DNA from: a virus
Lineage: Duplodnaviria > Caudoviricetes
IMG/VR virus record: IMGVR_UViG_3300040960_002552
Location: 1 to 52,189 of that record
Length of the DNA stretch: 52,189 nt
Strand: one strand, 5' to 3'
The notes under the pieces are model-generated. The model made no database searches, had not been told where the DNA came from, and saw only the letters and a list, made by a program, of their open reading frames with translations. Shown here piece by piece: positions 1 through 52,189 of the stretch. Within the stretch, counting starts at the first letter, position 1. Each line of letters opens with the position of its first letter. A program made the translations under genes and the position numbers.

Positions 1-219
1 GACCAACTAGACCAAATCATTCGGCGGAACTTTGGGTTGGACGCCAAGGGCGGGGCTGCTGGGAGCAAGTTGTCCATCGACGTTTCAATATTGACGAACA
101 CCAAAACAGCCCTTAATGGTGGTGCGATTAAAACATCAGGTCATGTCATTGATGTTAGCGATGCCGTTGAAAGCAAAAAAGAAGAACACGATGGAGAACC
201 AGACCAAGATAAAAAATAA
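1..219 (+). CDS. Partial hypothetical protein (5'-truncated by window edge)
   Basis: Frame is open from base 1 (DQLDQIIRRNFGLDAKGG...) to the stop at 219, overlapping the next gene. Confidence 0.6.
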   Translation, partial: DQLDQIIRRNFGLDAKGGAAGSKLSIDVSILTNTKTALNGGAIKTSGHVIDVSDAVESKKEEHDGEPDQDKK

Positions 220-445
220 CGGTGACATGGTCAACTACCCACCCCACTACCGCTCACACCCCTCCGGTGTGGAGGTCATCGAGATCACAGAGCATCTAAA
301 CTTTTGTTTAGGTAATGCTGTTAAGTATATCCTACGGGCTGATCACAAGGGGGCGAAACTCGAAGACCTAAAAAAGGCTCAGTGGTATATCACTCGAGAG
401 GTCCGACGCCTTCAGGAAAACCCTCCTGAAAGAACCGAGTTGTAG
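191..445 (+). CDS. DUF3310 / T7 gp1.7-like protein
   Basis: Family pattern DMVNYPPHY...EVIE...FCLGNAVKYILRA..K..LEDLKKAQWY; ATG at 191 preferred. Confidence 0.85.
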   Translation: MENQTKIKNNGDMVNYPPHYRSHPSGVEVIEITEHLNFCLGNAVKYILRADHKGAKLEDLKKAQWYITREVRRLQENPPERTEL

Positions 446-450
446 TCGCG

Positions 451-981
451 ATGAATACCACCTACTCTCAGATGATCGTCGGCGTCGACAACGGTGTCGA
501 CGGTGGCTTGTGCGCGATCTCAAGATGCCGAGGCTGTGTAATCTCCAAGATGGTAATGCCGACGCTGAAGCGGAATGGTAAAAGCGAAGTCGACTTGATG
601 GCTGTGAAGGAGTGGGTAAACGAACTGAACACTGAACCCTGTTTCGTGATTGAGGAACCACTGCACCATGCCAAGAGTTCCCAAGCTGTTCGTTCTATGG
701 CAATAAACTTTGGTAAACTGTTAGGGGCTTGCGAGATGCGTATGTGGGAGGTTAACCCCATAACAGTCAGGGAGTGGCAGAAGGAAATGCTGGGGACTGT
801 CCCCAAGGGGAAAACAAAGGAAGTGGCGAAGGACATAGCAATGATGCTGTGTCCGGGCGAAGACTGGACTCGATCAGAGAGGGCCGTGGTCCCCCACGAC
901 GGCATGATCGATGCTTATCTGATTGCTGAATATTGGAGGAAAAAATCAGCTTTTTCTGATTTAAAGGAAAAAAATAATTGA
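451..981 (+). CDS. RuvC-like Holliday junction resolvase
   Basis: IVGVDNGVDGG start, acidic VIEE, WQK, and C-terminal HDGMIDAYLIA catalytic pattern. Confidence 0.8.
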   Translation: MNTTYSQMIVGVDNGVDGGLCAISRCRGCVISKMVMPTLKRNGKSEVDLMAVKEWVNELNTEPCFVIEEPLHHAKSSQAVRSMAINFGKLLGACEMRMWEVNPITVREWQKEMLGTVPKGKTKEVAKDIAMMLCPGEDWTRSERAVVPHDGMIDAYLIAEYWRKKSAFSDLKEKNN

Positions 982-1014
982 CTCTATTTCGGAAACGTGA
1001 GAGTATCCCGCCGA

Positions 1015-2340
1015 ATGAAGCAATTATACCCGAAGCAATTAGAAGCCTTAGATTTTTTTACCAGTAAGATAGATTCAGGGTTCAGTACTCTGGATGCGAG
1101 TGCCACCGGAACAGGTAAGACCGTTGTGGCGGCGCACCTCGCGAAGCACTGGGACGGCCCAGTAGCGGTTCTTTGTCCTAAAGCGGTGATACCTTCTTGG
1201 GAAAGGGAACTATCCGAGACAGGTATCGAGCCTCTGTTCATTCTCAACTACGAGAAGATACGAGGTGGGCGGACTCCCTACATGACCAAAGTTGGGAAGT
1301 CTATTATGAACTGGAAGATTCCAAAGAACACCCTCGTTCTGCTGGATGAAGTCCATAAGTGCAAGGGGCCATACACACAAAATGCCCAGCTGTATATTTC
1401 TTTAACGCTCCAAGGTTTTACCACTCACGCCATGTCTGCAACGGCAGCGGAGAACCCTACTGAAATGCGGGGTCTGGGTTTTGCCCTCGGCCTTCATACA
1501 CTGAACAAATCCAAGGGAGGTAAGCGGTCTTTTTACGGGTGGATGAAACAAAACGGGTGTTTCCTAGACGAGTGGGGTAAATGGGACTTTTGTCGAGCGA
1601 GGTCTGGTGTAAACCCCAAACTCACCCAAATGCACGACACTTTATTCCGATCCCAAGAAGCACGGGCTTGTCGATTAAAGACATCAGACTTCCCCGACTC
1701 CTTCCGAGAGAACATGGTCTTTTATGAGCCAGTTCAGTTTACGAAAGCAAAGCAGATTGAAAAAGCATTCAAAGAGTTGGACATAACACCCGACATCTTG
1801 ACCGACTATATCGAGAACGGCACGGTAGAAAACTCGGACAACATAGTTCTAGTTAACATACTAAGGGCTAGGCAGTTATCAGAGTCTCTCAAAGCTCCTG
1901 ACATAGCCGAGATGGCGGAAGATTTAATCCTAGAAGGGAAGAGTGTGGTGGTGTTTGTAAACTTCACCCAGACAGTTGATGCGCTGGTCGAGAGACTTAA
2001 ATGTCTTAAGATCGATGGAAGACAAAACTCAGCAGAAAGACAGGAAGCTATTGACAGGTTCCAGAAGGACGAAGATAATGCCCTCGTTGTCAATATAGCA
2101 GCAGGAGGCACGGGTGTTTCTTTGCATGACGTTCGAGGAGAACGACAGCGTGTATCCATAATCTCCCCCACCTATGTAGCCAAGGACCATCTTCAATGTC
2201 TGGGTCGAATCCACAGGAACGGTGCTAAATCGGACGCGATCCAAAAAGTTCTCTACGCCGATAAGACAATAGAAGAGTCGGTTATCAAATCTCTTAAAAC
2301 TAAAATCAACAACATAGATACACTAAACAATGGCAGATAA
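1015..2340 (+). CDS. Superfamily 2 helicase
   Basis: Walker A ATGTGKT, DEVH, SAT, AGGTGVSL and QCLGRIHR motifs; ATG at 1015 (GTG at 997 is an alternative). Confidence 0.9.
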   Translation: MKQLYPKQLEALDFFTSKIDSGFSTLDASATGTGKTVVAAHLAKHWDGPVAVLCPKAVIPSWERELSETGIEPLFILNYEKIRGGRTPYMTKVGKSIMNWKIPKNTLVLLDEVHKCKGPYTQNAQLYISLTLQGFTTHAMSATAAENPTEMRGLGFALGLHTLNKSKGGKRSFYGWMKQNGCFLDEWGKWDFCRARSGVNPKLTQMHDTLFRSQEARACRLKTSDFPDSFRENMVFYEPVQFTKAKQIEKAFKELDITPDILTDYIENGTVENSDNIVLVNILRARQLSESLKAPDIAEMAEDLILEGKSVVVFVNFTQTVDALVERLKCLKIDGRQNSAERQEAIDRFQKDEDNALVVNIAAGGTGVSLHDVRGERQRVSIISPTYVAKDHLQCLGRIHRNGAKSDAIQKVLYADKTIEESVIKSLKTKINNIDTLNNGR

Positions 2341-2584
2341 CGTAAACCACAGCGAACGCGCCCACGCAGAATTTGGACCTAGCGGACTAAAGTATGTCAA
2401 GGCTTGCCCCGGCTTCAAAGGAAAAGAAGGAACCTCTGAAGCAGCCGAAAAAGGAACTCGGATACATGAAGCTCTAGAGGTCCATGACCCTAGTGCCCTT
2501 CACGACGAAGAAGAGGTAGAGATCTATGAAAAGATCGTCCAGATGGAGTTCGAGTTTATGAAGGAATTTGAGTCAAACAATTAA
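2330..2584 (+). CDS. N-terminal fragment of Cas4-like/DUF2800 PD-(D/E)xK nuclease
   Basis: HAEFGPSGLKYVKACPG...AAEKGTRIHEALE matches the N-terminal SPS..CP..GT..H segment of this family. Confidence 0.75.
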   Translation: MADNVNHSERAHAEFGPSGLKYVKACPGFKGKEGTSEAAEKGTRIHEALEVHDPSALHDEEEVEIYEKIVQMEFEFMKEFESNN

Positions 2585-2595
2585 CTAGTTACACT

Positions 2596-3252
2596 ATGAT
2601 AGTAAATATTCTAAAAAATAACCACACTATTTCAAAACCGTTTAGGTCTATATTAGGAGTAGACACTCTTAAATCTGAAAAAAAAGAAAAGCATACTTTA
2701 ATGGCCCTCAATTCCCCGAGGCTATCAGAAGTTGCTTGCCTTCTAGTCAACAAGTATAACATAGACTGCATCATTGAGACGGGAACTTTTCTGGGCAGAG
2801 GGACCACGAAGTCCTTCGCATTTACTGGGGTGGAAGTTCACTCTTGTGAATCTAACGGAGTCACCTACAAGAAGGCCATAGAGAACATAGGATACCTGCC
2901 CCATGTTTTCCTTAACCACGCGAACTCGACAGAGCGAAAAGATTTACCTGCAAAGTTGGTTGAGAAAATACAAGTCGAAAACGTAGCCAAAGAGCAAAAC
3001 TGGTTAGCTAAAACCCTACTTGCCAAAAAAGATAAGAGAGTCTTACTCAGCTTGGATTCTGGCGGGGCTATCGGACAAAAAGAAATGACAGTGGCTTTGG
3101 ATGCCATAAAAGAATATAACAACGTAAGGTGTTTGGTTCTTGATGACCTCCACCAAGTTAAACATAAAGATTCTCCTGATCGGGTACATGAAGAGCTTGG
3201 CCTAGATATATACCAAGTCGAGCATCGCTGGGGGTTCACCATAAATGAGTGA
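2596..3252 (+). CDS. Class I SAM-dependent methyltransferase-like protein (copy 1)
   Basis: IIETGTFLGRGT motif I, VHSCE, LSLDS, LVLDD; 218 aa; paralog of 18571-19227. Confidence 0.7.
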   Translation: MIVNILKNNHTISKPFRSILGVDTLKSEKKEKHTLMALNSPRLSEVACLLVNKYNIDCIIETGTFLGRGTTKSFAFTGVEVHSCESNGVTYKKAIENIGYLPHVFLNHANSTERKDLPAKLVEKIQVENVAKEQNWLAKTLLAKKDKRVLLSLDSGGAIGQKEMTVALDAIKEYNNVRCLVLDDLHQVKHKDSPDRVHEELGLDIYQVEHRWGFTINE

Positions 3253-3436
3253 GGTGGAGATGGCTTCTTTGGTGCTTCAATACAAAGTTTTAAAACACGA
3301 CCTTGACGAACTGTTGAAAAGCATTTCCGATAATTCCGCTGACCTTGACATTTATGAGCAGCGCAGCCTTCTCAGAGATGGGATAAAGGTGATCTCAAAG
3401 AGATGCGCTAAGGTGATTGAATTGACCGAAGACTAA
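3245..3436 (+). CDS. Hypothetical protein
   Basis: 63-aa ORF overlapping the previous stop. Confidence 0.55.
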   Translation: MSEVEMASLVLQYKVLKHDLDELLKSISDNSADLDIYEQRSLLRDGIKVISKRCAKVIELTED

Positions 3437-3526
3437 TTTTAGCTGGGGATTGGGGTCGAAAGCTCCCAATTTTAAATGAGACAGCATAGATGTCCGCCCA
3501 GTAGCTCTCTCTCTAAAAATTGAAAA

Positions 3527-3778
3527 ATGAATAAAGATTTATTCTCAGGTTTTGATCCAGACCATCTATTGGTAATGGACGGGTATGATGACTGCATCGT
3601 TGGGGTAGTAGAACGCTTCGGTCAAGACCCTATCGTTTGTTATGACAAATACAAGGTAATACAAAAACTCCAAGATGATGGTGGTATGTCCAGAGACGAG
3701 GCTGTAGAGTTTTTTCACTTTAATCACCTTGGGGCGTGGATGGGAGATTTAACTCCGTGCTTTGTATCGCTTAATTAG
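3527..3778 (+). CDS. Conserved phage hypothetical protein
   Basis: DGYDDCIVGV...YD..KVI..L...GMS.DEAVEFF.FN..GAWMG..TP pattern, common in small phage proteins. Confidence 0.7.
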   Translation: MNKDLFSGFDPDHLLVMDGYDDCIVGVVERFGQDPIVCYDKYKVIQKLQDDGGMSRDEAVEFFHFNHLGAWMGDLTPCFVSLN

Positions 3779-3808
3779 GTTGCATTTATAAATAAAAATT
3801 GAAAACGA

Positions 3809-4024
3809 ATGAAACACCACTACCCAAATTGCCAAGGAGGACTAGACTGCGATTGCGACGACGAGCTAGACACGGACTCGCTCAAAGTCGGCAGCATCAT
3901 CCGATACTGGACGGAGCGACTTATGGTCGATCATATCGACTGGGATAAGGGAGTATTATGGGCATCCTGCGCTATGGGGAAAGAATTTGAAATCCCCTTT
4001 GGTGAATTTGATATTATTCGCTAG
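3809..4024 (+). CDS. Hypothetical protein
   Basis: 71-aa ORF with an A-rich upstream region. Confidence 0.55.
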   Translation: MKHHYPNCQGGLDCDCDDELDTDSLKVGSIIRYWTERLMVDHIDWDKGVLWASCAMGKEFEIPFGEFDIIR

Positions 4025-4091
4025 GGAAGGACATTGCGCCCACCACGGAGAGTTTTATGAAAAATTGAAGAATGTATTTTAGAAATTTCGC

Positions 4092-4325
4092 ATGGATTTA
4101 AAATATGGTCCGTTGAGAGACAAGATACTCAAAGAATTGAGTGATGGGGAAGTTCTCACTTCCAAAGAAATAGAAGAGAAGGTTGCTTGGCCCAAAAAAA
4201 CCAACATAGTAAAAACCTTGTCAGATTTGAAAATAGACTTGGTGGTTAGAAAAGACTCAAGAAAGTTGTTGAAAATATTCCCCGAAAAAGCTAGGGGTCA
4301 GTTTAAATGGAGATTAGTAAAATGA
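4092..4325 (+). CDS. Hypothetical protein, possibly winged-helix-like
   Basis: 77 aa, basic, ILKELS...LTSKEIEE; ATGA overlap with the next gene. Confidence 0.5.
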   Translation: MDLKYGPLRDKILKELSDGEVLTSKEIEEKVAWPKKTNIVKTLSDLKIDLVVRKDSRKLLKIFPEKARGQFKWRLVK

Positions 4326-5194
4326 AAGAAGACTACAATGAAATCGTTTTAGACATCGAACTGGACTATGGGTTGTCCACGTTCGGAACATGCGACAGGC
4401 TTACCATTTACAACGGTAAAAAAGCACTTCTCGCGGATTACAAAACGGGGATAAGTCAGATTGACCACCCGTCGAAAAACTACCAGGCAAAAGCCTACAC
4501 CTTGGGAGTATTCCAAAAATATCCCGAAGTAGAAGAGGTCACGTTTGTTTTCTACATCCCGCTTTACAACGAATCCCCTCACCACACATTTACCAGAGAG
4601 GATGTCCCCGCGTTGAGAAAGGAACTGTCTACGGTGATCGCTTTAGCCACTGGCACTCGACACTACTGGCAAGATGGAACCCCTCCGACTCAAAACCTAA
4701 ACCCAACACAAAATTGCAGGTTCTGCCGACACGAAGAGTCGTGTCCTGCCCTGGTGGGGTTGGTTTCGGAAGTCGCTAAAAAAGTAGGGCATCAATTTGA
4801 AGGTGTTGATTTTGATGAGACAGATGATCCCGAACAAGTTGAAGTCCTTTATGACCTCGCGAAAGTCGTTGAAAAGTGGGCTATGTCCTACAAAAGAAAA
4901 GCGGTCCAACTGGCGAAAGAGGGGATGGTCTTCCCAGGGCTGAAATTAAAATCAATGGGCGCAACGTCTAAAATAGAAGACGTTGGTGGACTCATTGAGA
5001 CAGCTAAAGATTTCGGAATCACCGAGGACCATCTTTTGAAGTTAGCATCTTTCCCTATCGGAAGGCTTGCGAAAGCGGTATCTGAAACCGCGAAAACAAA
5101 AGAAAAAGCAGCAATAAAAACAGAATTTCTTGACACGCTTGAAGAGAAGAGCATTATGTCAAAGTCTGAAGAGAGGTTCACACTCTCGAAATAG
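4322..5194 (+). CDS. C-terminal part of Cas4-like/DUF2800 PD-(D/E)xK nuclease
   Basis: FGTCD...ADYKTG...NYQAKAY catalytic motifs and a CRFCRHEESCP Cys cluster. Confidence 0.85.
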   Translation: MKEDYNEIVLDIELDYGLSTFGTCDRLTIYNGKKALLADYKTGISQIDHPSKNYQAKAYTLGVFQKYPEVEEVTFVFYIPLYNESPHHTFTREDVPALRKELSTVIALATGTRHYWQDGTPPTQNLNPTQNCRFCRHEESCPALVGLVSEVAKKVGHQFEGVDFDETDDPEQVEVLYDLAKVVEKWAMSYKRKAVQLAKEGMVFPGLKLKSMGATSKIEDVGGLIETAKDFGITEDHLLKLASFPIGRLAKAVSETAKTKEKAAIKTEFLDTLEEKSIMSKSEERFTLSK

Positions 5195-5221
5195 AAACAA
5201 CAAAACAAAACAAAAACAAAA

Positions 5222-5857
5222 ATGGCAAAATCGGAAATAGTAGAAGATAAGAAAGAACTGTCGTCCGCGACTCCAGGATTCATCATCGACCCGGAGGACA
5301 TCGACATCCCCAAAGTAAACCTGGTTCAGAAAATGAGTCAGATCGACGGACCCCTTGGGTCAATCATGCTGGATCAAAAGCACTGCATCGCAGAAGCCGA
5401 TGAACCTGTTGCGGTTTCAATCGTATCCGCCCGTAAGGGTTGGCGTGAAGACATTCCATTCGATGAGGACGAGATGCCTCGCATCGCGTGGAACCACGAA
5501 GACCGTGATGCCTTGGAAGCAGACTCAGGATATAAGATCCTTGAGTTCGCTGACATCCGCATCCTCTTCCACGGAGGTGAGGATGCTGACCAAACGGTAT
5601 ACACCGTGCCGATTGGAGATAATCAGTATGCTCTTGGACGGATCAACGTCCAGAAGGATGCCTACCGCAACACATACAAGCGTCTTGCTACGTTTGCAGC
5701 AGTGAACGCAGGGGCGGATCTTTCGGCTAAAGTTTGGAATATGAAGTCTATCTTGCTCACCAAAGGCAAGTATAGCTGGTATTCTCCTAGCTTAGAAAAC
5801 TCCTCAGAGGTAGCCGCTGATGAGGTGGTTCAGTTCTTGGAAATGTTTCAGCAATGA
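5222..5857 (+). CDS. Putative ssDNA-binding/recombination protein
   Basis: Position between nuclease and polymerase; DIDIPKVNLVQKMS and SWY motifs; acidic. Confidence 0.55.
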   Translation: MAKSEIVEDKKELSSATPGFIIDPEDIDIPKVNLVQKMSQIDGPLGSIMLDQKHCIAEADEPVAVSIVSARKGWREDIPFDEDEMPRIAWNHEDRDALEADSGYKILEFADIRILFHGGEDADQTVYTVPIGDNQYALGRINVQKDAYRNTYKRLATFAAVNAGADLSAKVWNMKSILLTKGKYSWYSPSLENSSEVAADEVVQFLEMFQQ

Positions 5858-6027
5858 GCTACGACATTGAACTCGTCAAGGAACACGTAGCCAACATCGA
5901 GGCTGTGCGTTCCGAATTAGAACAGAAACTCGATGAACTTGAAGCCGCTAAAGAACACTTGGAGACTGAACTCAAAAGACTAGGCGCAGCCCATCAAGTG
6001 CTTTCTGATTCGTTGGAAGAAGCATAA
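5854..6027 (+). CDS. Small coiled-coil protein (57 aa, not in ORF track)
   Basis: ATGA overlap; MSYDIELVKEHVANIEAVRSELEQKLDELEAAKEHLETELKRL... heptad pattern. Confidence 0.65.
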   Translation: MSYDIELVKEHVANIEAVRSELEQKLDELEAAKEHLETELKRLGAAHQVLSDSLEEA

Positions 6028-6043
6028 ACAACAAAAATAATAT

Positions 6044-6077
6044 AGGCTCCGCTCATTATGGGCGGAGTCTTTTTTTT
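6044..6077 (+). terminator. Rho-independent terminator
   Basis: aggctccgctc-attat-gggcggagtct stem followed by a T run. Confidence 0.75.
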
Positions 6078-6081
6078 ACTT

Positions 6082-6264
6082 ATGACAAATATTGAAGACG
6101 TTGATACAGATGAAATGATAGACTTCCTCCACTCGTTGGTAGAAGCCCTAGAACCCGACCCCGACCAGACAGAGCGTTTAATCGGGTTCTTAGAGGAGGA
6201 GAGCATCCTCTTGGAATACTGGACAGATGAAAACGATGTCTTTTGTTGTGGGAAGCAAAAATGA
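6082..6264 (+). CDS. Small acidic hypothetical protein
   Basis: MTNIEDVDTDEMID...; ATGA overlap with the polymerase gene. Confidence 0.55.
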   Translation: MTNIEDVDTDEMIDFLHSLVEALEPDPDQTERLIGFLEEESILLEYWTDENDVFCCGKQK

Positions 6265-8021
6265 AAACATACGCGCTGGACTTTGAGTCCTACTACGACA
6301 AGGAATGCTCCATATCTGTTCTGGGACCGCTAGGTTATTTCTCTCACCCAGACTTCGATGCTTACATGGTGAGTGTTGTAGGAGATGACGGATATGTTTA
6401 TGTGGGACACCCGAAAGAGTTTGATTGGAGTATCCTAGAAGGAAATAGAGTTCTGTCACACAACGCCGCTTTTGATGAAACCCTTTACCTTTTCGGCATT
6501 GGGATGAAGTGGTGGGATGAAGTGGACTACGCGGAATGGCACTGCACTGCTGATATGGCAGCGTATTGTGGGCATCCAAGGAACTTGAAGGGGGCTTCAA
6601 AAGCTGTCTTAGGGATAGATCTAAGTAAAGAAACCCGCGACACAATGAAGGGGCAGAAGTGGGACGGTATGGACTCTTTATTCAAAGAAGAGGTTCTGGA
6701 ATACGCCACTAAAGACTCCGAGTATTGCTTGGCTCTTTGGCAGAAACTTGAACCCCTGTGGCCGAAAAAGGAAAGAGAGATCAGCGTTATGAATCGGAAA
6801 GCAGCCCAGGGAGGTATCCCAGTAGACTCCGACTACATTGAGGAGTGTATCGCTACCCTCAATAAAGAACTTTTTTTGGCCGAACAAAACATCCCCTGGA
6901 TTGGGGAGAAGAAACTTTTATCGAGAGCGGCCTTTAACGATGAGTGCAGGAAGAACGGGCTAGTCCCCCCTGCATCACTGGCGAAAGATAATGAAGAAAC
7001 CGAACGCTGGTTTCGCGCCCACAGTAAAAAGTTTCTTTGGATCGGGGCAACTAGGAACTGGAGACGAATAAATGCGCTCAAGAAAAAAATGTTATCCTTC
7101 CGGGCCGCTACTATGCAGAATGGAAGATACTACGGGGGGTTGATGTATTGGGGGGCGCACACGGGAAGATTCAGCGGCAGCGGCGGGAACCTAAACCTTC
7201 AGAACATGCCGCGTGGTGAACTGTTCGGGGTAGACATGAGGAAAGTAATCTGCGCCCCAAAAGGAAAAAAACTCGTAGTGGTTGACTTATCACAGATCGA
7301 AGTTAGAACATTATCCTGGTTGTCGGGGGACTCAGGGATGCTAAAGAGAATCGAGGAATCAGATGACATCTACGAAGCGTTCGCTATCCAGTTTGGGCTG
7401 TGGGACGAGTCGAAAGGGTCTTTGAAAAAGGAAGACCCTTCTCTCAGGCACACCGTAAAGACGATGGCTCTTGGATGCGGCTACGGAGTGGGGGCGAAAA
7501 GATTTAGTGAGTTTAGCGGAACAACAGAAAAAGAAGCCGCTAAGTCTGTAGCACTCTACCGGAGCAGCCTCCCTAAAGTAACTAGGTATTGGAGGGACTT
7601 AAATGATTCTTTGAATGTTGCTTATGATTCAGAATGCCCTTTTGAAATCTCTTTGCCTTCTGGCAGGAAACTTAGATATGGGAGTTTGTATTCCAATAAA
7701 ACATCTAGGGGGATAGAGCTAGTAGCCAAAATTACAAAAGGGTCAAACAAAGTCGCTATGAAACTTTGGGGTGGGATTTTAGCGGAAAACGCCGCCTCTG
7801 CATTGGCGAGGGATATTTTCACTGACGCGATGCTCCGAATCAGAAAAGAAGGATATTGGATACTGTTTCACGTCCACGATGAGGTGGTCGTAGAGGTGGA
7901 CGAAGACAAAGCTGAGAAGGCTCTGGAGGACATAACTAGGATATTATCCACGCCACCAGAGTGGATTTCAAAGATTCCACTTGAAGCCGAGGGAAAAATA
8001 CTGCAAAGATACGAAAAATGA
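6261..8021 (+). CDS. polA: Phage family A DNA polymerase with 3'-5' exonuclease
   Basis: ALDFE exo I, HNAAFD exo II, HTGRFSG, NLQNMP, DLSQIEVR motif A, RHTVKTMALGCGYG motif B, VHDE motif C. Confidence 0.95.
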   Translation: MKTYALDFESYYDKECSISVLGPLGYFSHPDFDAYMVSVVGDDGYVYVGHPKEFDWSILEGNRVLSHNAAFDETLYLFGIGMKWWDEVDYAEWHCTADMAAYCGHPRNLKGASKAVLGIDLSKETRDTMKGQKWDGMDSLFKEEVLEYATKDSEYCLALWQKLEPLWPKKEREISVMNRKAAQGGIPVDSDYIEECIATLNKELFLAEQNIPWIGEKKLLSRAAFNDECRKNGLVPPASLAKDNEETERWFRAHSKKFLWIGATRNWRRINALKKKMLSFRAATMQNGRYYGGLMYWGAHTGRFSGSGGNLNLQNMPRGELFGVDMRKVICAPKGKKLVVVDLSQIEVRTLSWLSGDSGMLKRIEESDDIYEAFAIQFGLWDESKGSLKKEDPSLRHTVKTMALGCGYGVGAKRFSEFSGTTEKEAAKSVALYRSSLPKVTRYWRDLNDSLNVAYDSECPFEISLPSGRKLRYGSLYSNKTSRGIELVAKITKGSNKVAMKLWGGILAENAASALARDIFTDAMLRIRKEGYWILFHVHDEVVVEVDEDKAEKALEDITRILSTPPEWISKIPLEAEGKILQRYEK

Positions 8022-10195
8022 GATACATCAAAAACCTGAGAGATAAAGAAGCCCGAAACATTGAACCAAGTAAACTCCCGAAGAATAAACCGAACTTCAA
8101 AAGTAAAGCGGAGTTTAGGGATTGGAGTTCCTCCGTGGACACTGACCACGCCTTCATTAGTATGTGCGAGGGAGATACCCCTGGAGAGAGAGTTTCAAAC
8201 AGCAACCACGTCAATAGAGTATTGGGGTTCATTGCAGACTATGATGCCCCAGTAGATTGGGATGTCGCAGAGATACAAATAAATGATACGACTCCCTACG
8301 CTCCGAAGTGGATTTGCAAAACCTTCAGTGGATACGCCAGGGCTATTTGGGAGTTTGAAGAGCCGCTCCCCATTGATAAAAACCTTTATGACACCTTCAT
8401 AAGAGAGATTGGCAAAGCCACGAAAGCACAGCGATTGCTGGCGGGGTTCGATGATTGCGCTTTCAAGCCTAACCAATATTTTGAAGCGGGAGAAGATTGG
8501 AAAGAAATAGGCAAGCCCCTGCCCTGCTCCGTTATTCATGCGGCTCTTAACAGAGCGATCCAGAAGAAACCAATCGTAGCGTCAGACATCACAGTCCCGC
8601 TCGATGTTATTGCCGAAAAAGTAGAAGAAGTCTTCCCCGGTAGGTGGTTAGGGGACTTCGAAATCGGGGCGCGAGGTCCACTATTCTGGATAGGGGATGG
8701 GATCAACCGCGAAGGTTGCCAAGTCGGAGAAGATGGAATGATCTGCTACAGCGACAGGGCAGGAAAAGGGTTTGTGTCGTGGAGAGACATCTTCGGTTCT
8801 GCTTTCATTGAGAAATATGAGGAGAAGAAAATTGCAGTGGTCCTCGATGACTACTGGTTCAATGGGAGGTCATTTTACAAGCTGCTGCACGGGTGTGCTG
8901 TTACAATACCGAAGGACCAGTTAATTCTGGAGCTTAGACAAAAGGGGTTCTCGACAAAAACCAAGAAAGGGCAGTCCATCTCTGAAGTGGATTCGGCGGT
9001 ATTGATGGTCAGCAACCAAAACCGCGTAGACGAAATTGCACCAGTTGTCTTCTCAAACGAGAGGTTAGTGACCTATAATGGACACCGAATCCTTAACAAC
9101 GCATCCAATAAAGCAATCCAGCCAGCGGACTCAGGCGACCCAAAAAATTGGCCCTTCCTACACGGGTGGCTTTCCCAACTGTTCAGCCCAGCGGAGGACA
9201 GACCAGCCACAGATTACTTTTATTCTTGGATGAAGCGTTTCTATGATGCGGCCTTAAACTTCAAGTTCCAGCAGGGGCAAGCACTCCTCTTAGTGGGAAT
9301 GACTAACAAAGGGAAGTCACTGCTTTCTAACCGGGTGATCGGGGATTTGGTTGGGGGATTCGCTGACGCGAGCGACTATTTGAGCGGACACACCAAATTC
9401 AATAAAGACCTGGGCAGGTCAGCGGCCTGGGTAATTGATGACACGGTTAGTGCGGCATCTTTTGAAGACCAACGAAAAGCCACTGAGCTTATCAAGAGAG
9501 CAGTAGCCAACCCAAGAATCGAGTATCAAGCGAAGTATGCCGACACGCTTTCAGTCCCGTGGACGGGCAGGGTGATTATGTCTCTGAACATGGATGCGAA
9601 TAGTCTCACAGTTATCCCCGCGCTTGACTCATCAAACCGGGATAAGATTATGGCACTCCGTATTTCAGATTTCGCAACGAGTGATTTCCCCCCTAGCCAT
9701 GACCTTGAGCAAACTATTGAAATGGAACTCCCTCACTTTGCAAAATTTCTTCTTGATTGGCAGATCCCGCAAGAACTAAATGATTTCAGCAGGTTCGGAG
9801 TTGACTCATTCATTGATGAATCAATCGTCTCTGCCGCATACGACAACTCAAGTAGAAGTGCTATCGCAGAGCTTGTAGAGTTCTTTGTAGAGAAATACAG
9901 AGACGCAGAAAACTTAGATGACGAATCTTGGAGGGGGACATTGACGAACTTCCAAGTCCTAGTGCATGAATTTAACAACGGACGTTCTGTTGGTATGTCA
10001 CAAAACCTAGAGTTTGTTCGAAGAGGGTTTTGTGCTATGGAAGAAGCTCATAAAGCCAACCCAAGACTGCGCCCGATAAAATCTTCGGGACATGGTGGGG
10101 GAAAGAAGTGGACAATAGATTTAAGTCCAAAATATGACATAGACAATTACTTGTCCTTCAATGATTCTGAAATAGACACAAACGAACCCTTCTAA
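8018..10195 (+). CDS. Primase-helicase (PrimPol-like N-terminus, SF3/D5-like C-terminal ATPase)
   Basis: ADYD motif in the N-terminus; LLLVGMTNKGKS Walker A, KFN, WVIDD Walker B, AKY. Confidence 0.8.
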   Translation: MRYIKNLRDKEARNIEPSKLPKNKPNFKSKAEFRDWSSSVDTDHAFISMCEGDTPGERVSNSNHVNRVLGFIADYDAPVDWDVAEIQINDTTPYAPKWICKTFSGYARAIWEFEEPLPIDKNLYDTFIREIGKATKAQRLLAGFDDCAFKPNQYFEAGEDWKEIGKPLPCSVIHAALNRAIQKKPIVASDITVPLDVIAEKVEEVFPGRWLGDFEIGARGPLFWIGDGINREGCQVGEDGMICYSDRAGKGFVSWRDIFGSAFIEKYEEKKIAVVLDDYWFNGRSFYKLLHGCAVTIPKDQLILELRQKGFSTKTKKGQSISEVDSAVLMVSNQNRVDEIAPVVFSNERLVTYNGHRILNNASNKAIQPADSGDPKNWPFLHGWLSQLFSPAEDRPATDYFYSWMKRFYDAALNFKFQQGQALLLVGMTNKGKSLLSNRVIGDLVGGFADASDYLSGHTKFNKDLGRSAAWVIDDTVSAASFEDQRKATELIKRAVANPRIEYQAKYADTLSVPWTGRVIMSLNMDANSLTVIPALDSSNRDKIMALRISDFATSDFPPSHDLEQTIEMELPHFAKFLLDWQIPQELNDFSRFGVDSFIDESIVSAAYDNSSRSAIAELVEFFVEKYRDAENLDDESWRGTLTNFQVLVHEFNNGRSVGMSQNLEFVRRGFCAMEEAHKANPRLRPIKSSGHGGGKKWTIDLSPKYDIDNYLSFNDSEIDTNEPF

Positions 10196-10377
10196 GGGTT
10201 GGGGTCATCAAATTGGATTTCTGAAGCGATTTCCGCAATAATCCAAGACAGGCATAGAAGTATGTCTGTCTTTTTGTATCCCTCATCAATCAAGTATCGA
10301 ATTGATTTAGTTATAGTGTCGTCTATCGCTTTTTGTTCTTCCCCAAAAAGGGAGTCTCCAAACTCTTCGGATGCCAT
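10192..10377 (-). CDS. Hypothetical protein
   Basis: 61-aa ORF ending at the convergence point of the replication and late blocks. Confidence 0.5.
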   Translation of the reverse strand: MASEEFGDSLFGEEQKAIDDTITKSIRYLIDEGYKKTDILLCLSWIIAEIASEIQFDDPNP

Positions 10378-10796
10378 TTTTCTAAGTATTCTTTGAACTC
10401 TTGAGTTCTTTTTTTACCAAAGGGACGTTTATTTCCGATCTTCCTTTTACTACCGGAGTAACCTCGCTCTGTTAGGTATTCCTTAGCTTTATCTATTACC
10501 CCAGGACTATCTTTTAAAAGACCCAGAGCAGCATTGCATTTCCTACATAGAATACCTCTAATCTCGTTGTTTTTGTGGTTGTGGTCTACGGTATAGTTCT
10601 TCTGGCTTAAAGGTTCTCGACAGATGTCACATTTACCTCCACTTTTCGATAGGATAGATAAGAATTTTTCAAAGCTAGTGTTGTATTTCTTTACTTTAAC
10701 CGACAAGTCTCTATTCCATTTCTTCCAATACTGTGCTTCCCGCTGTTTTTTTCTTTTTATTTCTCTTTTCTCTTCTTCCTCACTTTTTTTAGACAT
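10323..10796 (-). CDS. Endonuclease VII-family nuclease
   Basis: CDIC...VDHNH....IRGILCRKCNAALG signature. Confidence 0.85.
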   Translation of the reverse strand: MSKKSEEEEKREIKRKKQREAQYWKKWNRDLSVKVKKYNTSFEKFLSILSKSGGKCDICREPLSQKNYTVDHNHKNNEIRGILCRKCNAALGLLKDSPGVIDKAKEYLTERGYSGSKRKIGNKRPFGKKRTQEFKEYLEKWHPKSLETPFLGKNKKR

Positions 10797-10820
10797 AATA
10801 AATAGGGGGGCGTATAGTCT

Positions 10821-11606
10821 TCATGAGGAATTAGTTAGGGATAATAGTCTAGTCCTATACTCAGGCATAGGCATTGATAGGGAACCACCAGGATCTACCT
10901 TTCTTCCAGGCGAAACTTCATCGTGACCAAGGATGTAGGGGACTTGGAAACAATCGTATTGGTCCCACAACCACAGTAAAAGTTTAGTTAAACTATTTTC
11001 CTGCTCCTTGGTAAACTTGTAGTAATACCCTGGAGCAATGTTTTTGTTTTTTCTTACTTCTAAGCGACACTTATCTTCGGGGTAAGGCTCAGTCCGGTCG
11101 AACCAAGCGGTCTTGCGTTTGTCCAAATGACCTGGACATATAACCTCGATACCGACCACTCTGTTGGAAACGTAAGACCCCAGCCCGTCGTAGTAACTTT
11201 TCCCCGCGTGATACCCCCACTGATTCAGTGGGAAGTTTTGTCCAACATTCCCTTCTTCGTCGATTACAAAATAGGTGAACCCCTGCCTTGCCTGATAAGA
11301 CAAAGCGGACTTTAGGCTCTGGTTTTCTCTACCAGCCGTCCAGTGGACGATTGCGCCCTCTGGCCCACCACTTGGATACCTCCCTCTTGTCTTAGACGGG
11401 GTAAAATTTGTCTCTGCTTGGGGATACCACAAAGACCGCTGGTTGGATCTCTTAGATTCTTTACTACTAAGAGAGATAGAGTTATCGCGATCAACTGCTG
11501 CTGACTCACCCAACAAACGGTTAACTACTCTCAGTGCTTTAGCGTGGCTATCGCTTGTCCAGTTTTTAAGATGCCACCGGAGCGTATATAGATCATTCTT
11601 GTTCAT
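10821..11606 (-). CDS. Endolysin, N-acetylmuramoyl-L-alanine amidase (Amidase_2)
   Basis: IVHWTAG, YHAG.S, SN..VGIE, ILGHDEVSPGRKVDPG. Confidence 0.9.
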   Translation of the reverse strand: MNKNDLYTLRWHLKNWTSDSHAKALRVVNRLLGESAAVDRDNSISLSSKESKRSNQRSLWYPQAETNFTPSKTRGRYPSGGPEGAIVHWTAGRENQSLKSALSYQARQGFTYFVIDEEGNVGQNFPLNQWGYHAGKSYYDGLGSYVSNRVVGIEVICPGHLDKRKTAWFDRTEPYPEDKCRLEVRKNKNIAPGYYYKFTKEQENSLTKLLLWLWDQYDCFQVPYILGHDEVSPGRKVDPGGSLSMPMPEYRTRLLSLTNSS

Positions 11607-11613
11607 CGCCTAA

Positions 11614-12480
11614 CTAAAGGTTTCGAAGCTTTGCGCTGGGGAAATACTTTTTCGCGTTAGATCTTAGCTTATCTCGATCTCCGGCCTTCTCCTCTTCTGT
11701 ATTTAGTCTAGAGAGGATCTCATTAGTAATTCTTGCGTCTACCGTCTCTTCATACAATCCTTGAAAACCTTTTTCAAAAGGTGAGTTAGACAAACCTCTT
11801 AAAACTGGCTCGCCTACGTTTTTTTGAATAGCCGCGTCCACCCCCCTTAAAAATCTGTATGCCGGAGCTAGGGTTCTATCATTTCCTACAGTGTCAATCT
11901 GAGATTCCGCCATATTTCTTCGAAGCATATCAAAAAGTCGCGGCTCCTCTCTTTGCCCTACGTCATTTAATGCCAGTGCCGCCCCGGCTAACTCTCGATT
12001 CGGCTTCGGCTTTGGCTTCGGCTTCTGCTTCTGCTTCGGGGGCATAAGCTTCGGGGCAGGGGCTGTGGCCACGAACTTCGGGGCAGGGGCCGAAGTCTTA
12101 GGTTTTGAAGGAGACTTCACCTTTTTTCCGCCTTTTAAAGCCAAGGAAAGAACAGCTTGAGATGTTATATCTGCTGCTGCTTCTGGGTCTTCTTCAGCTT
12201 CACTAACAAAATCAGACCCTGCTTTAGCAACCCTTTGCGCGTAGCCTTTTGCTCCTAAGTCTGAAAGACTTTTTAATTCATTTTTTGAAAAAGAAGCTAC
12301 ACCTCTAACTACCCCCTCCGGGTCAGATATTATATTTAAAAGGTCGCCCACGTCTTCTGGAATTGATCTTTTTAGCTCAGAATAATATTCAGCCCACCCC
12401 TCTTTGGTTTTAAACCAAGGAGTATCTTTTGAGTTTTCGGCAACCTTGTTTTCAACCGCAGATAAAAAAGAATCACTCAT
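11614..12480 (-). CDS. Hypothetical protein with Pro/Lys-rich linker
   Basis: 288-aa ORF inside the lysis region. Confidence 0.7.
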   Translation of the reverse strand: MSDSFLSAVENKVAENSKDTPWFKTKEGWAEYYSELKRSIPEDVGDLLNIISDPEGVVRGVASFSKNELKSLSDLGAKGYAQRVAKAGSDFVSEAEEDPEAAADITSQAVLSLALKGGKKVKSPSKPKTSAPAPKFVATAPAPKLMPPKQKQKPKPKPKPNRELAGAALALNDVGQREEPRLFDMLRRNMAESQIDTVGNDRTLAPAYRFLRGVDAAIQKNVGEPVLRGLSNSPFEKGFQGLYEETVDARITNEILSRLNTEEEKAGDRDKLRSNAKKYFPSAKLRNL

Positions 12481-12495
12481 GTAAATCCAATCTTT

Positions 12496-12747
12496 TTATT
12501 TTTGACCATAAGGCTTTCCTGTTAGCAAAGCCATTATATAGCTGTAGTGAGAATGAAACTTCTGCCCCCTACCCTCGATCACACCTTCCTTAAACTGATA
12601 GGTCTTACCCTTTACCAAGGTCAGGGTAGGCGGATCGTAGAGTGCGGAGTTGTTCTTCTGCGCCTCGCTTTCTTCTAGCGAGGACTTCGATACGCAGCTT
12701 GTCAGCAGGGGTAGCGCGATCACCAAGACGATGGATTTCATCTTCAT
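12496..12747 (-). CDS. Lipoprotein, putative o-spanin (Rz1-like)
   Basis: MKMKSIVLVIALPLLTSC signal peptide and lipobox; starts inside the upstream gene in another frame. Confidence 0.7.
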   Translation of the reverse strand: MKMKSIVLVIALPLLTSCVSKSSLEESEAQKNNSALYDPPTLTLVKGKTYQFKEGVIEGRGQKFHSHYSYIMALLTGKPYGQK

Positions 12748-12859
12748 ATTTATGGATCTCTCGCTGTATTGAACGCATTTCCCGAATGGGAAAGACAAAC
12801 TTGTAATAAGAAGCAACAGCAGACAAAGCTGAAGTGACTGCTGCCAGGGCTGCACCCAT
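12605..12859 (-). CDS. Putative i-spanin (Rz-like)
   Basis: N-terminal hydrophobic segment, then a helical charged region; lies between holin and lipoprotein. Confidence 0.55.
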   Translation of the reverse strand: MGAALAAVTSALSAVASYYKFVFPIREMRSIQREIHKYEDEIHRLGDRATPADKLRIEVLARRKRGAEEQLRTLRSAYPDLGKG

Positions 12860-13033
12860 TTACTCTTTTTCAGCTTTCTGGCGGACAGACCAGACGATAC
12901 CAATAAGCGTGATAATACTACCAACCGCTTCAAGCATCATCTGTTCATCGAGGCCAATGCCCTTAGTGACCAAAAGCCCCCCGGAAAAAGTGAGAAGGTG
13001 GCGTACGACTCCTAGAATGGATTCTTTATTCAT
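12860..13033 (-). CDS. Putative holin
   Basis: 57 aa, two hydrophobic segments, ILGVVRHLLTF.GG...IVWS..K pattern, charged C-terminus. Confidence 0.7.
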   Translation of the reverse strand: MNKESILGVVRHLLTFSGGLLVTKGIGLDEQMMLEAVGSIITLIGIVWSVRQKAEKE

Positions 13034-13090
13034 GTGGTTTTTTGTGTTTTTGGGTTTTGTCGTTTTGAATTTATTCAAAACATAAATTGG

Positions 13091-13447
13091 TTATAGTATG
13101 TTTACTACTCTGGAAGCTGCCCCACCGAAAGGCTCTATGTTCATTTCGGGTTTCACCATGCCACGGTAGGCACTCTTTTCTTGATCTAGCAACGCATTGC
13201 AGACGTTCCAGTGGTAGTCAGCGCGTTGAACATCTGCGTTGTCTTCTGCTACCGTAGCTAAAAGACCATGTTTAATAGCATTTACGTTAGAAAGATAGAC
13301 AATATCATCGTCGTTAAAGAGCGTCTCAAACCCACGCTTTAAAAGAACAAACACTGATTTGTCTGAACTAGATGGGTTGGAGAGCCGAAACCTACGGTAT
13401 CGAGCTACTTCGTTTCCTCTACCTTTCGCTAATGTGAGAGTCGCCAT
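13091..13447 (-). CDS. Virion/tail-associated protein, probably the C-terminal half of the upstream gene
   Basis: In frame with 13469-14257 and separated from it only by TAG plus 7 sense codons. Confidence 0.7.
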   Translation of the reverse strand: MATLTLAKGRGNEVARYRRFRLSNPSSSDKSVFVLLKRGFETLFNDDDIVYLSNVNAIKHGLLATVAEDNADVQRADYHWNVCNALLDQEKSAYRGMVKPEMNIEPFGGAASRVVNIL

Positions 13448-13468
13448 ATTAATAATAGTATCTTTTTC

Positions 13469-14257
13469 CTACGGTGGTGCGGGTGAGCTTGATGAGCTTG
13501 ATGAGCTTGATGAGCTTGATGAGCTTGATGAGCTTGATGAACTTGATGAACTTGATGAACTTGATGAACTTGACGCACTTGACGAGCTTGACGAGCTTGA
13601 TGCACTTGACGAGCTTGATGCACTTGACGAGCTTGATGCACTTGACGAGCTTGAACTTGAACTTGAAGAACTCGACTCAGCGTCTTCCACTGCTTGAACT
13701 TCTACTTTTTCATAAAAGCCTTTGAACCGTATCTCCAATACAGAAACTGCTTTTGTGGCGTGAGGCTCCGTAGTTATCATGCTCGCGCTCCCATCCAACA
13801 CGAACTCATGGACTTTCTTAGATCCATCCGACCTCTCGTAAGTTACGAACACAGACCCTTCAGAGGGGAGTGCCGTCCGGGGCGTGATGGGAACAACCTT
13901 TATCTGATAAAGAGAAGACTCGTTTAAGTCAATAATAGTAGGGTGTAAACCGTCATCGACAATTCCGTAAACTGGGCCTGGACCCCCCGAATAAAGGCCA
14001 GAGGTCTTGTAGTCTTGCCACCTAGCCCTCATATCACTAGGTAAGTTATCAACCACAGCAGATAGCACGGACTCCGCGTTTTCTGGTAGAGAAAAGTATT
14101 CGTGGTCTGTTACGATAGTCCTTTCAAACACCAAATCTCTCCAGTATCCCAAACCATATAGTCTGGGGAGAACTTGATTCAAATAAGGCAAAAACTGAGA
14201 TTCAGACTCAAGATAGCTTGAGAGAGTGGTTTTTAAGGTAGCTACGGTAACTGCCAT
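13469..14257 (-). CDS. Virion/tail (adaptor-like) protein ending in a poly-Ser tail
   Basis: ATG at 14257 directly below a sigma70-like promoter; YLNQVLPRLY...W start; about 64-residue Ser tract at the C-terminus. Confidence 0.7.
   Translation of the reverse strand: MAVTVATLKTTLSSYLESESQFLPYLNQVLPRLYGLGYWRDLVFERTIVTDHEYFSLPENAESVLSAVVDNLPSDMRARWQDYKTSGLYSGGPGPVYGIVDDGLHPTIIDLNESSLYQIKVVPITPRTALPSEGSVFVTYERSDGSKKVHEFVLDGSASMITTEPHATKAVSVLEIRFKGFYEKVEVQAVEDAESSSSSSSSSSSSASSSSSASSSSSASSSSSSSSASSSSSSSSSSSSSSSSSSSSSSSSSSSSSSPAPP
13484..13675 (-). repeat. 9-bp tandem repeat encoding poly-Ser
   Basis: gatgagctt / gatgaactt / gatgcactt / gacgagctt units on the + strand. Confidence 0.95.
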
Positions 14258-14262
14258 AGGGC

Positions 14263-14291
14263 ATTCTAACGGCAAAACCCCTTTTATTCAA
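14263..14291 (-). promoter_or_regulatory. Sigma70-like promoter, probably giving a leaderless mRNA
   Basis: TTGAAT-17 bp-TAGAAT, 5 nt above the ATG at 14257. Confidence 0.65.
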
Positions 14292-14422
14292 GTCAGAAGC
14301 CTAATCAGAATATAGGGCTAAATCAAATTATTAGGGGGTTTCGGGGGTATTGCTACACTATGGGTGAATTTTCTTGAAAATAATCTAATCTTCTATTAGA
14401 GGTCAGTAGTAATTTAATTGAA

Positions 14423-15424
14423 ATGAGAAAAATAATATTCCAAAACAAACTTAGCTTAGGGGATGTCGTGGTATGCACCGCAGCAATTCGTGACCTCCAT
14501 CGTGCGTATCCAGGGGAATTTAAAACAGGTTACACAGGAACCGCGCCAGAACTATTTAAGAATAACCCCCACATAGAAAATTTTAATGATACGGGGGGAG
14601 TTGAGACAATAGTATTAAAATACCCCGCAATCAACACAAGCAATCAACGCCCCCTACACTTCATTGGGGCTTACCATGAGTTCTTGGAAGAAAAGCTCTA
14701 CCTTAAAATCCCCGTAACAGAGTTCAAGGGCGACATCCATTTGTCCGATGAAGAGAAGGGGTGGACGAACCAAGTTCAAAACATCACTAAATATGAGGTT
14801 CCTTTTTGGATTATAGTTTCGGGCGGTAAGTATGATTTTACTTGTAAGTGGTGGGATCACAAAAAGTATCAACAAGTGGTCGATTCTCTAAAGGGGGAGA
14901 TACTATTCGTGCAAGTAGGGTCTGATAACCACCACCACCCTCCCCTCAAAGGGGCGATTGATTTAAGGGGGAAAACCGATGTCAGGCAGCTAGTCAGACT
15001 CGTCTACCATAGTTCTGGAGTCGTGTGTCCGGTTACAGGAATTATGCACATGGCAGCAGCGGTCCCCACAAAGCAACCGGGGTCTACAAGACCTTGTGTA
15101 GTGGTCGCAGGAGGCAGGGAGCCAGTTTCTTGGGAACATTACCCCCCTCACCAGTTCCTCCATACACAAGGGATGCTGGACTGTTGTAAAAAAGGTGGGT
15201 GTTGGAAGTCTAGGGTGGAGCCTAGAAATGACGGGTCTAAGCAAGACTCCTGCCTGTGTAGCTTACCTGTTATCCCCGAGGGAGGGGGAATTGCCGTCCC
15301 TAAGTGTATGGACATGATCTCCTCCGACGACGTTGTGAGGTCAATAAGAAAATATATCGAAGGGGGAGCTTCCCCGACTGTTAACGATATAATTTGGTCT
15401 GGGGTGAAGCAGCACCTTACTTAA
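14423..15424 (+). CDS. GT9-family (heptosyltransferase-like) glycosyltransferase with Cys-rich C-terminal insert
   Basis: LGDVVVCTAAIRDL, KWW...YQQVV, IDLRGKT, TGIMHMAAA; CC...CW...CLC...CMDMIS. Confidence 0.85.
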   Translation: MRKIIFQNKLSLGDVVVCTAAIRDLHRAYPGEFKTGYTGTAPELFKNNPHIENFNDTGGVETIVLKYPAINTSNQRPLHFIGAYHEFLEEKLYLKIPVTEFKGDIHLSDEEKGWTNQVQNITKYEVPFWIIVSGGKYDFTCKWWDHKKYQQVVDSLKGEILFVQVGSDNHHHPPLKGAIDLRGKTDVRQLVRLVYHSSGVVCPVTGIMHMAAAVPTKQPGSTRPCVVVAGGREPVSWEHYPPHQFLHTQGMLDCCKKGGCWKSRVEPRNDGSKQDSCLCSLPVIPEGGGIAVPKCMDMISSDDVVRSIRKYIEGGASPTVNDIIWSGVKQHLT

Positions 15425-15579
15425 ACGGACCCAGAGGTTTTCGGAGATCCATGACTGCTGCTACTGCTGCTACTGCTGCTACTGCTGCTACTGCTGCTAC
15501 TGCTGCTACTGCTGCTACTGCTGCTACTGCTTCCACTGTCGCTGCCTCCATACCCTCCTCCACTGCTACTATCGCTCAT
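15421..15579 (-). CDS. Ser/Gly micro-protein (52 aa, not in ORF track)
   Basis: MSDSSSGGGYGGSDSG(S)n HGSPKTSGSV; ATG lies 5 nt after the stop of 15585-16241. Confidence 0.65.
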   Translation of the reverse strand: MSDSSSGGGYGGSDSGSSSSSSSSSSSSSSSSSSSSSSSSSSHGSPKTSGSV

Positions 15580-15584
15580 ATTAT

Positions 15585-16241
15585 CTATTCGTCTGGGTAA
15601 GCTGAGTTAATGAACTTCTCGTTATGTATAAATTGATTCTCAGTTCTATCAGGGAATCTAAGGTTTCGGAACCCTTTGCGAATCCCACTCAGACGAACGC
15701 AAACTCTTTTGGGCCTCATGAACAAGGGGAGAGACAAGATTATTTCTTGACCCTCAACCCTGGCGTATTTCACACCCCCTGAGTCCCCGATAGCAGAAAT
15801 TACCCTAACCGTATCTGGCTCACACACTTCTAAAAATTTTTCATCTAGCGGGGTCTTACTAAACCTCTTAGTAGGAAAAATCTCTACGTGGTCATCAAAG
15901 CGAACTTCCGGCATCTCAGCAATAAATAAAGCGGCATACCCTGTTTCATTCCAAGAACAAGGGACGATAGCGGTGGACTTAGAGCTACTACTACTGCTGC
16001 TAGGGGGGCTACTACTGCTACTACTACTACTACTTTCTTCGCTAAATATAAAAGCAGGGTCATTTAAATATAAACCTATCGGGGAAAAATCAGAAATGGG
16101 GTTGTCGGGCCAAGGCCCAACCTCTATGGGTCCATACAGCAGATCCGGGTTAGGTATCTGAGTTTCTACCCCAGTTAAGTCCCCAAAAGACTCTTCGGGT
16201 GGGGGTGCGTTCACCTGGGGATACTGAAAATCTTCGGCCAT
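15585..16241 (-). CDS. Virion-region protein with internal poly-Ser linker
   Basis: Acidic Pro-rich N-terminus, EESSSSSSSSSPPSSSSSSSK linker, globular C-terminal domain. Confidence 0.7.
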   Translation of the reverse strand: MAEDFQYPQVNAPPPEESFGDLTGVETQIPNPDLLYGPIEVGPWPDNPISDFSPIGLYLNDPAFIFSEESSSSSSSSSPPSSSSSSSKSTAIVPCSWNETGYAALFIAEMPEVRFDDHVEIFPTKRFSKTPLDEKFLEVCEPDTVRVISAIGDSGGVKYARVEGQEIILSLPLFMRPKRVCVRLSGIRKGFRNLRFPDRTENQFIHNEKFINSAYPDE

Positions 16242-16245
16242 TAAT

Positions 16246-17511
16246 CTACGGGTAGACTCCGTTCAGTTGAAGTTCCGTAGACTCAACGATAAACATATCG
16301 AGGCTTGTTTGTCTTACGGACACATTTATCAAATAATCTCCAACTAAGTCAGTCCCGTTAAAGCCCGACGTAGCGGCTAACGAGGTAGGCTGAATGTTTC
16401 GTTCAATATTTAAGCCAGTAGGTGCGGTAGAAGATCCGTTAGTAGTTCCGTTTATACCAACAGTAATCGCTCCGTGTATAGCAGCAGGGAGAGTGAACTG
16501 CCTAGCAGATGCTTGTGCAACAGGAGGGTTAGTGCTATATGCGGCATACTTGTAAGATATGTCTTGTCGTTTTGGACGGGGTAGCAACGTCGAAGAGGAC
16601 AATATGGAGTTTACTTTTGTTTCTGGGTTTGTAGTTAGGGTTCTTTCGATTTTTGTTTTGAAAGGTCCAGAAGAGGGGGCGGTAACCGGGAACTCTGCCG
16701 TGCTGTCTTCACTATATTGCCCTATGTTATCCCCATTAGAATTAGACCCCGTAACCCAAGCAGAAACAAAATCAAAATCTACTGAGTCTAGTCTCTGAGG
16801 AATTCCTTCATACTTTTGAGATCCATAAATAGTCTCAAGATCTCTGTCGGCAATGGTTCCCCCACTATCCTTAATACTCTGATTAATAAGCACATCGTGA
16901 AAATTATTTCCGTGTCTTACTTCATTAGTGTCCCCTGGAGAGTTAGTGATACCTGCGCCCTCAAGGGTATATCCCGAAGGAACGACGGTCTTAGTTACCT
17001 TGATGTTTCCCTCTAGGTTTGCATCATACACGTAATCAACCGTTTGTGGAACTACAAATCTTCTTTGGACTGCTATGTAAATTCCAGATAAAGGATCTCC
17101 CACGCTTTTAATGGTATCCCCCACAAACCCATAGTCTGTAAACACGCTGTCTACTGTTCCGCCGGATGGGGGAGTCAAAGAAGACGGGTAATCGCTCCTT
17201 TTGATGATGTAAGTTCTAGTAAGCTCAGAACCATCCCGAAGCTCGTAATTATACGAATCCTGTGAGTCCCTAGTGGCTGCGTAATAATACCTGTAAAGCT
17301 GCCCCTCCGAACTGTCTTGCTGCACGTAGACAAGTTCATGATTGGGCCATTTAGTAGAGTCGGGATGGCTAGTTCCGTAAGCGGGTATATTCTTCCCCAC
17401 TCTCTGAGTATCTACCGTCTCATAAAATAGAATGTCAGCTACGTTAGGGCTGACAAAAGTAAGAACTCTTTGTCTTTTGGGAGCAGGTTGATTTCCAAAA
17501 TTGACGGGCAT
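16246..17511 (-). CDS. Putative tail/virion structural protein
   Basis: 421 aa, rich in Thr/Ser/Gly/Val, located in the late module. Confidence 0.6.
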   Translation of the reverse strand: MPVNFGNQPAPKRQRVLTFVSPNVADILFYETVDTQRVGKNIPAYGTSHPDSTKWPNHELVYVQQDSSEGQLYRYYYAATRDSQDSYNYELRDGSELTRTYIIKRSDYPSSLTPPSGGTVDSVFTDYGFVGDTIKSVGDPLSGIYIAVQRRFVVPQTVDYVYDANLEGNIKVTKTVVPSGYTLEGAGITNSPGDTNEVRHGNNFHDVLINQSIKDSGGTIADRDLETIYGSQKYEGIPQRLDSVDFDFVSAWVTGSNSNGDNIGQYSEDSTAEFPVTAPSSGPFKTKIERTLTTNPETKVNSILSSSTLLPRPKRQDISYKYAAYSTNPPVAQASARQFTLPAAIHGAITVGINGTTNGSSTAPTGLNIERNIQPTSLAATSGFNGTDLVGDYLINVSVRQTSLDMFIVESTELQLNGVYP

Positions 17512-17523
17512 ATCTAATCTATA

Positions 17524-17751
17524 TTAAGGCTGATAAGAACCCGATGAACTCGATGAACTCGATGAACCCGATGAACTCGATGAACTCGATGAACCCGATG
17601 AACTCGATGAACCCGAAGGACTCGATGAACTCGATGAACCCGATGAACTCGATGAACTCGATGAACTCGATGAACTCCCCCCACCTCCCGCGTTTCCAAT
17701 TAGTGTGGGGTTATCAACCCCATACAGAGTATTAGCTTTAGTCAACTTCAT
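17524..17751 (-). CDS. Ser/Gly micro-protein (75 aa)
   Basis: MKLTKANTLYGVDNPTLIGNAGGGG then a Ser tract with SG dipeptides; own putative promoter. Confidence 0.7.
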   Translation of the reverse strand: MKLTKANTLYGVDNPTLIGNAGGGGSSSSSSSSSSSSGSSSSSSPSGSSSSSGSSSSSSSSGSSSSSSSSGSYQP

Positions 17752-17765
17752 TTCTCGTTGTGTTT

Positions 17766-17794
17766 AGTTTCCCCCTTTTCTACAAGAAGTGCAA
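17766..17794 (-). promoter_or_regulatory. Putative promoter
   Basis: TTGCAC-17 bp-GAAACT; same -10 variant as the capsid promoter. Confidence 0.45.
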
Positions 17795-17796
17795 GT

Positions 17797-18555
17797 CTAA
17801 ATGTAGTAAGGCAAGGGGCTTCCATCCTCTATTTGGCGGATAAATTCTCTCATCATAGGGTGTTCCCTATACTTCTCCCACCTCGTCTGTCCTGGGGAGG
17901 GGGGCTTTCCAAAAGATGAACCTCCTCCGTGCTTAGACTCTTTGTCCATTCCTAAGTTGTGAAACTGAATACCCAATTTAGTAGCCTTGGACCTCCTGTA
18001 TTCTTCACTACTAATCCAGTTCTCAAATTTAACTGCGGTGGTTTTCGGAGGGAGCGGGGTGTATTTGCGGTAGTGTTTTAGCATCTTGTAATAACCTGAT
18101 GGGTCAGTCCCAGTCATCCATTCCCCCCAAACTTTCAATGTATCCTCAGAGATAGAAAACTGAGATTTTGGCTGTTCCAGCCTAGCCAGCCTTGATGCAA
18201 ACACATCTTTTAAATCTCTAGTTACAAATACGTTTACCGAATCCACTCCAGTATCTAGCTCCCTAACCCATTTTGCCGCATCCCACTCTTCAAAACCCAA
18301 AACTAATGTCCCCGTTAATTTATCCAAAGGAGTCCTACAAGATTCTGGTAAGTCAGGCATTTCATTTCCTAAGTTAAACCGATTCCCTTTTATATCTGGC
18401 GAAGAATTTACAAAGTTCAAGTAAGTGAGTTGGTCTTCTCCCTCCTCGATTAAAGATGCAATTATCCAGTTCGTAATTGCATGAAGCCCTGACCTTTGAA
18501 GGCCAAATACTCGATACTCCCTTCGATGTTCAAACTTGATGTCCCTTATGTCCAT
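17797..18555 (-). CDS. Sulfotransferase-like protein
   Basis: VFGLQRSGLHAI (5'-PSB-like loop), VTRDLKDVFASR (3'-PB-like), VKFE, GGGSSF. Confidence 0.7.
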   Translation of the reverse strand: MDIRDIKFEHRREYRVFGLQRSGLHAITNWIIASLIEEGEDQLTYLNFVNSSPDIKGNRFNLGNEMPDLPESCRTPLDKLTGTLVLGFEEWDAAKWVRELDTGVDSVNVFVTRDLKDVFASRLARLEQPKSQFSISEDTLKVWGEWMTGTDPSGYYKMLKHYRKYTPLPPKTTAVKFENWISSEEYRRSKATKLGIQFHNLGMDKESKHGGGSSFGKPPSPGQTRWEKYREHPMMREFIRQIEDGSPLPYYI

Positions 18556-18570
18556 GTTATAGTTTTCCCC

Positions 18571-19227
18571 ATGATAGTAAACATACTAGAAGATAATCAT
18601 AATATTTCAAAACCATTTAGGGATAAACTAGGCGTCAGTTCGCTAAAATCTAAGCGGATAGAAACTAATAACGCGATGGCTCTCACATCAGCGAGATTAT
18701 CAGAAGTTGCTTGTCTTCTAGCTAAGAAATATAAAATAGACTGCATCATCGAGACGGGAACTTTTCTGGGAAGGGGGACCACAACTTCTTTTGCTTTCAC
18801 AGGACTAGATGTTCACTCTTGTGAGACTAACTGGGTGTCTTACAATAAGGCTCTGGAAAACGTAGGATACCTACCTCATGTGTTCCTCAATCACGCGAAC
18901 TCCCTAGAACGAAAAGACATACCCAGCAACTGGGTTGAGAGAATACAAATTCAAAATGTAGCGGAAGAAGAAAACTGGCTGTCTAAAATACTCCAAGAGA
19001 AAAAAGACCAGCGTGTTATGGTAGGACTTGACTCAGGTGGACCTAACGGACAAAAGGAACTAGGCGTTATCTTAGAAGCTGCAAAAAGAGAGGGCAATAT
19101 AAAATGCCTTATTCTAGACGACCTCGATAGGATCAAACACAAGGAGTCCCCGAAGAGACTGCGTGATGAACTTGGTATAGACGTATATCAAGTCGAGGCG
19201 AGATGGGGCTTCGCAATAATTGACTAG
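18571..19227 (+). CDS. Class I SAM-dependent methyltransferase-like protein (copy 2)
   Basis: IIETGTFLGRGT, LDS, ILDD; 218 aa; start set by alignment to 2596-3252; TGnTATAGT ends 7 nt upstream. Confidence 0.75.
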   Translation: MIVNILEDNHNISKPFRDKLGVSSLKSKRIETNNAMALTSARLSEVACLLAKKYKIDCIIETGTFLGRGTTTSFAFTGLDVHSCETNWVSYNKALENVGYLPHVFLNHANSLERKDIPSNWVERIQIQNVAEEENWLSKILQEKKDQRVMVGLDSGGPNGQKELGVILEAAKREGNIKCLILDDLDRIKHKESPKRLRDELGIDVYQVEARWGFAIID

Positions 19228-19261
19228 GGGTTAGCTCCCGCGAACTACCGATCTAACTTTC

Positions 19262-19564
19262 TCAGTTAGCCCGACTGATATTATCTAAGTGCTTCTCAAT
19301 AGCTGAGAACAATTCGGCGCGTTGCTTCTGCTCTTCTGCTTCAATAGTCCTACGATGGAGTGCATCTGCCTCTAGGAAACCTACCCGGTCTTTGTAGCTG
19401 CTGAGTTCCCGCTCAATAGAGGCGAATCGAGCATCAACTTGATCTTGATACTCGCCCCATAGTAGCCAGGAGCAAACACCCAAGACAATGGCGAGTCCGA
19501 AGTAATTTACGGCCCAACGAAGTAGTTCGGGCTTTACCTCAGATACGGCTTGCGCCCAACTCAT
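19262..19564 (-). CDS. Membrane-anchored coiled-coil protein
   Basis: One TM segment (YFGLAIVLGVCSWLLW) followed by a helical region. Confidence 0.65.
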   Translation of the reverse strand: MSWAQAVSEVKPELLRWAVNYFGLAIVLGVCSWLLWGEYQDQVDARFASIERELSSYKDRVGFLEADALHRRTIEAEEQKQRAELFSAIEKHLDNISRAN

Positions 19565-19584
19565 GTCAGTCCCTCCTAGTTCCC

Positions 19585-19848
19585 TTAATTAACTGCTTTG
19601 TAAGCAATCACTGACCCAGTGTGGACGGTGAAGGATTTGATGCTTCCCAAGATAGTAAAACCAGCGGGGAAATGGACGTTGGAGTCAATGGTGTCTCCAT
19701 CCAGCGCATCCATCGTAATAGAAGTAAACTTGGTGTTACTGGTGACGCACTGAATAGCGCAGTATTCTCCACTGACTGGGCTTCCCGTCGTGCTAACGAA
19801 AGTTGCGCCGCCCCTACCTGCTGATTGTTTTTCGATGTCGTTTGTCAT
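19585..19848 (-). CDS. Small beta-rich virion-region protein
   Basis: 87 aa, FPAGFTILG...TGSVIAYK. Confidence 0.65.
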   Translation of the reverse strand: MTNDIEKQSAGRGGATFVSTTGSPVSGEYCAIQCVTSNTKFTSITMDALDGDTIDSNVHFPAGFTILGSIKSFTVHTGSVIAYKAVN

Positions 19849-19859
19849 GTTATCTAAAC

Positions 19860-20177
19860 TTAATACTTAGACGCGTTTTTTTCAACAGCTATAAGGAATC
19901 CCATAGGGCCGTCGTCGCTGTCGTAAACTCCGTCGTCTTCTTCCATAGACTCTCGTTCTTTCTGGCTGTTAACTACATAGTCGCGAACCGAATCAACGTA
20001 AGCGTTAGACAACGTAACTTTAGATTGAACCCATGCTTGGGATAGGAGAGAGCAGTTGGGGTGTTTATCTAAGTGCCTAAGCAGATCCACTACGTTAGCG
20101 TGGATGTTGCGAAGCTGCTGCTCCGCCATCTCCAGATCCTTAACTTCCCCATGATCTTTCTTGTCTGCGTAGTTCAT
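19860..20177 (-). CDS. Hypothetical protein
   Basis: 105 aa, AWVQSKVTL...YVDSV.DY motif; coupled to the upstream gene. Confidence 0.65.
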   Translation of the reverse strand: MNYADKKDHGEVKDLEMAEQQLRNIHANVVDLLRHLDKHPNCSLLSQAWVQSKVTLSNAYVDSVRDYVVNSQKERESMEEDDGVYDSDDGPMGFLIAVEKNASKY

Positions 20178-21136
20178 TACATATAGTCCCTGTAGATTTT
20201 AAGTGCTAGCTGGTTGTCTGTGAGGCCAGGATTTTCAGCTTTCGCTTTTTTCAAGATCTCCATTTTGCCTTTATCCATAGAAGACACGGGATCGAAGGAA
20301 CTGCCCATGATCATCTTAAACAGGCGACCTGCTTCCTCCTCATTCATATCTGGGACAGGCTCTGCGCGTGGTGTAAGCTTTGCGCGTGGTATAGGCTCTG
20401 CACGGAGTGTAGGCTCTTTGAATAAGGAGTCAGCTTTCTCAGCCGCTTCCTGCTCCACCCCTTGACGAGACTCGTAGTCACCTATACTCTCCTCAAATGC
20501 TTCCTCAAACCCAGCATCCGCGTCTCTTAGGCTTTTCTTGTAGCCCTTCCTTTCAGCTTTCTTCTCAGCCATTTCCTTGTCTTCTCTTGTGGCCCTAGCC
20601 CTAGTATTTCTTAGCTCACGCTCCAGAGATTTTTGGGTAGCTCTATTACGATCATTACGAGCGGCTCGCATAGCCTCTGGGTCGATTCCACCTAGCTCTC
20701 TCTGCAACTGCGCTGTATCGGAGTCTGCAACTGCTTGTTGTTCTGCGAGCCTTTTCTCTACCGCTTCGGTCATGCTCAACCCATATTCCGTTGGGTCATC
20801 TCTCACTTCAAACATACTACCCGCAGGAGCGGACGGGACATTTTCCCCTCTCTTTATCTCTCCCTGCCGAATGTCAAAGCGTTTTTGTTCCTCCGCTTTA
20901 ACCATTTCAGCCAGTGCCTTGAGTCGTTCTTCCGCTATCTTTTTATCAGCGGCATACCTTTCCCGCCCTTCTCTAGTCCCCATAAGGTAGGCGAAGCGTC
21001 CTGATTCTTTTTGAGCTACATCAGGGTTAAATGTTCTAGTTTGAGACTGTTCTTCAACAAAGTTAGTGAGACTATCTGAGTCCAAACTGTTGAGTTTCTC
21101 TTGGATTCGCTTCTTTTGAGCAGTAGTGAAAGACAT
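20177..21136 (-). CDS. Charged helical hypothetical protein
   Basis: ATG at 21136 (MSFTTAQKK); Glu/Arg/Ala-rich. Confidence 0.7.
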   Translation of the reverse strand: MSFTTAQKKRIQEKLNSLDSDSLTNFVEEQSQTRTFNPDVAQKESGRFAYLMGTREGRERYAADKKIAEERLKALAEMVKAEEQKRFDIRQGEIKRGENVPSAPAGSMFEVRDDPTEYGLSMTEAVEKRLAEQQAVADSDTAQLQRELGGIDPEAMRAARNDRNRATQKSLERELRNTRARATREDKEMAEKKAERKGYKKSLRDADAGFEEAFEESIGDYESRQGVEQEAAEKADSLFKEPTLRAEPIPRAKLTPRAEPVPDMNEEEAGRLFKMIMGSSFDPVSSMDKGKMEILKKAKAENPGLTDNQLALKIYRDYM

Positions 21137-21151
21137 AATAATAGATAGTGA

Positions 21152-21190
21152 TTTTACAGGTAGCCCCATAACAGAGGCTACCTGCAAAAA
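21152..21190. other. Intergenic inverted repeat (stem-loop)
   Basis: ttttacaggtagcc ... ggctacctgcaaaa; no U-tract after the stem. Confidence 0.5.
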
Positions 21191-21192
21191 GT

Positions 21193-21381
21193 TTAGCTGA
21201 ATGTTACGCCGAGGGCTTCTCCAAGCTCCTGGACAGAGATAGTCTTAACCTTCTGCTCAGAGACATCAAAAACTTGAACGAGGTCTGCTCGCGCAACTTT
21301 TTCGGTGTCTGAAACGTCAGCGGTTGTGAGGTCGTCACCCGCAAGGGTTTCGATGGTTGGTGCGTCGTCTAGAGTAGGCAT
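21193..21381 (-). CDS. Small acidic protein after capsid (possible decoration protein)
   Basis: 62-aa ORF directly downstream of the major capsid gene. Confidence 0.65.
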   Translation of the reverse strand: MPTLDDAPTIETLAGDDLTTADVSDTEKVARADLVQVFDVSEQKVKTISVQELGEALGVTFS

Positions 21382-21407
21382 GGCATACTTAGGGTTAGCT
21401 ATAGCAA

Positions 21408-21434
21408 GAGAGGGGTGGGATTACCACCCCCCTC
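21408..21434 (-). terminator. Stem-loop after major capsid gene
   Basis: gagaggggtgg-gatta-ccacccccctc; weak U-tract. Confidence 0.5.
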
Positions 21435-21449
21435 AAACTAAGCGGGTTA

Positions 21450-22745
21450 TTACGCAGCGGGAGTTGTGGATGTCCGCTTGAACAAGATGACAAAACCGAA
21501 GTCGGTCTTGATTGGCTTCGTCGCGCTGGCGAGAACGCCACGGAAGAAACCGATAGTGCCATCGGGGTTGGTGATCTCGTTAGGGATGTTCGTCCACTTG
21601 AAGTCACCACGGTAGCTAACAGGATCGAAGGAGATACCTTGCGCTCCGCTGAACGGATTCGGGATCTGAGACTCACAAACGTGTGGGTGGATCACGAAAG
21701 CTGCTTCATATTCAGCAGAATCGTAAGCACTGTTTGGAGTGGTCACACCACTGGAAACCGTGTAAGGAAGAACGCGGGTAATCTGATCCGTATTCGCCAG
21801 AGTGAAGCGAGGAGCGAGGTCATCGACAAGGTGATAGAAACCACGGAAGGATTTCTCAACACCGAGGGGTGCGATGAGGTCGCTTACCTTGCTGTTGTTG
21901 TAACGAACATCGTCGCGGAAACCTGCTTCAGTCTGAAGCTGGTAGGAAGCCTCAGAACTCAGCACAAGGCCAAACACGGGGCGTCCGTTCTCACGACCAT
22001 AAGCCTCGCTACCTGCACCCTTGCGGACGAGGTTGAAGTAAGACTTATCGAGGAGAGCGTTAGAGATGTTGCTCGTTGGGACGGTGAAGGAACCAGCAGT
22101 GCCGAGATCGACTGTGCCAGTAAGCTCAGTGCCTTCAAAACCGGACTGAATAGCCGTTCCAGAAGCAACAGCACCGATGTAGCTGTCAGAGACTTTCGAG
22201 AACTCATCACGGTAGCGATTCTCCCAAGTGTATCGGGAAGACTCAGCCATGTTGTCCATGATAGCACGAAGCTGTTCCTGACGGTGAGCGGCGAATCGGA
22301 GGTCTTCCAGCGAGATGCGTGGAGACTCGATCACTGCGCGGTCGATGTTGTATTTTTTAAGCTGCTTGGAGAACTGAACATACGAACGATTGTCGGTAGC
22401 ACCAGTTCCGCGACCACCCTGGACATCATCAGCAGCGTCCTTGAGGGGCTGTCCGAGGTCAGAGGTGTCAAACGCATTAGCGGCAGCATTCAGAGTTCCG
22501 AGTGCAGACCAGTTAACACCAGCAGTATCACCAGCAGAGTCGGTAGTCGGGATAGCCCGGTCATAGACGAGGGTGCTGAGTTGATAGCCCATCCCGTCTG
22601 GGAAGGCAGTTTGCTTCATCAGATCCATCCATGCAGAAGTGTGGAGGGTCCGAGTGTATACGTCTTGGTTGATTCGGTTGGCTTCTTCAGCCAGAATCGT
22701 GTTAATTGCAGTGGTTCCTGCGGAACCGAGGTCAAATGTTGACAT
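21450..22745 (-). CDS. Major capsid protein
   Basis: 431 aa after portal and scaffold; own promoter and downstream hairpin; biased codon use. Confidence 0.8.
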   Translation of the reverse strand: MSTFDLGSAGTTAINTILAEEANRINQDVYTRTLHTSAWMDLMKQTAFPDGMGYQLSTLVYDRAIPTTDSAGDTAGVNWSALGTLNAAANAFDTSDLGQPLKDAADDVQGGRGTGATDNRSYVQFSKQLKKYNIDRAVIESPRISLEDLRFAAHRQEQLRAIMDNMAESSRYTWENRYRDEFSKVSDSYIGAVASGTAIQSGFEGTELTGTVDLGTAGSFTVPTSNISNALLDKSYFNLVRKGAGSEAYGRENGRPVFGLVLSSEASYQLQTEAGFRDDVRYNNSKVSDLIAPLGVEKSFRGFYHLVDDLAPRFTLANTDQITRVLPYTVSSGVTTPNSAYDSAEYEAAFVIHPHVCESQIPNPFSGAQGISFDPVSYRGDFKWTNIPNEITNPDGTIGFFRGVLASATKPIKTDFGFVILFKRTSTTPAA

Positions 22746-22937
22746 GGTAAGAAAAAATAATTTGGGGTTAGTCCAAACACCTATTTTTTAGATGCCTGTG
22801 TTGTCCAATCAAGGTTTCTTAGGACTGCTTATAAGGCCAGAACAACCACCTAGTTTGGTAAAAGTCGTAGTATTAATTTAAGTAATAGGACTAATTAAAG
22901 GCTAGAACAACCTACTTAAATTAAATTAACTTATAAA

Positions 22938-22966
22938 AGTTTCCCATATAGTCTTGATTTTGTCAA
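22938..22966 (-). promoter_or_regulatory. Promoter for major capsid gene
   Basis: TTGACA-17 bp-GAAACT, about 190 nt upstream of the ATG. Confidence 0.6.
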
Positions 22967-23006
22967 ATAAGCCCACCTTATCTTCCCTCAAATTAAAATA
23001 CCTAAT

Positions 23007-23044
23007 AAAAAAGCCCCCAACCCATTACAGGAAGGGGGCTTTTT
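23007..23044. terminator. Bidirectional-type intrinsic terminator after scaffold gene
   Basis: aaaaaagccccc ... gggggcttttt. Confidence 0.7.
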
Positions 23045-23066
23045 GTTAATTAGGAGTTAAGTTTTA

Positions 23067-24302
23067 TTAACCAACTCCTGATAGTCTTTGGCTAATGGCA
23101 TCCTCGAAAGAAACATTTGACCCAGCAGAATTAGCAACTCTACCGGAATCCGGCACTGATCCGCTAGTTCCAGGCTCTGCTTCTTCATACTCCGCAAGCC
23201 TGTCGGTGAGGTTTTCTAGTTCTGCTTGCAAGGCACTGTATTCTTTTACCAAGGAGGGCAGCATTTGGGCCGCTACCGCGTTGTAGGCTGCATCCACTGG
23301 GTGGATAACGGCAGGGTCAGTGCCAGCCGCTTTTTCAGTGATTGCATCGAAGTCAATCCCCTCAAATCCAGCCAGAAACGGAACCTTCTCTTTGACTCTC
23401 CCCACTACGTTTCTCGTAACTACTTGGCGTTCTTGCGCTTTCTCAGCCGCTTGTTGGTTCTGCCTCTGCTCCTCCAAGTTTTGAGCTTCATAGTAGGCTT
23501 CCTCCAGGTTATTAATCATATTTGACCTGTGATCCAAGATAGGGTTGATGTCCTCCAACACCCTGTAAATCTTAGCTTTGTCTCTGTCGGAAACATCCTC
23601 TAAGATTTCAGACAATGCCTCATCTTGGTCCTCCCCCTCATCCATAGAGATAACGTCAATAAGCGCATCTGAATCAATGTCGTAATGGTCCGCGACCTGT
23701 TCCGCTTTATTCAATAGCTCAAGAAGAGGCGCAGTAACTGTTTCCTGATAGCTAGTGGTGTTCTCCAAGTCGGTGAACATCTTCTGCTGTTCATACTCAG
23801 CAAGCTGTTCACGCATCGTTTCGATGTCCTCATTATCAACTGCGCCACTCAGTTCTTGAATCTTACTCTCATATTCTGTGGTCCGCTGCCGAAGTTCGTC
23901 CACCTCTGATCGAAGAACCTTTCTTTCCTCTTTGAGTTGCTTAAAACGCCTAGCAGCTTTTGGAGTCCAATCGGCAGTGTCCTGAGTTTCCAAGTCATTG
24001 GTGGGGTCAAAATCATTTTCGGACTCTTCGGACTCTTGAGCTTCTTCCCCCTCCGCTAAAGGCTCAGAGGACTCTTCTTCCGTCTCTGCTTCCGGGGCTT
24101 CAGATTCCGGTTGCGGGACTTGGGGTTCGGATTCGGGAACTTCTGGTTCGGGTTGGGCTTCTTCAACGGGGTTATCCAAGCGGTCTAACGCCTCTTCAAA
24201 TGCTTGCGAGAAAGAGTTTTCCACTCCTCCTACATCAAGGTCTGCTTCATTTAATTGTGGCTCCGACTCTGCGGCGAAGTCCATTACGGCTTGTTCACTC
24301 AT
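23067..24302 (-). CDS. Capsid scaffolding protein (putative)
   Basis: Very acidic, coiled-coil, between portal and capsid genes. Confidence 0.7.
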   Translation of the reverse strand: MSEQAVMDFAAESEPQLNEADLDVGGVENSFSQAFEEALDRLDNPVEEAQPEPEVPESEPQVPQPESEAPEAETEEESSEPLAEGEEAQESEESENDFDPTNDLETQDTADWTPKAARRFKQLKEERKVLRSEVDELRQRTTEYESKIQELSGAVDNEDIETMREQLAEYEQQKMFTDLENTTSYQETVTAPLLELLNKAEQVADHYDIDSDALIDVISMDEGEDQDEALSEILEDVSDRDKAKIYRVLEDINPILDHRSNMINNLEEAYYEAQNLEEQRQNQQAAEKAQERQVVTRNVVGRVKEKVPFLAGFEGIDFDAITEKAAGTDPAVIHPVDAAYNAVAAQMLPSLVKEYSALQAELENLTDRLAEYEEAEPGTSGSVPDSGRVANSAGSNVSFEDAISQRLSGVG

Positions 24303-24606
24303 TACTTAGGCTTATGTGCGCCCACTCTTGGGGCAGTTTATTTTGTGTTGTTTTGGGCTGGGTTAGTTTTTCCAGATCCTGGAAAGCGTCTCGATACCCA
24401 GCATACCACGCTTGTTTCATGGCATTAGCTTCTGGGTCTGAAGATAAAGTTGCGAAAGTAGGTCCAGCCGCTTCCTTCAATGTCGCGGCGGCAAGTTTGA
24501 AAACATCACTATCTAGCATCTCACGCAGTTCTGCGGGAGCCGCCATATCTCTAAACCACTGTTCAATCGGTATTGGTGGCTTCATTTTTCTATTTAATTT
24601 ACTCAT
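24295..24606 (-). CDS. Small head-region protein
   Basis: 103 aa, between portal and scaffold. Confidence 0.65.
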   Translation of the reverse strand: MSKLNRKMKPPIPIEQWFRDMAAPAELREMLDSDVFKLAAATLKEAAGPTFATLSSDPEANAMKQAWYAGYRDAFQDLEKLTQPKTTQNKLPQEWAHISLSNE

Positions 24607-24611
24607 TTATT

Positions 24612-25010
24612 TTAACTACGTGCTTTTTTACTAGCTTTCTGTGCGGCGGCTGTATTTTTCACAAACTGCTTTCCTTTTCTCATGCCCTCTCTCTTCTTTC
24701 TGCTAGTGGCAGCATACTCAGAAGCTGAAAGAGATTTTATTGCCTTCTCAGGTAAATATCTTTCGCCCGTAGCCTTTGGGCCTTGGGTAGATGGTTTCCC
24801 ACTCTTAGTTCGCCATTTCTGCTTTGTCCACTTACTAAGAGACTTTTGTGATTTTTTCTTTCCCCCTTTGTAGCCCCCTCCAGCGGCCTTATACTTCTGG
24901 GCGACTATCTGCGCCTTACGAGCAGACCACTGCCCCGGCTTTCCTCCTTTTCCAGAAGCCTTGACCCTTTGGATTATTCTCTTCCGCAGTCCTGGTTTAG
25001 TGTATGCCAT
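24612..25010 (-). CDS. DUF5872-like basic protein
   Basis: YTKP.LR...GGKPGQWSARKAQ...YK..GGGY...SL.KWT.QKW.TKSG...ERYLP. Confidence 0.75.
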   Translation of the reverse strand: MAYTKPGLRKRIIQRVKASGKGGKPGQWSARKAQIVAQKYKAAGGGYKGGKKKSQKSLSKWTKQKWRTKSGKPSTQGPKATGERYLPEKAIKSLSASEYAATSRKKREGMRKGKQFVKNTAAAQKASKKARS

Positions 25011-25042
25011 CTTATTTGTCAGTTCCCCCCTACTGGAGTCAC

Positions 25043-27319
25043 TTACGGTAACTCCATCTGGTCACGGAGGTCCGCAGCAGCCTTAGCATCTCTAAGTGCT
25101 TGCTCCTGCTCAAACTTTCTTTGGCGAAGCTCCATCTCAAGTTCTGCTTTCTGTCGGCGGATCTGCATGTCCACTTGCGCTTGCTGCATCTTCAAGTCAG
25201 CGGCGTTAGGTTGGGGCGGTGCGTCCATTCCCTCTTGCCCTTCGGGTGACATCTCTGCGGCACTGGCTTGTGCCTCCGCTGCCTCCCGCTGCATCTTCTG
25301 CATCTTCTTAGCGGTATTATTAATCGCCTCTTCAGCATACTGAAGGACTTGCTTCGTGTTGCTGATGAGCGGCTGCAAGTCTGCGTCTCCGGCTGCAAGT
25401 TGCAGGGTGTCGCTGATGTGTTGGTAAAATGCTACAAGGGTCTGGTAAACTTGAACGGGGTCTACTGTCCCCTCGTCCATGCCCGTGATAATCTCTTGCA
25501 GGGCCGGAACGTGGATTTGCAGGTGTTTGCCGTGCAGTTCGTTCGACAGTGCCGGAACCTGCTTACCCTCCATAAGGTCGCTGTTCTCAAAGTAGGCGAT
25601 CTTGTCGTCTACGGTTGGGCGACTACCTGGCTCCTTCGGCAAGTATCTGTCCGCAAGGTCATGTCCTACGCTGGTGGCTACCACATCGCGGTCGAGGTTG
25701 CGTTGACCCACTTCGTCGAAACGCCCGGACAACGCTTGCATCTCGCGGAGCGCAACCAACCGCCCTGCCTTTGAACCGTTACCAATGGCACGTAGTGCCT
25801 TGGTCTTGGTAAGGTCTAGCTTCTTGATAAACTCTCTAGGGACTCCGCGAACCTCGCAGCGGCGGTAGAACTCCTTGATTAGTGGGTCTTGGCGTTTGCT
25901 ATCGACAACGCGGCGAACAATCTCGCGCATCAACCGCGTCCACGACACATAAAACAGGTTCAAGGACGCACCTGACAAGCGGGTGCTGATCTCCAGGTCC
26001 GCTGAAACCTGTAACGAGTTCCTGTATGGTGAACCCTGTGTCGGGCTATAGGTGGAGAATGTGTCGGTGTTCTGCGCCAACTGGTTGCTAAGGTCATCCA
26101 AGGCAGGTTTCACTGCTGTCCCCAAGTTCGGGATCGCTCGCTCCACGACTCGCAAATCAGGACTCAGGACTGCGTATCCACCGTAGTAGGTGAACTGCAA
26201 CTCGTCCAAGGCGCGTTGGTTCTCTGCCTGGAGCATGGGTGCGGAACCCAGCATAGCTCCGTCTACCATCTGGCAGCGGAGTCGGTTGCTTGTCTGGATG
26301 TGTGAAAAGATCCGCTGACCCAGACCCCGAATACTGTGGTAGGTTCCGTTGCTGCCCACCCCGTAGGCGAACATGATGTAAGCCTGTTCGGGAGACGAGA
26401 AACGACTCAGCTTCTTATACAGGAAGTCCTTGGGGTTATCTTCGGCACTGATGTAGTGGCTAACCGTCCCGTCCATTTCCCGAACCCAGAAGTGCAGGAC
26501 CGCTACAGTCGGGTTCTGGATTCCGGTGTAGAGGTCGTTGTTCTTGAGTTCGGCTTGCAGTGACTCGTAGTCGGTATACATCGAACCACTGTCCCCGTAA
26601 CGGCGACCCGTGGTCTTGGCGTTCTTCATGATGACGCGCTTCACTTCATCGCAGTTCCAACCGATTTTCTCAGCGGCCTTCTCGTTCTTGATGAAGTGAA
26701 ACAACTCATGCAGCAAGTAGTCCCTGCGACCCACCGCAACGTCAATGCAGTTCTCTGACGCAGGGGTCTGGCGCGGGATAAGGATGTCGGTGAACCCGCC
26801 CACCCGAAACTTCCAATCTTCCGGGGTGTCAAAGTAGGCGACCCCCACACCGTGCTTGATGAAGGTGGTGCAGAGCCGCAGGTAACTGCTGTGGAACTCA
26901 GGCCATGAACGCATCATGTGGGTCAGTTCCTCCCCAACGATGTCCTCAAACACCCCGCGCTCACTAGCCTCTCCGATGGTCCCCTTGACCTCAACGAGTT
27001 TCTCCAGCGAGGTGTATAGGTCCACGTAAGCTGACACGGATATGTCCAGCAGTCGAGTAGCCTCACCGAAGTTAAGGTTCGTCTTCATCGCCTGTCCACT
27101 AGCTGCCAACTTGTCGTTGTTGTAGGGGGCGGCTCCGTCAAACATTCCGTCAATCCTAGCGCGGTTAACTGCGGACTTCTCGTCTGCTTTGCGGAGGGTC
27201 TGGAAAATGGAGATTGCAGCCTTAACGTCTTTCAGCCTAGACTCGACGGGCTTGCCTTTTTCATCAAGTGACCCCAAATCGAGGGCATCAATTTCGAGGT
27301 GTCGGGATTGACTACTCAT
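25043..27319 (-). CDS. Portal (head-tail connector) protein
   Basis: 758 aa, first gene of the head module, Gln-rich helical C-terminus typical of podovirus portals. Confidence 0.75.
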   Translation of the reverse strand: MSSQSRHLEIDALDLGSLDEKGKPVESRLKDVKAAISIFQTLRKADEKSAVNRARIDGMFDGAAPYNNDKLAASGQAMKTNLNFGEATRLLDISVSAYVDLYTSLEKLVEVKGTIGEASERGVFEDIVGEELTHMMRSWPEFHSSYLRLCTTFIKHGVGVAYFDTPEDWKFRVGGFTDILIPRQTPASENCIDVAVGRRDYLLHELFHFIKNEKAAEKIGWNCDEVKRVIMKNAKTTGRRYGDSGSMYTDYESLQAELKNNDLYTGIQNPTVAVLHFWVREMDGTVSHYISAEDNPKDFLYKKLSRFSSPEQAYIMFAYGVGSNGTYHSIRGLGQRIFSHIQTSNRLRCQMVDGAMLGSAPMLQAENQRALDELQFTYYGGYAVLSPDLRVVERAIPNLGTAVKPALDDLSNQLAQNTDTFSTYSPTQGSPYRNSLQVSADLEISTRLSGASLNLFYVSWTRLMREIVRRVVDSKRQDPLIKEFYRRCEVRGVPREFIKKLDLTKTKALRAIGNGSKAGRLVALREMQALSGRFDEVGQRNLDRDVVATSVGHDLADRYLPKEPGSRPTVDDKIAYFENSDLMEGKQVPALSNELHGKHLQIHVPALQEIITGMDEGTVDPVQVYQTLVAFYQHISDTLQLAAGDADLQPLISNTKQVLQYAEEAINNTAKKMQKMQREAAEAQASAAEMSPEGQEGMDAPPQPNAADLKMQQAQVDMQIRRQKAELEMELRQRKFEQEQALRDAKAAADLRDQMELP

Positions 27320-27378
27320 GTGTGATCTAAATACTTAACATAACTCATAGTCAACCTCAGTCAACCAGTTGGAGCCTT

Positions 27379-27531
27379 TCAACGGGGGAAGATGTTTTTG
27401 AATGTGTCATAAACAAACACCAGTGACATCAACATAGCAAACCCAAAAATGAACACGAAAAGCAGAACCGTTGATATAATAACACCACCCAACCCTGTAT
27501 CCTGTAGGGTGTCTCTTCCACCCACAATCAT
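27379..27531 (-). CDS. Small membrane protein (50 aa, not in ORF track)
   Basis: MIVGGRDTLQDTGLGGVIISTVLLFVFIFGFAMLMSLVFVYDTFKNIFPR; ATGA overlap. Confidence 0.55.
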   Translation of the reverse strand: MIVGGRDTLQDTGLGGVIISTVLLFVFIFGFAMLMSLVFVYDTFKNIFPR

Positions 27532-28004
27532 CCTTCCTGAGCCTCTTCTTCTACTAGGAGCTTGATCTTGTCCACCGACATATGGACCCGCTTGCCTGTG
27601 TTCTTCTCCTGTAGCACAAGATACTCTTTGCTGAAACGGGATGCAGGGTGCAGGACAAAGGGAACCCTGCGACCGCGCCCCTTTCGGTAGGGTTTAACGC
27701 GGTAGACCACTCCAGCCCCATCAATGGCGTAGTCCTCAAACCCAGGGATGGCTCGCCCTCCCCACTCCTGGAATATCTTCTCATGGGTCAGGGTCTGGTC
27801 GAGGATCGGAACACCGCCCACGAAGTCTTCGTGATAGACCTTGCGCCTAATCCCGTCCGAACACTTGATGATGCAGTATGCCATGTTGGAGTTACGCACT
27901 ACCTCGTAGCGAGTCTTCAACTTCTTTCTGAGGGGGACATAGACCATGACCCCACTTTCGGTCATCACATGGTCTGGGAAGTCAGGGTGTTTGTGTAGAT
28001 TCAT
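27528..28004 (-). CDS. NUMOD4-like protein without a recognisable HNH motif
   Basis: AIPGFEDYAIDGAGVVY resembles NUMOD4; a similar degenerate unit sits at the N-terminus. Confidence 0.5.
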   Translation of the reverse strand: MNLHKHPDFPDHVMTESGVMVYVPLRKKLKTRYEVVRNSNMAYCIIKCSDGIRRKVYHEDFVGGVPILDQTLTHEKIFQEWGGRAIPGFEDYAIDGAGVVYRVKPYRKGRGRRVPFVLHPASRFSKEYLVLQEKNTGKRVHMSVDKIKLLVEEEAQEG

Positions 28005-28825
28005 TATATTTTACGTTTTAAGGTGTTTTTATGTGTCTCCGCTGTGGTTACCCTCTGAAACCCCAAAAACGCCTCAGAATCCAATCTGGGGCCATTACGG
28101 GGTATCTCTACCAAGTAGCCGTAACCTGGTTCGTTGAGAGTGCGCGGATACATCGTTCGCCGCCAGAGTAGCGGACACAGGGTTCGGGGTCAAGCAGAAG
28201 TTGTGTTTTAATGCGCTTTCGATACAGGAACGTGTGTTTTAATGCACAGCATCTTCTTATAAAAAAGTCTTCTAAGGTTTCAGTTGTGTTTGTCTGGCTC
28301 AGATAAACACAACAAGCCTCATAGGAGACTTTTTTTAGGGGTATATAACAATAAAACACACGTTATTTTCTTTCGCACAGAGGGGTCGCGCCACCCCCCG
28401 TTCCCCCATCCAATTTTCCCTGTTTCCTCTTTCCAGAATCATGAATCGGGGTTCGGGAATCGGAGACTCGAAATCCCGTAAATTTTTTCACAGACACGTA
28501 TATACATACAAGACACACGCGGGAAAAACCTGGTGGGGGACGGGTGGCGTAGGGAGCACGGGCGCGGGGCAGTGATTCCCCTTCCCTGTATCCCGCTTCT
28601 GGCTCCCGGCTTCACGGTGCCGGGACCAGGGCAAAGGAATCATGATGCAGGATTCCGGTCCCGTTTTCAAAATCGGTTTTTCAAAGTGAGGTCACTCCAC
28701 ACGATATCAGAAACATTCAATTTAATGTTGACAGGTCACTTCATTTGATTTAAATATTACCGTTGACAGGAAACCACCGAATCCCGTTTCCTGAAACCTG
28801 AAACCTGAAACCTGAAACCTGAATA
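28005..28825. other. Non-coding strand-switch region; candidate genome terminus or packaging region
   Basis: Divergent late (-) and early (+) blocks; no convincing ORF; G-run cluster; TTGACA boxes at 28728 and 28763. Confidence 0.55.
28790..28823 (+). repeat. (CCTGAAA)n heptamer array before a start codon
   Basis: Four full copies and one partial copy ending 2 nt before the ATG at 28826. Confidence 0.9.
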
Positions 28826-29554
28826 ATGAAAACACACATCACCCCCAAATCCGGAAACGGAAAAGTTGGGCCCATCCCAGTGACTACGAGTAGCGCGGAA
28901 ACCTGCGCATTGTCCTGCCCTTTTAATCATGCAAACGAGGGAGGATGTTATGCGGAATCCGGGCCCCTTAAGCTTCACTGGGACAAAGTGACGCGAGGGG
29001 AGAGAGGGGAAACCTGGAACGAGTTTCTCGATTCTCTCATCACTACCTTGCGCAAATCGGAAGACCCGCGCCAATTGTGGAGGCACAACCAGGCAGGAGA
29101 TCTCCCTGGAAACGGAAACGAGATCGACGTTCAACAGCTGGCCGATCTCGTTAGGGCAAACGGAAACCGGAGAGGGTGGACATACACACACAAACCTGTT
29201 TTGAACGGACAGGACAAACCGGAAACCGTTTCCACGAATCGTGACGCTGTCAGGATGGCAAACGAGGGCGGTTTCACTGTTAACCTTTCCGCCAATAATT
29301 TGAGTCACGCGGACGAGCTGGTATCGCTTGGTATCGCTCCGGTTGCCACTGTCCTTCCAAAGGAAACCGAAGGACGGAAACTGGAAACTCCGGAGGGAAG
29401 GCCAGTCGTCGTTTGCCCTGCTACGCTTCCAGGCTCGAACGTCACATGCGCCACATGCGGTTTGTGCGCAGTGGGAAACCTTAACAGACCAATTGTCGGG
29501 TTTCCCGCCCATGGGACCGGAGCGAAGAAAGCCGACGCGGTAGCGTCCCGATAG
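28826..29554 (+). CDS. Cys-rich Gp88-like (putative Fe-S) protein
   Basis: N.KVG, TCALSCP......GCYA, WRH.QAGD, WTYTH, NLS, CPA......TCATCGLC. Confidence 0.6.
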
Positions 29555-29569
29555 CGTGCCAGGTATCGC

Positions 29570-29598
29570 AAGGGGCCCCTCGAAAAGGGGCCCCTTTT
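29570..29598 (+). terminator. Rho-independent terminator
   Basis: aaggggcccct-cgaaa-aggggcccctttt. Confidence 0.85.
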
Positions 29599-29602
29599 CT
29601 AT

Positions 29603-30074
29603 GTACCGGTCTCACGCTCTACCGGTCTCACGCTCTCACGCTCTCACGCTCTACCGGTCTCACGCTCTCACGCTCTCACGCTCTCACGCTCTACCGGTCT
29701 CACGGTCTCACGCTCTACCGGTCTCACGGTCTCACGCTCTACCGGTCTCACGGTCTCACGCTCTACCGGTCTCACGGTCTCACGCTCTACCGGTCTCACG
29801 GTCTCACGCTCTCACGCTCTACCGGTCTCACGGTCTCACCTGGCACAGCCGCACATGCTCTCACGCACTCACTCACGCACACTCACGCACACACGCACTC
29901 ACTCACGCACACACGCGCACTCACTCACGCACACTCACGCACACACGCACACTCACGCACACACGCACACACACGCGCACACACGCGCACACACGCGCAC
30001 ACACGCGCACACACGCGCACACACTCACGCACACACGCGCACACACTCACGCACACACGCGCACACACTCACGC
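29603..30074. repeat. About 470-bp octamer-based tandem array
   Basis: cgctctca/cggtctca/cgctctac units, changing to cgcactca/cgcacaca (CA/CG alternating). Confidence 0.95.
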
Positions 30075-30098
30075 ATCCCGAACCCTGGAACCTGATCC

Positions 30099-30186
30099 CT
30101 GAACAATTTTATTTCGAGCCATAACACCCTGACCAGGAGCGGTTTACGCCTGACCTAGAAAGAAAGTTTACATTTTTCTGTTGACT
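30099..30186 (+). repeat. 88-bp direct repeat, copy 1 (ends in a -35 box)
   Basis: Matches 31527-31614 with 3 mismatches; ends in TTGACT. Confidence 0.9.
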
Positions 30187-30217
30187 ATTTAAGGTGGAGG
30201 ATTCATGGTTCCGGCGT

Positions 30218-30673
30218 ATGAAAACTGAAACGAAATTCGTGGAGGATAAAGCCTCCGCGACGTATGTCGATTATCCTGACTCCATTTTTCATGGGTGCCA
30301 GGACCGATCAGTCTCCCACTGGGGAGACTACAAAATGACCACCCGATCCGCGGGGGTAGACTCCCGTTGCGGGGAGGTAGCCCACCCAGAACTCGGAGTG
30401 GTCGCAATCTTAACCGAAATCCGTCGCCCCAATGGGGTGACGGGGATCGCGTGGGCGTCCACGCACCCAGTCTCTAAAGACTGGGACATCTGCCAAGACT
30501 ACCTTGGCAACAAGCTTGATCTTGCCAAGCAAGCTCAGGAGGAGTATGAGGCTGTGCGGTCCCTGCAAAGGGATCGCTCAGAATTTGTAACCCTCAAAGA
30601 GGGTTACAGAGGCACTCACTTGTCTGCCTACCTCAAGAGAGTGGGCAGGGAAGACCTGCTGTATCTTGTCTAA
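30218..30673 (+). CDS. Early hypothetical protein
   Basis: ATG at 30218 after ggttccggcgt, probably leaderless. Confidence 0.65.
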   Translation: MKTETKFVEDKASATYVDYPDSIFHGCQDRSVSHWGDYKMTTRSAGVDSRCGEVAHPELGVVAILTEIRRPNGVTGIAWASTHPVSKDWDICQDYLGNKLDLAKQAQEEYEAVRSLQRDRSEFVTLKEGYRGTHLSAYLKRVGREDLLYLV

Positions 30674-30684
30674 GGTTCCGGCGT

Positions 30685-30885
30685 ATGAAACTTGAATCCA
30701 TTATCGGGCATCCTGATGCCTTCCTCTTTGAAACGATCACTCACGACGGCGTCGACGCTATCGTGTCTGGCCTCCGCGAAGGCGATCCAGATGAGGAATT
30801 GATCATCGCGGTCGAAGACACTCACCACTTTTCAAAAATCTACGTCCTCGCCAAAGAGGATGTAGATGTCATCCCAAAATCCTAA
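30685..30885 (+). CDS. Early small acidic protein
   Basis: Same ggttccggcgtATGAAA start context as 30218. Confidence 0.65.
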   Translation: MKLESIIGHPDAFLFETITHDGVDAIVSGLREGDPDEELIIAVEDTHHFSKIYVLAKEDVDVIPKS

Positions 30886-30894
30886 CACAATAAA

Positions 30895-31515
30895 ATGAAA
30901 AAAGAAATCGTAATACTTAACGGGCGCGGAGAGTCCATGAGAGTCTCCGCCCTTGTCGTCACCCACCCGCACCCTACTATCGGCGCGGTGGGAATCCACA
31001 AATCCCTTCCGGGATCGGCGTCTACGTGGTCCGCAACTCACGTTCGTTCTGGGCTGAGAATCACTAGAGGTGACACTCGGAAGTCTCTGGTGGAAGAAAT
31101 GACCACTAGGGAGTTCACCGATTCCCAACTGGCAATCGTCGCTGCCGCTGCCGATGCCCCTGAGATGGAAGAGACCACGCCCCCCGCCCCTCAGAAGGAG
31201 ACACGGAAAAGCGTGGACCTCGACGCTATCGTCGATGCGGTTAATCAAGTGGTCACGCTCAGTGACCGTGAGCGCAAAGCAGTTCGCGATGCACTGTCAT
31301 CGCGTAGTGGTAGGCTCAAGGCGTCCGCCCCTGTCGAATCGTGGGCAAAAGCGGCCTGGAACGGGCTACAGCCTAACCCTTGGAAGATTCAAATCGGGGC
31401 GATGATGTTCCTCCCTGATGAGGAGCGTGACCTCCTCCATCGTCTCTCTAAACACACCTGGCCCGTCGCGCTCGACAAGGACATCGAATCCCTAACACGC
31501 ATGGGCGTTGCATAA
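30895..31515 (+). CDS. Early hypothetical protein
   Basis: 206-aa ORF; WSATH..SG motif. Confidence 0.7.
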   Translation: MKKEIVILNGRGESMRVSALVVTHPHPTIGAVGIHKSLPGSASTWSATHVRSGLRITRGDTRKSLVEEMTTREFTDSQLAIVAAAADAPEMEETTPPAPQKETRKSVDLDAIVDAVNQVVTLSDRERKAVRDALSSRSGRLKASAPVESWAKAAWNGLQPNPWKIQIGAMMFLPDEERDLLHRLSKHTWPVALDKDIESLTRMGVA

Positions 31516-31526
31516 ACCACTGAACA

Positions 31527-31614
31527 CTGAACAATTTTATTTCGAGCCATAACACCCTGGCCAGGAACGGTTTACGCCTGACCTAAAAAGAAAGTTTACA
31601 TTTTTCTGTTGACT
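31527..31614 (+). repeat. 88-bp direct repeat, copy 2 (ends in a -35 box)
   Basis: Matches 30099-30186; its TTGACT is followed 16 bp later by GAAACT. Confidence 0.9.
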
Positions 31615-31656
31615 GTTTGCCCGGGACGACGAAACTTGTAGCCTGTAACCTGTAAA

Positions 31657-32526
31657 ATGAAAAAGACAAAAGAAATACAGCAAATGGTGACCGACAGGAT
31701 CACCAATCTACTCGACCAAGGGGTTAACCCATGGCAGAAGTGTTGGAAGGGAATCCGTGAGAGCGGAATGCCTTTCAACCTCAACAGTAAGCGCGCCTAC
31801 TCAGGTGCGAACGTGCCGCTTCTCCTGCTCAAAGGAGGCGACTGTCCGGCGTGGGTGACCTATAAGGGGGCGCAAGAGCTTGGCGGTAACGTCAGAAAGG
31901 GCGCGAAATCCACTGCCATCGTCTTCTGGAACTTCCTTAAGCGCAAGGACGCATCCGGTGAGGAGAAGACATTTCCCATGCTCAAGACCTACAGGGTCTT
32001 TAACGCCCTTCACGACTGCGAAGGATTGGAAGAGCATCTTGAGGCGATCCGCCCCGATGACATCCTCCCCAGCGTCCCTGAGTCTGCACTGGCAGACTAC
32101 GTCGAGCGTGAGGGCATCAAGCTCCAGCACGGCGGGAATCAAGCCTACTTTGCCCCTGCACTGGATCTAGTGCAGATGCCGCACCAACAGAGTTTTAAGA
32201 GCGATGCTCACTACCAGTCAGTGCTGGCACATGAGTGTGTCCACTCCACCGGAACTAAGGACAGACTGAACCGCAAGGGGCTGACCGAAAATGCTGCCTT
32301 CGGAAGTGAGACGTATGCCTTCGAGGAACTGGTAGCTGAGATCGGCGCATGTATCACATGCGCCAATCTGGGAATCGAACCTGACTGGGACAACTCCGCT
32401 GCCTACCTAAAGAACTGGTCAGACGCACTGAAGGACAATCCGTCGTGGATGGTTTCCGCCAGTGGCAAGGGCGCGAAGGCCGCGTCCTTCATCCTCAACC
32501 TTAACCCCGAACAACCTGAGTCCTGA
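31657..32526 (+). CDS. ardC: ArdC-family antirestriction ssDNA-binding protein with zincin-like domain
   Basis: PWQKCW, YSGAN, WVTYK.A..LGG.VRKG.K, VFN, LAHECVHSTG, YAFEELVAEIGA, AAYLKNW. Confidence 0.9.
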   Translation: MKKTKEIQQMVTDRITNLLDQGVNPWQKCWKGIRESGMPFNLNSKRAYSGANVPLLLLKGGDCPAWVTYKGAQELGGNVRKGAKSTAIVFWNFLKRKDASGEEKTFPMLKTYRVFNALHDCEGLEEHLEAIRPDDILPSVPESALADYVEREGIKLQHGGNQAYFAPALDLVQMPHQQSFKSDAHYQSVLAHECVHSTGTKDRLNRKGLTENAAFGSETYAFEELVAEIGACITCANLGIEPDWDNSAAYLKNWSDALKDNPSWMVSASGKGAKAASFILNLNPEQPES

Positions 32527-32559
32527 TTCCCTTTACCCTTTACCCTTTACCCTTTACCC

Positions 32560-32781
32560 ATGAAACAAGAAACCATTGCGAAAGCATTCAACATTCAAAA
32601 AGACGGATACCTCTTCCTCACCGGAGCCAGCAACATTGATGGTCTACTATGGGCATCTGAAGATGAAACCTCGCCGGATCACTACGTAGAATTTGAATCC
32701 AGACAGGATGCGGAGGATTTCATCAATCGCCATGAAGTCGCTGAAGCAGAGATCGTCGAGTGCGATTCGCTATGGGCGTGA
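32560..32781 (+). CDS. Early small acidic protein
   Basis: Preceded by four copies of the CCCTTTA heptamer. Confidence 0.65.
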   Translation: MKQETIAKAFNIQKDGYLFLTGASNIDGLLWASEDETSPDHYVEFESRQDAEDFINRHEVAEAEIVECDSLWA

Positions 32782-32812
32782 ACAACGAAACTTGTAACCT
32801 GTAACCTGTAAA

Positions 32813-33118
32813 ATGAAAATAACCACTTACGAAATTACCATTCGCACCACCTCTGAACACGCCGCCGCTCGCAAGAACGGCAAAAAGGGAGGCCGCCCCA
32901 AGATCGTAGTCACTGCTGGCATGGGCAGTTGCCATTGCGGCGACTGTTACGTCAGAGTATTCTCTGACGGCACAATCCAATATCAGGGTTCCGAAAAGTG
33001 GCAACGCAGCGACCGTCGCCCGTTCATGGGAGACGATGAGCCGTATCGGCCCTACAACTCCCGGCTAACGGTCGAGGCTTACCAGAAAGCCACGGCCCGC
33101 CAAACCGCGATGCGCTGA
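32813..33118 (+). CDS. Early protein with RKNGKKGGRP motif
   Basis: Shares its first 19 aa with 33231-33524. Confidence 0.65.
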   Translation: MKITTYEITIRTTSEHAAARKNGKKGGRPKIVVTAGMGSCHCGDCYVRVFSDGTIQYQGSEKWQRSDRRPFMGDDEPYRPYNSRLTVEAYQKATARQTAMR

Positions 33119-33230
33119 AGAAAGGCAAGCTTCCTTGGACGATAAGCACCAGCGGGGAGATCGCGCCCGTGAAATTAGCTACGCCAGAAAAATGGCTGAA
33201 TCCGAACTTTATTTTTAAGTAACCTGTAAA

Positions 33231-33524
33231 ATGAAAATAACCACCTACGAAATTACCATTCGCACCACCTCTGAACACGCCGCCGCCTTGCGCGGGGCGG
33301 GTTGTTCTGGGGGCATGACCCACCTCCGCTATGATGGAGAGGACTTCCGCGAGGGCGCATTTGATGTCGCAACATGGCGTGACGAAAATGAAGCTCGAGA
33401 AAACTTCGGTCGATTAGCTGACGACAGCTTCGGACCAGGGATGGAAATGGTCTTATCCCGTGAAATCTATGACGACGAAACTGACGAATTTGAAACTGAA
33501 GATATTCTTGTCGAGGGTGTTTGA
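33231..33524 (+). CDS. Early acidic protein
   Basis: Shares its first 19 aa with 32813-33118. Confidence 0.65.
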   Translation: MKITTYEITIRTTSEHAAALRGAGCSGGMTHLRYDGEDFREGAFDVATWRDENEARENFGRLADDSFGPGMEMVLSREIYDDETDEFETEDILVEGV

Positions 33525-33563
33525 GATTAAGAAAATTGAACCCTGTAACCTGTAGCCTGTAAA

Positions 33564-33926
33564 ATGAAACTCACTCTCGTAAGGGGAATCCCAGGTAGTG
33601 GAAAATCTACGTATGCCAGGGGACTCGGAATCCCAGACCACTACGAAGCCGACATGTGGTTTGCGGAGCGTGGGGGATTCGACCCTGCGAAACTGAACGA
33701 AGCCCATGCGTGGTGCTTTGAGAAAGCCAAGGAAGCAATGGACTCAGGCAGATCGGTAGTCGTGTCGAACACCTTCATCCGAAGGTGGGAGATGCAGAGA
33801 TACATCGCCTATGCGGAATCCCTCGGCATCCCTGTCGAAGAGATCGTGATGACTGGCGACTATGGCAGTATCCACAATGTGCCGGAATACACTGTTGAAA
33901 GGATGCGCCAAAACTTCGAAAATTGA
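33564..33926 (+). CDS. P-loop kinase (AAA_33 / polynucleotide kinase-like)
   Basis: RGIPGSGKST, EAD, AH.WC, VVVSNTF, HNVP. Confidence 0.85.
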   Translation: MKLTLVRGIPGSGKSTYARGLGIPDHYEADMWFAERGGFDPAKLNEAHAWCFEKAKEAMDSGRSVVVSNTFIRRWEMQRYIAYAESLGIPVEEIVMTGDYGSIHNVPEYTVERMRQNFEN

Positions 33927-33950
33927 ACCCTGTAACCTGTAGCCTGTAAA

Positions 33951-34169
33951 ATGAAACTGAAAAAATCAATAGACCGAAACGGTAATTCGATTCTGAGAAT
34001 CGAAACTCCCCGTGGAGGATTCTCCGTTCAAACCAACGGGAACCTGCCCTTCGCGCATGGATGCCCGACAGAAACCCTGGCGGAAAAAAGCTCAATCATC
34101 TTTGAGGAAATCCGCGCCTTTGTGATGGCGCACGGGACTCGCCGCCAGAAGAGAATCATCAAAAGCTGA
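33951..34169 (+). CDS. Early hypothetical protein
   Basis: CCTGTAA start motif; FSVQTNGNLP. Confidence 0.65.
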   Translation: MKLKKSIDRNGNSILRIETPRGGFSVQTNGNLPFAHGCPTETLAEKSSIIFEEIRAFVMAHGTRRQKRIIKS

Positions 34170-34219
34170 ATCTTGACTCCCTCCTCCCTATCTGAATTAA
34201 AAATAGTTAAAATTAATTG

Positions 34220-34248
34220 TTGACAGTAGGATTTTAATATCGTAATAT
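34220..34248 (+). promoter_or_regulatory. Sigma70-like early promoter
   Basis: TTGACA-17 bp-TAATAT with an AT-rich upstream element. Confidence 0.7.
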
Positions 34249-34282
34249 TACAAGCAGCAGGGGGTGTTCCCCACAAGCAATT

Positions 34283-34603
34283 ATGACTGATAAAGAATAC
34301 AAAGAACTGACACGATCCCGAACCGCATACGAGTGGGGGGTCGAACTGGTGATAGACGATGAGTCTGAGGACATCGACGACACGTTCTACTTCGATGCAT
34401 TTGCCGAAGCAAAGCAAGAGGCTGAGAAACCCCGCGAGGGATACCGGAACGTGGTCGTATTAATCAGAGAACAAGGATCAGAAAGCCTTGGAGTTACGGA
34501 TAGGCAATGGGCCTATCTTGAGGAAGACGGAACTCTACCCGAAGAGTTCGACGGAGGTAGTCGTATCCCGAAAAGATTTCATCAAGAGGTCGCCAAGGCG
34601 TGA
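34283..34603 (+). CDS. Early acidic protein
   Basis: 106-aa ORF below the promoter. Confidence 0.7.
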   Translation: MTDKEYKELTRSRTAYEWGVELVIDDESEDIDDTFYFDAFAEAKQEAEKPREGYRNVVVLIREQGSESLGVTDRQWAYLEEDGTLPEEFDGGSRIPKRFHQEVAKA

Positions 34604-34633
34604 ACCCCAACCCGAACCCTGTAACCTGTAATT

Positions 34634-34990
34634 ATGAAACTAGTAAAGAAAACCGATAGTAAATTATTCTTTGAAACCGAATCGGGTTGCCGATTCACGC
34701 GCCCCATCTACGCATCTACCGGAATGGCAGTAGACCTCGACGGTTGGGTATCCACCCGACTCCTCCTGGAACCAGATGAGTTCGACAAGGAAGAGTTTCC
34801 AGAGGTGCAGTGGAGGCTTGAGATCACGCCGGATATCGACATGGAACACCCATTCTTTTCAAGCACACCCTGCTGGCTGAAACCAGGGTGCAAGCACCAA
34901 CTGATCTACCTCGGCACTGATGGTGAAGAACACCAAGCGAAGGTCACCCAGTGGTGGAACGGAACTCAAAAAGGAGAATCACCCGCATGA
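34634..34990 (+). CDS. Early hypothetical protein
   Basis: CCTGTAA start motif. Confidence 0.65.
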   Translation: MKLVKKTDSKLFFETESGCRFTRPIYASTGMAVDLDGWVSTRLLLEPDEFDKEEFPEVQWRLEITPDIDMEHPFFSSTPCWLKPGCKHQLIYLGTDGEEHQAKVTQWWNGTQKGESPA

Positions 34991-35505
34991 AATACGCGAT
35001 TCACGCTAAAGACAGACCTACTCTGGAAGAGGTGATGGGCGATGACATCCCCACATTCCCGCCTGAGCCAAAAGACCTCGACTTGGCGGAGGCAATCCGT
35101 CCAGGGCTTCGACCTTCACCGGAGGACGGGGATAACATATTCACAGACGGTGAGGTAACCTACTATTGTGTAGAGTTAGAGAGGGAGACTCCCCGCACCA
35201 TCGCTTCCAAGAGGTTCGTCACTGCGAAGGTCTGGTGCAGAACAACATGGAGATATATGTCCGGCGGCTACTGGGAACCTCCCGAAATCGAAGAGCAACC
35301 TCTGGACGAAGAGAGTGGGTGCTGGTCATCTCTCAGCGATGCTGCGAGAGCAACCGCGCACGATGTCCTAGACCGCGAGATCGACGCGCTAGACAACACC
35401 TGCTACGCATGTTTCGGGTGTGGTAAAGAATCACCCCTGGATGAATCCGGGGGCGACTGTAAAACGTGTGGTGGCAAAGGATATGTACCCGCCGCAAAGT
35501 GTTAA
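34987..35505 (+). CDS. Early protein with C-terminal CxxCxGxG zinc-finger repeats
   Basis: CYACFGCG...CKTCGGKG; ATGA overlap. Confidence 0.65.
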   Translation: MKYAIHAKDRPTLEEVMGDDIPTFPPEPKDLDLAEAIRPGLRPSPEDGDNIFTDGEVTYYCVELERETPRTIASKRFVTAKVWCRTTWRYMSGGYWEPPEIEEQPLDEESGCWSSLSDAARATAHDVLDREIDALDNTCYACFGCGKESPLDESGGDCKTCGGKGYVPAAKC

Positions 35506-35512
35506 TTTCAAT

Positions 35513-36034
35513 ATGAAAACCAAAATGAAAAATGAAATAGATAGCTTGCGCTATGAAATTTGGCGCAAGGAAAAGGAAGCGAGAGCGAAAGTGAAAACTC
35601 CTACGTTCGACGAACTGTTCGCACACACGCCGGAAGGTGACTTCCACTGGGAGGGTGACCCGGAAGACGTTGGCAATGTTTGGTGGGGCGACAAAGGTCC
35701 ACGTCAGGATTGCCAATATATCGACATGGGTCGTGAGAACGGTAAAACCTGGTTCGTCGTTTACTTGGAAACTATCGCAGGTTCTAATGACTATCAACTC
35801 GAGGCCGGATGGGATGAGCGTGAAGGAGATGAGATCACCGACGACGTGCTATCGGACCTCCGGTTTCACTTGGAATTCAGAACCATTCGTCACTTCGCTT
35901 CATGGGCGAAATATAACCTAGATTGTGCCATCTCCGGAGAAGACCCGCTGGAAAACTGGTTCGACAGTTCTAAAAACACGCCAGAAAACAATATCGCGGC
36001 GGCGAAGGATAACCTTAAATACCTAACAAAATAG
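35513..36034 (+). CDS. Early hypothetical protein
   Basis: ATG at 35513, after the previous stop. Confidence 0.65.
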   Translation: MKTKMKNEIDSLRYEIWRKEKEARAKVKTPTFDELFAHTPEGDFHWEGDPEDVGNVWWGDKGPRQDCQYIDMGRENGKTWFVVYLETIAGSNDYQLEAGWDEREGDEITDDVLSDLRFHLEFRTIRHFASWAKYNLDCAISGEDPLENWFDSSKNTPENNIAAAKDNLKYLTK

Positions 36035-36035
36035 C

Positions 36036-36212
36036 ATGAACAAACAACACCTACAGTGGGCGAAGTCCCACGACTGGGGACGCGAGGCGTTCCTCAACAA
36101 CGGGAATCTGTTTATCATAAACAGTGAACCAGCAGGAGTCCACGGGGTATCTCGCGGGGCTTGGATCGAGTTCTCCACATTCCAAAACCTGAGAGCGTGG
36201 GCGGGATATTAA
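36036..36212 (+). CDS. Small protein (58 aa, not in ORF track)
   Basis: MNKQHLQWAKSHDWG...LRAWAGY. Confidence 0.65.
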   Translation: MNKQHLQWAKSHDWGREAFLNNGNLFIINSEPAGVHGVSRGAWIEFSTFQNLRAWAGY

Positions 36213-36262
36213 AATGGATCAGTAATTTATAAAGAGAAGTAACCTGTAACCTGTAAGAAATT

Positions 36263-36448
36263 ATGTGCGAAGCATTAGAAAAAAGATACAAGGCCGACTT
36301 GAAACGGCTGAAGGCAATTTTTGCCGACTCAAGAGCGGAAGTAAAGTCAGTGGAAGTAGAGATATTCCGGCTAGGATTTGTCTACGGATACACCGCCATG
36401 CATGACCTCACCGTGTCCGAAGCAACCCTGAAACAACACCAAAAATGA
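36263..36448 (+). CDS. Early hypothetical protein
   Basis: CCTGTAA start motif. Confidence 0.6.
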   Translation: MCEALEKRYKADLKRLKAIFADSRAEVKSVEVEIFRLGFVYGYTAMHDLTVSEATLKQHQK

Positions 36449-36759
36449 GAACACCAAAACCATTACCCTTACCTCAGATAATCGCTCGCTATCAGAGAGG
36501 CGAGCGATTACAAGACATGACTGAAGATTACAACTGCTGCTATGCGACACTCAGGAGTAGACTCCTAAAAGCGGGGGCCATGCGAAAACCTGGACGGAAG
36601 CGGGGCCAAAAAAGCGGACCCAGAGATCCCGAAAGGTTATCTAAAATCCGCCAACTCAGGCGAAAGAAAATGACCTACCAGCAGATCGCAGATATAGTTG
36701 GCATGTCTAGACAGGGGGTGCAGCAGTATGTGAACAATCATTTAGGCACGAAGAAATGA
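36445..36759 (+). CDS. HTH DNA-binding protein
   Basis: Two HTH-like segments; MTYQQIADIVGMSRQGVQQ. Confidence 0.8.
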   Translation: MRTPKPLPLPQIIARYQRGERLQDMTEDYNCCYATLRSRLLKAGAMRKPGRKRGQKSGPRDPERLSKIRQLRRKKMTYQQIADIVGMSRQGVQQYVNNHLGTKK

Positions 36760-37220
36760 AAACCCTAATCATTATCATTATCATTCTTTCTGGCCTAGCG
36801 ACATACATCGCGAGTGGACAAGAGAAACGGGAGTTCCGTCCCCTGATTCCTGGTAAGTTTACCTCCAGCGAAATCGTTACCACCGCGAAGAAATGGACGG
36901 GTCGTCATTACCGTTACGGACACTCCCGCCAGTGCGCGAACTTCGTGGGTCATGTCATTAAAGACTCTGGGGGGATTCCCCCCTACGGTCACTCAATGGC
37001 TCGGAACTGGTTGAAGTGGGGACACCCCATTCTGCCAGCAGTAATCCGTCCAGGGGATGTTGTAATCACTTGGCGCGGGAGTCGATCAGGAACTTCTGGG
37101 CATATCCTGATCTACATCGGTGATGGGCAATGCATTCACCGCCCGACTCGGAGCAAGGCGGTATGCAAAACTCCACTCTCGCTCTATAAATCTAAAATCT
37201 TAGGAGTGAGGAGGAAGTGA
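36756..37220 (+). CDS. NlpC/P60-like peptidoglycan hydrolase with N-terminal signal or anchor
   Basis: QCANFV, ARNW, PGDVV, GHILIYIGDG..IH; MKTLIIIIIILSG. Confidence 0.8.
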   Translation: MKTLIIIIIILSGLATYIASGQEKREFRPLIPGKFTSSEIVTTAKKWTGRHYRYGHSRQCANFVGHVIKDSGGIPPYGHSMARNWLKWGHPILPAVIRPGDVVITWRGSRSGTSGHILIYIGDGQCIHRPTRSKAVCKTPLSLYKSKILGVRRK

Positions 37221-37286
37221 AATGTATCTGCTAATTAACCTGATAGTGCTGGTTGCAATCGTTAGGCTCATATACGAGTGTGGTAA

Positions 37287-37550
37287 ATGAATCAGAAAGA
37301 ATTTTTGGATCTCGGCGGAAACACCGTCGAGATCCTGGCTCGCCCAGAGAATGGGAACTGGGCGGCACTTGCGTTTGTTCACGGAACAAAGACCAGTGTT
37401 CGGGGTGCGATCATAGACCTACCCTCCTGCCGTGAATCGTTTACGCGATCCCTGGCGGCGGCGGTTACTGACCCTGCCAGTGATGTATACGCGGAGGTCT
37501 ACTCCTCGATTGAGAAGACCATTCTGAAGATGACGAACACCTCGGTTTAG
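37287..37550 (+). CDS. Hypothetical protein
   Basis: 87-aa ORF ending at a convergence point. Confidence 0.6.
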   Translation: MNQKEFLDLGGNTVEILARPENGNWAALAFVHGTKTSVRGAIIDLPSCRESFTRSLAAAVTDPASDVYAEVYSSIEKTILKMTNTSV

Positions 37551-37744
37551 TAACCGGACTTCTTGCGGATTAGCTTCTTCACCCGCTTCTCAGCCTTCGC
37601 TTTGCTGGAGTCTGTATTCGACTTACCAGGCTTTGAGTGTCCGTATCCTTTTTTCTTCATGGCTAAGTGCTGTGCGTAGGTATTAGCCTTATAGCCTTTA
37701 CCGGACTTATCATACATCATGTGGGGCTTGAACTTACTCTTCAT
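37547..37744 (-). CDS. Small basic protein
   Basis: MKSKFKPHMMYD...HLAMKKKGY.H; ATG at 37744 overlaps the end of the giant gene. Confidence 0.7.
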   Translation of the reverse strand: MKSKFKPHMMYDKSGKGYKANTYAQHLAMKKKGYGHSKPGKSNTDSSKAKAEKRVKKLIRKKSGY

Positions 37745-40700
37745 CTTTGTAATTGTAGGTTCCAGGAACATAGGTTCCATCTTCAAATCCTTTAGTGGTA
37801 TATTTTCTCCTTGCTTCCAGCATGAACCTATAGCGTCGATTCGCATCGCTCACATCATCGAACGTTCTCAGCTTCCCTTCGTCTCCATCTTTTCCAGAAG
37901 TAGGTAAAGGTAAAGAGAACGTCCTAGTCACCAACTGACTACGGGTGCTTCCTCTAAGGTAATTACGAATATCTGTCTTTTTCATCAGTCCGGTAGAACT
38001 GAGTGCAACCGCAATTTCCTCTGGAGACATTCCCATTTTGAAGAACTGCTTGGTTACATTGTCGGTCAAGTCATAGACTTGAATGAGTCCCTCGTAGTAA
38101 GCGTTAGCGGCCTCCCTTACCTCTTCGTCTGTTGGTTTTCGCTCTTGCCTACCTACCTTAATATACTGCGTCATCACATCAGATTTATGCGAGGAAGCAT
38201 TCCGCTTAAAGACGTTATACTTTTTAAGAATGGCGGAATGTCTTTCGGCTACGGATCTAGTGAAAGGCTTCGTTGGCCTAACCGCTCTATCGAAGAGTGC
38301 TTTCGCAGCCGCCTCCATCTTCTCGGACTCTGTTCCTTGAGCAGAGTCATAGGCTTGCTTGCCTTCAATGGTTCCTCGGACAAACGCAGGAGCAAGCCTT
38401 TTTAGCGAATAAAGTATTGGCTTTTCAATACGGTCGGAACCTCTATCAGTTTCCTCAACAATCTTTTCACCATAGGCATCCCGGTTGGTATGCACCGCCT
38501 CATGGTAAACTTCGGACAGGATTTGCTGATCCAATATCTCCCCAAACGCAATCGCCCCCAAGAACCCAGAAACCGCACCCATAGCACCTAGTCTATCTTG
38601 TCGAATCTGCTGGACGCCATAACTAAAGGGATCTCCAAAGAAAGACATTTCATCCATGAAGGTGAAGTTGTAGTCCGTTATTTCCCCTGTTTCACGGTTT
38701 AGGAATCTGACCATCTGGGCGCGTTTGTAGAAGCTGGGGTTGCCCTCGTCCAAGGCATCTTGTTCTTCCTGATCAAGCCCACCTATGAGTTTACTCAATA
38801 AGTAACTGGCGGGGCCGAAGGAGACACCATACATCGCAATTACTCCAGCGAGTCTCTTGACCCCCTCTGTTCTCATGACGGGGTTACTTGACTTCAAAAG
38901 CTCAAGGACTTCTGTGTGGTAGTTCACAAATGTCCTTCCTGTCTCAAACTTGAATCTAGCGAAGGGTGCTACGACAACCCGCAAAGGAGACTCCGCTAGA
39001 GTTTTACCGGCTTGAACAAGGTAGTCCTCACCTGGGGTGATCTTATTCATCATCCTAGCTGCCTCCTTTTCGATGTCGTAGTCTGACATCTCCGAAATCG
39101 GAACCCCTCGGAACGACCCCTCTCCCTTCTTGGCCCTAGCCTTTTTCAAAAGATCTACGTTATTGTAGAACAGTGCGATTCGGAAAGCATTGTCGGATGC
39201 GTTCGTAAGTTTTAATGAGTAGTCTAGTATCTTCTTAGAGAGTTTCCTAAATGCCCTTGAAGCAGGGTTTAGAGACTCCAGTTTGTCCATGTCTGCGATG
39301 AAACTAGGGTCGGGCTTTCTCAGCCCGAAGAGGTCTTTATAAGTAGCCGCCCTCACACTCTGATTGACAACGCTGAGTCCTTCTAGTTTGGCGTGTTCCG
39401 TCATGAGCGACTCCAGAGAAACCCGCTCACCTCTGGCTAAACGGTTAATCCAATCAGGAACGTATCGGTATTTCTCGCTCACCCCAGGCAACGAGACTGC
39501 CGCTTCCGCGATAGCACGAACCATGAGTTTGGTCGTGAAAACAGGCTTCAAGAAAGCTCCCGCTCTAACTGCTCTGAACACAGTAGAGAGAGAGTTTCTG
39601 AAGTGGAAGGCTAGTCCTGAGAACGTGGTTACTCCCATCAGGGTCAATCCATTAAGGAACCCAATGGCGGACACTGCTCTAGCAAAACCCTTAGCAGTTT
39701 CGTCTGCCCGACTCATATCAATCGGGGTTTTAGTTTTCTCAAGTGCGGCCTTGATGTCCTTCCTGACATACTTCTCTTTTAATGGATTAGAGGCAGGGAC
39801 GTTGCCCTCCAACATATCGAATTTTTTTCGGTCTAGTGCGTTTAAGTTACGATACTCATCATCCGACAAGATGAATGGATTATACTCCTCGCCAGCAGCC
39901 TCGGCATCTTTTCGCAAACGATTGTCCAGGTCTACGAGATTCTTGAGCTTCATGATGCTTGCCAGCATATGAGTCTGAGTCTGAATAGTCTGAAGCATTA
40001 CCCGGATTCCGCTGATAGCGTCCTCATCAGAATCATATTGACCAAGAAGACCCCTGATACCTGGAAGCAGGTCTTTCTTTTTCTTGAGTGCGTCATGGAT
40101 TACCTTGGCTCCGCTGGAAGCGTTCTCGTAATCCCTCGCATCTCCAAACGAGGCTAGGTATTTAATCATTGCATTTTTAGCCGCCGTGTCTTCGTCACCT
40201 AATTCTTGATCAACCTCTCGTTTGAACTCTTGGGATTGGCGAATTGCTTGAATCTGATCTTGGGTTACTAATTCCCCACTGATTTCAGCCGCTCTTAGTT
40301 TTGCTTTTAAGAGATTTTTCTCGACCTCACTCCGCGCAATAACTAAAAACTCTGGGATTGCGGTTTCAATTCGCCCTTCAAGTTCGGCAACCTTCTGCTC
40401 ATCCCCCTTCACTTCTTCTCCTTGAAGTAATAGAATGAGGTTTGACTTATAAGTGGGGTCATTAAAGAAGCGATAGCGTCGTGACAAGTAGAAACCTTTT
40501 GTTACATCGAAAGCTAGTTTGAGTTCTTTACTCAGTGCGTCCGCTCCATCTTTACCAAAGTAATCAGAGATATCCGTGATTATTTGCCGTAGTTCGACAA
40601 CCATCTGGGCGAGTTTAGTGTGTCCTCCGTCCTCAAGTTCTTTGAGTGCTTTGGCAACCTTTATCTTATGTTCCCTCGCGGCTTCTTGAAGTAGTTTGTC

Positions 40701-43700
40701 TGTCGCTTCCTTTCGCTTATTATTGGCTTCTTCGTGTAGTTTTTCCCGATACAAGTTCCCTGCGATTACTCCAATCTCTCGATCAGTTGCTGTTGGATTA
40801 TCTTCTCTAGCCTCTTGGATTAGAGCATCAGCTTCTTCTGGAGTCATCTGACGATACGAATTAGGATCATCGCTATTAATCAGTTCAATGTCAGCTTCAT
40901 GCTGATCATCTACGTCCATTTTCGCTTTACGATCAATCACAATGTCTTCCGTTCCAATAGCTGTGTTGAAGGCTTCCCTAATGTCTGCTGGCAAATCACC
41001 TTTGTATTTTTTACTTTTGAGGATACCCATCATCTCAGTGTGGAGACGATTGAGAAGACTACCTACGACGGGAACAAACCTCTCGTTGCCGATAATCATG
41101 TTCCTGAACCGCTCATCTTTAAAGTTGCCATCTATCATACCTTTGCGGAACTCAGACCAAAAACTGCCATCATCGCCCACGATGTCTCTCTGGCTAGGCA
41201 GGTCAACCCCAGTGAGCTTTGAAATCATTCTACGGAACAGCCCGAACTCTTTACTGGTGTGAACCAACGGGATTTCAAGCGTTTGAAGTAGGGGTCGTAT
41301 ATCAAATTCCGCCGTTGCCCTTACATCGTCGCCCCCATCGACATCATCCAAGAACCTGGGTGAATAAAGAATCGAATCCTGATCCCTGTCAAACCGTTCA
41401 TCAATCGGGACTCCGGTAAAGGGGTCGGCGGATTTGATTTGCTCAGGCGACCTTATGACAAGGTGTTCCTCGTTGTGAAACGAGAACGCTTCCTCCAAGT
41501 CGGCATAGCCTGTTATGATCGAGTTCGGGTCGCTCTCGCGGTATAGATCCGCGCCCCCTCCAACGTCCACCATTCGACCTTGGATCTCCATTCTCATTGG
41601 TGGCCCCTTTTTCACAAAGTAACCGTTCGCTAGAGCTATAGGCTCCCCTTGGTCAAAAGCCTCCTGCTGCTCCTGCGTAGGAGTCCCAGCAGGTTCGGTA
41701 AACACAACCGTATCGAACCCAGAAGGGAAGCGATCCGTCTCCTCGCCGCGAGCTACTATTTGTTGTGCCGTAACTCGATCAACGGTTCGCCCTTTCTTGA
41801 CGAAAAGGTTTAGAACCTTGTTGCGGCTCGACTGATATTTATAGGACGAGAATGAGTCGGCCTCATTCGATACGTGAAAACCGCGAATGTTGGTGTCTGG
41901 ATCAAACTCAGGTATCTCGCCTCGGTCGAATGCGTCGAAGGTTGCTCCAGTTGCGTGTCTAGTGCGGGTTTCAAACCCCGCAGCCTTTGCCGCTTCCGCT
42001 ACGATCCGCTCTGCCTCGGCAGTCTCTTCCGGCGTGATGGTTCCTGCATCATGTTTCGCTTCAAGTTCTTTATGGCGAGCGATCTTCTGTGGCGAGATCA
42101 CCCCTGGAGGAATCATGAATCGTTGTGCAGGAGTCAGGATGTCACCATCTTTGTCACGGACAACTAGCTCAGGGTTCTCTACCCCATACCGGGCGGCGAC
42201 TCGTTCCAGGGCTTCTTCAGCCATCTCATAGTCGTTCCGGTCCACGGAGTCCATGTAGATGGCATCGTCACGGGCATCCTCATCAGAGATACGGGGTGCG
42301 CGTAAAATAGAATCTTCACGCTCATCGAACCGCTGGTTTAGCGGACTATAGATAGTAGATAACGCTTCATATCCTTCAAGATTATCCGACAGCGTGTTTT
42401 TTCTGGGATTCGACCCCCACTGCTCTACTTCATATACTTCCCCGCCCCCTACATAAACAGAATAATGTCGGTCTATATTATTTTTGTCCCCTCCAAATCC
42501 AAGAATGTCCCCGACTTCTATTTCTTGTAAGGCTTCGTCTACAGAAAATATTTCCACCTCGGTTTTTGAGAACTGTTTTTTGAAACCCTTGTCCCCAACT
42601 ATTAAATTACAAAAACTCTCACAATTCAAATACGGAGACTCTTCATTAATTTGCTCTACCTTTTTTAAGACCTCTTCTGGTGTAATAGCTGGTGCGCCTA
42701 ATACGCCAACTTGTGATTTTTCATCAGTATAAGTTTTTGTAGCTGTTATTATTGAGCCTTTTAAAGAAACATTACCTTTGCCAAATACTGCCTCTACAAA
42801 AGGTAGATACTCGCGTGTGGTTTGGAATCTTTGCCAACCTTTAGATGTTTGCCTTGCTCCCCTCTCTCTGTCTGCTTTAGATCCTTGATACACTGAAAAG
42901 TGAGCTTCCCCTCCAATTTTCACTGCGTTCTTTGCCTGTCTGATTACGTCTATAATGTTTTCATCTTCTTTTATGACATTCAATACATTATGAGACATAG
43001 CCATATCCGCCTGACCATCTTTTACAGCATCGACTACTCTAGCATTGTGTTCTGGTGTCCTATTGAACGGATCATACACTTCTACAAGTGCGCCTTGCTC
43101 GGCGGCATCTTTTACTAGGTTATCAAAGCGGCCTCCTCCAATATCTACGATAAGTTCGCCGCTTTTTATTTTACCTTGTTTTTTTAGTGTGTTATACCCA
43201 GCAGGTCTTTTCTTCTCATTTATAGATGTGTCGGCTGAATCATAAAGCTGTTCTGGATATGCCCATATATTTTCAGAATCCTGCTCTGACGCAAAAGCGG
43301 GTGCGCGTAAAATAGAATCTTCACGCTCATCGAACCGCTGGCTCAGTGGAATCACGTTGCCGTCTGCGTCACGGGTGACGGGGGCGTCCAGTGTTGTGGG
43401 TGTTTGGGTTTCTTCCGCTTCAGTGTAATTAGGTTGGTCTTTATGGTTGACCCTGATTCTATCGGTCTGTTCTTCAGACAAAACGTAAGCCTCAATATCC
43501 GCTCCATCCAGCATGGCTTTCGTTAGCCTGTGGTTTCCGTCCAAAACAAAATAACTTGTTCCTGTGTCCCCTATGATGATAGGTTTTGAAATGTCCGCTT
43601 TACTTACTACTTCTCTATCAACCGCGAGCGGATTTTGAAAAGATTTCAGGTCTTTGTGGGGAATAGTTTCTTTCTCCACCGCCTCTTGACTTATGATCTT

Positions 43701-46700
43701 AAAAGCACTTTGCTGACCTGCGTATTCAGCTTGGATCACATAGTCATTTCCTTTGTATGGAAACAGTTCTCCACCTTTTCTGTTTTCCAGCAGGGTGTTC
43801 TTTACTTTTAACAGGTAATCATCCACCATACGCTGCGCCGTCTCCATGTCGCCGGATTCGACTGCGGCCAGGTAATCAGCGTCTTGTTCTGGTGTAATAG
43901 CTGGTGCGCCTACTGCGTCAGGCTCCTGTGGGGGGAACATTTGACTGAGTGCTTCGATGTCGGCAGCAGCCCCTTGGGGAGAATCGTCAAATGTGTAACC
44001 ATATGGAAGCGGGGTCTTGAAGTCCATCCGCAACATATTGATCTCATCTGTGATCCTAGCAACTGCCGCCCTCTCTGGGCCAGACAAGAAGCGTCCGTTC
44101 TTAGTCTTCTTGGTGATCCGGCGATACATACCCTTTAAGTATGCGATAACGAGATCTCTGATAGGCTTTCTCTTATCCCCTTTGAGAAGTAGATAAGAGT
44201 CCTCTGTCGTGAACCCTGCTTCCTTATCCTGGTATTGCTGGCGCAAGAACTCTTCAACCAAGTATTCTTTCTGTCGCTTAACAATCTGTGGGTTGTTACT
44301 TTTCAGATCGGATCTCGCCTTTGCTGCGCCTTTTTTGTCGAATTTGAAATAGGTGCTAATCACATACTCGTAGTCAGAGTCAGCCATCCCGTTAACAACA
44401 TCATCGAACAAGGACTGAGGGATAGAATTAAAGGACGCTATGTGCGCGAACTCTTCGACAACTACCCTCTGTAAAGAAGCGGAAACATATTTTTGATGAC
44501 TACTATTAGAGAAGTCTATGTCTCTATTGCCCCTAAACTGCTCAAACAAAGCAACGGGGTCGATTGTTACTTCTCCAGTTCTCCTGTTAGCAGCAGCCGC
44601 AAATCGACTCTTACCTATGACCAGAGTGACCGTAGAAGGGAGTTGTTCCAGTGCCTTCTCTAAGACACTCATGAATATCTTAAACGCCTCTACGTCCTCT
44701 CCTTTGAACTGCTTGGCAGTCTCTTCAATAGATGCTTTACTGAAGACTCGTTTAGTGCGACCTGCACCCAGCCTCTGTTCAGTATTCAAGACGGGGGACT
44801 CGGATGCAGGGGGCAGGATTGGGCTTCCCACTTTGGAAGACACAACGCTTGATATGGCATTGGCCGTAACAGGAGGGGCAGTAACTTGAGCTTTGCCGGA
44901 TAGCTTCCGGAGGTAAGTAATAAACTCCCTGTCGGATTCTGGGTCCAAATTGTTTTGGGGGTTCGAGTCAAGCCAATCCAAGACCGCTGATACTTTCTCA
45001 GAATCAGTAAGGCTATCGAAGTCCTTGATCTTCAGCTTTTTAGTCGTCTTATTACTAGGAAGAACAACAGAGTCGCGACCCACCAGCTTACTAACCTGAG
45101 TGTCGCGAGATGCTTTTTTAAGTATCTTGCGAAGAGCGGAAGTAGTTTTGTTCTTCAGCTTAGACTCGAAAACAAAAGTTACCGGAGATCCATCTATGTT
45201 TGCTTGGAAGGAACTACCTTTACTAATTTTTGCTTTCTGGCTTTGGCGGATGCCCTTTCCTCCCCTGGCTTTCCTCAGAACTCTATCAGCTTCCTCTGCA
45301 TCTTTAACGAATACAACCCTACCACCCGCTTGATTTATTCTGTTAATCTCATCGCTCACCGCTTCGGCTTGCTGTTTAACCTTGGGGTCTGTTGGGGTTT
45401 TAGTGCTTTCGGGGAACGTCGTCTCATCTACCTGGGCGACAACTCGATCAACTTCTTGGTCTTCGGAGAGGGGTTCAACCCTCGGGTCAGGTGTGACATC
45501 GGGTGAACTCAGTTTACTTGGGTCCGCAGCGGCTTGTTGATCGGAGTCAAGAGCCTTATCAATCTCCTTGTTAAGCTCCGCTTCGGGGTCTGCTTCCACA
45601 GGCTCAAAAATAATTTCGATTGGCGCGTCCGCCTCCCCTTCTGCGGTGGGTGTCGCTTCTGGTGGAGGCTCCGCTTCCGTTGTGGGTTCCGTTCCAGGGA
45701 CAGGCTCTGCCTCCGTTGTAGGCTCTGCCTCCGTTGTAGGCTCTGCCTCCGTTGTGGGTTCTGCCTCTGGTGTAGGCTCTGCTTCTGGTGTAGGTTCCGT
45801 TCCAGGGACAGGCTCTGGGGTAGGTGTGGAGGTAGGTGTAGGGGTAGGTGGTGCGAGTCCCATGCGAGCCGCATCGTCCATAGTGAGTTTACCTTTGGCG
45901 ATCAACTCTTCTACTTCGGCGCGTGTTTTGCCGTCAAAGTCTCTGCCCCTAGCGGGAGAGGTCAGGACATTTGCTACCACCTCTGCCGTAAGTGGCGACC
46001 CGCTTTCCGCCAACCTATCTGAAATATCTTCGTAGAGAAGTTGAGACGCTTGCATTGCAGCCTCTCTGCTATCCTTTGAAGGTGCTACCAGCGACCCCAG
46101 ACCCGAACCCGCACTACTCAAACCAGAAACGCCACCACCAAGAACAGCCCCTATGATGAAATCACCCTTGCCTGTCTCGTATGCTTCCTTTAAAAGCTCC
46201 GAATCTACTTGCCCACTTGCTAGGTATTTACCGAACTCAAGGTATTTGTCGAATATCCTAAGAAGCGGAACATCTTCATTTAGTTCGTTATAATCCAAAT
46301 AAGACGTTAGAAAGTCCTCAAAGATTACAGAAGCCCCCGAAGGAAGTCCTTCTTCAATCCCCTCACTAGCGGCCCCAAGTAACAGTTTAGGGATTCCCCC
46401 TCTAGCTACCCCCAACTCTTTCTCCAGTTCCTTTATTGATGTCCCGACAAGTTCTGAAAATTTCTTATTATCAATTTTGCCAAAGTCTTTGCTTAAATGT
46501 TTTTTAAGTGCTTTGGGGGATATACCTTTAAGAATAGAGGACTCCACCACATCAAACCCCCCTTTAGCAAAACCCGCAGTTAAAGCCGCTTCAAAACCAG
46601 TTTTAAAAGCTGCTGCATCAGCAGCAAACTCTCTCTGTTGATCGAGGGTCATGTCTTGACCTTCGGGAGAGTTTTGAATTTGTAACAAGCTGGCTCCGTA

Positions 46701-48956
46701 GTTGCGGGAATATCCTGCCAAGTATGTCCTCCCCACCATACCAGGCAAAGCTCTGCCCATAGTGCCGGGACTCAGTTTCTTAGCAATCGCTTCTTTGTAT
46801 GCCTTTGCCTTCGATGCCCCTTTAGCTGCGCTGATTTTTTTCAAAGCAGCGTCGTCAGCTAGTTTAGAGAGAATTTTCTTCTTAGCTATCTCTTTAGATC
46901 CTTTAAGGGCGGGTAACCCCACTTTTGAACCTACTTTTGAACCTACTTTTGAACCTACTTTCCCTATCGTCCCTGCGCCCCTAGTTAAAACGAAATCCAT
47001 AGCAAGCTGACCCACAAGACCCGATGCACCTACAGCGAGGTCGTATCCCATTCCAGGCTTATACCCAAAAGCCTCCATAGCCTCTCTTTGGGCCATAGCT
47101 TTCGCCGCCTCATTTACAGCCCCTTCCTCAGACGCTGTATACAAACCCATCTCTCTAATCTTTTCCGCCAGCTTTGGGGAGACAAACCCTGCGACTTGTT
47201 CCGCGAGCAAAGGCACACTTTGGGCGTAATATGCAGGGGACATGGCAAACTCGTTCAGCATACCACTCTGATAAATGGCCCCCTTATCTACTTTCGCTTC
47301 TTTCAAGAACTCATCGAAAAGATCTCCAAAAGATTTTGTCTCTGTCTCTGGGAAGTAAGTCAGAGCTTCTTCCCTAGACATCTCGCCCGACTTTATCTTC
47401 TCGGATCTTTTCTCCCAAAGTTCTTCTTGGTATTTGTCAAAAGAGTCTAAGTCCAAACTCTCTCCGCGAGACTCCGCGAACTCTTCAAAGTTACGTCCTT
47501 CCTCGTCACGGAGGAAATTAATAGCATTGCGGACCTCATCGGAATACTGAAATGCTGGGTCATTTAATATAATTTTGCGCCTTTCCCGAAGAGTATCTTT
47601 GTCCTCTTCGGATAGCCCAGCATCTTCCACAGACTTCTCAAAAATGTCGGGCCTAAAGATTGTGGCTTTGTGGATAGTTAATTGCCCCGTCAGCGGGTCT
47701 TTCCTTACGTTCCCCGATAAGTCTCCTTCATCTTTGAATGACTCAGGGAGGTCTTGAATAGTCCTTTCGTATATGTAATTGTCAGAAATTAGAGTAAATA
47801 ACTCATCCTCTGGGTCTATGTTAAATCCTAGCCCAGCAGCGTCTGAGTTATTAACAAACCCCGCGAGTGCCGAACGGAACTCCTCTTTAGCTTCTGGATC
47901 ATCTGGCTCCGACGCTGCTCTCCGCAAGCTGGTTAACAAAGGGTTTTTGTTTTTCCCCGTTAAAAGAGACTTCTTGACGTAAGAATCTAGTTCTTGAAGG
48001 CGAACCTGTTTAGCCAAGGAGAGTCCTTGTTCCCCTTCTGCTTTTTCCGTAGCGAGCTTAAAAGCAATCAGGGCTTGATCGGGTCTGATGTGTCCGTTCT
48101 CCAAAGAAAACTTTATAGCTTCTGAGGGACTATTAAAATTTCCCAATGCGGCGGGGGACGCTTCTACGGTTTCCCCAACTTCTTCACCCCCCTCAAAATA
48201 TGGAACCGATGCAAACGGTATTAAGTCAGACCTAACGGCAACTTGATTAAGGTCTTTCTCTCGGACCCCAGACAACAAATCATCAATCCCCTTCTGTCGA
48301 GCTTGTTCTTGGAACTCATTAATGGGGGTGTATTTATTTAAAGCGGCAGCAGTAGCTCTAGTATTTTGTGGGTAATCCTGATTAAAGCTCGCGGCCCCCC
48401 GGTTGGCGAGGGTCTTGATAGTTTTGTCGTCTAAAGCAGAAATTATCTCAAGTCTGTTGCCCGTCGCGTCTGGACTTGGTTCAATCGCAGCGGCTTGAAT
48501 AGCTGCTTGGACTTTTTCTTCAGAAAACTCTGCCCCCTCTGGGACTTCAACCCGAAAGTTACTGGCGAATTGGTTATATGCGTCCTGATACTCCTTCTCA
48601 GTGGCTTCACCTTGATACTCCCCGCGCCCCAGCTTTTGTAGTTTGTCGAAGTTTATGTATCTTAATCTGTCAGAATGCTCTTCAACAACTTTTCTCTCAG
48701 TGTCGTTAAGTCCCTCTGTTATGCTAGAGTCTAGCGAAGGGCGGTCTACCTTCCACACTGCAAAATCAGGGATAGGTTCAACAGCAGTAGGAGCAGGGAA
48801 CTTCTCTGACTTTTTCTCCTCCTCTTCCTCTTCGAGATCAGTATTCGTCGAGGGTTCTAGTTCGGAGTCTTCTGGTAAAGAGCCAGTAAGACCTTCTTTT
48901 TCTAGCTCATCTTCGGACGGCTCAGGCGTGGGGGAGGGGAATTTGGTGTCTGCCAT
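37734..48956 (-). CDS. Giant (3740 aa) polyvalent internal virion/ejection protein
   Basis: Embedded zincin-like EEFAH, ParB-like DGNHRL, MTase DIGGG..NVLNVI, papain-like NCESF..H, and ART-like H..GF..PEQIKS modules. Confidence 0.85.
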   Translation of the reverse strand: MADTKFPSPTPEPSEDELEKEGLTGSLPEDSELEPSTNTDLEEEEEEKKSEKFPAPTAVEPIPDFAVWKVDRPSLDSSITEGLNDTERKVVEEHSDRLRYINFDKLQKLGRGEYQGEATEKEYQDAYNQFASNFRVEVPEGAEFSEEKVQAAIQAAAIEPSPDATGNRLEIISALDDKTIKTLANRGAASFNQDYPQNTRATAAALNKYTPINEFQEQARQKGIDDLLSGVREKDLNQVAVRSDLIPFASVPYFEGGEEVGETVEASPAALGNFNSPSEAIKFSLENGHIRPDQALIAFKLATEKAEGEQGLSLAKQVRLQELDSYVKKSLLTGKNKNPLLTSLRRAASEPDDPEAKEEFRSALAGFVNNSDAAGLGFNIDPEDELFTLISDNYIYERTIQDLPESFKDEGDLSGNVRKDPLTGQLTIHKATIFRPDIFEKSVEDAGLSEEDKDTLRERRKIILNDPAFQYSDEVRNAINFLRDEEGRNFEEFAESRGESLDLDSFDKYQEELWEKRSEKIKSGEMSREEALTYFPETETKSFGDLFDEFLKEAKVDKGAIYQSGMLNEFAMSPAYYAQSVPLLAEQVAGFVSPKLAEKIREMGLYTASEEGAVNEAAKAMAQREAMEAFGYKPGMGYDLAVGASGLVGQLAMDFVLTRGAGTIGKVGSKVGSKVGSKVGLPALKGSKEIAKKKILSKLADDAALKKISAAKGASKAKAYKEAIAKKLSPGTMGRALPGMVGRTYLAGYSRNYGASLLQIQNSPEGQDMTLDQQREFAADAAAFKTGFEAALTAGFAKGGFDVVESSILKGISPKALKKHLSKDFGKIDNKKFSELVGTSIKELEKELGVARGGIPKLLLGAASEGIEEGLPSGASVIFEDFLTSYLDYNELNEDVPLLRIFDKYLEFGKYLASGQVDSELLKEAYETGKGDFIIGAVLGGGVSGLSSAGSGLGSLVAPSKDSREAAMQASQLLYEDISDRLAESGSPLTAEVVANVLTSPARGRDFDGKTRAEVEELIAKGKLTMDDAARMGLAPPTPTPTSTPTPEPVPGTEPTPEAEPTPEAEPTTEAEPTTEAEPTTEAEPVPGTEPTTEAEPPPEATPTAEGEADAPIEIIFEPVEADPEAELNKEIDKALDSDQQAAADPSKLSSPDVTPDPRVEPLSEDQEVDRVVAQVDETTFPESTKTPTDPKVKQQAEAVSDEINRINQAGGRVVFVKDAEEADRVLRKARGGKGIRQSQKAKISKGSSFQANIDGSPVTFVFESKLKNKTTSALRKILKKASRDTQVSKLVGRDSVVLPSNKTTKKLKIKDFDSLTDSEKVSAVLDWLDSNPQNNLDPESDREFITYLRKLSGKAQVTAPPVTANAISSVVSSKVGSPILPPASESPVLNTEQRLGAGRTKRVFSKASIEETAKQFKGEDVEAFKIFMSVLEKALEQLPSTVTLVIGKSRFAAAANRRTGEVTIDPVALFEQFRGNRDIDFSNSSHQKYVSASLQRVVVEEFAHIASFNSIPQSLFDDVVNGMADSDYEYVISTYFKFDKKGAAKARSDLKSNNPQIVKRQKEYLVEEFLRQQYQDKEAGFTTEDSYLLLKGDKRKPIRDLVIAYLKGMYRRITKKTKNGRFLSGPERAAVARITDEINMLRMDFKTPLPYGYTFDDSPQGAAADIEALSQMFPPQEPDAVGAPAITPEQDADYLAAVESGDMETAQRMVDDYLLKVKNTLLENRKGGELFPYKGNDYVIQAEYAGQQSAFKIISQEAVEKETIPHKDLKSFQNPLAVDREVVSKADISKPIIIGDTGTSYFVLDGNHRLTKAMLDGADIEAYVLSEEQTDRIRVNHKDQPNYTEAEETQTPTTLDAPVTRDADGNVIPLSQRFDEREDSILRAPAFASEQDSENIWAYPEQLYDSADTSINEKKRPAGYNTLKKQGKIKSGELIVDIGGGRFDNLVKDAAEQGALVEVYDPFNRTPEHNARVVDAVKDGQADMAMSHNVLNVIKEDENIIDVIRQAKNAVKIGGEAHFSVYQGSKADRERGARQTSKGWQRFQTTREYLPFVEAVFGKGNVSLKGSIITATKTYTDEKSQVGVLGAPAITPEEVLKKVEQINEESPYLNCESFCNLIVGDKGFKKQFSKTEVEIFSVDEALQEIEVGDILGFGGDKNNIDRHYSVYVGGGEVYEVEQWGSNPRKNTLSDNLEGYEALSTIYSPLNQRFDEREDSILRAPRISDEDARDDAIYMDSVDRNDYEMAEEALERVAARYGVENPELVVRDKDGDILTPAQRFMIPPGVISPQKIARHKELEAKHDAGTITPEETAEAERIVAEAAKAAGFETRTRHATGATFDAFDRGEIPEFDPDTNIRGFHVSNEADSFSSYKYQSSRNKVLNLFVKKGRTVDRVTAQQIVARGEETDRFPSGFDTVVFTEPAGTPTQEQQEAFDQGEPIALANGYFVKKGPPMRMEIQGRMVDVGGGADLYRESDPNSIITGYADLEEAFSFHNEEHLVIRSPEQIKSADPFTGVPIDERFDRDQDSILYSPRFLDDVDGGDDVRATAEFDIRPLLQTLEIPLVHTSKEFGLFRRMISKLTGVDLPSQRDIVGDDGSFWSEFRKGMIDGNFKDERFRNMIIGNERFVPVVGSLLNRLHTEMMGILKSKKYKGDLPADIREAFNTAIGTEDIVIDRKAKMDVDDQHEADIELINSDDPNSYRQMTPEEADALIQEAREDNPTATDREIGVIAGNLYREKLHEEANNKRKEATDKLLQEAAREHKIKVAKALKELEDGGHTKLAQMVVELRQIITDISDYFGKDGADALSKELKLAFDVTKGFYLSRRYRFFNDPTYKSNLILLLQGEEVKGDEQKVAELEGRIETAIPEFLVIARSEVEKNLLKAKLRAAEISGELVTQDQIQAIRQSQEFKREVDQELGDEDTAAKNAMIKYLASFGDARDYENASSGAKVIHDALKKKKDLLPGIRGLLGQYDSDEDAISGIRVMLQTIQTQTHMLASIMKLKNLVDLDNRLRKDAEAAGEEYNPFILSDDEYRNLNALDRKKFDMLEGNVPASNPLKEKYVRKDIKAALEKTKTPIDMSRADETAKGFARAVSAIGFLNGLTLMGVTTFSGLAFHFRNSLSTVFRAVRAGAFLKPVFTTKLMVRAIAEAAVSLPGVSEKYRYVPDWINRLARGERVSLESLMTEHAKLEGLSVVNQSVRAATYKDLFGLRKPDPSFIADMDKLESLNPASRAFRKLSKKILDYSLKLTNASDNAFRIALFYNNVDLLKKARAKKGEGSFRGVPISEMSDYDIEKEAARMMNKITPGEDYLVQAGKTLAESPLRVVVAPFARFKFETGRTFVNYHTEVLELLKSSNPVMRTEGVKRLAGVIAMYGVSFGPASYLLSKLIGGLDQEEQDALDEGNPSFYKRAQMVRFLNRETGEITDYNFTFMDEMSFFGDPFSYGVQQIRQDRLGAMGAVSGFLGAIAFGEILDQQILSEVYHEAVHTNRDAYGEKIVEETDRGSDRIEKPILYSLKRLAPAFVRGTIEGKQAYDSAQGTESEKMEAAAKALFDRAVRPTKPFTRSVAERHSAILKKYNVFKRNASSHKSDVMTQYIKVGRQERKPTDEEVREAANAYYEGLIQVYDLTDNVTKQFFKMGMSPEEIAVALSSTGLMKKTDIRNYLRGSTRSQLVTRTFSLPLPTSGKDGDEGKLRTFDDVSDANRRYRFMLEARRKYTTKGFEDGTYVPGTYNYKDEE
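42294..42336. repeat. 43-bp exact direct repeat (other copy 43299-43341)
   Basis: Encodes QRFDEREDSILRAP. Confidence 0.9.
42675..42700. repeat. 26-bp exact direct repeat (other copy 43887-43912)
   Basis: Encodes GAPAITPE. Confidence 0.9.
45640..45850 (-). repeat. 18-bp coding repeats (EPTTEA / EPTPEA linker)
   Basis: Pro/Thr/Glu-rich linker in the giant protein. Confidence 0.85.
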
Positions 48957-49034
48957 GACAACGTATGTAAGTAGTATCCGCTAACACTACACTACGCTGC
49001 CTCTTTCTGCAATGGCAGTTAACTGAAAAATTGT

Positions 49035-50135
49035 TTACTTCCCATCAAATCCTTCACCACCAAAAAGGTTTTCGGGTGTTGGCTCTTTAGGCTTCTCTGG
49101 GAGGGGTAATATGCCTTCGCCAGGAACAAACTGTTTGAAGAATTTTTTGTTTGCTCGGGACTTTCTTTTAATCTCCGCCACCTTTTTAGTAGCCGTATCA
49201 AACAAGTCGCTGAGTTCCTTGGGGGTCATGTTGTCTGGATCATCCTTGAACAACTTATCCGCTTCTTCGGCTCCAAACAATGTAAAGTAAGCGTTCCTAG
49301 CGGCTCGATATATTTGTTGGTTGGAACTTCTAGTGGAACCTCCCGAATCTGTGTCACGATCCCAATCAAACATATTTTCCCCTTGTGGAGGTTTCCCTTG
49401 TTTATCTTCGGTAACCGTCTTTGGACCCTTATCTTCGGATTCTGGAGAAGTTGAGCTAGGCGTAATTTTAGAAAGTGCCGCCAAAGCAGTGGTTGCCGTT
49501 TTCGTCAAATCGGTAAAGTCCGATTTAAGCCCCTCCGCCGCGCTTGGTTTCTTACCTGCTAGGAGCGAACGTAGCTCGTTCTTCTTTGTTGGGTCTGAGA
49601 TTTTGCGAATAGCTTTTCTAGCTTGGTTAAGTCTCCCTCTCTCGATTAGGAGTTTTACCATCGACTCCGTTTCAGAATCTTGAGCTTCTCGCTGCGCTTG
49701 AGTTTCTTCTTTAGCTTCATCAATATCTTGTTGGCCCATAGAGAGGGTCGCTTTGATTGTTGGGTCTTGGCGGTCCGCAATAGACAAACTAGATTCCAAC
49801 TTATTAAAAGCAGCTTGTCTTTCTACGGGGTCTTCTATCTGTAGAATTGTATCTACCTCACCTACAACCCCATCGACTTTTTTTTGGGCGGCTAATTCTA
49901 ATTCTGCCTCTCTCGCTGCCTTTTCTCTACGCTCTTTTTCTGCCTCTATGAGTTGCCGCGCTCTCTCGGCTTTCATTTTTCTTTCCTCGGTTTCCTTAAT
50001 TGACTCTCTGACGGGGTTTATAGACTTAGTATAATAGTCCGAAAACCTCCGCTGGCTTTCAGAACCGCCGACACCTGGGCCGAAGTAACTTCCTTTTAAG
50101 GGGCCAATATTCTGATTGTAAAAATCGTCTGCCAT
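49035..50135 (-). CDS. Putative internal virion protein
   Basis: ATG at 50135 (MADDFY); helical and charged; upstream of the giant protein. Confidence 0.65.
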   Translation of the reverse strand: MADDFYNQNIGPLKGSYFGPGVGGSESQRRFSDYYTKSINPVRESIKETEERKMKAERARQLIEAEKERREKAAREAELELAAQKKVDGVVGEVDTILQIEDPVERQAAFNKLESSLSIADRQDPTIKATLSMGQQDIDEAKEETQAQREAQDSETESMVKLLIERGRLNQARKAIRKISDPTKKNELRSLLAGKKPSAAEGLKSDFTDLTKTATTALAALSKITPSSTSPESEDKGPKTVTEDKQGKPPQGENMFDWDRDTDSGGSTRSSNQQIYRAARNAYFTLFGAEEADKLFKDDPDNMTPKELSDLFDTATKKVAEIKRKSRANKKFFKQFVPGEGILPLPEKPKEPTPENLFGGEGFDGK

Positions 50136-50157
50136 AATAATTGCTAATTTAATGTAA

Positions 50158-51555
50158 TTAGTCGTTGACACCTTCAGTTCCAAAACCAGTAATATAGTTG
50201 CCGCCATTTCTTATGATGGTGGGCTTTGTTGATTTTGCAGGGAATCTTCTTGCTTCGACTGCGAAGTCAATATCTGCCCCAGGTATGTCACGCTCTGGGA
50301 TAGGCGATCCTGTCCGCTTTGCTTCAGCGACCGCTTCTTGATATTCCGCTTCAAGCCTATCAAATAGTCTAGGATCATCGTAGCGCATCTTATCGAGCAT
50401 GTCTTCGCCAAACTTCCTTTTCGCAGCTTCGGGAGACATGCGCCCTTCGGCTACCATTTTACTGTATCTGTCTATGATTCGTGAGTCAGGAGCAATTTTC
50501 TTGGCCCCCTTAGATAGCGCAGTATAGGTTCCGGGGGCTACCCCTACCTCTTTGTCTGCTTGCATCTGGTAGAGTTCGGCTAGTCCCCCATCTCCTTTCA
50601 CTCCAGTAAACCCTTGCGCCCTTAAATTTGCTGCTTTTTCAGCGTATTCTTCACGACTGATTTTGGGCCTTCCGTCATCATACTCCCCTATGTCGGGTTC
50701 TTGGTATGGTTTACTCCCCGCAGCAGCGGCCTTCTTCCCAGCGGCTCTTACTCTTCGCAGTGCCTCCGCTTTAGCAAATGCGGGTTCATTTATAAATCGG
50801 TCTACCCGCGCACGGGGAACCCCAGCCGCGTATGCTTGGCTAGACGCCTTTGCAATGGCTTCTGCCCTGTCACTTCCTGGACTCATCTTCATCGCTTCCA
50901 TCAAAGCCGTAGCAGCCTCCTGCCTAGCCTCCACATCTTCATTAAATCTAGGGACTGATGCTTTGTATTCTTCTCTCTCTATAAAACGATTTAGAACTGA
51001 CTCAGGCACTCCCGCATCCTTAGCTTGTTTTTTAGCGGCTTCACCGACTTCACCTAAATAATCAGGATCTATCGTGATTGCGGCTCGTAGTTTTTTGGCG
51101 GCCTCCTGTCGCGCTCGCAGTTCTTCCTCATTCTTCGGGGGGCTATATGACACGGGTTCTCGGCTTGTGGGCTTACTTGGGGCTGTAGGGGTAGCCGCAG
51201 GTGCTGTAGGGGTAGCCGCAGGTGCTGTAGGGGTAGCCGCAGGTGCTGTAGGCGTAGCCGCAGGTGCTGTAGGTTTAGCCGCAGGTGCTGTAGGATTAGA
51301 CACAAGTTTAGACACAAGTTTAGACACAGGGGTAACCTCTGGGATTGAAATACCCCTACTCCTTAGCATCTTGTCCACATTGAAATTAGGCGTTTTTGCT
51401 GATACAGGATCAGCCGCAGTAGGAGCATTAGGAGCCTCAGATTTTTTTCCGGCCAAGGCTCTCCCAACAGATTGTAATACTCCCTTTCGATCCTCGGAAG
51501 ACCCCTTATCCTTTTTACTGCCGAATTGCCCTCGTTTTCTCTTGCGTTGTCTCAT
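50158..51555 (-). CDS. Putative internal virion protein with APAATPT repeats
   Basis: Basic N-terminus, 21-bp repeats at about 51180-51295, Ala-rich helices. Confidence 0.65.
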   Translation of the reverse strand: MRQRKRKRGQFGSKKDKGSSEDRKGVLQSVGRALAGKKSEAPNAPTAADPVSAKTPNFNVDKMLRSRGISIPEVTPVSKLVSKLVSNPTAPAAKPTAPAATPTAPAATPTAPAATPTAPAATPTAPSKPTSREPVSYSPPKNEEELRARQEAAKKLRAAITIDPDYLGEVGEAAKKQAKDAGVPESVLNRFIEREEYKASVPRFNEDVEARQEAATALMEAMKMSPGSDRAEAIAKASSQAYAAGVPRARVDRFINEPAFAKAEALRRVRAAGKKAAAAGSKPYQEPDIGEYDDGRPKISREEYAEKAANLRAQGFTGVKGDGGLAELYQMQADKEVGVAPGTYTALSKGAKKIAPDSRIIDRYSKMVAEGRMSPEAAKRKFGEDMLDKMRYDDPRLFDRLEAEYQEAVAEAKRTGSPIPERDIPGADIDFAVEARRFPAKSTKPTIIRNGGNYITGFGTEGVND

Positions 51556-51576
51556 TGTAAGTTCCTAATAAAAATA

Positions 51577-52170
51577 TTAACGACTCTTTTGTTTTTTCTT
51601 CCTAACGCTATTTAAAACGTCCCTCTTATTGCCCAACATACTGGGTCGTTCAGACCCTACTTTACGACCATACCCTGCACCTGGGTTAGAATTGGGGTTT
51701 GCTGTATTCCCTCTGTTCCCACCAATCGGTTTACCATACCCAGCACCTGGGCTAGAATTGGGGTTCGCAGTTGGAGGCTTAACTCCTGCGGGGCTAGGAG
51801 GGGTAGAGGTTGGTGGTTTGACCAAGGCAGGACTAGGTGGAGTCTCGGTGAACGCAGGGCTAGGAGTAGGCTTACTCCCCAACATACTGGGCCGTTCTGT
51901 TCCAACAGGGCGACCATACCCCGCACCCGCTGAAGCGTTAGGGTTCGCTGTATTCCCTCTGTTCCCACCAATCGGTTTACCATACCCTGCACCAGGCTTA
52001 GAGTTAGGGTTCGCTGTATTTCCTCTGTTTCCACCAAGGGGCTTACCATACCCTGCACCAGGCTTAGAGTTAGGGTTCGCAGTTGGAGACTTAACACCTG
52101 TGGGGCGAGGGGGAGTGTCCGTGTTCATCCCGCCTTGGGGGTTACGCCTACCTTTTCTTCCTTTTCTCAT
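51577..52170 (-). CDS. Basic disordered repeat protein
   Basis: Five TANPN..(P/A)GAGYG units; basic termini. Confidence 0.65.
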   Translation of the reverse strand: MRKGRKGRRNPQGGMNTDTPPRPTGVKSPTANPNSKPGAGYGKPLGGNRGNTANPNSKPGAGYGKPIGGNRGNTANPNASAGAGYGRPVGTERPSMLGSKPTPSPAFTETPPSPALVKPPTSTPPSPAGVKPPTANPNSSPGAGYGKPIGGNRGNTANPNSNPGAGYGRKVGSERPSMLGNKRDVLNSVRKKKQKSR

Positions 52171-52189
52171 GTCGTCTACCAGAGGTGTT

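Follow-up and report, generated by a model that had tools for sequence, protein, structure and literature searches.

Poly-serine tracts clustered around a GT9-like glycosyltransferase, with sulfotransferase- and methyltransferase-like genes alongside, suggest a candidate protein-decoration system in a viral contig

Results

Four poly-serine tracts surround a glycosyltransferase gene

The window analysed here is a viral contig of 52189 bases, 86% complete. A six-frame scan of all 52189 bases, requiring at least 10 identical residues per 12-residue window, returned exactly four poly-Ser tracts apart from their Leu mirror frames, each on the minus strand and each within an ORF (Table 1). Together they span 13478-17682, or 4.2 kb around a GT9-like glycosyltransferase gene. 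The original prediction of four Ser tracts, with nothing comparable elsewhere in the window, is thus borne out at this threshold; a laxer cut of 8/10 adds one 10-residue stretch, inside a 36-aa antisense ORF (3823-3930). Tracts flank the GT9-like gene, and the sulfotransferase- and methyltransferase-like genes adjoin them. In three of the four, the DNA is a tandem array of 9-nt units, perfect or nearly so, with a different repeat unit in each array, and every unit encodes Ser-Ser-Ser through a mixture of AGY and TCN codons. Two of the four lack Gly and are pure poly-Ser, which calls for caution over the parallel drawn with Ser-Gly attachment sites in proteoglycans.

Table 1. Genes and serine tracts of the locus, with the second methyltransferase-like gene of the window
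Feature	Positions	Strand	Ser tract	Description
Second MT-family copy	2596..3252	+		In the replication-gene block; 67% identical to MT
g118	13091..13447	-		Domain in frame with S1_268; one TAG and seven codons between
S1_268	13469..14275	-	13478-13681	200-aa N-terminal domain, then ~68-residue C-terminal tail with 60 Ser
GT9-like glycosyltransferase	14423..15424	+		333 aa; strand opposite to its neighbours
S2_52	15421..15579	-	15445-15543	52-aa ORF, chiefly a single Ser run (29 Ser over 33 residues)
S3_218	15585..16241	-	15981-16043	218 aa, tract internal
p421	16246..17511	-		421-aa conserved protein, tract-free here
S4_75	17524..17751	-	17536-17682	75-aa ORF: conserved 25-aa head, then 50-residue Ser/Gly tract with 41 Ser; in frame with p421, TAA and four codons between
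ST252	17797..18555	-		Sulfotransferase-fold protein
MT	18571..19227	+		218-aa class-I methyltransferase-like protein (Methyltransf_24 kind), divergent from ST252

The tagged genes share a strand and are flanked on one side by a gene for a 431-aa protein (96-100% conserved) and on the other by the lysis genes (Amidase_2, E 3.6e-15); going by this gene order, their products may be virion or tail proteins. Profile and PDB searches gave no match to a known structural family for any tagged protein or for the 431-aa capsid candidate, and no Ser-tract protein could be placed in a known family; S1_268 had no family match in Pfam, NCBIfam or PHROG, and p421 none in Pfam, PHROG, NCBIfam or PDB. In more distant relatives g118 and the S1 domain are fused with no Ser tract between them, as in the ORF of L017 (9026-10015) that spans both S1 (51% identity) and g118 (51%), and likewise in L223 and L224. 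Some p421 homologues carry Ser tracts, either in the linker between modules or as a C-terminal tail, and in other homologues this linker is Pro/Thr-rich.

Tracts and glycosyltransferase are present, or absent, together in close relatives

All six close relatives have the GT9-like gene and tracts in the same four slots, except that the S1_268 orthologue, present in all six, lacks its tail in one (L007). The slot of S2_52 holds a Ser-tract ORF in 6/6, the S3_218 orthologues are 79-99% identical and have the tract in each of the six, and the head of S4_75 is kept in four (tblastn). Tract span among these relatives ranges from 16 to 68 residues for S1 and from 31 to 80 for S4, and tract lengths differ even from those of L002, where the flanking proteins show 95.2-100% identity.

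Two relatives without the glycosyltransferase served as a negative control. Both p421 and S1-g118 have orthologues in G007 (complete, 60.5 kb) and G006 (partial), but neither genome holds a GT9, ST or MT gene, and their longest Ser run is at most 6 residues; these two relatives without the enzymes are tract-free, as the original prediction required, although the orthologous proteins are retained. In G008, a further relative with a complete genome, GT9 is accompanied inside 6 kb by a methyltransferase and three tract proteins. GT9 gain and tract gain in this phage group may have been a single evolutionary event.

The glycosyltransferase belongs to a cysteine-cluster GT9 subfamily

The GT9 assignment holds, with a match to Glyco_transf_9 (PF01075) over residues 77-217 (E 5.7e-9; score 36.1 bits, cut-off 22). 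The enzyme has 2620 homologues at 50-100% identity and, among the matches listed, most have a precomputed PF01075 domain. Near the N-terminus G13 and D14 are nearly invariant and align with the GD motif of 3tov and 1psw; D14 is presumably the GT9 catalytic residue. The C-lobe nucleotide-sugar helix (LRGKT..Q..L....G...PVTG.MH.AAA) aligns to residues 243-280 of 1psw. The C-lobe further contains a cluster of five invariant Cys (C254, C255, C260, C279 and C295), and an invariant block, GGREP...CC..GGCWKSR, is peculiar to this subfamily. Against the PDB the profile gave weak matches to WaaF (1psw) and 3tov. Identity with the LPS heptosyltransferases I, II or RfaQ was rejected, the scores of 23.4, 18.4, 18.4 and 14.6 bits comparing with NCBIfam equivalog cut-offs of 185, 467, 135 and 569. 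A tblastn search with the enzyme against 50,697 GenBank phage records gave no match.

Folds of the neighbouring enzymes

Neither ST252 nor MT matched Pfam, NCBIfam or PHROG, and Pfam hmmscan returned nothing even at E 10. The sulfotransferase-like and methyltransferase-like labels that these genes had been given are nevertheless backed at the level of profile comparison, using small reference alignments that were rebuilt after a weak first pass. A 63-sequence ST252 family aligned by hhalign with 10 Sulfotransfer_3 (PF13469) domains at 91.9% (E 7e-7, 112 columns; controls 0.1-0.2%), and one of the 63 members matched PF13469 directly, at 0.0078. ST252, which has 383 relatives, carries an RSG loop, an RDxxxxxxS motif (RDLKDVFAS, family consensus RDPxNLFAS) and a C-terminal region aligning to Sulfotransfer_3. 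In its family R21, G23, R113, D114 and S121 show little or no variation and are collinear with PRSGTT and RDPvd..S of the reference; we take the loop and the motif to be the PAPS-binding 5'-phosphosulfate loop (xRSGxT-like) and the 3'-phosphate motif (RDPxxxxxS). MT, with 9 homologues and a Pfam domain in none of them, aligned with 15 Methyltransf_24 (PF13578) domains at 83.5% (E 8e-6, 130 columns; controls 0.2%), its segment IETGTFxGxGTT falling on motif I of PF13578 (ExGxxxGxST). The Atlas leads scored 0.96 for ST252 and 0.91 for MT. These comparisons support a sulfotransferase fold for ST252 and a Methyltransf_24-like fold for MT.

The second MT-family copy of the window (hmmsearch E 1.2e-118; BLASTP 145/216 identical) is the one copy that the loci of two relatives, L011 and L012, yielded. 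The presence of such a paralogue in the replication module weakens a reading of MT as acting on glycans alone.

The association extends to unrelated bacteria

We compared 160 viral and bacterial loci carrying the Cys-cluster GT9 subfamily. A poly-Ser tract lies within 4 kb of GT9 in 37/74 bacterial and 23/80 viral loci, compared with 4/58 and 6/70 beyond 6 kb; once the loci were dereplicated at 80% GT9 identity, the near counts are 28/60 bacterial and 16/53 viral, against 4/51 and 6/49 beyond 6 kb. For homopolymers of G, T, A, P, E, D, K, N or Q, neither set of 80 had more than 5 loci with a run. As a random control, twenty 20-kb stretches drawn from three of these bacterial genomes contained 2 tracts in all (400 kb), so that the local enrichment near GT9 in unrelated bacteria is roughly 50-fold. 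The expectation that tracts and enzymes co-occur across genomes is accordingly upheld as an enrichment within 4 kb of GT9 and in the gene fusions described below, but not as a rule, since 57/80 viral and 37/74 bacterial loci have no tract within that distance.

The tract-bearing neighbours are mutually unrelated: many have no family, and the others comprise RHS-repeat, Laminin_G_3, tyrosinase and collagen-like proteins. No neighbour family is shared across the GT9 loci; the common element is therefore the tract itself. At 7 loci, all of which have tracts, one open frame encodes a complete GT9 together with a complete ST domain, and Methyltransf_24-GT9 fusions occur at 3 loci. The set of GT9, ST and window-type MT recurs in loci L106 and L165, from unrelated bacteria. 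Locus enrichment, the random control and joint absence in the GT9-less relatives support a link between the tracts and the GT9-like gene, and the fusions and the recurring three-gene set support one between the ST and MT genes and GT9.

Discussion

The genomic evidence leads us to favour, as on balance probable, a model in which the cytoplasmic GT9-like enzyme O-glycosylates Ser tags and ST and MT then modify the sugar. According to this model, the soluble Cys-cluster enzyme would add sugars to the hydroxyls of long Ser runs. Four late-gene products, synthesised in that same cytoplasm, carry these runs as a tail, as a linker or as a stand-alone micro-protein. The sulfotransferase, with PAPS as donor, and the class-I methyltransferase, with SAM, would modify the attached sugar, yielding a mucin-like brush, dense and partly anionic. 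As the 9-nt tandem arrays would grow and shrink fast, the size of this brush could vary between close relatives. No sugar-nucleotide or PAPS genes are encoded in the window, and the sugar and sulfate donors would thus have to come from the host. We infer Ser as the acceptor, the kind of sugar, the placing of sulfate and methyl on it and the location of the tagged proteins on the particle.

The closest mechanistic parallel is offered by the BAHT enzymes TibC and AAH. As described in PMC4358343 (eLife 2014), these are soluble cytoplasmic enzymes of the GT-B/GT9 type that attach many sugars to many Ser of a partner encoded nearby; TibC uses host ADP-heptose as donor, forms a dodecameric ring, has an N-terminal beta-barrel of ~97 residues ahead of the catalytic domain and has in its C-lobe a metal-finger-like insertion built on Cys, a four-Cys iron finger of the form CxxC...C...C. 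The phage enzyme resembles them in that it is predicted to be soluble and cytoplasmic, is of the GT-B/GT9 type, has Ser-rich partner proteins encoded nearby and bears a Cys cluster in its C-lobe. Set against what that account gives for TibC, however, its 333 aa begin with the GD motif (residues 13-14) and leave no space for the beta-barrel, its Cys spacing is CCx4C...C...C with five invariant C-lobe Cys, and its predicted acceptors are disordered homopolymer runs whereas the BAHT acceptor is a folded beta-helix. Searches of all PDB chains by phmmer (E up to 1) and profile hmmsearch (E up to 10) returned no TibC entry. The analogy with TibC/AAH that had been drawn thus stands for the mechanism and falls for family membership, which we rejected for want of both HMMER similarity to TibC chains and room for the barrel. 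That phages decorate their own particles is known from mycobacteriophages Che8, Corndog and Myrna, whose phage-encoded glycosyltransferases act on their own capsid and tail-tube proteins (summarised in PMC12363180). Those phages belong to another phage group and have another host, and the decoration proposed here is predicted from sequence; moreover, a sulfotransferase-like gene stands beside the phage GT9, whereas the passages of that source on the Che8, Corndog and Myrna glycosylation mention none.

The LPS heptosyltransferases WaaC, WaaF and WaaQ (GT9, PF01075) share with the phage enzyme the Pfam family and, in the alignments with 3tov and 1psw, the GD motif and nucleotide-sugar helix. In contrast to them, the phage-type GT9 lies beside poly-Ser proteins and not LPS core genes, and has its own GGREP-containing block. 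Long Ser-rich, low-complexity segments also occur at domain boundaries of other exported proteins, as the polyserine linkers in secreted glycoside hydrolases and in the serine-rich repeat adhesins. In the adhesins, such segments receive heavy O-glycosylation from dedicated enzymes of the cytoplasm (GtfA/B), which are GT4 enzymes unrelated to GT9. We know of no GT9, sulfotransferase or methyltransferase partner for either of these.

The Ser runs might instead be mere flexible linkers or tails, comparable to the polyserine linkers of glycoside hydrolases, with the three enzymes modifying the host envelope (LPS core heptose or polysaccharide), for example in a superinfection block. We regard this as unlikely. 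The only characterised sequence relatives of the GT9-like enzyme are LPS heptosyltransferases (I, II and RfaQ, far under their cut-offs, and WaaF, 1psw), and a lipid or LPS acceptor is therefore conceivable; the tracts sit at domain junctions, as between S1 and g118 or in the inter-module linker of p421, and GT9 and MT, on the opposite strand, resemble inserted accessory genes. Such an explanation, however, does not account for the restriction of tracts to GT9-bearing relatives, for their local enrichment in unrelated bacteria, or for neighbours that have the tract alone in common. It is rather doubtful, too, that the enzymes act on the tracts by other chemistry, either sulfating Ser directly or using the tract as a docking tag while modifying the protein elsewhere. 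The support for ST and MT reaches their folds and not their substrates, and a direct ST-GT9 fusion would fit any two-step chemistry on one substrate. Against this, sulfotransferases and Methyltransf_24 enzymes neighbouring glycosyltransferases usually act on sugars, and two of the tagged products are almost wholly tract, with little else for a docked enzyme to modify.

That the tracts are neutral, slippage-prone repeats in a variable region and the enzymes unrelated cargo seems to us highly improbable. Although three tracts are perfect or near-perfect arrays and tract length varies between near-identical contigs, the Ser frame is kept in all four despite their differing repeat units, tract positions are conserved in relatives down to 79% protein identity, no other homopolymer follows the same pattern, and GT9 and tracts are lost together. 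We give hardly any credence to a role for GT9 and MT in modifying phage DNA (glycosylated or methylated bases) and not protein, to which the MT paralogue among the replication genes might point. Glycosylation of phage DNA by phage glycosyltransferases is documented (10.1101/2023.12.21.572611; PMC13326640) and favours it. Pfam scans of the window's main ORFs, however, found no hydroxymethylase, TET-like or base-modification gene, and the poly-Ser association and the bacterial RHS and LamG neighbours would be left unexplained.

Returning to glycosylated Ser tags, one may tentatively extend the model to a widespread and undescribed protein-decoration system of phages and bacteria, in which a Cys-cluster GT9, often fused to ST or MT, would build sulfated and/or methylated O-glycans on genetically unstable poly-Ser tags. 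If this is true, its bacterial range would include Verrucomicrobiota, Planctomycetota, Acidobacteriota and some Proteobacteria. In phages, the particle proteins would be coated with an anionic, mucin-like layer of tunable length, and in bacteria the decorated proteins would be secreted ones with RHS repeats and lectin domains.

Serine tracts in the late gene block

The original prediction was that this region encodes a phage system that glycosylates, sulfates and methylates poly-serine proteins of the virion. The association on which it was built, between a subfamily of GT9-like glycosyltransferases, poly-Ser tags and two accessory enzymes (a sulfotransferase-like protein, ST252, and a methyltransferase-like protein, MT), is well supported by our sequence comparisons, but the chemistry of the tracts (glycan, sulfate and methyl) and the location of the tagged proteins on the particle are still matters that we infer. 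The window, 52,189 bp long, is one linear viral contig; its completeness is estimated at 86%, and no tRNA genes were found in it. A six-frame scan for stretches with at least 10 identical residues per 12 recovered four Ser tracts and bore out both the predicted positions and the gene calls. Apart from the Leu mirror frames of these tracts, no further homopolymer-rich stretch was found in the window, in agreement with the claim that no comparable Ser tract occurs elsewhere in it.

Features of the window discussed in the text
Feature	Position	Strand	Description
Replication genes	116-10195	+	helicase, PD-(D/E)XK nuclease, family-A DNA polymerase, D5-like primase-helicase
Second MT copy	2596-3252	+	between helicase and nuclease in the replication block
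Minus-strand block	~27.3 kb to 10.8 kb	-	contains the Ser tracts and enzyme genes
End of minus-strand block	10821-11606		Amidase_2 endolysin; small membrane proteins also at this end of the block
S1/g118 junction	13445-13471	-	in frame; gap of one TAG and seven codons
S1 tract	13478-13681	-	C-terminal tail of the 268-aa protein
GT9	14423-15424	+	glycosyltransferase, 333 aa
S2/S3 boundary	15421-15600	-	S2 micro-ORF begins 5 nt past the S3 stop, in a different frame
S2 tract	15445-15543	-	nearly the entire 52-aa ORF
S3 tract	15981-16043	-	internal segment of the 218-aa protein
S4/p421 junction	17509-17526	-	in frame; gap of TAA and four codons
S4 tract	17536-17682	-	most of the 75-aa ORF
ST252	17797-18555	-	sulfotransferase-like
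MT	18571-19227	+	methyltransferase-like
Tandem repeats	29607-30075		dense; 24-nt and ~10-nt units
ORF at these repeats	29556-30095
ArdC/metallopeptidase gene	31657-32526	+	ArdC-like N-terminal domain fused to zincin-like metallopeptidase
3740-aa single ORF	37734-48956	-	matches two PHROG families
Repeats in the 3740-aa ORF	45661-45850		tandem, 18- to 54-nt

All four tracts lie inside minus-strand ORFs. Three of them are 9-nt tandem arrays made of distinct units (TCA TCA AGC; AGC AGC AGT; AGT TCA TCG), each encoding Ser-Ser-Ser and mixing both Ser codon families. The different units in these three tracts therefore indicate separate origins, yet serine is encoded every time.

Several arrangements reveal where in a protein the tracts are placed. 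The S1 domain and the neighbouring g118 domain form one tract-free protein in L017/G008, L223 and L224, and in the window the 68-residue S1 tract sits exactly at the S1/g118 junction, followed by TAG and then by g118 in the same frame. At another locus (L075) a tract joins the S1 domain to an extra 80-residue segment. Some homologues of p421, a conserved 421-aa protein, carry a duplicated N-terminal module whose linker is a Ser run in P0283 and P0289 and Pro/Thr-rich in P0303 and P0311, and several p421 homologues have Ser-rich C-terminal tails. The tracts are thus tails and linkers at domain boundaries. At such positions they could be reachable by a soluble enzyme. Read-through of the stop codons at S1/g118 and S4/p421 would produce Ser-linked fusion proteins; judged from coordinates, the in-frame S4/p421 arrangement is present in the window and in five of its six close relatives, as inherited rather than independent cases. 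The S2 open frame overlaps the end of S3 by ~100 nt in L004, L005 and L007.

Scans of S1, S2, S3, S4, p421 and g118 with Pfam, PHROGs and NCBIfam gave no family match, and PHROGs was uninformative on the small neighbouring ORFs. Neither S1, S3, p421 nor the 431-aa capsid candidate matched known structural families or GenBank phages, and PDB profile searches with the p421 family and the 431-aa protein returned nothing significant. In the GenBank phage collection, positions 13000-22800 had no DNA match, and tblastn with the 431-aa protein, p421 and GT9 found nothing. It is the gene order that suggests that the tagged proteins are virion or tail components.

The GT9 subfamily and its poly-Ser neighbours

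GT9 matches Pfam Glyco_transf_9 above cut-off, and its scores for the equivalog models of LPS heptosyltransferases fall far short of their cut-offs. Its subfamily is large (2620 hits) and highly conserved, with an invariant GGREP..WE.YP.HQ block and five invariant Cys; members from Verrucomicrobiota, Planctomycetota and other groups are 50-57% identical to the phage protein. A PDB profile search with the subfamily gave only weak, non-significant matches to WaaF (1psw) and the GT9 structure 3tov, the alignment being confined to the N-terminal GD motif and the nucleotide-sugar helix.

Loci with this GT9 were collected with the subfamily alignment: from 156 confirmed viral ones 80 were taken, and the same number from more than 525 bacterial ones. 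Poly-Ser tracts were present in 31 of the 80 viral and 43 of the 80 bacterial loci, while runs of G, T, A, P, E, D, K, N or Q occurred in at most 5 loci per set of 80. Co-occurrence with GT9 was seen in both sets, with tracts concentrated within 4 kb of the gene (37/74 bacterial and 23/80 viral loci) and infrequent beyond 6 kb (4/58 and 6/70, respectively). Dereplication at 80% GT9 identity left 28/60 bacterial and 16/53 viral loci with a tract within 4 kb, and 4/51 and 6/49 with one beyond 6 kb. Expressed as density, bacterial loci hold 2.4-2.8 tracts per 10 kb up to 4 kb from GT9, and 0.1-0.6 at distances of 5-10 kb. As a control, twenty 20-kb stretches were taken at even spacing from three of these bacterial genomes, and the 400 kb contained 2 tracts.

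In many bacterial loci a small or giant Ser-tract ORF lies immediately beside GT9. In Caballeronia telluris LMG 22936 (L107), a cultured bacterium, GT9 adjoins a methyltransferase gene and an open frame of 656 residues that includes a Ser-rich region. The tract-bearing neighbours are otherwise unrelated, including RHS-repeat, Laminin_G_3 lectin-type and collagen-like proteins, one tyrosinase and many without a family. When the ORFs around GT9 were clustered, no partner family proved to be shared, and the clusters ranking next after GT9 were its own alternative frames. The recurring element beside GT9 is the serine run itself. Since the bacterial poly-Ser neighbours are often giant RHS-repeat (L103, L106, L110, L123, L139, L151) or Laminin_G_3 (L112, L123, L128, L136, L158) proteins, the system is not restricted to phages.

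Close and distant phage relatives

Six viral contigs carry p421 at 81-100% identity. GT9 is present in all six (76-100% identity), always in the opposite orientation to the genes around it, and a Ser tract is kept in all four slots, with the exception of L007, which is without the S1 tail. The tracts span 16-68 residues in S1 and 31-80 in S4, and even L002, with 95.2-100% identity in the flanking proteins, has tract lengths unlike those of the window. GT9 and MT are the sole plus-strand genes within the minus-strand late block; together with the opposite strand of GT9 in six of six relatives, this suggests that both may be inserted cassettes with their own expression. Promoters and terminators predicted in 13000-19700 were no more frequent than expected by chance.

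A search with the 431-aa protein led to two more distant relatives, G006 (61% complete, 69% identity) and G007 (62% identity, complete at 60.5 kb and with terminal repeats), both of which retain orthologues of p421 and of a fused S1-g118 protein. GT9 is absent throughout both records, and neither the ST family, the MT family nor any Ser run longer than six was found in them (60,000 of the 60,507 bases of G007 scanned). It had been proposed that relatives lacking the enzymes would lack the tracts, and this is therefore what these two genomes exhibit. The complete genome of a third relative, G008 (80% identity), does carry GT9, and a Methyltransf_24-type gene and three proteins with Ser tracts are found there, none of them farther than 6 kb from GT9. 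In this group of phages, the co-occurrence of GT9 and tracts may stem from one gain only.

The sulfotransferase-like and methyltransferase-like enzymes

Neither ST252 nor MT has a direct match in Pfam, PHROGs or NCBIfam, and PDB profile searches with the two families gave nothing significant. Support for their proposed folds comes from hhalign, with references restricted to ORFs matching the reported domain strand and length and with one partial domain (L179) excluded. The ST252 family, with 383 relatives and conserved RSG and RDPxxxxxS motifs, scored 91.9% against ten Sulfotransfer_3 domains drawn from five bacterial genomes (E 7e-7; three controls, 0.1-0.2%), and in a longer alignment collinearity extends from the RSG loop to the C-terminus. 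MT, with nine homologues, scored 83.5% against 15 Methyltransf_24 domains (E 8e-6; controls 0.2%), with motif I aligned. These scores depend on row selection, as references containing wrong-frame ORFs gave 60.8% for ST and 0.3% for MT. Language-model look-alikes of both proteins indicate the same folds, as leads only.

An ST-family gene occupies the ST slot in every close relative whose contig spans it, in two subtypes that are ~24% identical to each other, and the window-type MT adjoins ST only in L002 and L006 among these relatives. In seven loci a full-length GT9 domain and a full-length ST-family domain are encoded in a single open frame, for example of the L090 or L106 type; four of these loci are viral (two near-identical), three are from Verrucomicrobiales, and all seven have poly-Ser tracts. 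Methyltransf_24-GT9 fusions are present in three loci. Of the 160 loci, 44 contain a Methyltransf_24-like gene, which is often no more than 50 nt from GT9. Beyond the phage clade the window-type MT is found only in L106 and L165, both of which also have ST adjoining GT9. A tract is present in 13 of 17 loci with ST versus 61 of 143 without, many of these loci being close kin. The fusions and recurring neighbourhoods support a model in which the three enzymes would act on one substrate. The second MT copy, in the replication block and 67% identical to the first, calls for caution here, and in L011 and L012 the replication-block type is the only copy found.

Relation to known glycosylation systems

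Enzymes of the BAHT family (TibC/AAH), as described in PMC4358343, work in the cytoplasm and hyper-heptosylate autotransporters at Ser; they are the nearest mechanistic model for the phage GT9. The predicted parallel with TibC/AAH is useful in this sense, but we reject family membership, as the phage enzyme is too short at its N-terminus to hold the beta-barrel described there, differs in Cys spacing and has no sequence match; neither the window GT9 nor its subfamily profile matched TibC among PDB chains. Phage self-glycosylation is known from mycobacteriophages, a different phage group, and no sulfotransferase figures in the sections of PMC12363180 that summarise it. A search of titles and abstract openings found none that suggests a pairing of polyserine or serine-rich proteins with a GT9-like enzyme. 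Sugar-nucleotide or PAPS genes were not found in the window.

If the proposed system is real, it would extend the sugar-coating of self proteins to phages beyond mycobacteriophages, with serine runs as the acceptor code, and would place sulfation within a bacterial or phage protein glycan, by an enzyme fused to a glycosyltransferase. It would also be compact and testable, with one 333-aa enzyme and a substrate of 52 or 75 aa, and the combination of this GT9 subfamily with poly-Ser would serve as a sequence signature for glycoproteins in uncultured bacteria and viruses. One may further suggest that expansion and contraction of the repeats would allow fast change of particle surface properties.

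Other observations

In a Verrucomicrobiales genome (G005:C1:2565970-2567249), Sulfotransfer_3 and Methyltransf_24 genes, the enzyme pair that is also adjacent in the window, lie next to each other far from the GT9 locus of that genome. The two PHROG families, of unknown function, are the only matches of the 3740-aa ORF. The dense repeats include CACACACGCA-like units, lie inside or beside an ORF and fall in the part of the window with the highest G+C (0.586). The ArdC/metallopeptidase fusion (Pfam E 1.5e-28 and 3.2e-37) is an anti-restriction-type gene.

Follow-up and report, generated by a model that had tools for sequence, protein, structure and literature searches.

Adaptor-framed putative effector units, probably exchanged as cassettes, in a giant polyvalent protein gene of a marine phage

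Polyvalent proteins have been described from phages and conjugative elements (Iyer, Burroughs, Anand, de Souza and Aravind 2017, PMC5512222). ART is the commonest of their domains, a single protein having from one to twelve of them in many contexts, and ParB-like, methyltransferase, GNAT and peptidase domains also occur; mosaicism was noted in one Helicobacter family and possible cassette-like recombination was raised for one kinase-containing system (PMC5512222). In the polymorphic toxins (CdiA, Rhs and their relatives), effector diversity arises by recombination with other cassettes (Zhang et al. 2012, PMC3482391). A third relevant system is DoMo, the movement of domains within a gene, described for the Type I restriction specificity subunits of Helicobacter pylori (PMC3077401).

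The window, that is, the whole stretch of DNA analysed here, is a virus record of 52,189 bases (CheckV completeness 86%) encoding a DNA polymerase, a helicase, an exonuclease, a RuvC-like resolvase, an endonuclease VII and an endolysin. It carries the giant polyvalent protein gene of a marine phage (37734..48956, on the minus strand as are all features located below), a single ORF of 3740 aa whose MADTK start and both flanks are common to the orthologues L001-L004; no structural annotation was found for the neighbouring genes. Unrelated domains (ParB/Srx, Methyltransf_23-type and ART) are joined in this one phage-borne ORF, as in the very large phage proteins with unrelated enzymes described earlier (PMC5512222). 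We consider it quite likely that residues ~1683-2533 form an array of effector units, the cassettes of which are exchanged at adaptors. As in polymorphic toxins, a short conserved segment borders the variable domain (PMC3482391), but there only the C-terminal tip varies and spare cassettes lie downstream, followed by immunity genes, whereas here there are several internal slots bounded on both sides, and adaptor profiles run over the whole 52-kb record found no adaptor copy or spare cassette outside the giant gene, so that the donors must be other phages. The array thus works like a polymorphic-toxin-type cassette system but, being without spare cassettes, is not a member of that class. As in DoMo, a segment shifts its position within the gene, one cassette being found in slot 1 of L001 and slot 2 of L004 (84% identity over 572 nt); DoMo, however, concerns one family of target-recognition domains in a cellular gene (PMC3077401), whereas unrelated enzymes of a phage protein are exchanged here between genomes. 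The two-part conserved adaptor around each unit was not found in the available part of PMC5512222, nor were the adaptor peptide strings found in the literature searched. The adaptor grammar (N and C), the stand-alone units ending at the tail, the nucleotide-level junctions and the turnover of all cores between phages ~97% identical in their flanks are new here.

The original prediction had placed a series of repeat-bounded enzyme modules between 41350 and 44480; all its motifs lie inside this interval and, like both exact repeats, were located where it had put them. Upstream of the array is a conserved zincin-related domain (43911..44759, aa 1400-1682; EEFAH, at aa 1501, for HExxH), and the left edge of the array is the first copy of linker A (GAPAITPE, aa 1683; 43887..43912), a 26-nt exact repeat. 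N-adaptor 1, a two-helix hairpin beginning AITPEQDADYLAAVESGDMETAQRMVDD (43809..43901, aa 1686-1716; profile E 6.3e-21), is followed by the ParB/Srx-fold core (PIII...DGNHR; 43398..43808, aa 1717-1853, with VLDGNHRL at 1804) and by C-adaptor 1, ending in PVTRDADGNVIPLSQRFDEREDSILRAP (43299..43397, aa 1854-1886; profile E 4.6e-18), inside which lies the first copy of a 43-nt exact repeat. Then come an N-adaptor stump, AFASEQD (43278..43298), severed by insertion of the methyltransferase, the class I SAM methyltransferase core itself (42699..43277, aa 1894-2086; DIGGG at 1938, YDPFN at 1961, NVLNVI at 1990) and the second copy of linker A with its 26-nt repeat (GAPAITPE, aa 2087; 42675..42700). 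A tentative NlpC/P60- or LRAT-like core (NCESF...RHYSVYVGGG; 42345..42674, aa 2095-2204, with NCESF at 2111 and RHYSVY at 2163) is followed by the second half only of C-adaptor 2 (PLNQRFDEREDSILRAP; 42294..42344; profile E 2.3e-4), which holds the second copy of the 43-nt repeat; the peptide RFDEREDSILRAP is found at aa 1874 and again at 2209. A conserved spacer, probably a degenerate empty unit with half an N-adaptor AERIVAEAAKAAGF (41973..42293, aa 2222-2328), leads to ART core A (41448..41972, aa 2329-2503; GFHVS at 2359) and to C-adaptor 3 (PEQIKSADPFTGVPIDERFDRDQDSILYSP; 41358..41447; profile E 7.8e-6; PEQIKSADP at 2504, RFDRDQDSILYSP at 2521), which is both the right edge of the array and a junction of crossover type.

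The repeats were compared at the nucleotide and codon levels. The first direct pair (42294-42345 versus 43299-43350, 52 nt, 94%) is exact over 14 codons plus one base, or 43 nt, and the second (42675-42708 versus 43887-43920, 34 nt, 91%) over 8 codons plus two bases, or 26 nt; their spacings are in frame (1005 nt, 335 codons, and 1212 nt, 404 codons). A hand calculation gives about 1e-8 for a 26-nt repeat by chance (11223^2/2 x 4^-26), so that chance does not explain even the shorter one. In both pairs the similarity falls to random directly beyond the edges, and such razor-sharp edges of exact intragenic repeats are expected of recombination junctions. By comparison, the third copy of the RFD linker has a similar peptide in different codons (TTT/TTC, GAC/GAT, TCG/TCT, CTT/TTA), the pattern expected where only the peptide is conserved.

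We compared six alleles, the window and five orthologous loci (L001, L002, L003, L004 and L009), which have flanks in common with the window (74-99.9% nucleotide identity) and differ in the central modules. Whole cores have been replaced, added or removed between these close relatives, without loss of the reading frame and with the junctions in the adaptors: 17 distinct cores occupy the 18 slots, and every homology break lies inside a linker, the breaks falling in every orthologue at aa 1683-1713, 1858-1895, 2205-2221, 2327-2329 and 2503-2508. The expectation that module content would change at the linkers was thus borne out across the six alleles. The Pfam content is GNAT and ART in L001, DUF7178 and ART in L002, ART in L003, ART twice in L004, and ART and Phage_L5_gp82 in L009. 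L004 has not one core in common with the window despite near-identical flanks (nucleotide identity 97.5% for gene nt 1-5138 and 96.1% for the whole part from codon 2506 onwards), and each of the 15 blastn comparisons between pairs of variable regions shows similarity in the adaptors and the spacer only, with the single exception of the cassette common to L001 and L004.

The individual junctions could be placed precisely. Homology with L002 and L003 stops at the first copy of linker A, and with L001, L004 and L009 at aa 1713, in N-adaptor 1; the linker of C-adaptor 1 is also found behind other cores in L001, L003, L004 and L009. After AFASEQD, L004 and L009 continue with AFASEQDADYLAAVESGD and the window with SENIWAYPEQ, and 24 nt of the second linker A are 100% identical to the first linker of L004. 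Against L001, identity sets in abruptly at gene nt 7522, inside the third linker, with mismatches at 7533 and 7539 and then one in the next 3684 nt; the tract of 99.9% identity begins at codon 2508, and dS falls from 0.38 in the N-terminal part to 0.001 in the C-terminal one. The spacer is 92-97% identical at the nucleotide level in all five orthologues, with dS of 0.21-0.23 versus 0.38-0.83 in the flanks (three orthologues), and its adaptor matches are weak (C' E 0.005; half-N E 0.02). Metagenome contigs in X17 (43327/43383) and X21 (43326/43383) match an adaptor only and have unlike sequence on both sides, pointing to alleles that occur together; one deletion contig was also seen, which may be an assembly artefact. 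The proposal that the linkers are crossover points is supported by the sharp repeat edges and by the abrupt junction in the third linker, but has to be qualified, the linkers being also the conserved termini of an autonomous unit. Moreover, the junctions vary within the adaptors (after QRMVD, EQD, GAPAITPE and AAKAAGF; before QRFD and KSADP), and some of the exchanges may not be homologous crossovers but illegitimate joins filtered by selection; surviving breakpoints would likewise lie between domains if selection acted only to keep the domains intact.

The linkers are not crossover scars alone: as judged from sequence, they are both ends of a widespread effector unit. The N-adaptor, at the N-terminus of the unit, is a two-helix hairpin QDADYLAAVE.GDMETAQRMVDEAAK.AGY (predicted structure, helices at model residues 7-18 and 22-46), and the C-adaptor is a C-terminal tail PVT.D..GNVIPLSQRFD....DIRY, ending I-(R/L)-(Y/F). 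Of 71 other viral ORFs with an N-adaptor, 70 have a C-adaptor 57-393 aa further on, giving 74 pairs, whose cores are ART-PolyVal in 55 units, GNAT in one and without Pfam family in 18, the last including an empty N+C pair in L042. Short stand-alone proteins with the C-adaptor stop exactly at the aromatic residue of the tail in 40 of 114 cases, and several of these units sit on contigs of 17-106 kb. The adaptors are far better conserved than the cores, with mean column identities of 80% and 62% versus 26% for whole units. Across distant phages the 69 N-adaptor instances are encoded by 62 different nucleotide sequences, and where residues agree, the fraction of identical codons is 0.48-0.53 versus 0.36 expected; the N-adaptor is therefore kept as peptide and not as DNA across these phages, which places the primary selection on the protein, and the use of the adaptors in recombination may be a by-product of this selection.

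According to the mechanism that we propose, each canonical unit would consist of an N-adaptor hairpin, an enzyme core and a C-adaptor, and would also exist as a free-standing small phage protein. The slots of the window would then hold the ParB/Srx fold; the methyltransferase and NlpC-like cores, together replacing the interior of a second unit; a degenerate unit, apparently empty; and the ART. Because they are kept as peptide, the adaptors would in addition give co-infecting phages, and different slots of one gene, near-identical stretches of DNA of 25-110 nt, at which the phage's own general recombination (exonuclease, RuvC-like resolvase, endonuclease VII) could swap cassettes, the two exact intragenic repeats probably being footprints of the latest exchanges. 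The fast turnover of cores may reflect diversifying selection on putative host-delivered effectors, and the aromatic-then-small-residue junction of the tail may be a putative processing site freeing the units. In this view the linkers resemble natural joints into which enzyme modules can be plugged.

Processing could also be the chief role of the linkers, a reading that is compatible with cassette exchange and that we regard as possible but on balance not the probable one. The polyprotein would be cut after the aromatic residue of the tail, either by a head protease or by the zincin-related or papain-like domain that it carries itself, and swaps would be seen at the linkers only because joins made elsewhere abolish function. 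Since 40 of the 114 short stand-alone proteins have ...DIRY as their exact end, cleavage at this point would restore a natural C-terminus; of 206 distinct internal sites, 186 have Ile at -2, 153 have Tyr or Phe at 0 and 147 have Ser or Ala at +1, conservation extending one residue past the DIRY end, and autoprocessing of polyvalent proteins by zincin-like peptidases has been predicted (Iyer et al. 2017, PMC5512222). However, the zincin-related domain of the window is without the first metal-binding His and the NlpC assignment is weak, position 0 is Arg instead of an aromatic residue at two of the three sites in the window (SILR|AP), and processing leaves unexplained the synonymous-site identity of the intragenic repeats and the low dS of the spacer. 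We find it doubtful that the adaptors are instead terminal elements of ART-PolyVal, with non-ART cores as chance replacements and their adaptor remnants as functionless scars. The 55 ART-PolyVal cores among the 74 framed units agree with this, as does the NlpC slot, which retains only 8 and 17 adaptor residues; yet conservation is much higher in the adaptors than in the ART core, the C-adaptor past QIKSA has no counterpart in PARP matches, and GNVIPLSQRF is modelled by AF2 with pLDDT 88 in the ParB unit. The C-adaptor is also retained behind non-ART cores (L010, L011, L021, L036, L045, L046, L053, L077 and L085), and the empty pair of L042 likewise speaks against an ART terminus.

That the module order of the window is an assembly chimera made by the 43-nt and 26-nt repeats is very improbable, although the 43-nt repeat is not resolvable by short-word assemblies, Logan contigs break or jump there, and the exact 3740-aa sequence is absent from a collection of 15 billion proteins. 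Between 61 and 99% of the sampled words of the stretch are present in 22 runs, a contig in X19 (42623-43328) crosses the 26-nt repeat and joins the methyltransferase to the NlpC core, and another contig (43299-43977) joins the ParB core to the N-terminal part; from the junction words seen, only the window order gives a linear molecule containing the methyltransferase-NlpC block, and the same design with other cores is found on five independent contigs. Repeat-bounded cassettes superficially resemble integron or shufflon systems, but a programmed site-specific system, with the linkers as recombinase sites, is scarcely credible: scans of 31 ORFs with PHROGs and of 19 with Pfam gave no integrase or invertase, the repeats are direct and lie within codons, the linker DNA varies between genomes, and the whole 52-kb record holds neither a further adaptor copy nor a spare cassette.

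Exchange at the adaptors, the reading that we prefer, concerns cores that were identified with unequal confidence. The proposed zincin was not upheld as an active enzyme: EExxH stands where HExxH is required, xEExxH being found in 19 of 22 aligned homologues and HExxH in three (P0009, P0022 and P0029). The domain (aa 1400-1682) has no Pfam match, the Atlas points to LPD23 (18% of one cluster), and we file it, from its sequence, as homologous to a zincin-type domain. The papain/NlpC assignment stays tentative, with LRAT at E 0.015 (16 bits versus a cut-off of 24.3) and a match (E 0.011) of its His strand to the NLPC_P60 gene located at 36756-37220, NCESF and RHYSVY having been spotted by eye; the core is 38% identical to P0007 and P0008, and sequence searches of the PDB and of viral contigs, like a near-length search, gave no relatives. 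The ART identification is backed by profile, more strongly in the orthologues: ART-PolyVal (PF18760) scores E 3.3e-5 and 25.1 bits in the window, under the gathering cut-off of 31.2, so that this core is filed as ART-like only, versus 56.5 bits in L002, 70.6 in L003, 62.5 in L004 and 47.2 in L009, and it is 58-66% identical to P0004-P0006, which carry PF18760. The active-site residues of ART-PolyVal, of the Tox-ART-HYD2 clade, are H-Y-D (PMC5512222). In the window the invariant His is present, GFHV replaces GFYF with His where the family has Tyr, as also in L029 (GHHF), and the Asp was not located. The ParB/Srx-like call agrees with the fold and with the conserved DGxHR-type motif. The methyltransferase is a class I SAM-dependent enzyme by profile match over the SAM-binding motifs: Methyltransf_23 gives E 1.2e-4 in the window (22.3 bits versus a Pfam cut-off of 27) and is matched by all 13 aligned relatives (best E 1.1e-8), among which DIGGG is invariant. 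In line with cassette exchange, this core is 88% identical at the amino acid level to P0003, a protein elsewhere 21-30% identical, in which it has that protein's own linker SPQSGILYSAPV on both sides, and a methyltransferase with the same edges is found at 28 viral loci.

The window carries on its minus strand one ORF of 11.2 kb (37734-48956) encoding 3740 aa, a polyvalent protein as Iyer et al. 2017 (PMC5512222) use the term, by its several unrelated enzyme domains and its phage origin. All the motifs listed in the original prediction were found at the positions claimed, and both families of repeats that it described proved to be real in a direct-repeat search and a codon-level comparison: the copies of RFDEREDSILRAP are identical over 14 codons and one base (43 nt) and those of GAPAITPE over 8 codons and two bases (26 nt), the spacings (1005 and 1212 nt) are both divisible by three, and on either side of both repeats similarity drops to random at once. 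A third linker, RFDRDQDSILYSP, has a similar peptide and different codons. Nucleotide identity is therefore more than selection on the peptide would produce by itself, and the exact repeats are recent. The exact 3740-aa sequence was absent from the protein collection by look-up, the DNA from 41000 to 45000 had no match in the phage collection, a Pfam scan of the whole protein returned a weak ART match only, and the PHROG and Pfam annotation of the genes near the giant ORF gave no indication that its product is a virion or ejection protein, as had been supposed. The N-terminal half of the gene also holds three KVGS repeats of 12 nt (46918-46961) and a tandem array of 36-nt period rich in Pro, Thr, Glu and Ala (TPEAEPT...; 45633-45817), the length of which varies between alleles by blastn.

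Scans of viral and metagenome contigs recovered five independent relatives with usable sequence, the orthologues L001, L002, L003, L004 and L009. All five have in common with the window the first 1680 and the last 1240 residues, the linkers and a spacer of 107 residues (aa 2222-2328; 41973..42293, minus strand), and differ in the cores between the linkers, so that the proposed change of modules between orthologues at the linkers is borne out. Where the window has ParB, methyltransferase, NlpC-like and ART-A cores, Pfam assignments give, in order, an unassigned module, a GNAT and an ART in L001, DUF7178 and an ART in L002, an ART between two unknown cores in L003, the L001 module between two ARTs in L004 and a Phage_L5_gp82-like module between two ARTs in L009. 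In the 15 pairwise nucleotide comparisons of these six alleles, the only ones compared, similarity is confined to the linkers and the spacer with one exception, a cassette common to the first slot of L001 and the second slot of L004, and the 18 slots thus hold 17 distinct cores. Between L004 and the window, identity is 97.5% upstream (5.1 kb) and 96.1% downstream (3.7 kb), yet not one core is common to both; the cores therefore turn over quickly compared with point divergence, and the locus amounts to a natural experiment with flanks about 97% identical and every core different.

Homology breaks in every orthologue at aa 1683-1713, 1858-1895, 2205-2221, 2327-2329 and 2503-2508. L001 and the window are 99.92% identical in the 3.7 kb downstream: this tract has an abrupt start at the Lys codon of IKSADP (gene nt 7522), has mismatches at 7533 and 7539 and then one only across 3684 nt, whereas the sequence upstream of it is 87-93% identical or unrelated, and dS is 0.001 downstream against 0.38 upstream. 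The tract junction therefore lies inside the third C-adaptor, the tail linker that follows a core. The dS of the spacer is 0.21-0.23 in L001, L002 and L003 as compared with 0.38-0.83 in their flanks, and the spacer has a history of its own. The methyltransferase core is 88% identical to that of P0003, a protein of which the rest is only 21-30% identical and which holds this core between two copies of its own linker, SPQSGILYSAPV; with the same edges, the core occurs at 28 other viral loci in smaller proteins devoid of adaptors. In those smaller proteins (L090-L115), DPVSGNE(I/V)P(L/M/P)GS recurs about 30-45 residues past the core.

A viral contig scan directed at the ParB core found no ParB relative and matched 129 stretches through the first 23 residues after GAPAITPE only. 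These residues belong to an N-adaptor, a two-helix hairpin linker with the consensus QDADYLAAVE.GDMETAQRMVDEAAK.AGY, which pairs with the RFD linker or C-adaptor (ending ...DIRY): the latter follows after 57-393 residues in 70 of 71 N-adaptor ORFs, and the order is strictly alternating (NC, NCNC, NCNCNC; 74 pairs). A C-adaptor profile matched 111 of the 125 polyvalent relatives, with 190 copies in total, a biased set since some relatives were fetched through the motif itself, and several of the other counts likewise rest on sets retrieved with the motifs. At L042, within a large protein of another phage, the N-adaptor abuts the C-adaptor (3001-3174, 58 aa) and leaves an empty unit; the spacer of the window looks like a further empty, degenerate pair followed by half an N-adaptor, judging from weak profile matches (E 0.005 and 0.02). 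The N-adaptor is present as well in 92 stretches of genome bins, among them bins of Bacillota, Bacteroidota, Verrucomicrobiota, Planctomycetota and Proteobacteria. Distant copies show 62 nucleotide versions among 69 instances and a codon identity of 0.48-0.53 against 0.36 expected; the codons vary freely, and the N-adaptor is kept as a peptide. A predicted complex of the N- with the C-adaptor, from alignments of 39 rows each and run without controls, scored 0.12 against a mark of 0.32 and counts neither way; a clasp-like packing of one on the other, for which pLDDT values would be the sole basis, is not claimed.

Using a profile of the framed ART unit, we retrieved 187 proteins of 78-427 residues. 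Among the 120 listed, 114 have the C-adaptor, and 40 of these end exactly at the aromatic residue of ...DIRY, which truncation at contig ends could not produce; several lie on contigs of 17-106 kb, with a short leader, hairpin, ART and tail. The tail therefore serves naturally as a protein end, and the giant protein can be read as many such units strung together. Two stand-alone units, P0182 and P0268, have in common TRNFDQFCS(K/R)FL(F/Y)ES, present twice in P0182, which may be a targeting leader. At 206 distinct internal sites, conservation extends one residue beyond the tail end, a pattern that fits a putative processing site: 186 of them have Ile at position -2, 153 have Tyr or Phe at 0 and 147 have Ser or Ala at +1.

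Of the domain calls, that of the zincin is weak: homology to HExxH-bearing domains holds, while HExxH itself, found in 3 of 22 aligned relatives, is replaced by E-E-x-x-H in the window and 18 others, and an Atlas lead points to LPD23. Twenty of the relatives of the ParB core (19 of 76-481 aa and P0122 of 819 aa) match no Pfam ParB family, and a single ParBc_2 match, in P0142, falls outside the aligned part; in the predicted structure of the ParB unit, GNVIPLSQRF reaches a pLDDT of 88 though no alignment row covers it. P0122 carries the same ParB-like core at 85% identity followed, with no adaptor between, by a different Methyltransf_23 domain, so that ParB and methyltransferase domains also pair up without the linkers. 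The methyltransferase core of the window scores 22.3 bits with Methyltransf_23, under the cut-off, and all 13 of its relatives match that family; a profile search with it gave a single tRNA methyltransferase (E 0.025). The ART core (25.1 bits, cut-off 31.2) keeps the invariant His of the family and has GFHV in place of the GFYF of its relatives. As for the papain/NlpC-like call, it may stand as a weak resemblance, with an LRAT match (E 0.015) and a short match to a genuine NlpC/P60 gene (36756-37220, plus strand; 31.8 bits, cut-off 23); no relative of this core turned up in viral contigs or in a search for proteins of near length. Sequence searches of the PDB that started from the ParB, NlpC or methyltransferase core returned nothing useful. 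The genuine NlpC/P60 gene follows immediately downstream of the giant gene, on the opposite strand, and its His strand resembles that of the NlpC-like cassette.

Natural populations were studied as contigs, not reads. In 22 seawater and estuary runs, 61-99% of the sampled words of the stretch were present, and contigs from four runs include pieces that match an adaptor only, with unlike sequence on both sides (43327/43383 in run X17; 43326/43383 in run X21), together with loose contig ends at 42688, 43831/43869 and 41388. The same samples therefore contain further alleles, or further genes that bear these adaptors. It is very unlikely that the module order is an assembly chimera. In X17, a contig of 1866 nt (depth 6.38) runs from 42293 straight on to 43299 and leaves out 1005 nt, with 43 letters in common; the methyltransferase and NlpC cores would be lost, precisely as predicted. 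We do not count it as evidence of an in-frame deletion allele: these contigs are presumably built from 31-letter words, shorter than the repeat, the stretches adjacent to both junctions are barely covered in that run, and an assembler would give the same join with no deletion. A second joint, in X21 (41441 to 44099), probably comes from another allele, and the parts of the stretch that no contig covers are given no significance.

We think it likely that the array is made of hairpin-core-tail units whose conserved ends double as short homology arms, which ordinary phage recombination would use. Among the genes of the window are those for an exonuclease, a RuvC-like resolvase and an endonuclease VII, and recombination in phages and Escherichia coli can act on homologies of about 25-50 nt, which matches the size of these repeats. 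Compatible with this reading, and tentatively entertained, is that the adaptor peptides are kept as putative processing sites, for which the pattern one residue past the natural tail end at the 206 internal sites speaks. The 74 framed units have ART-PolyVal cores in 55 cases, GNAT in 1 and no Pfam family in 18 (the empty L042 pair included). The other main alternative, that the adaptors are plain ART termini, seems to us doubtful. A site-specific cassette system is extremely improbable, as the ORFs scanned with PHROGs and Pfam include no recombinase and the linker DNA differs between genomes; tandem duplication with divergence was rejected because the cores are unrelated, and a diversity-generating retroelement because whole modules and not sites differ. 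A further reading, in our opinion unlikely, is that the pair is a universal portable format for effector units (hairpin, any core, ...D-I-R-Y tail), common to tailed phages and other mobile elements from many bacterial phyla. Giant polyvalent proteins would then be polyproteins cut after the aromatic residue so as to expose the tail, and the free tail would act as a signal, either in packaging or ejection or by directing docking to a host hub protein. The D-I-x-aromatic-COOH tip resembles the C-terminal tip of bacterial SSB, which is a lead only; if that format were real, the joints would be natural plug-in sites for phage delivery of any protein.

Iyer et al. 2017 (PMC5512222) describes multi-copy ARTs, one mosaic family and predicted zincin processing, and considers cassette-like recombination possible in one system. 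Neither the adaptor pair nor nucleotide-level cassette exchange was found described in the literature searched, which included the text of that paper; polyvalent proteins are known there as domain catalogues, with neither fast architecture change nor unit borders set out. Polymorphic toxin cassettes and HsdS domain movement behave similarly, as far as the sources searched describe them, whereas the array of the giant gene is internal, multi-slot and two-sided, with no spare cassettes in the genome. The locus gives a concrete rule, the unit being hairpin, core and tail with defined ends, which opens to test the joints as recombination hot spots or cleavage sites and the binding partner of the strongly conserved tail. 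The joints are also positions where a phage protein might tolerate foreign modules, useful for studying effector delivery into bacteria in laboratory phage-host pairs.

Elsewhere in the record, the region 24000-36000 has a G+C content of 0.51-0.53 against 0.43-0.48 in most of the remainder, and most of its ORFs are without PHROG or Pfam match. The ORF 31657-32526 (plus strand) strongly matches PHROG 7245, 'anti-restriction protein' (E 2.5e-71), and is a separate candidate for counter-defence in this phage. Upstream of the giant ORF, the gene 50158-51555 (minus strand) has a weak match, under the cut-off, to the polyvalent-associated domain LPD22 (E 0.0033) and contains six 21-nt tandem repeats at 51158-51325. 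At the end of the record, a 147-nt repeat occurs three times with 70-81% identity at 51625-52083, within the ORF 51577-52170.
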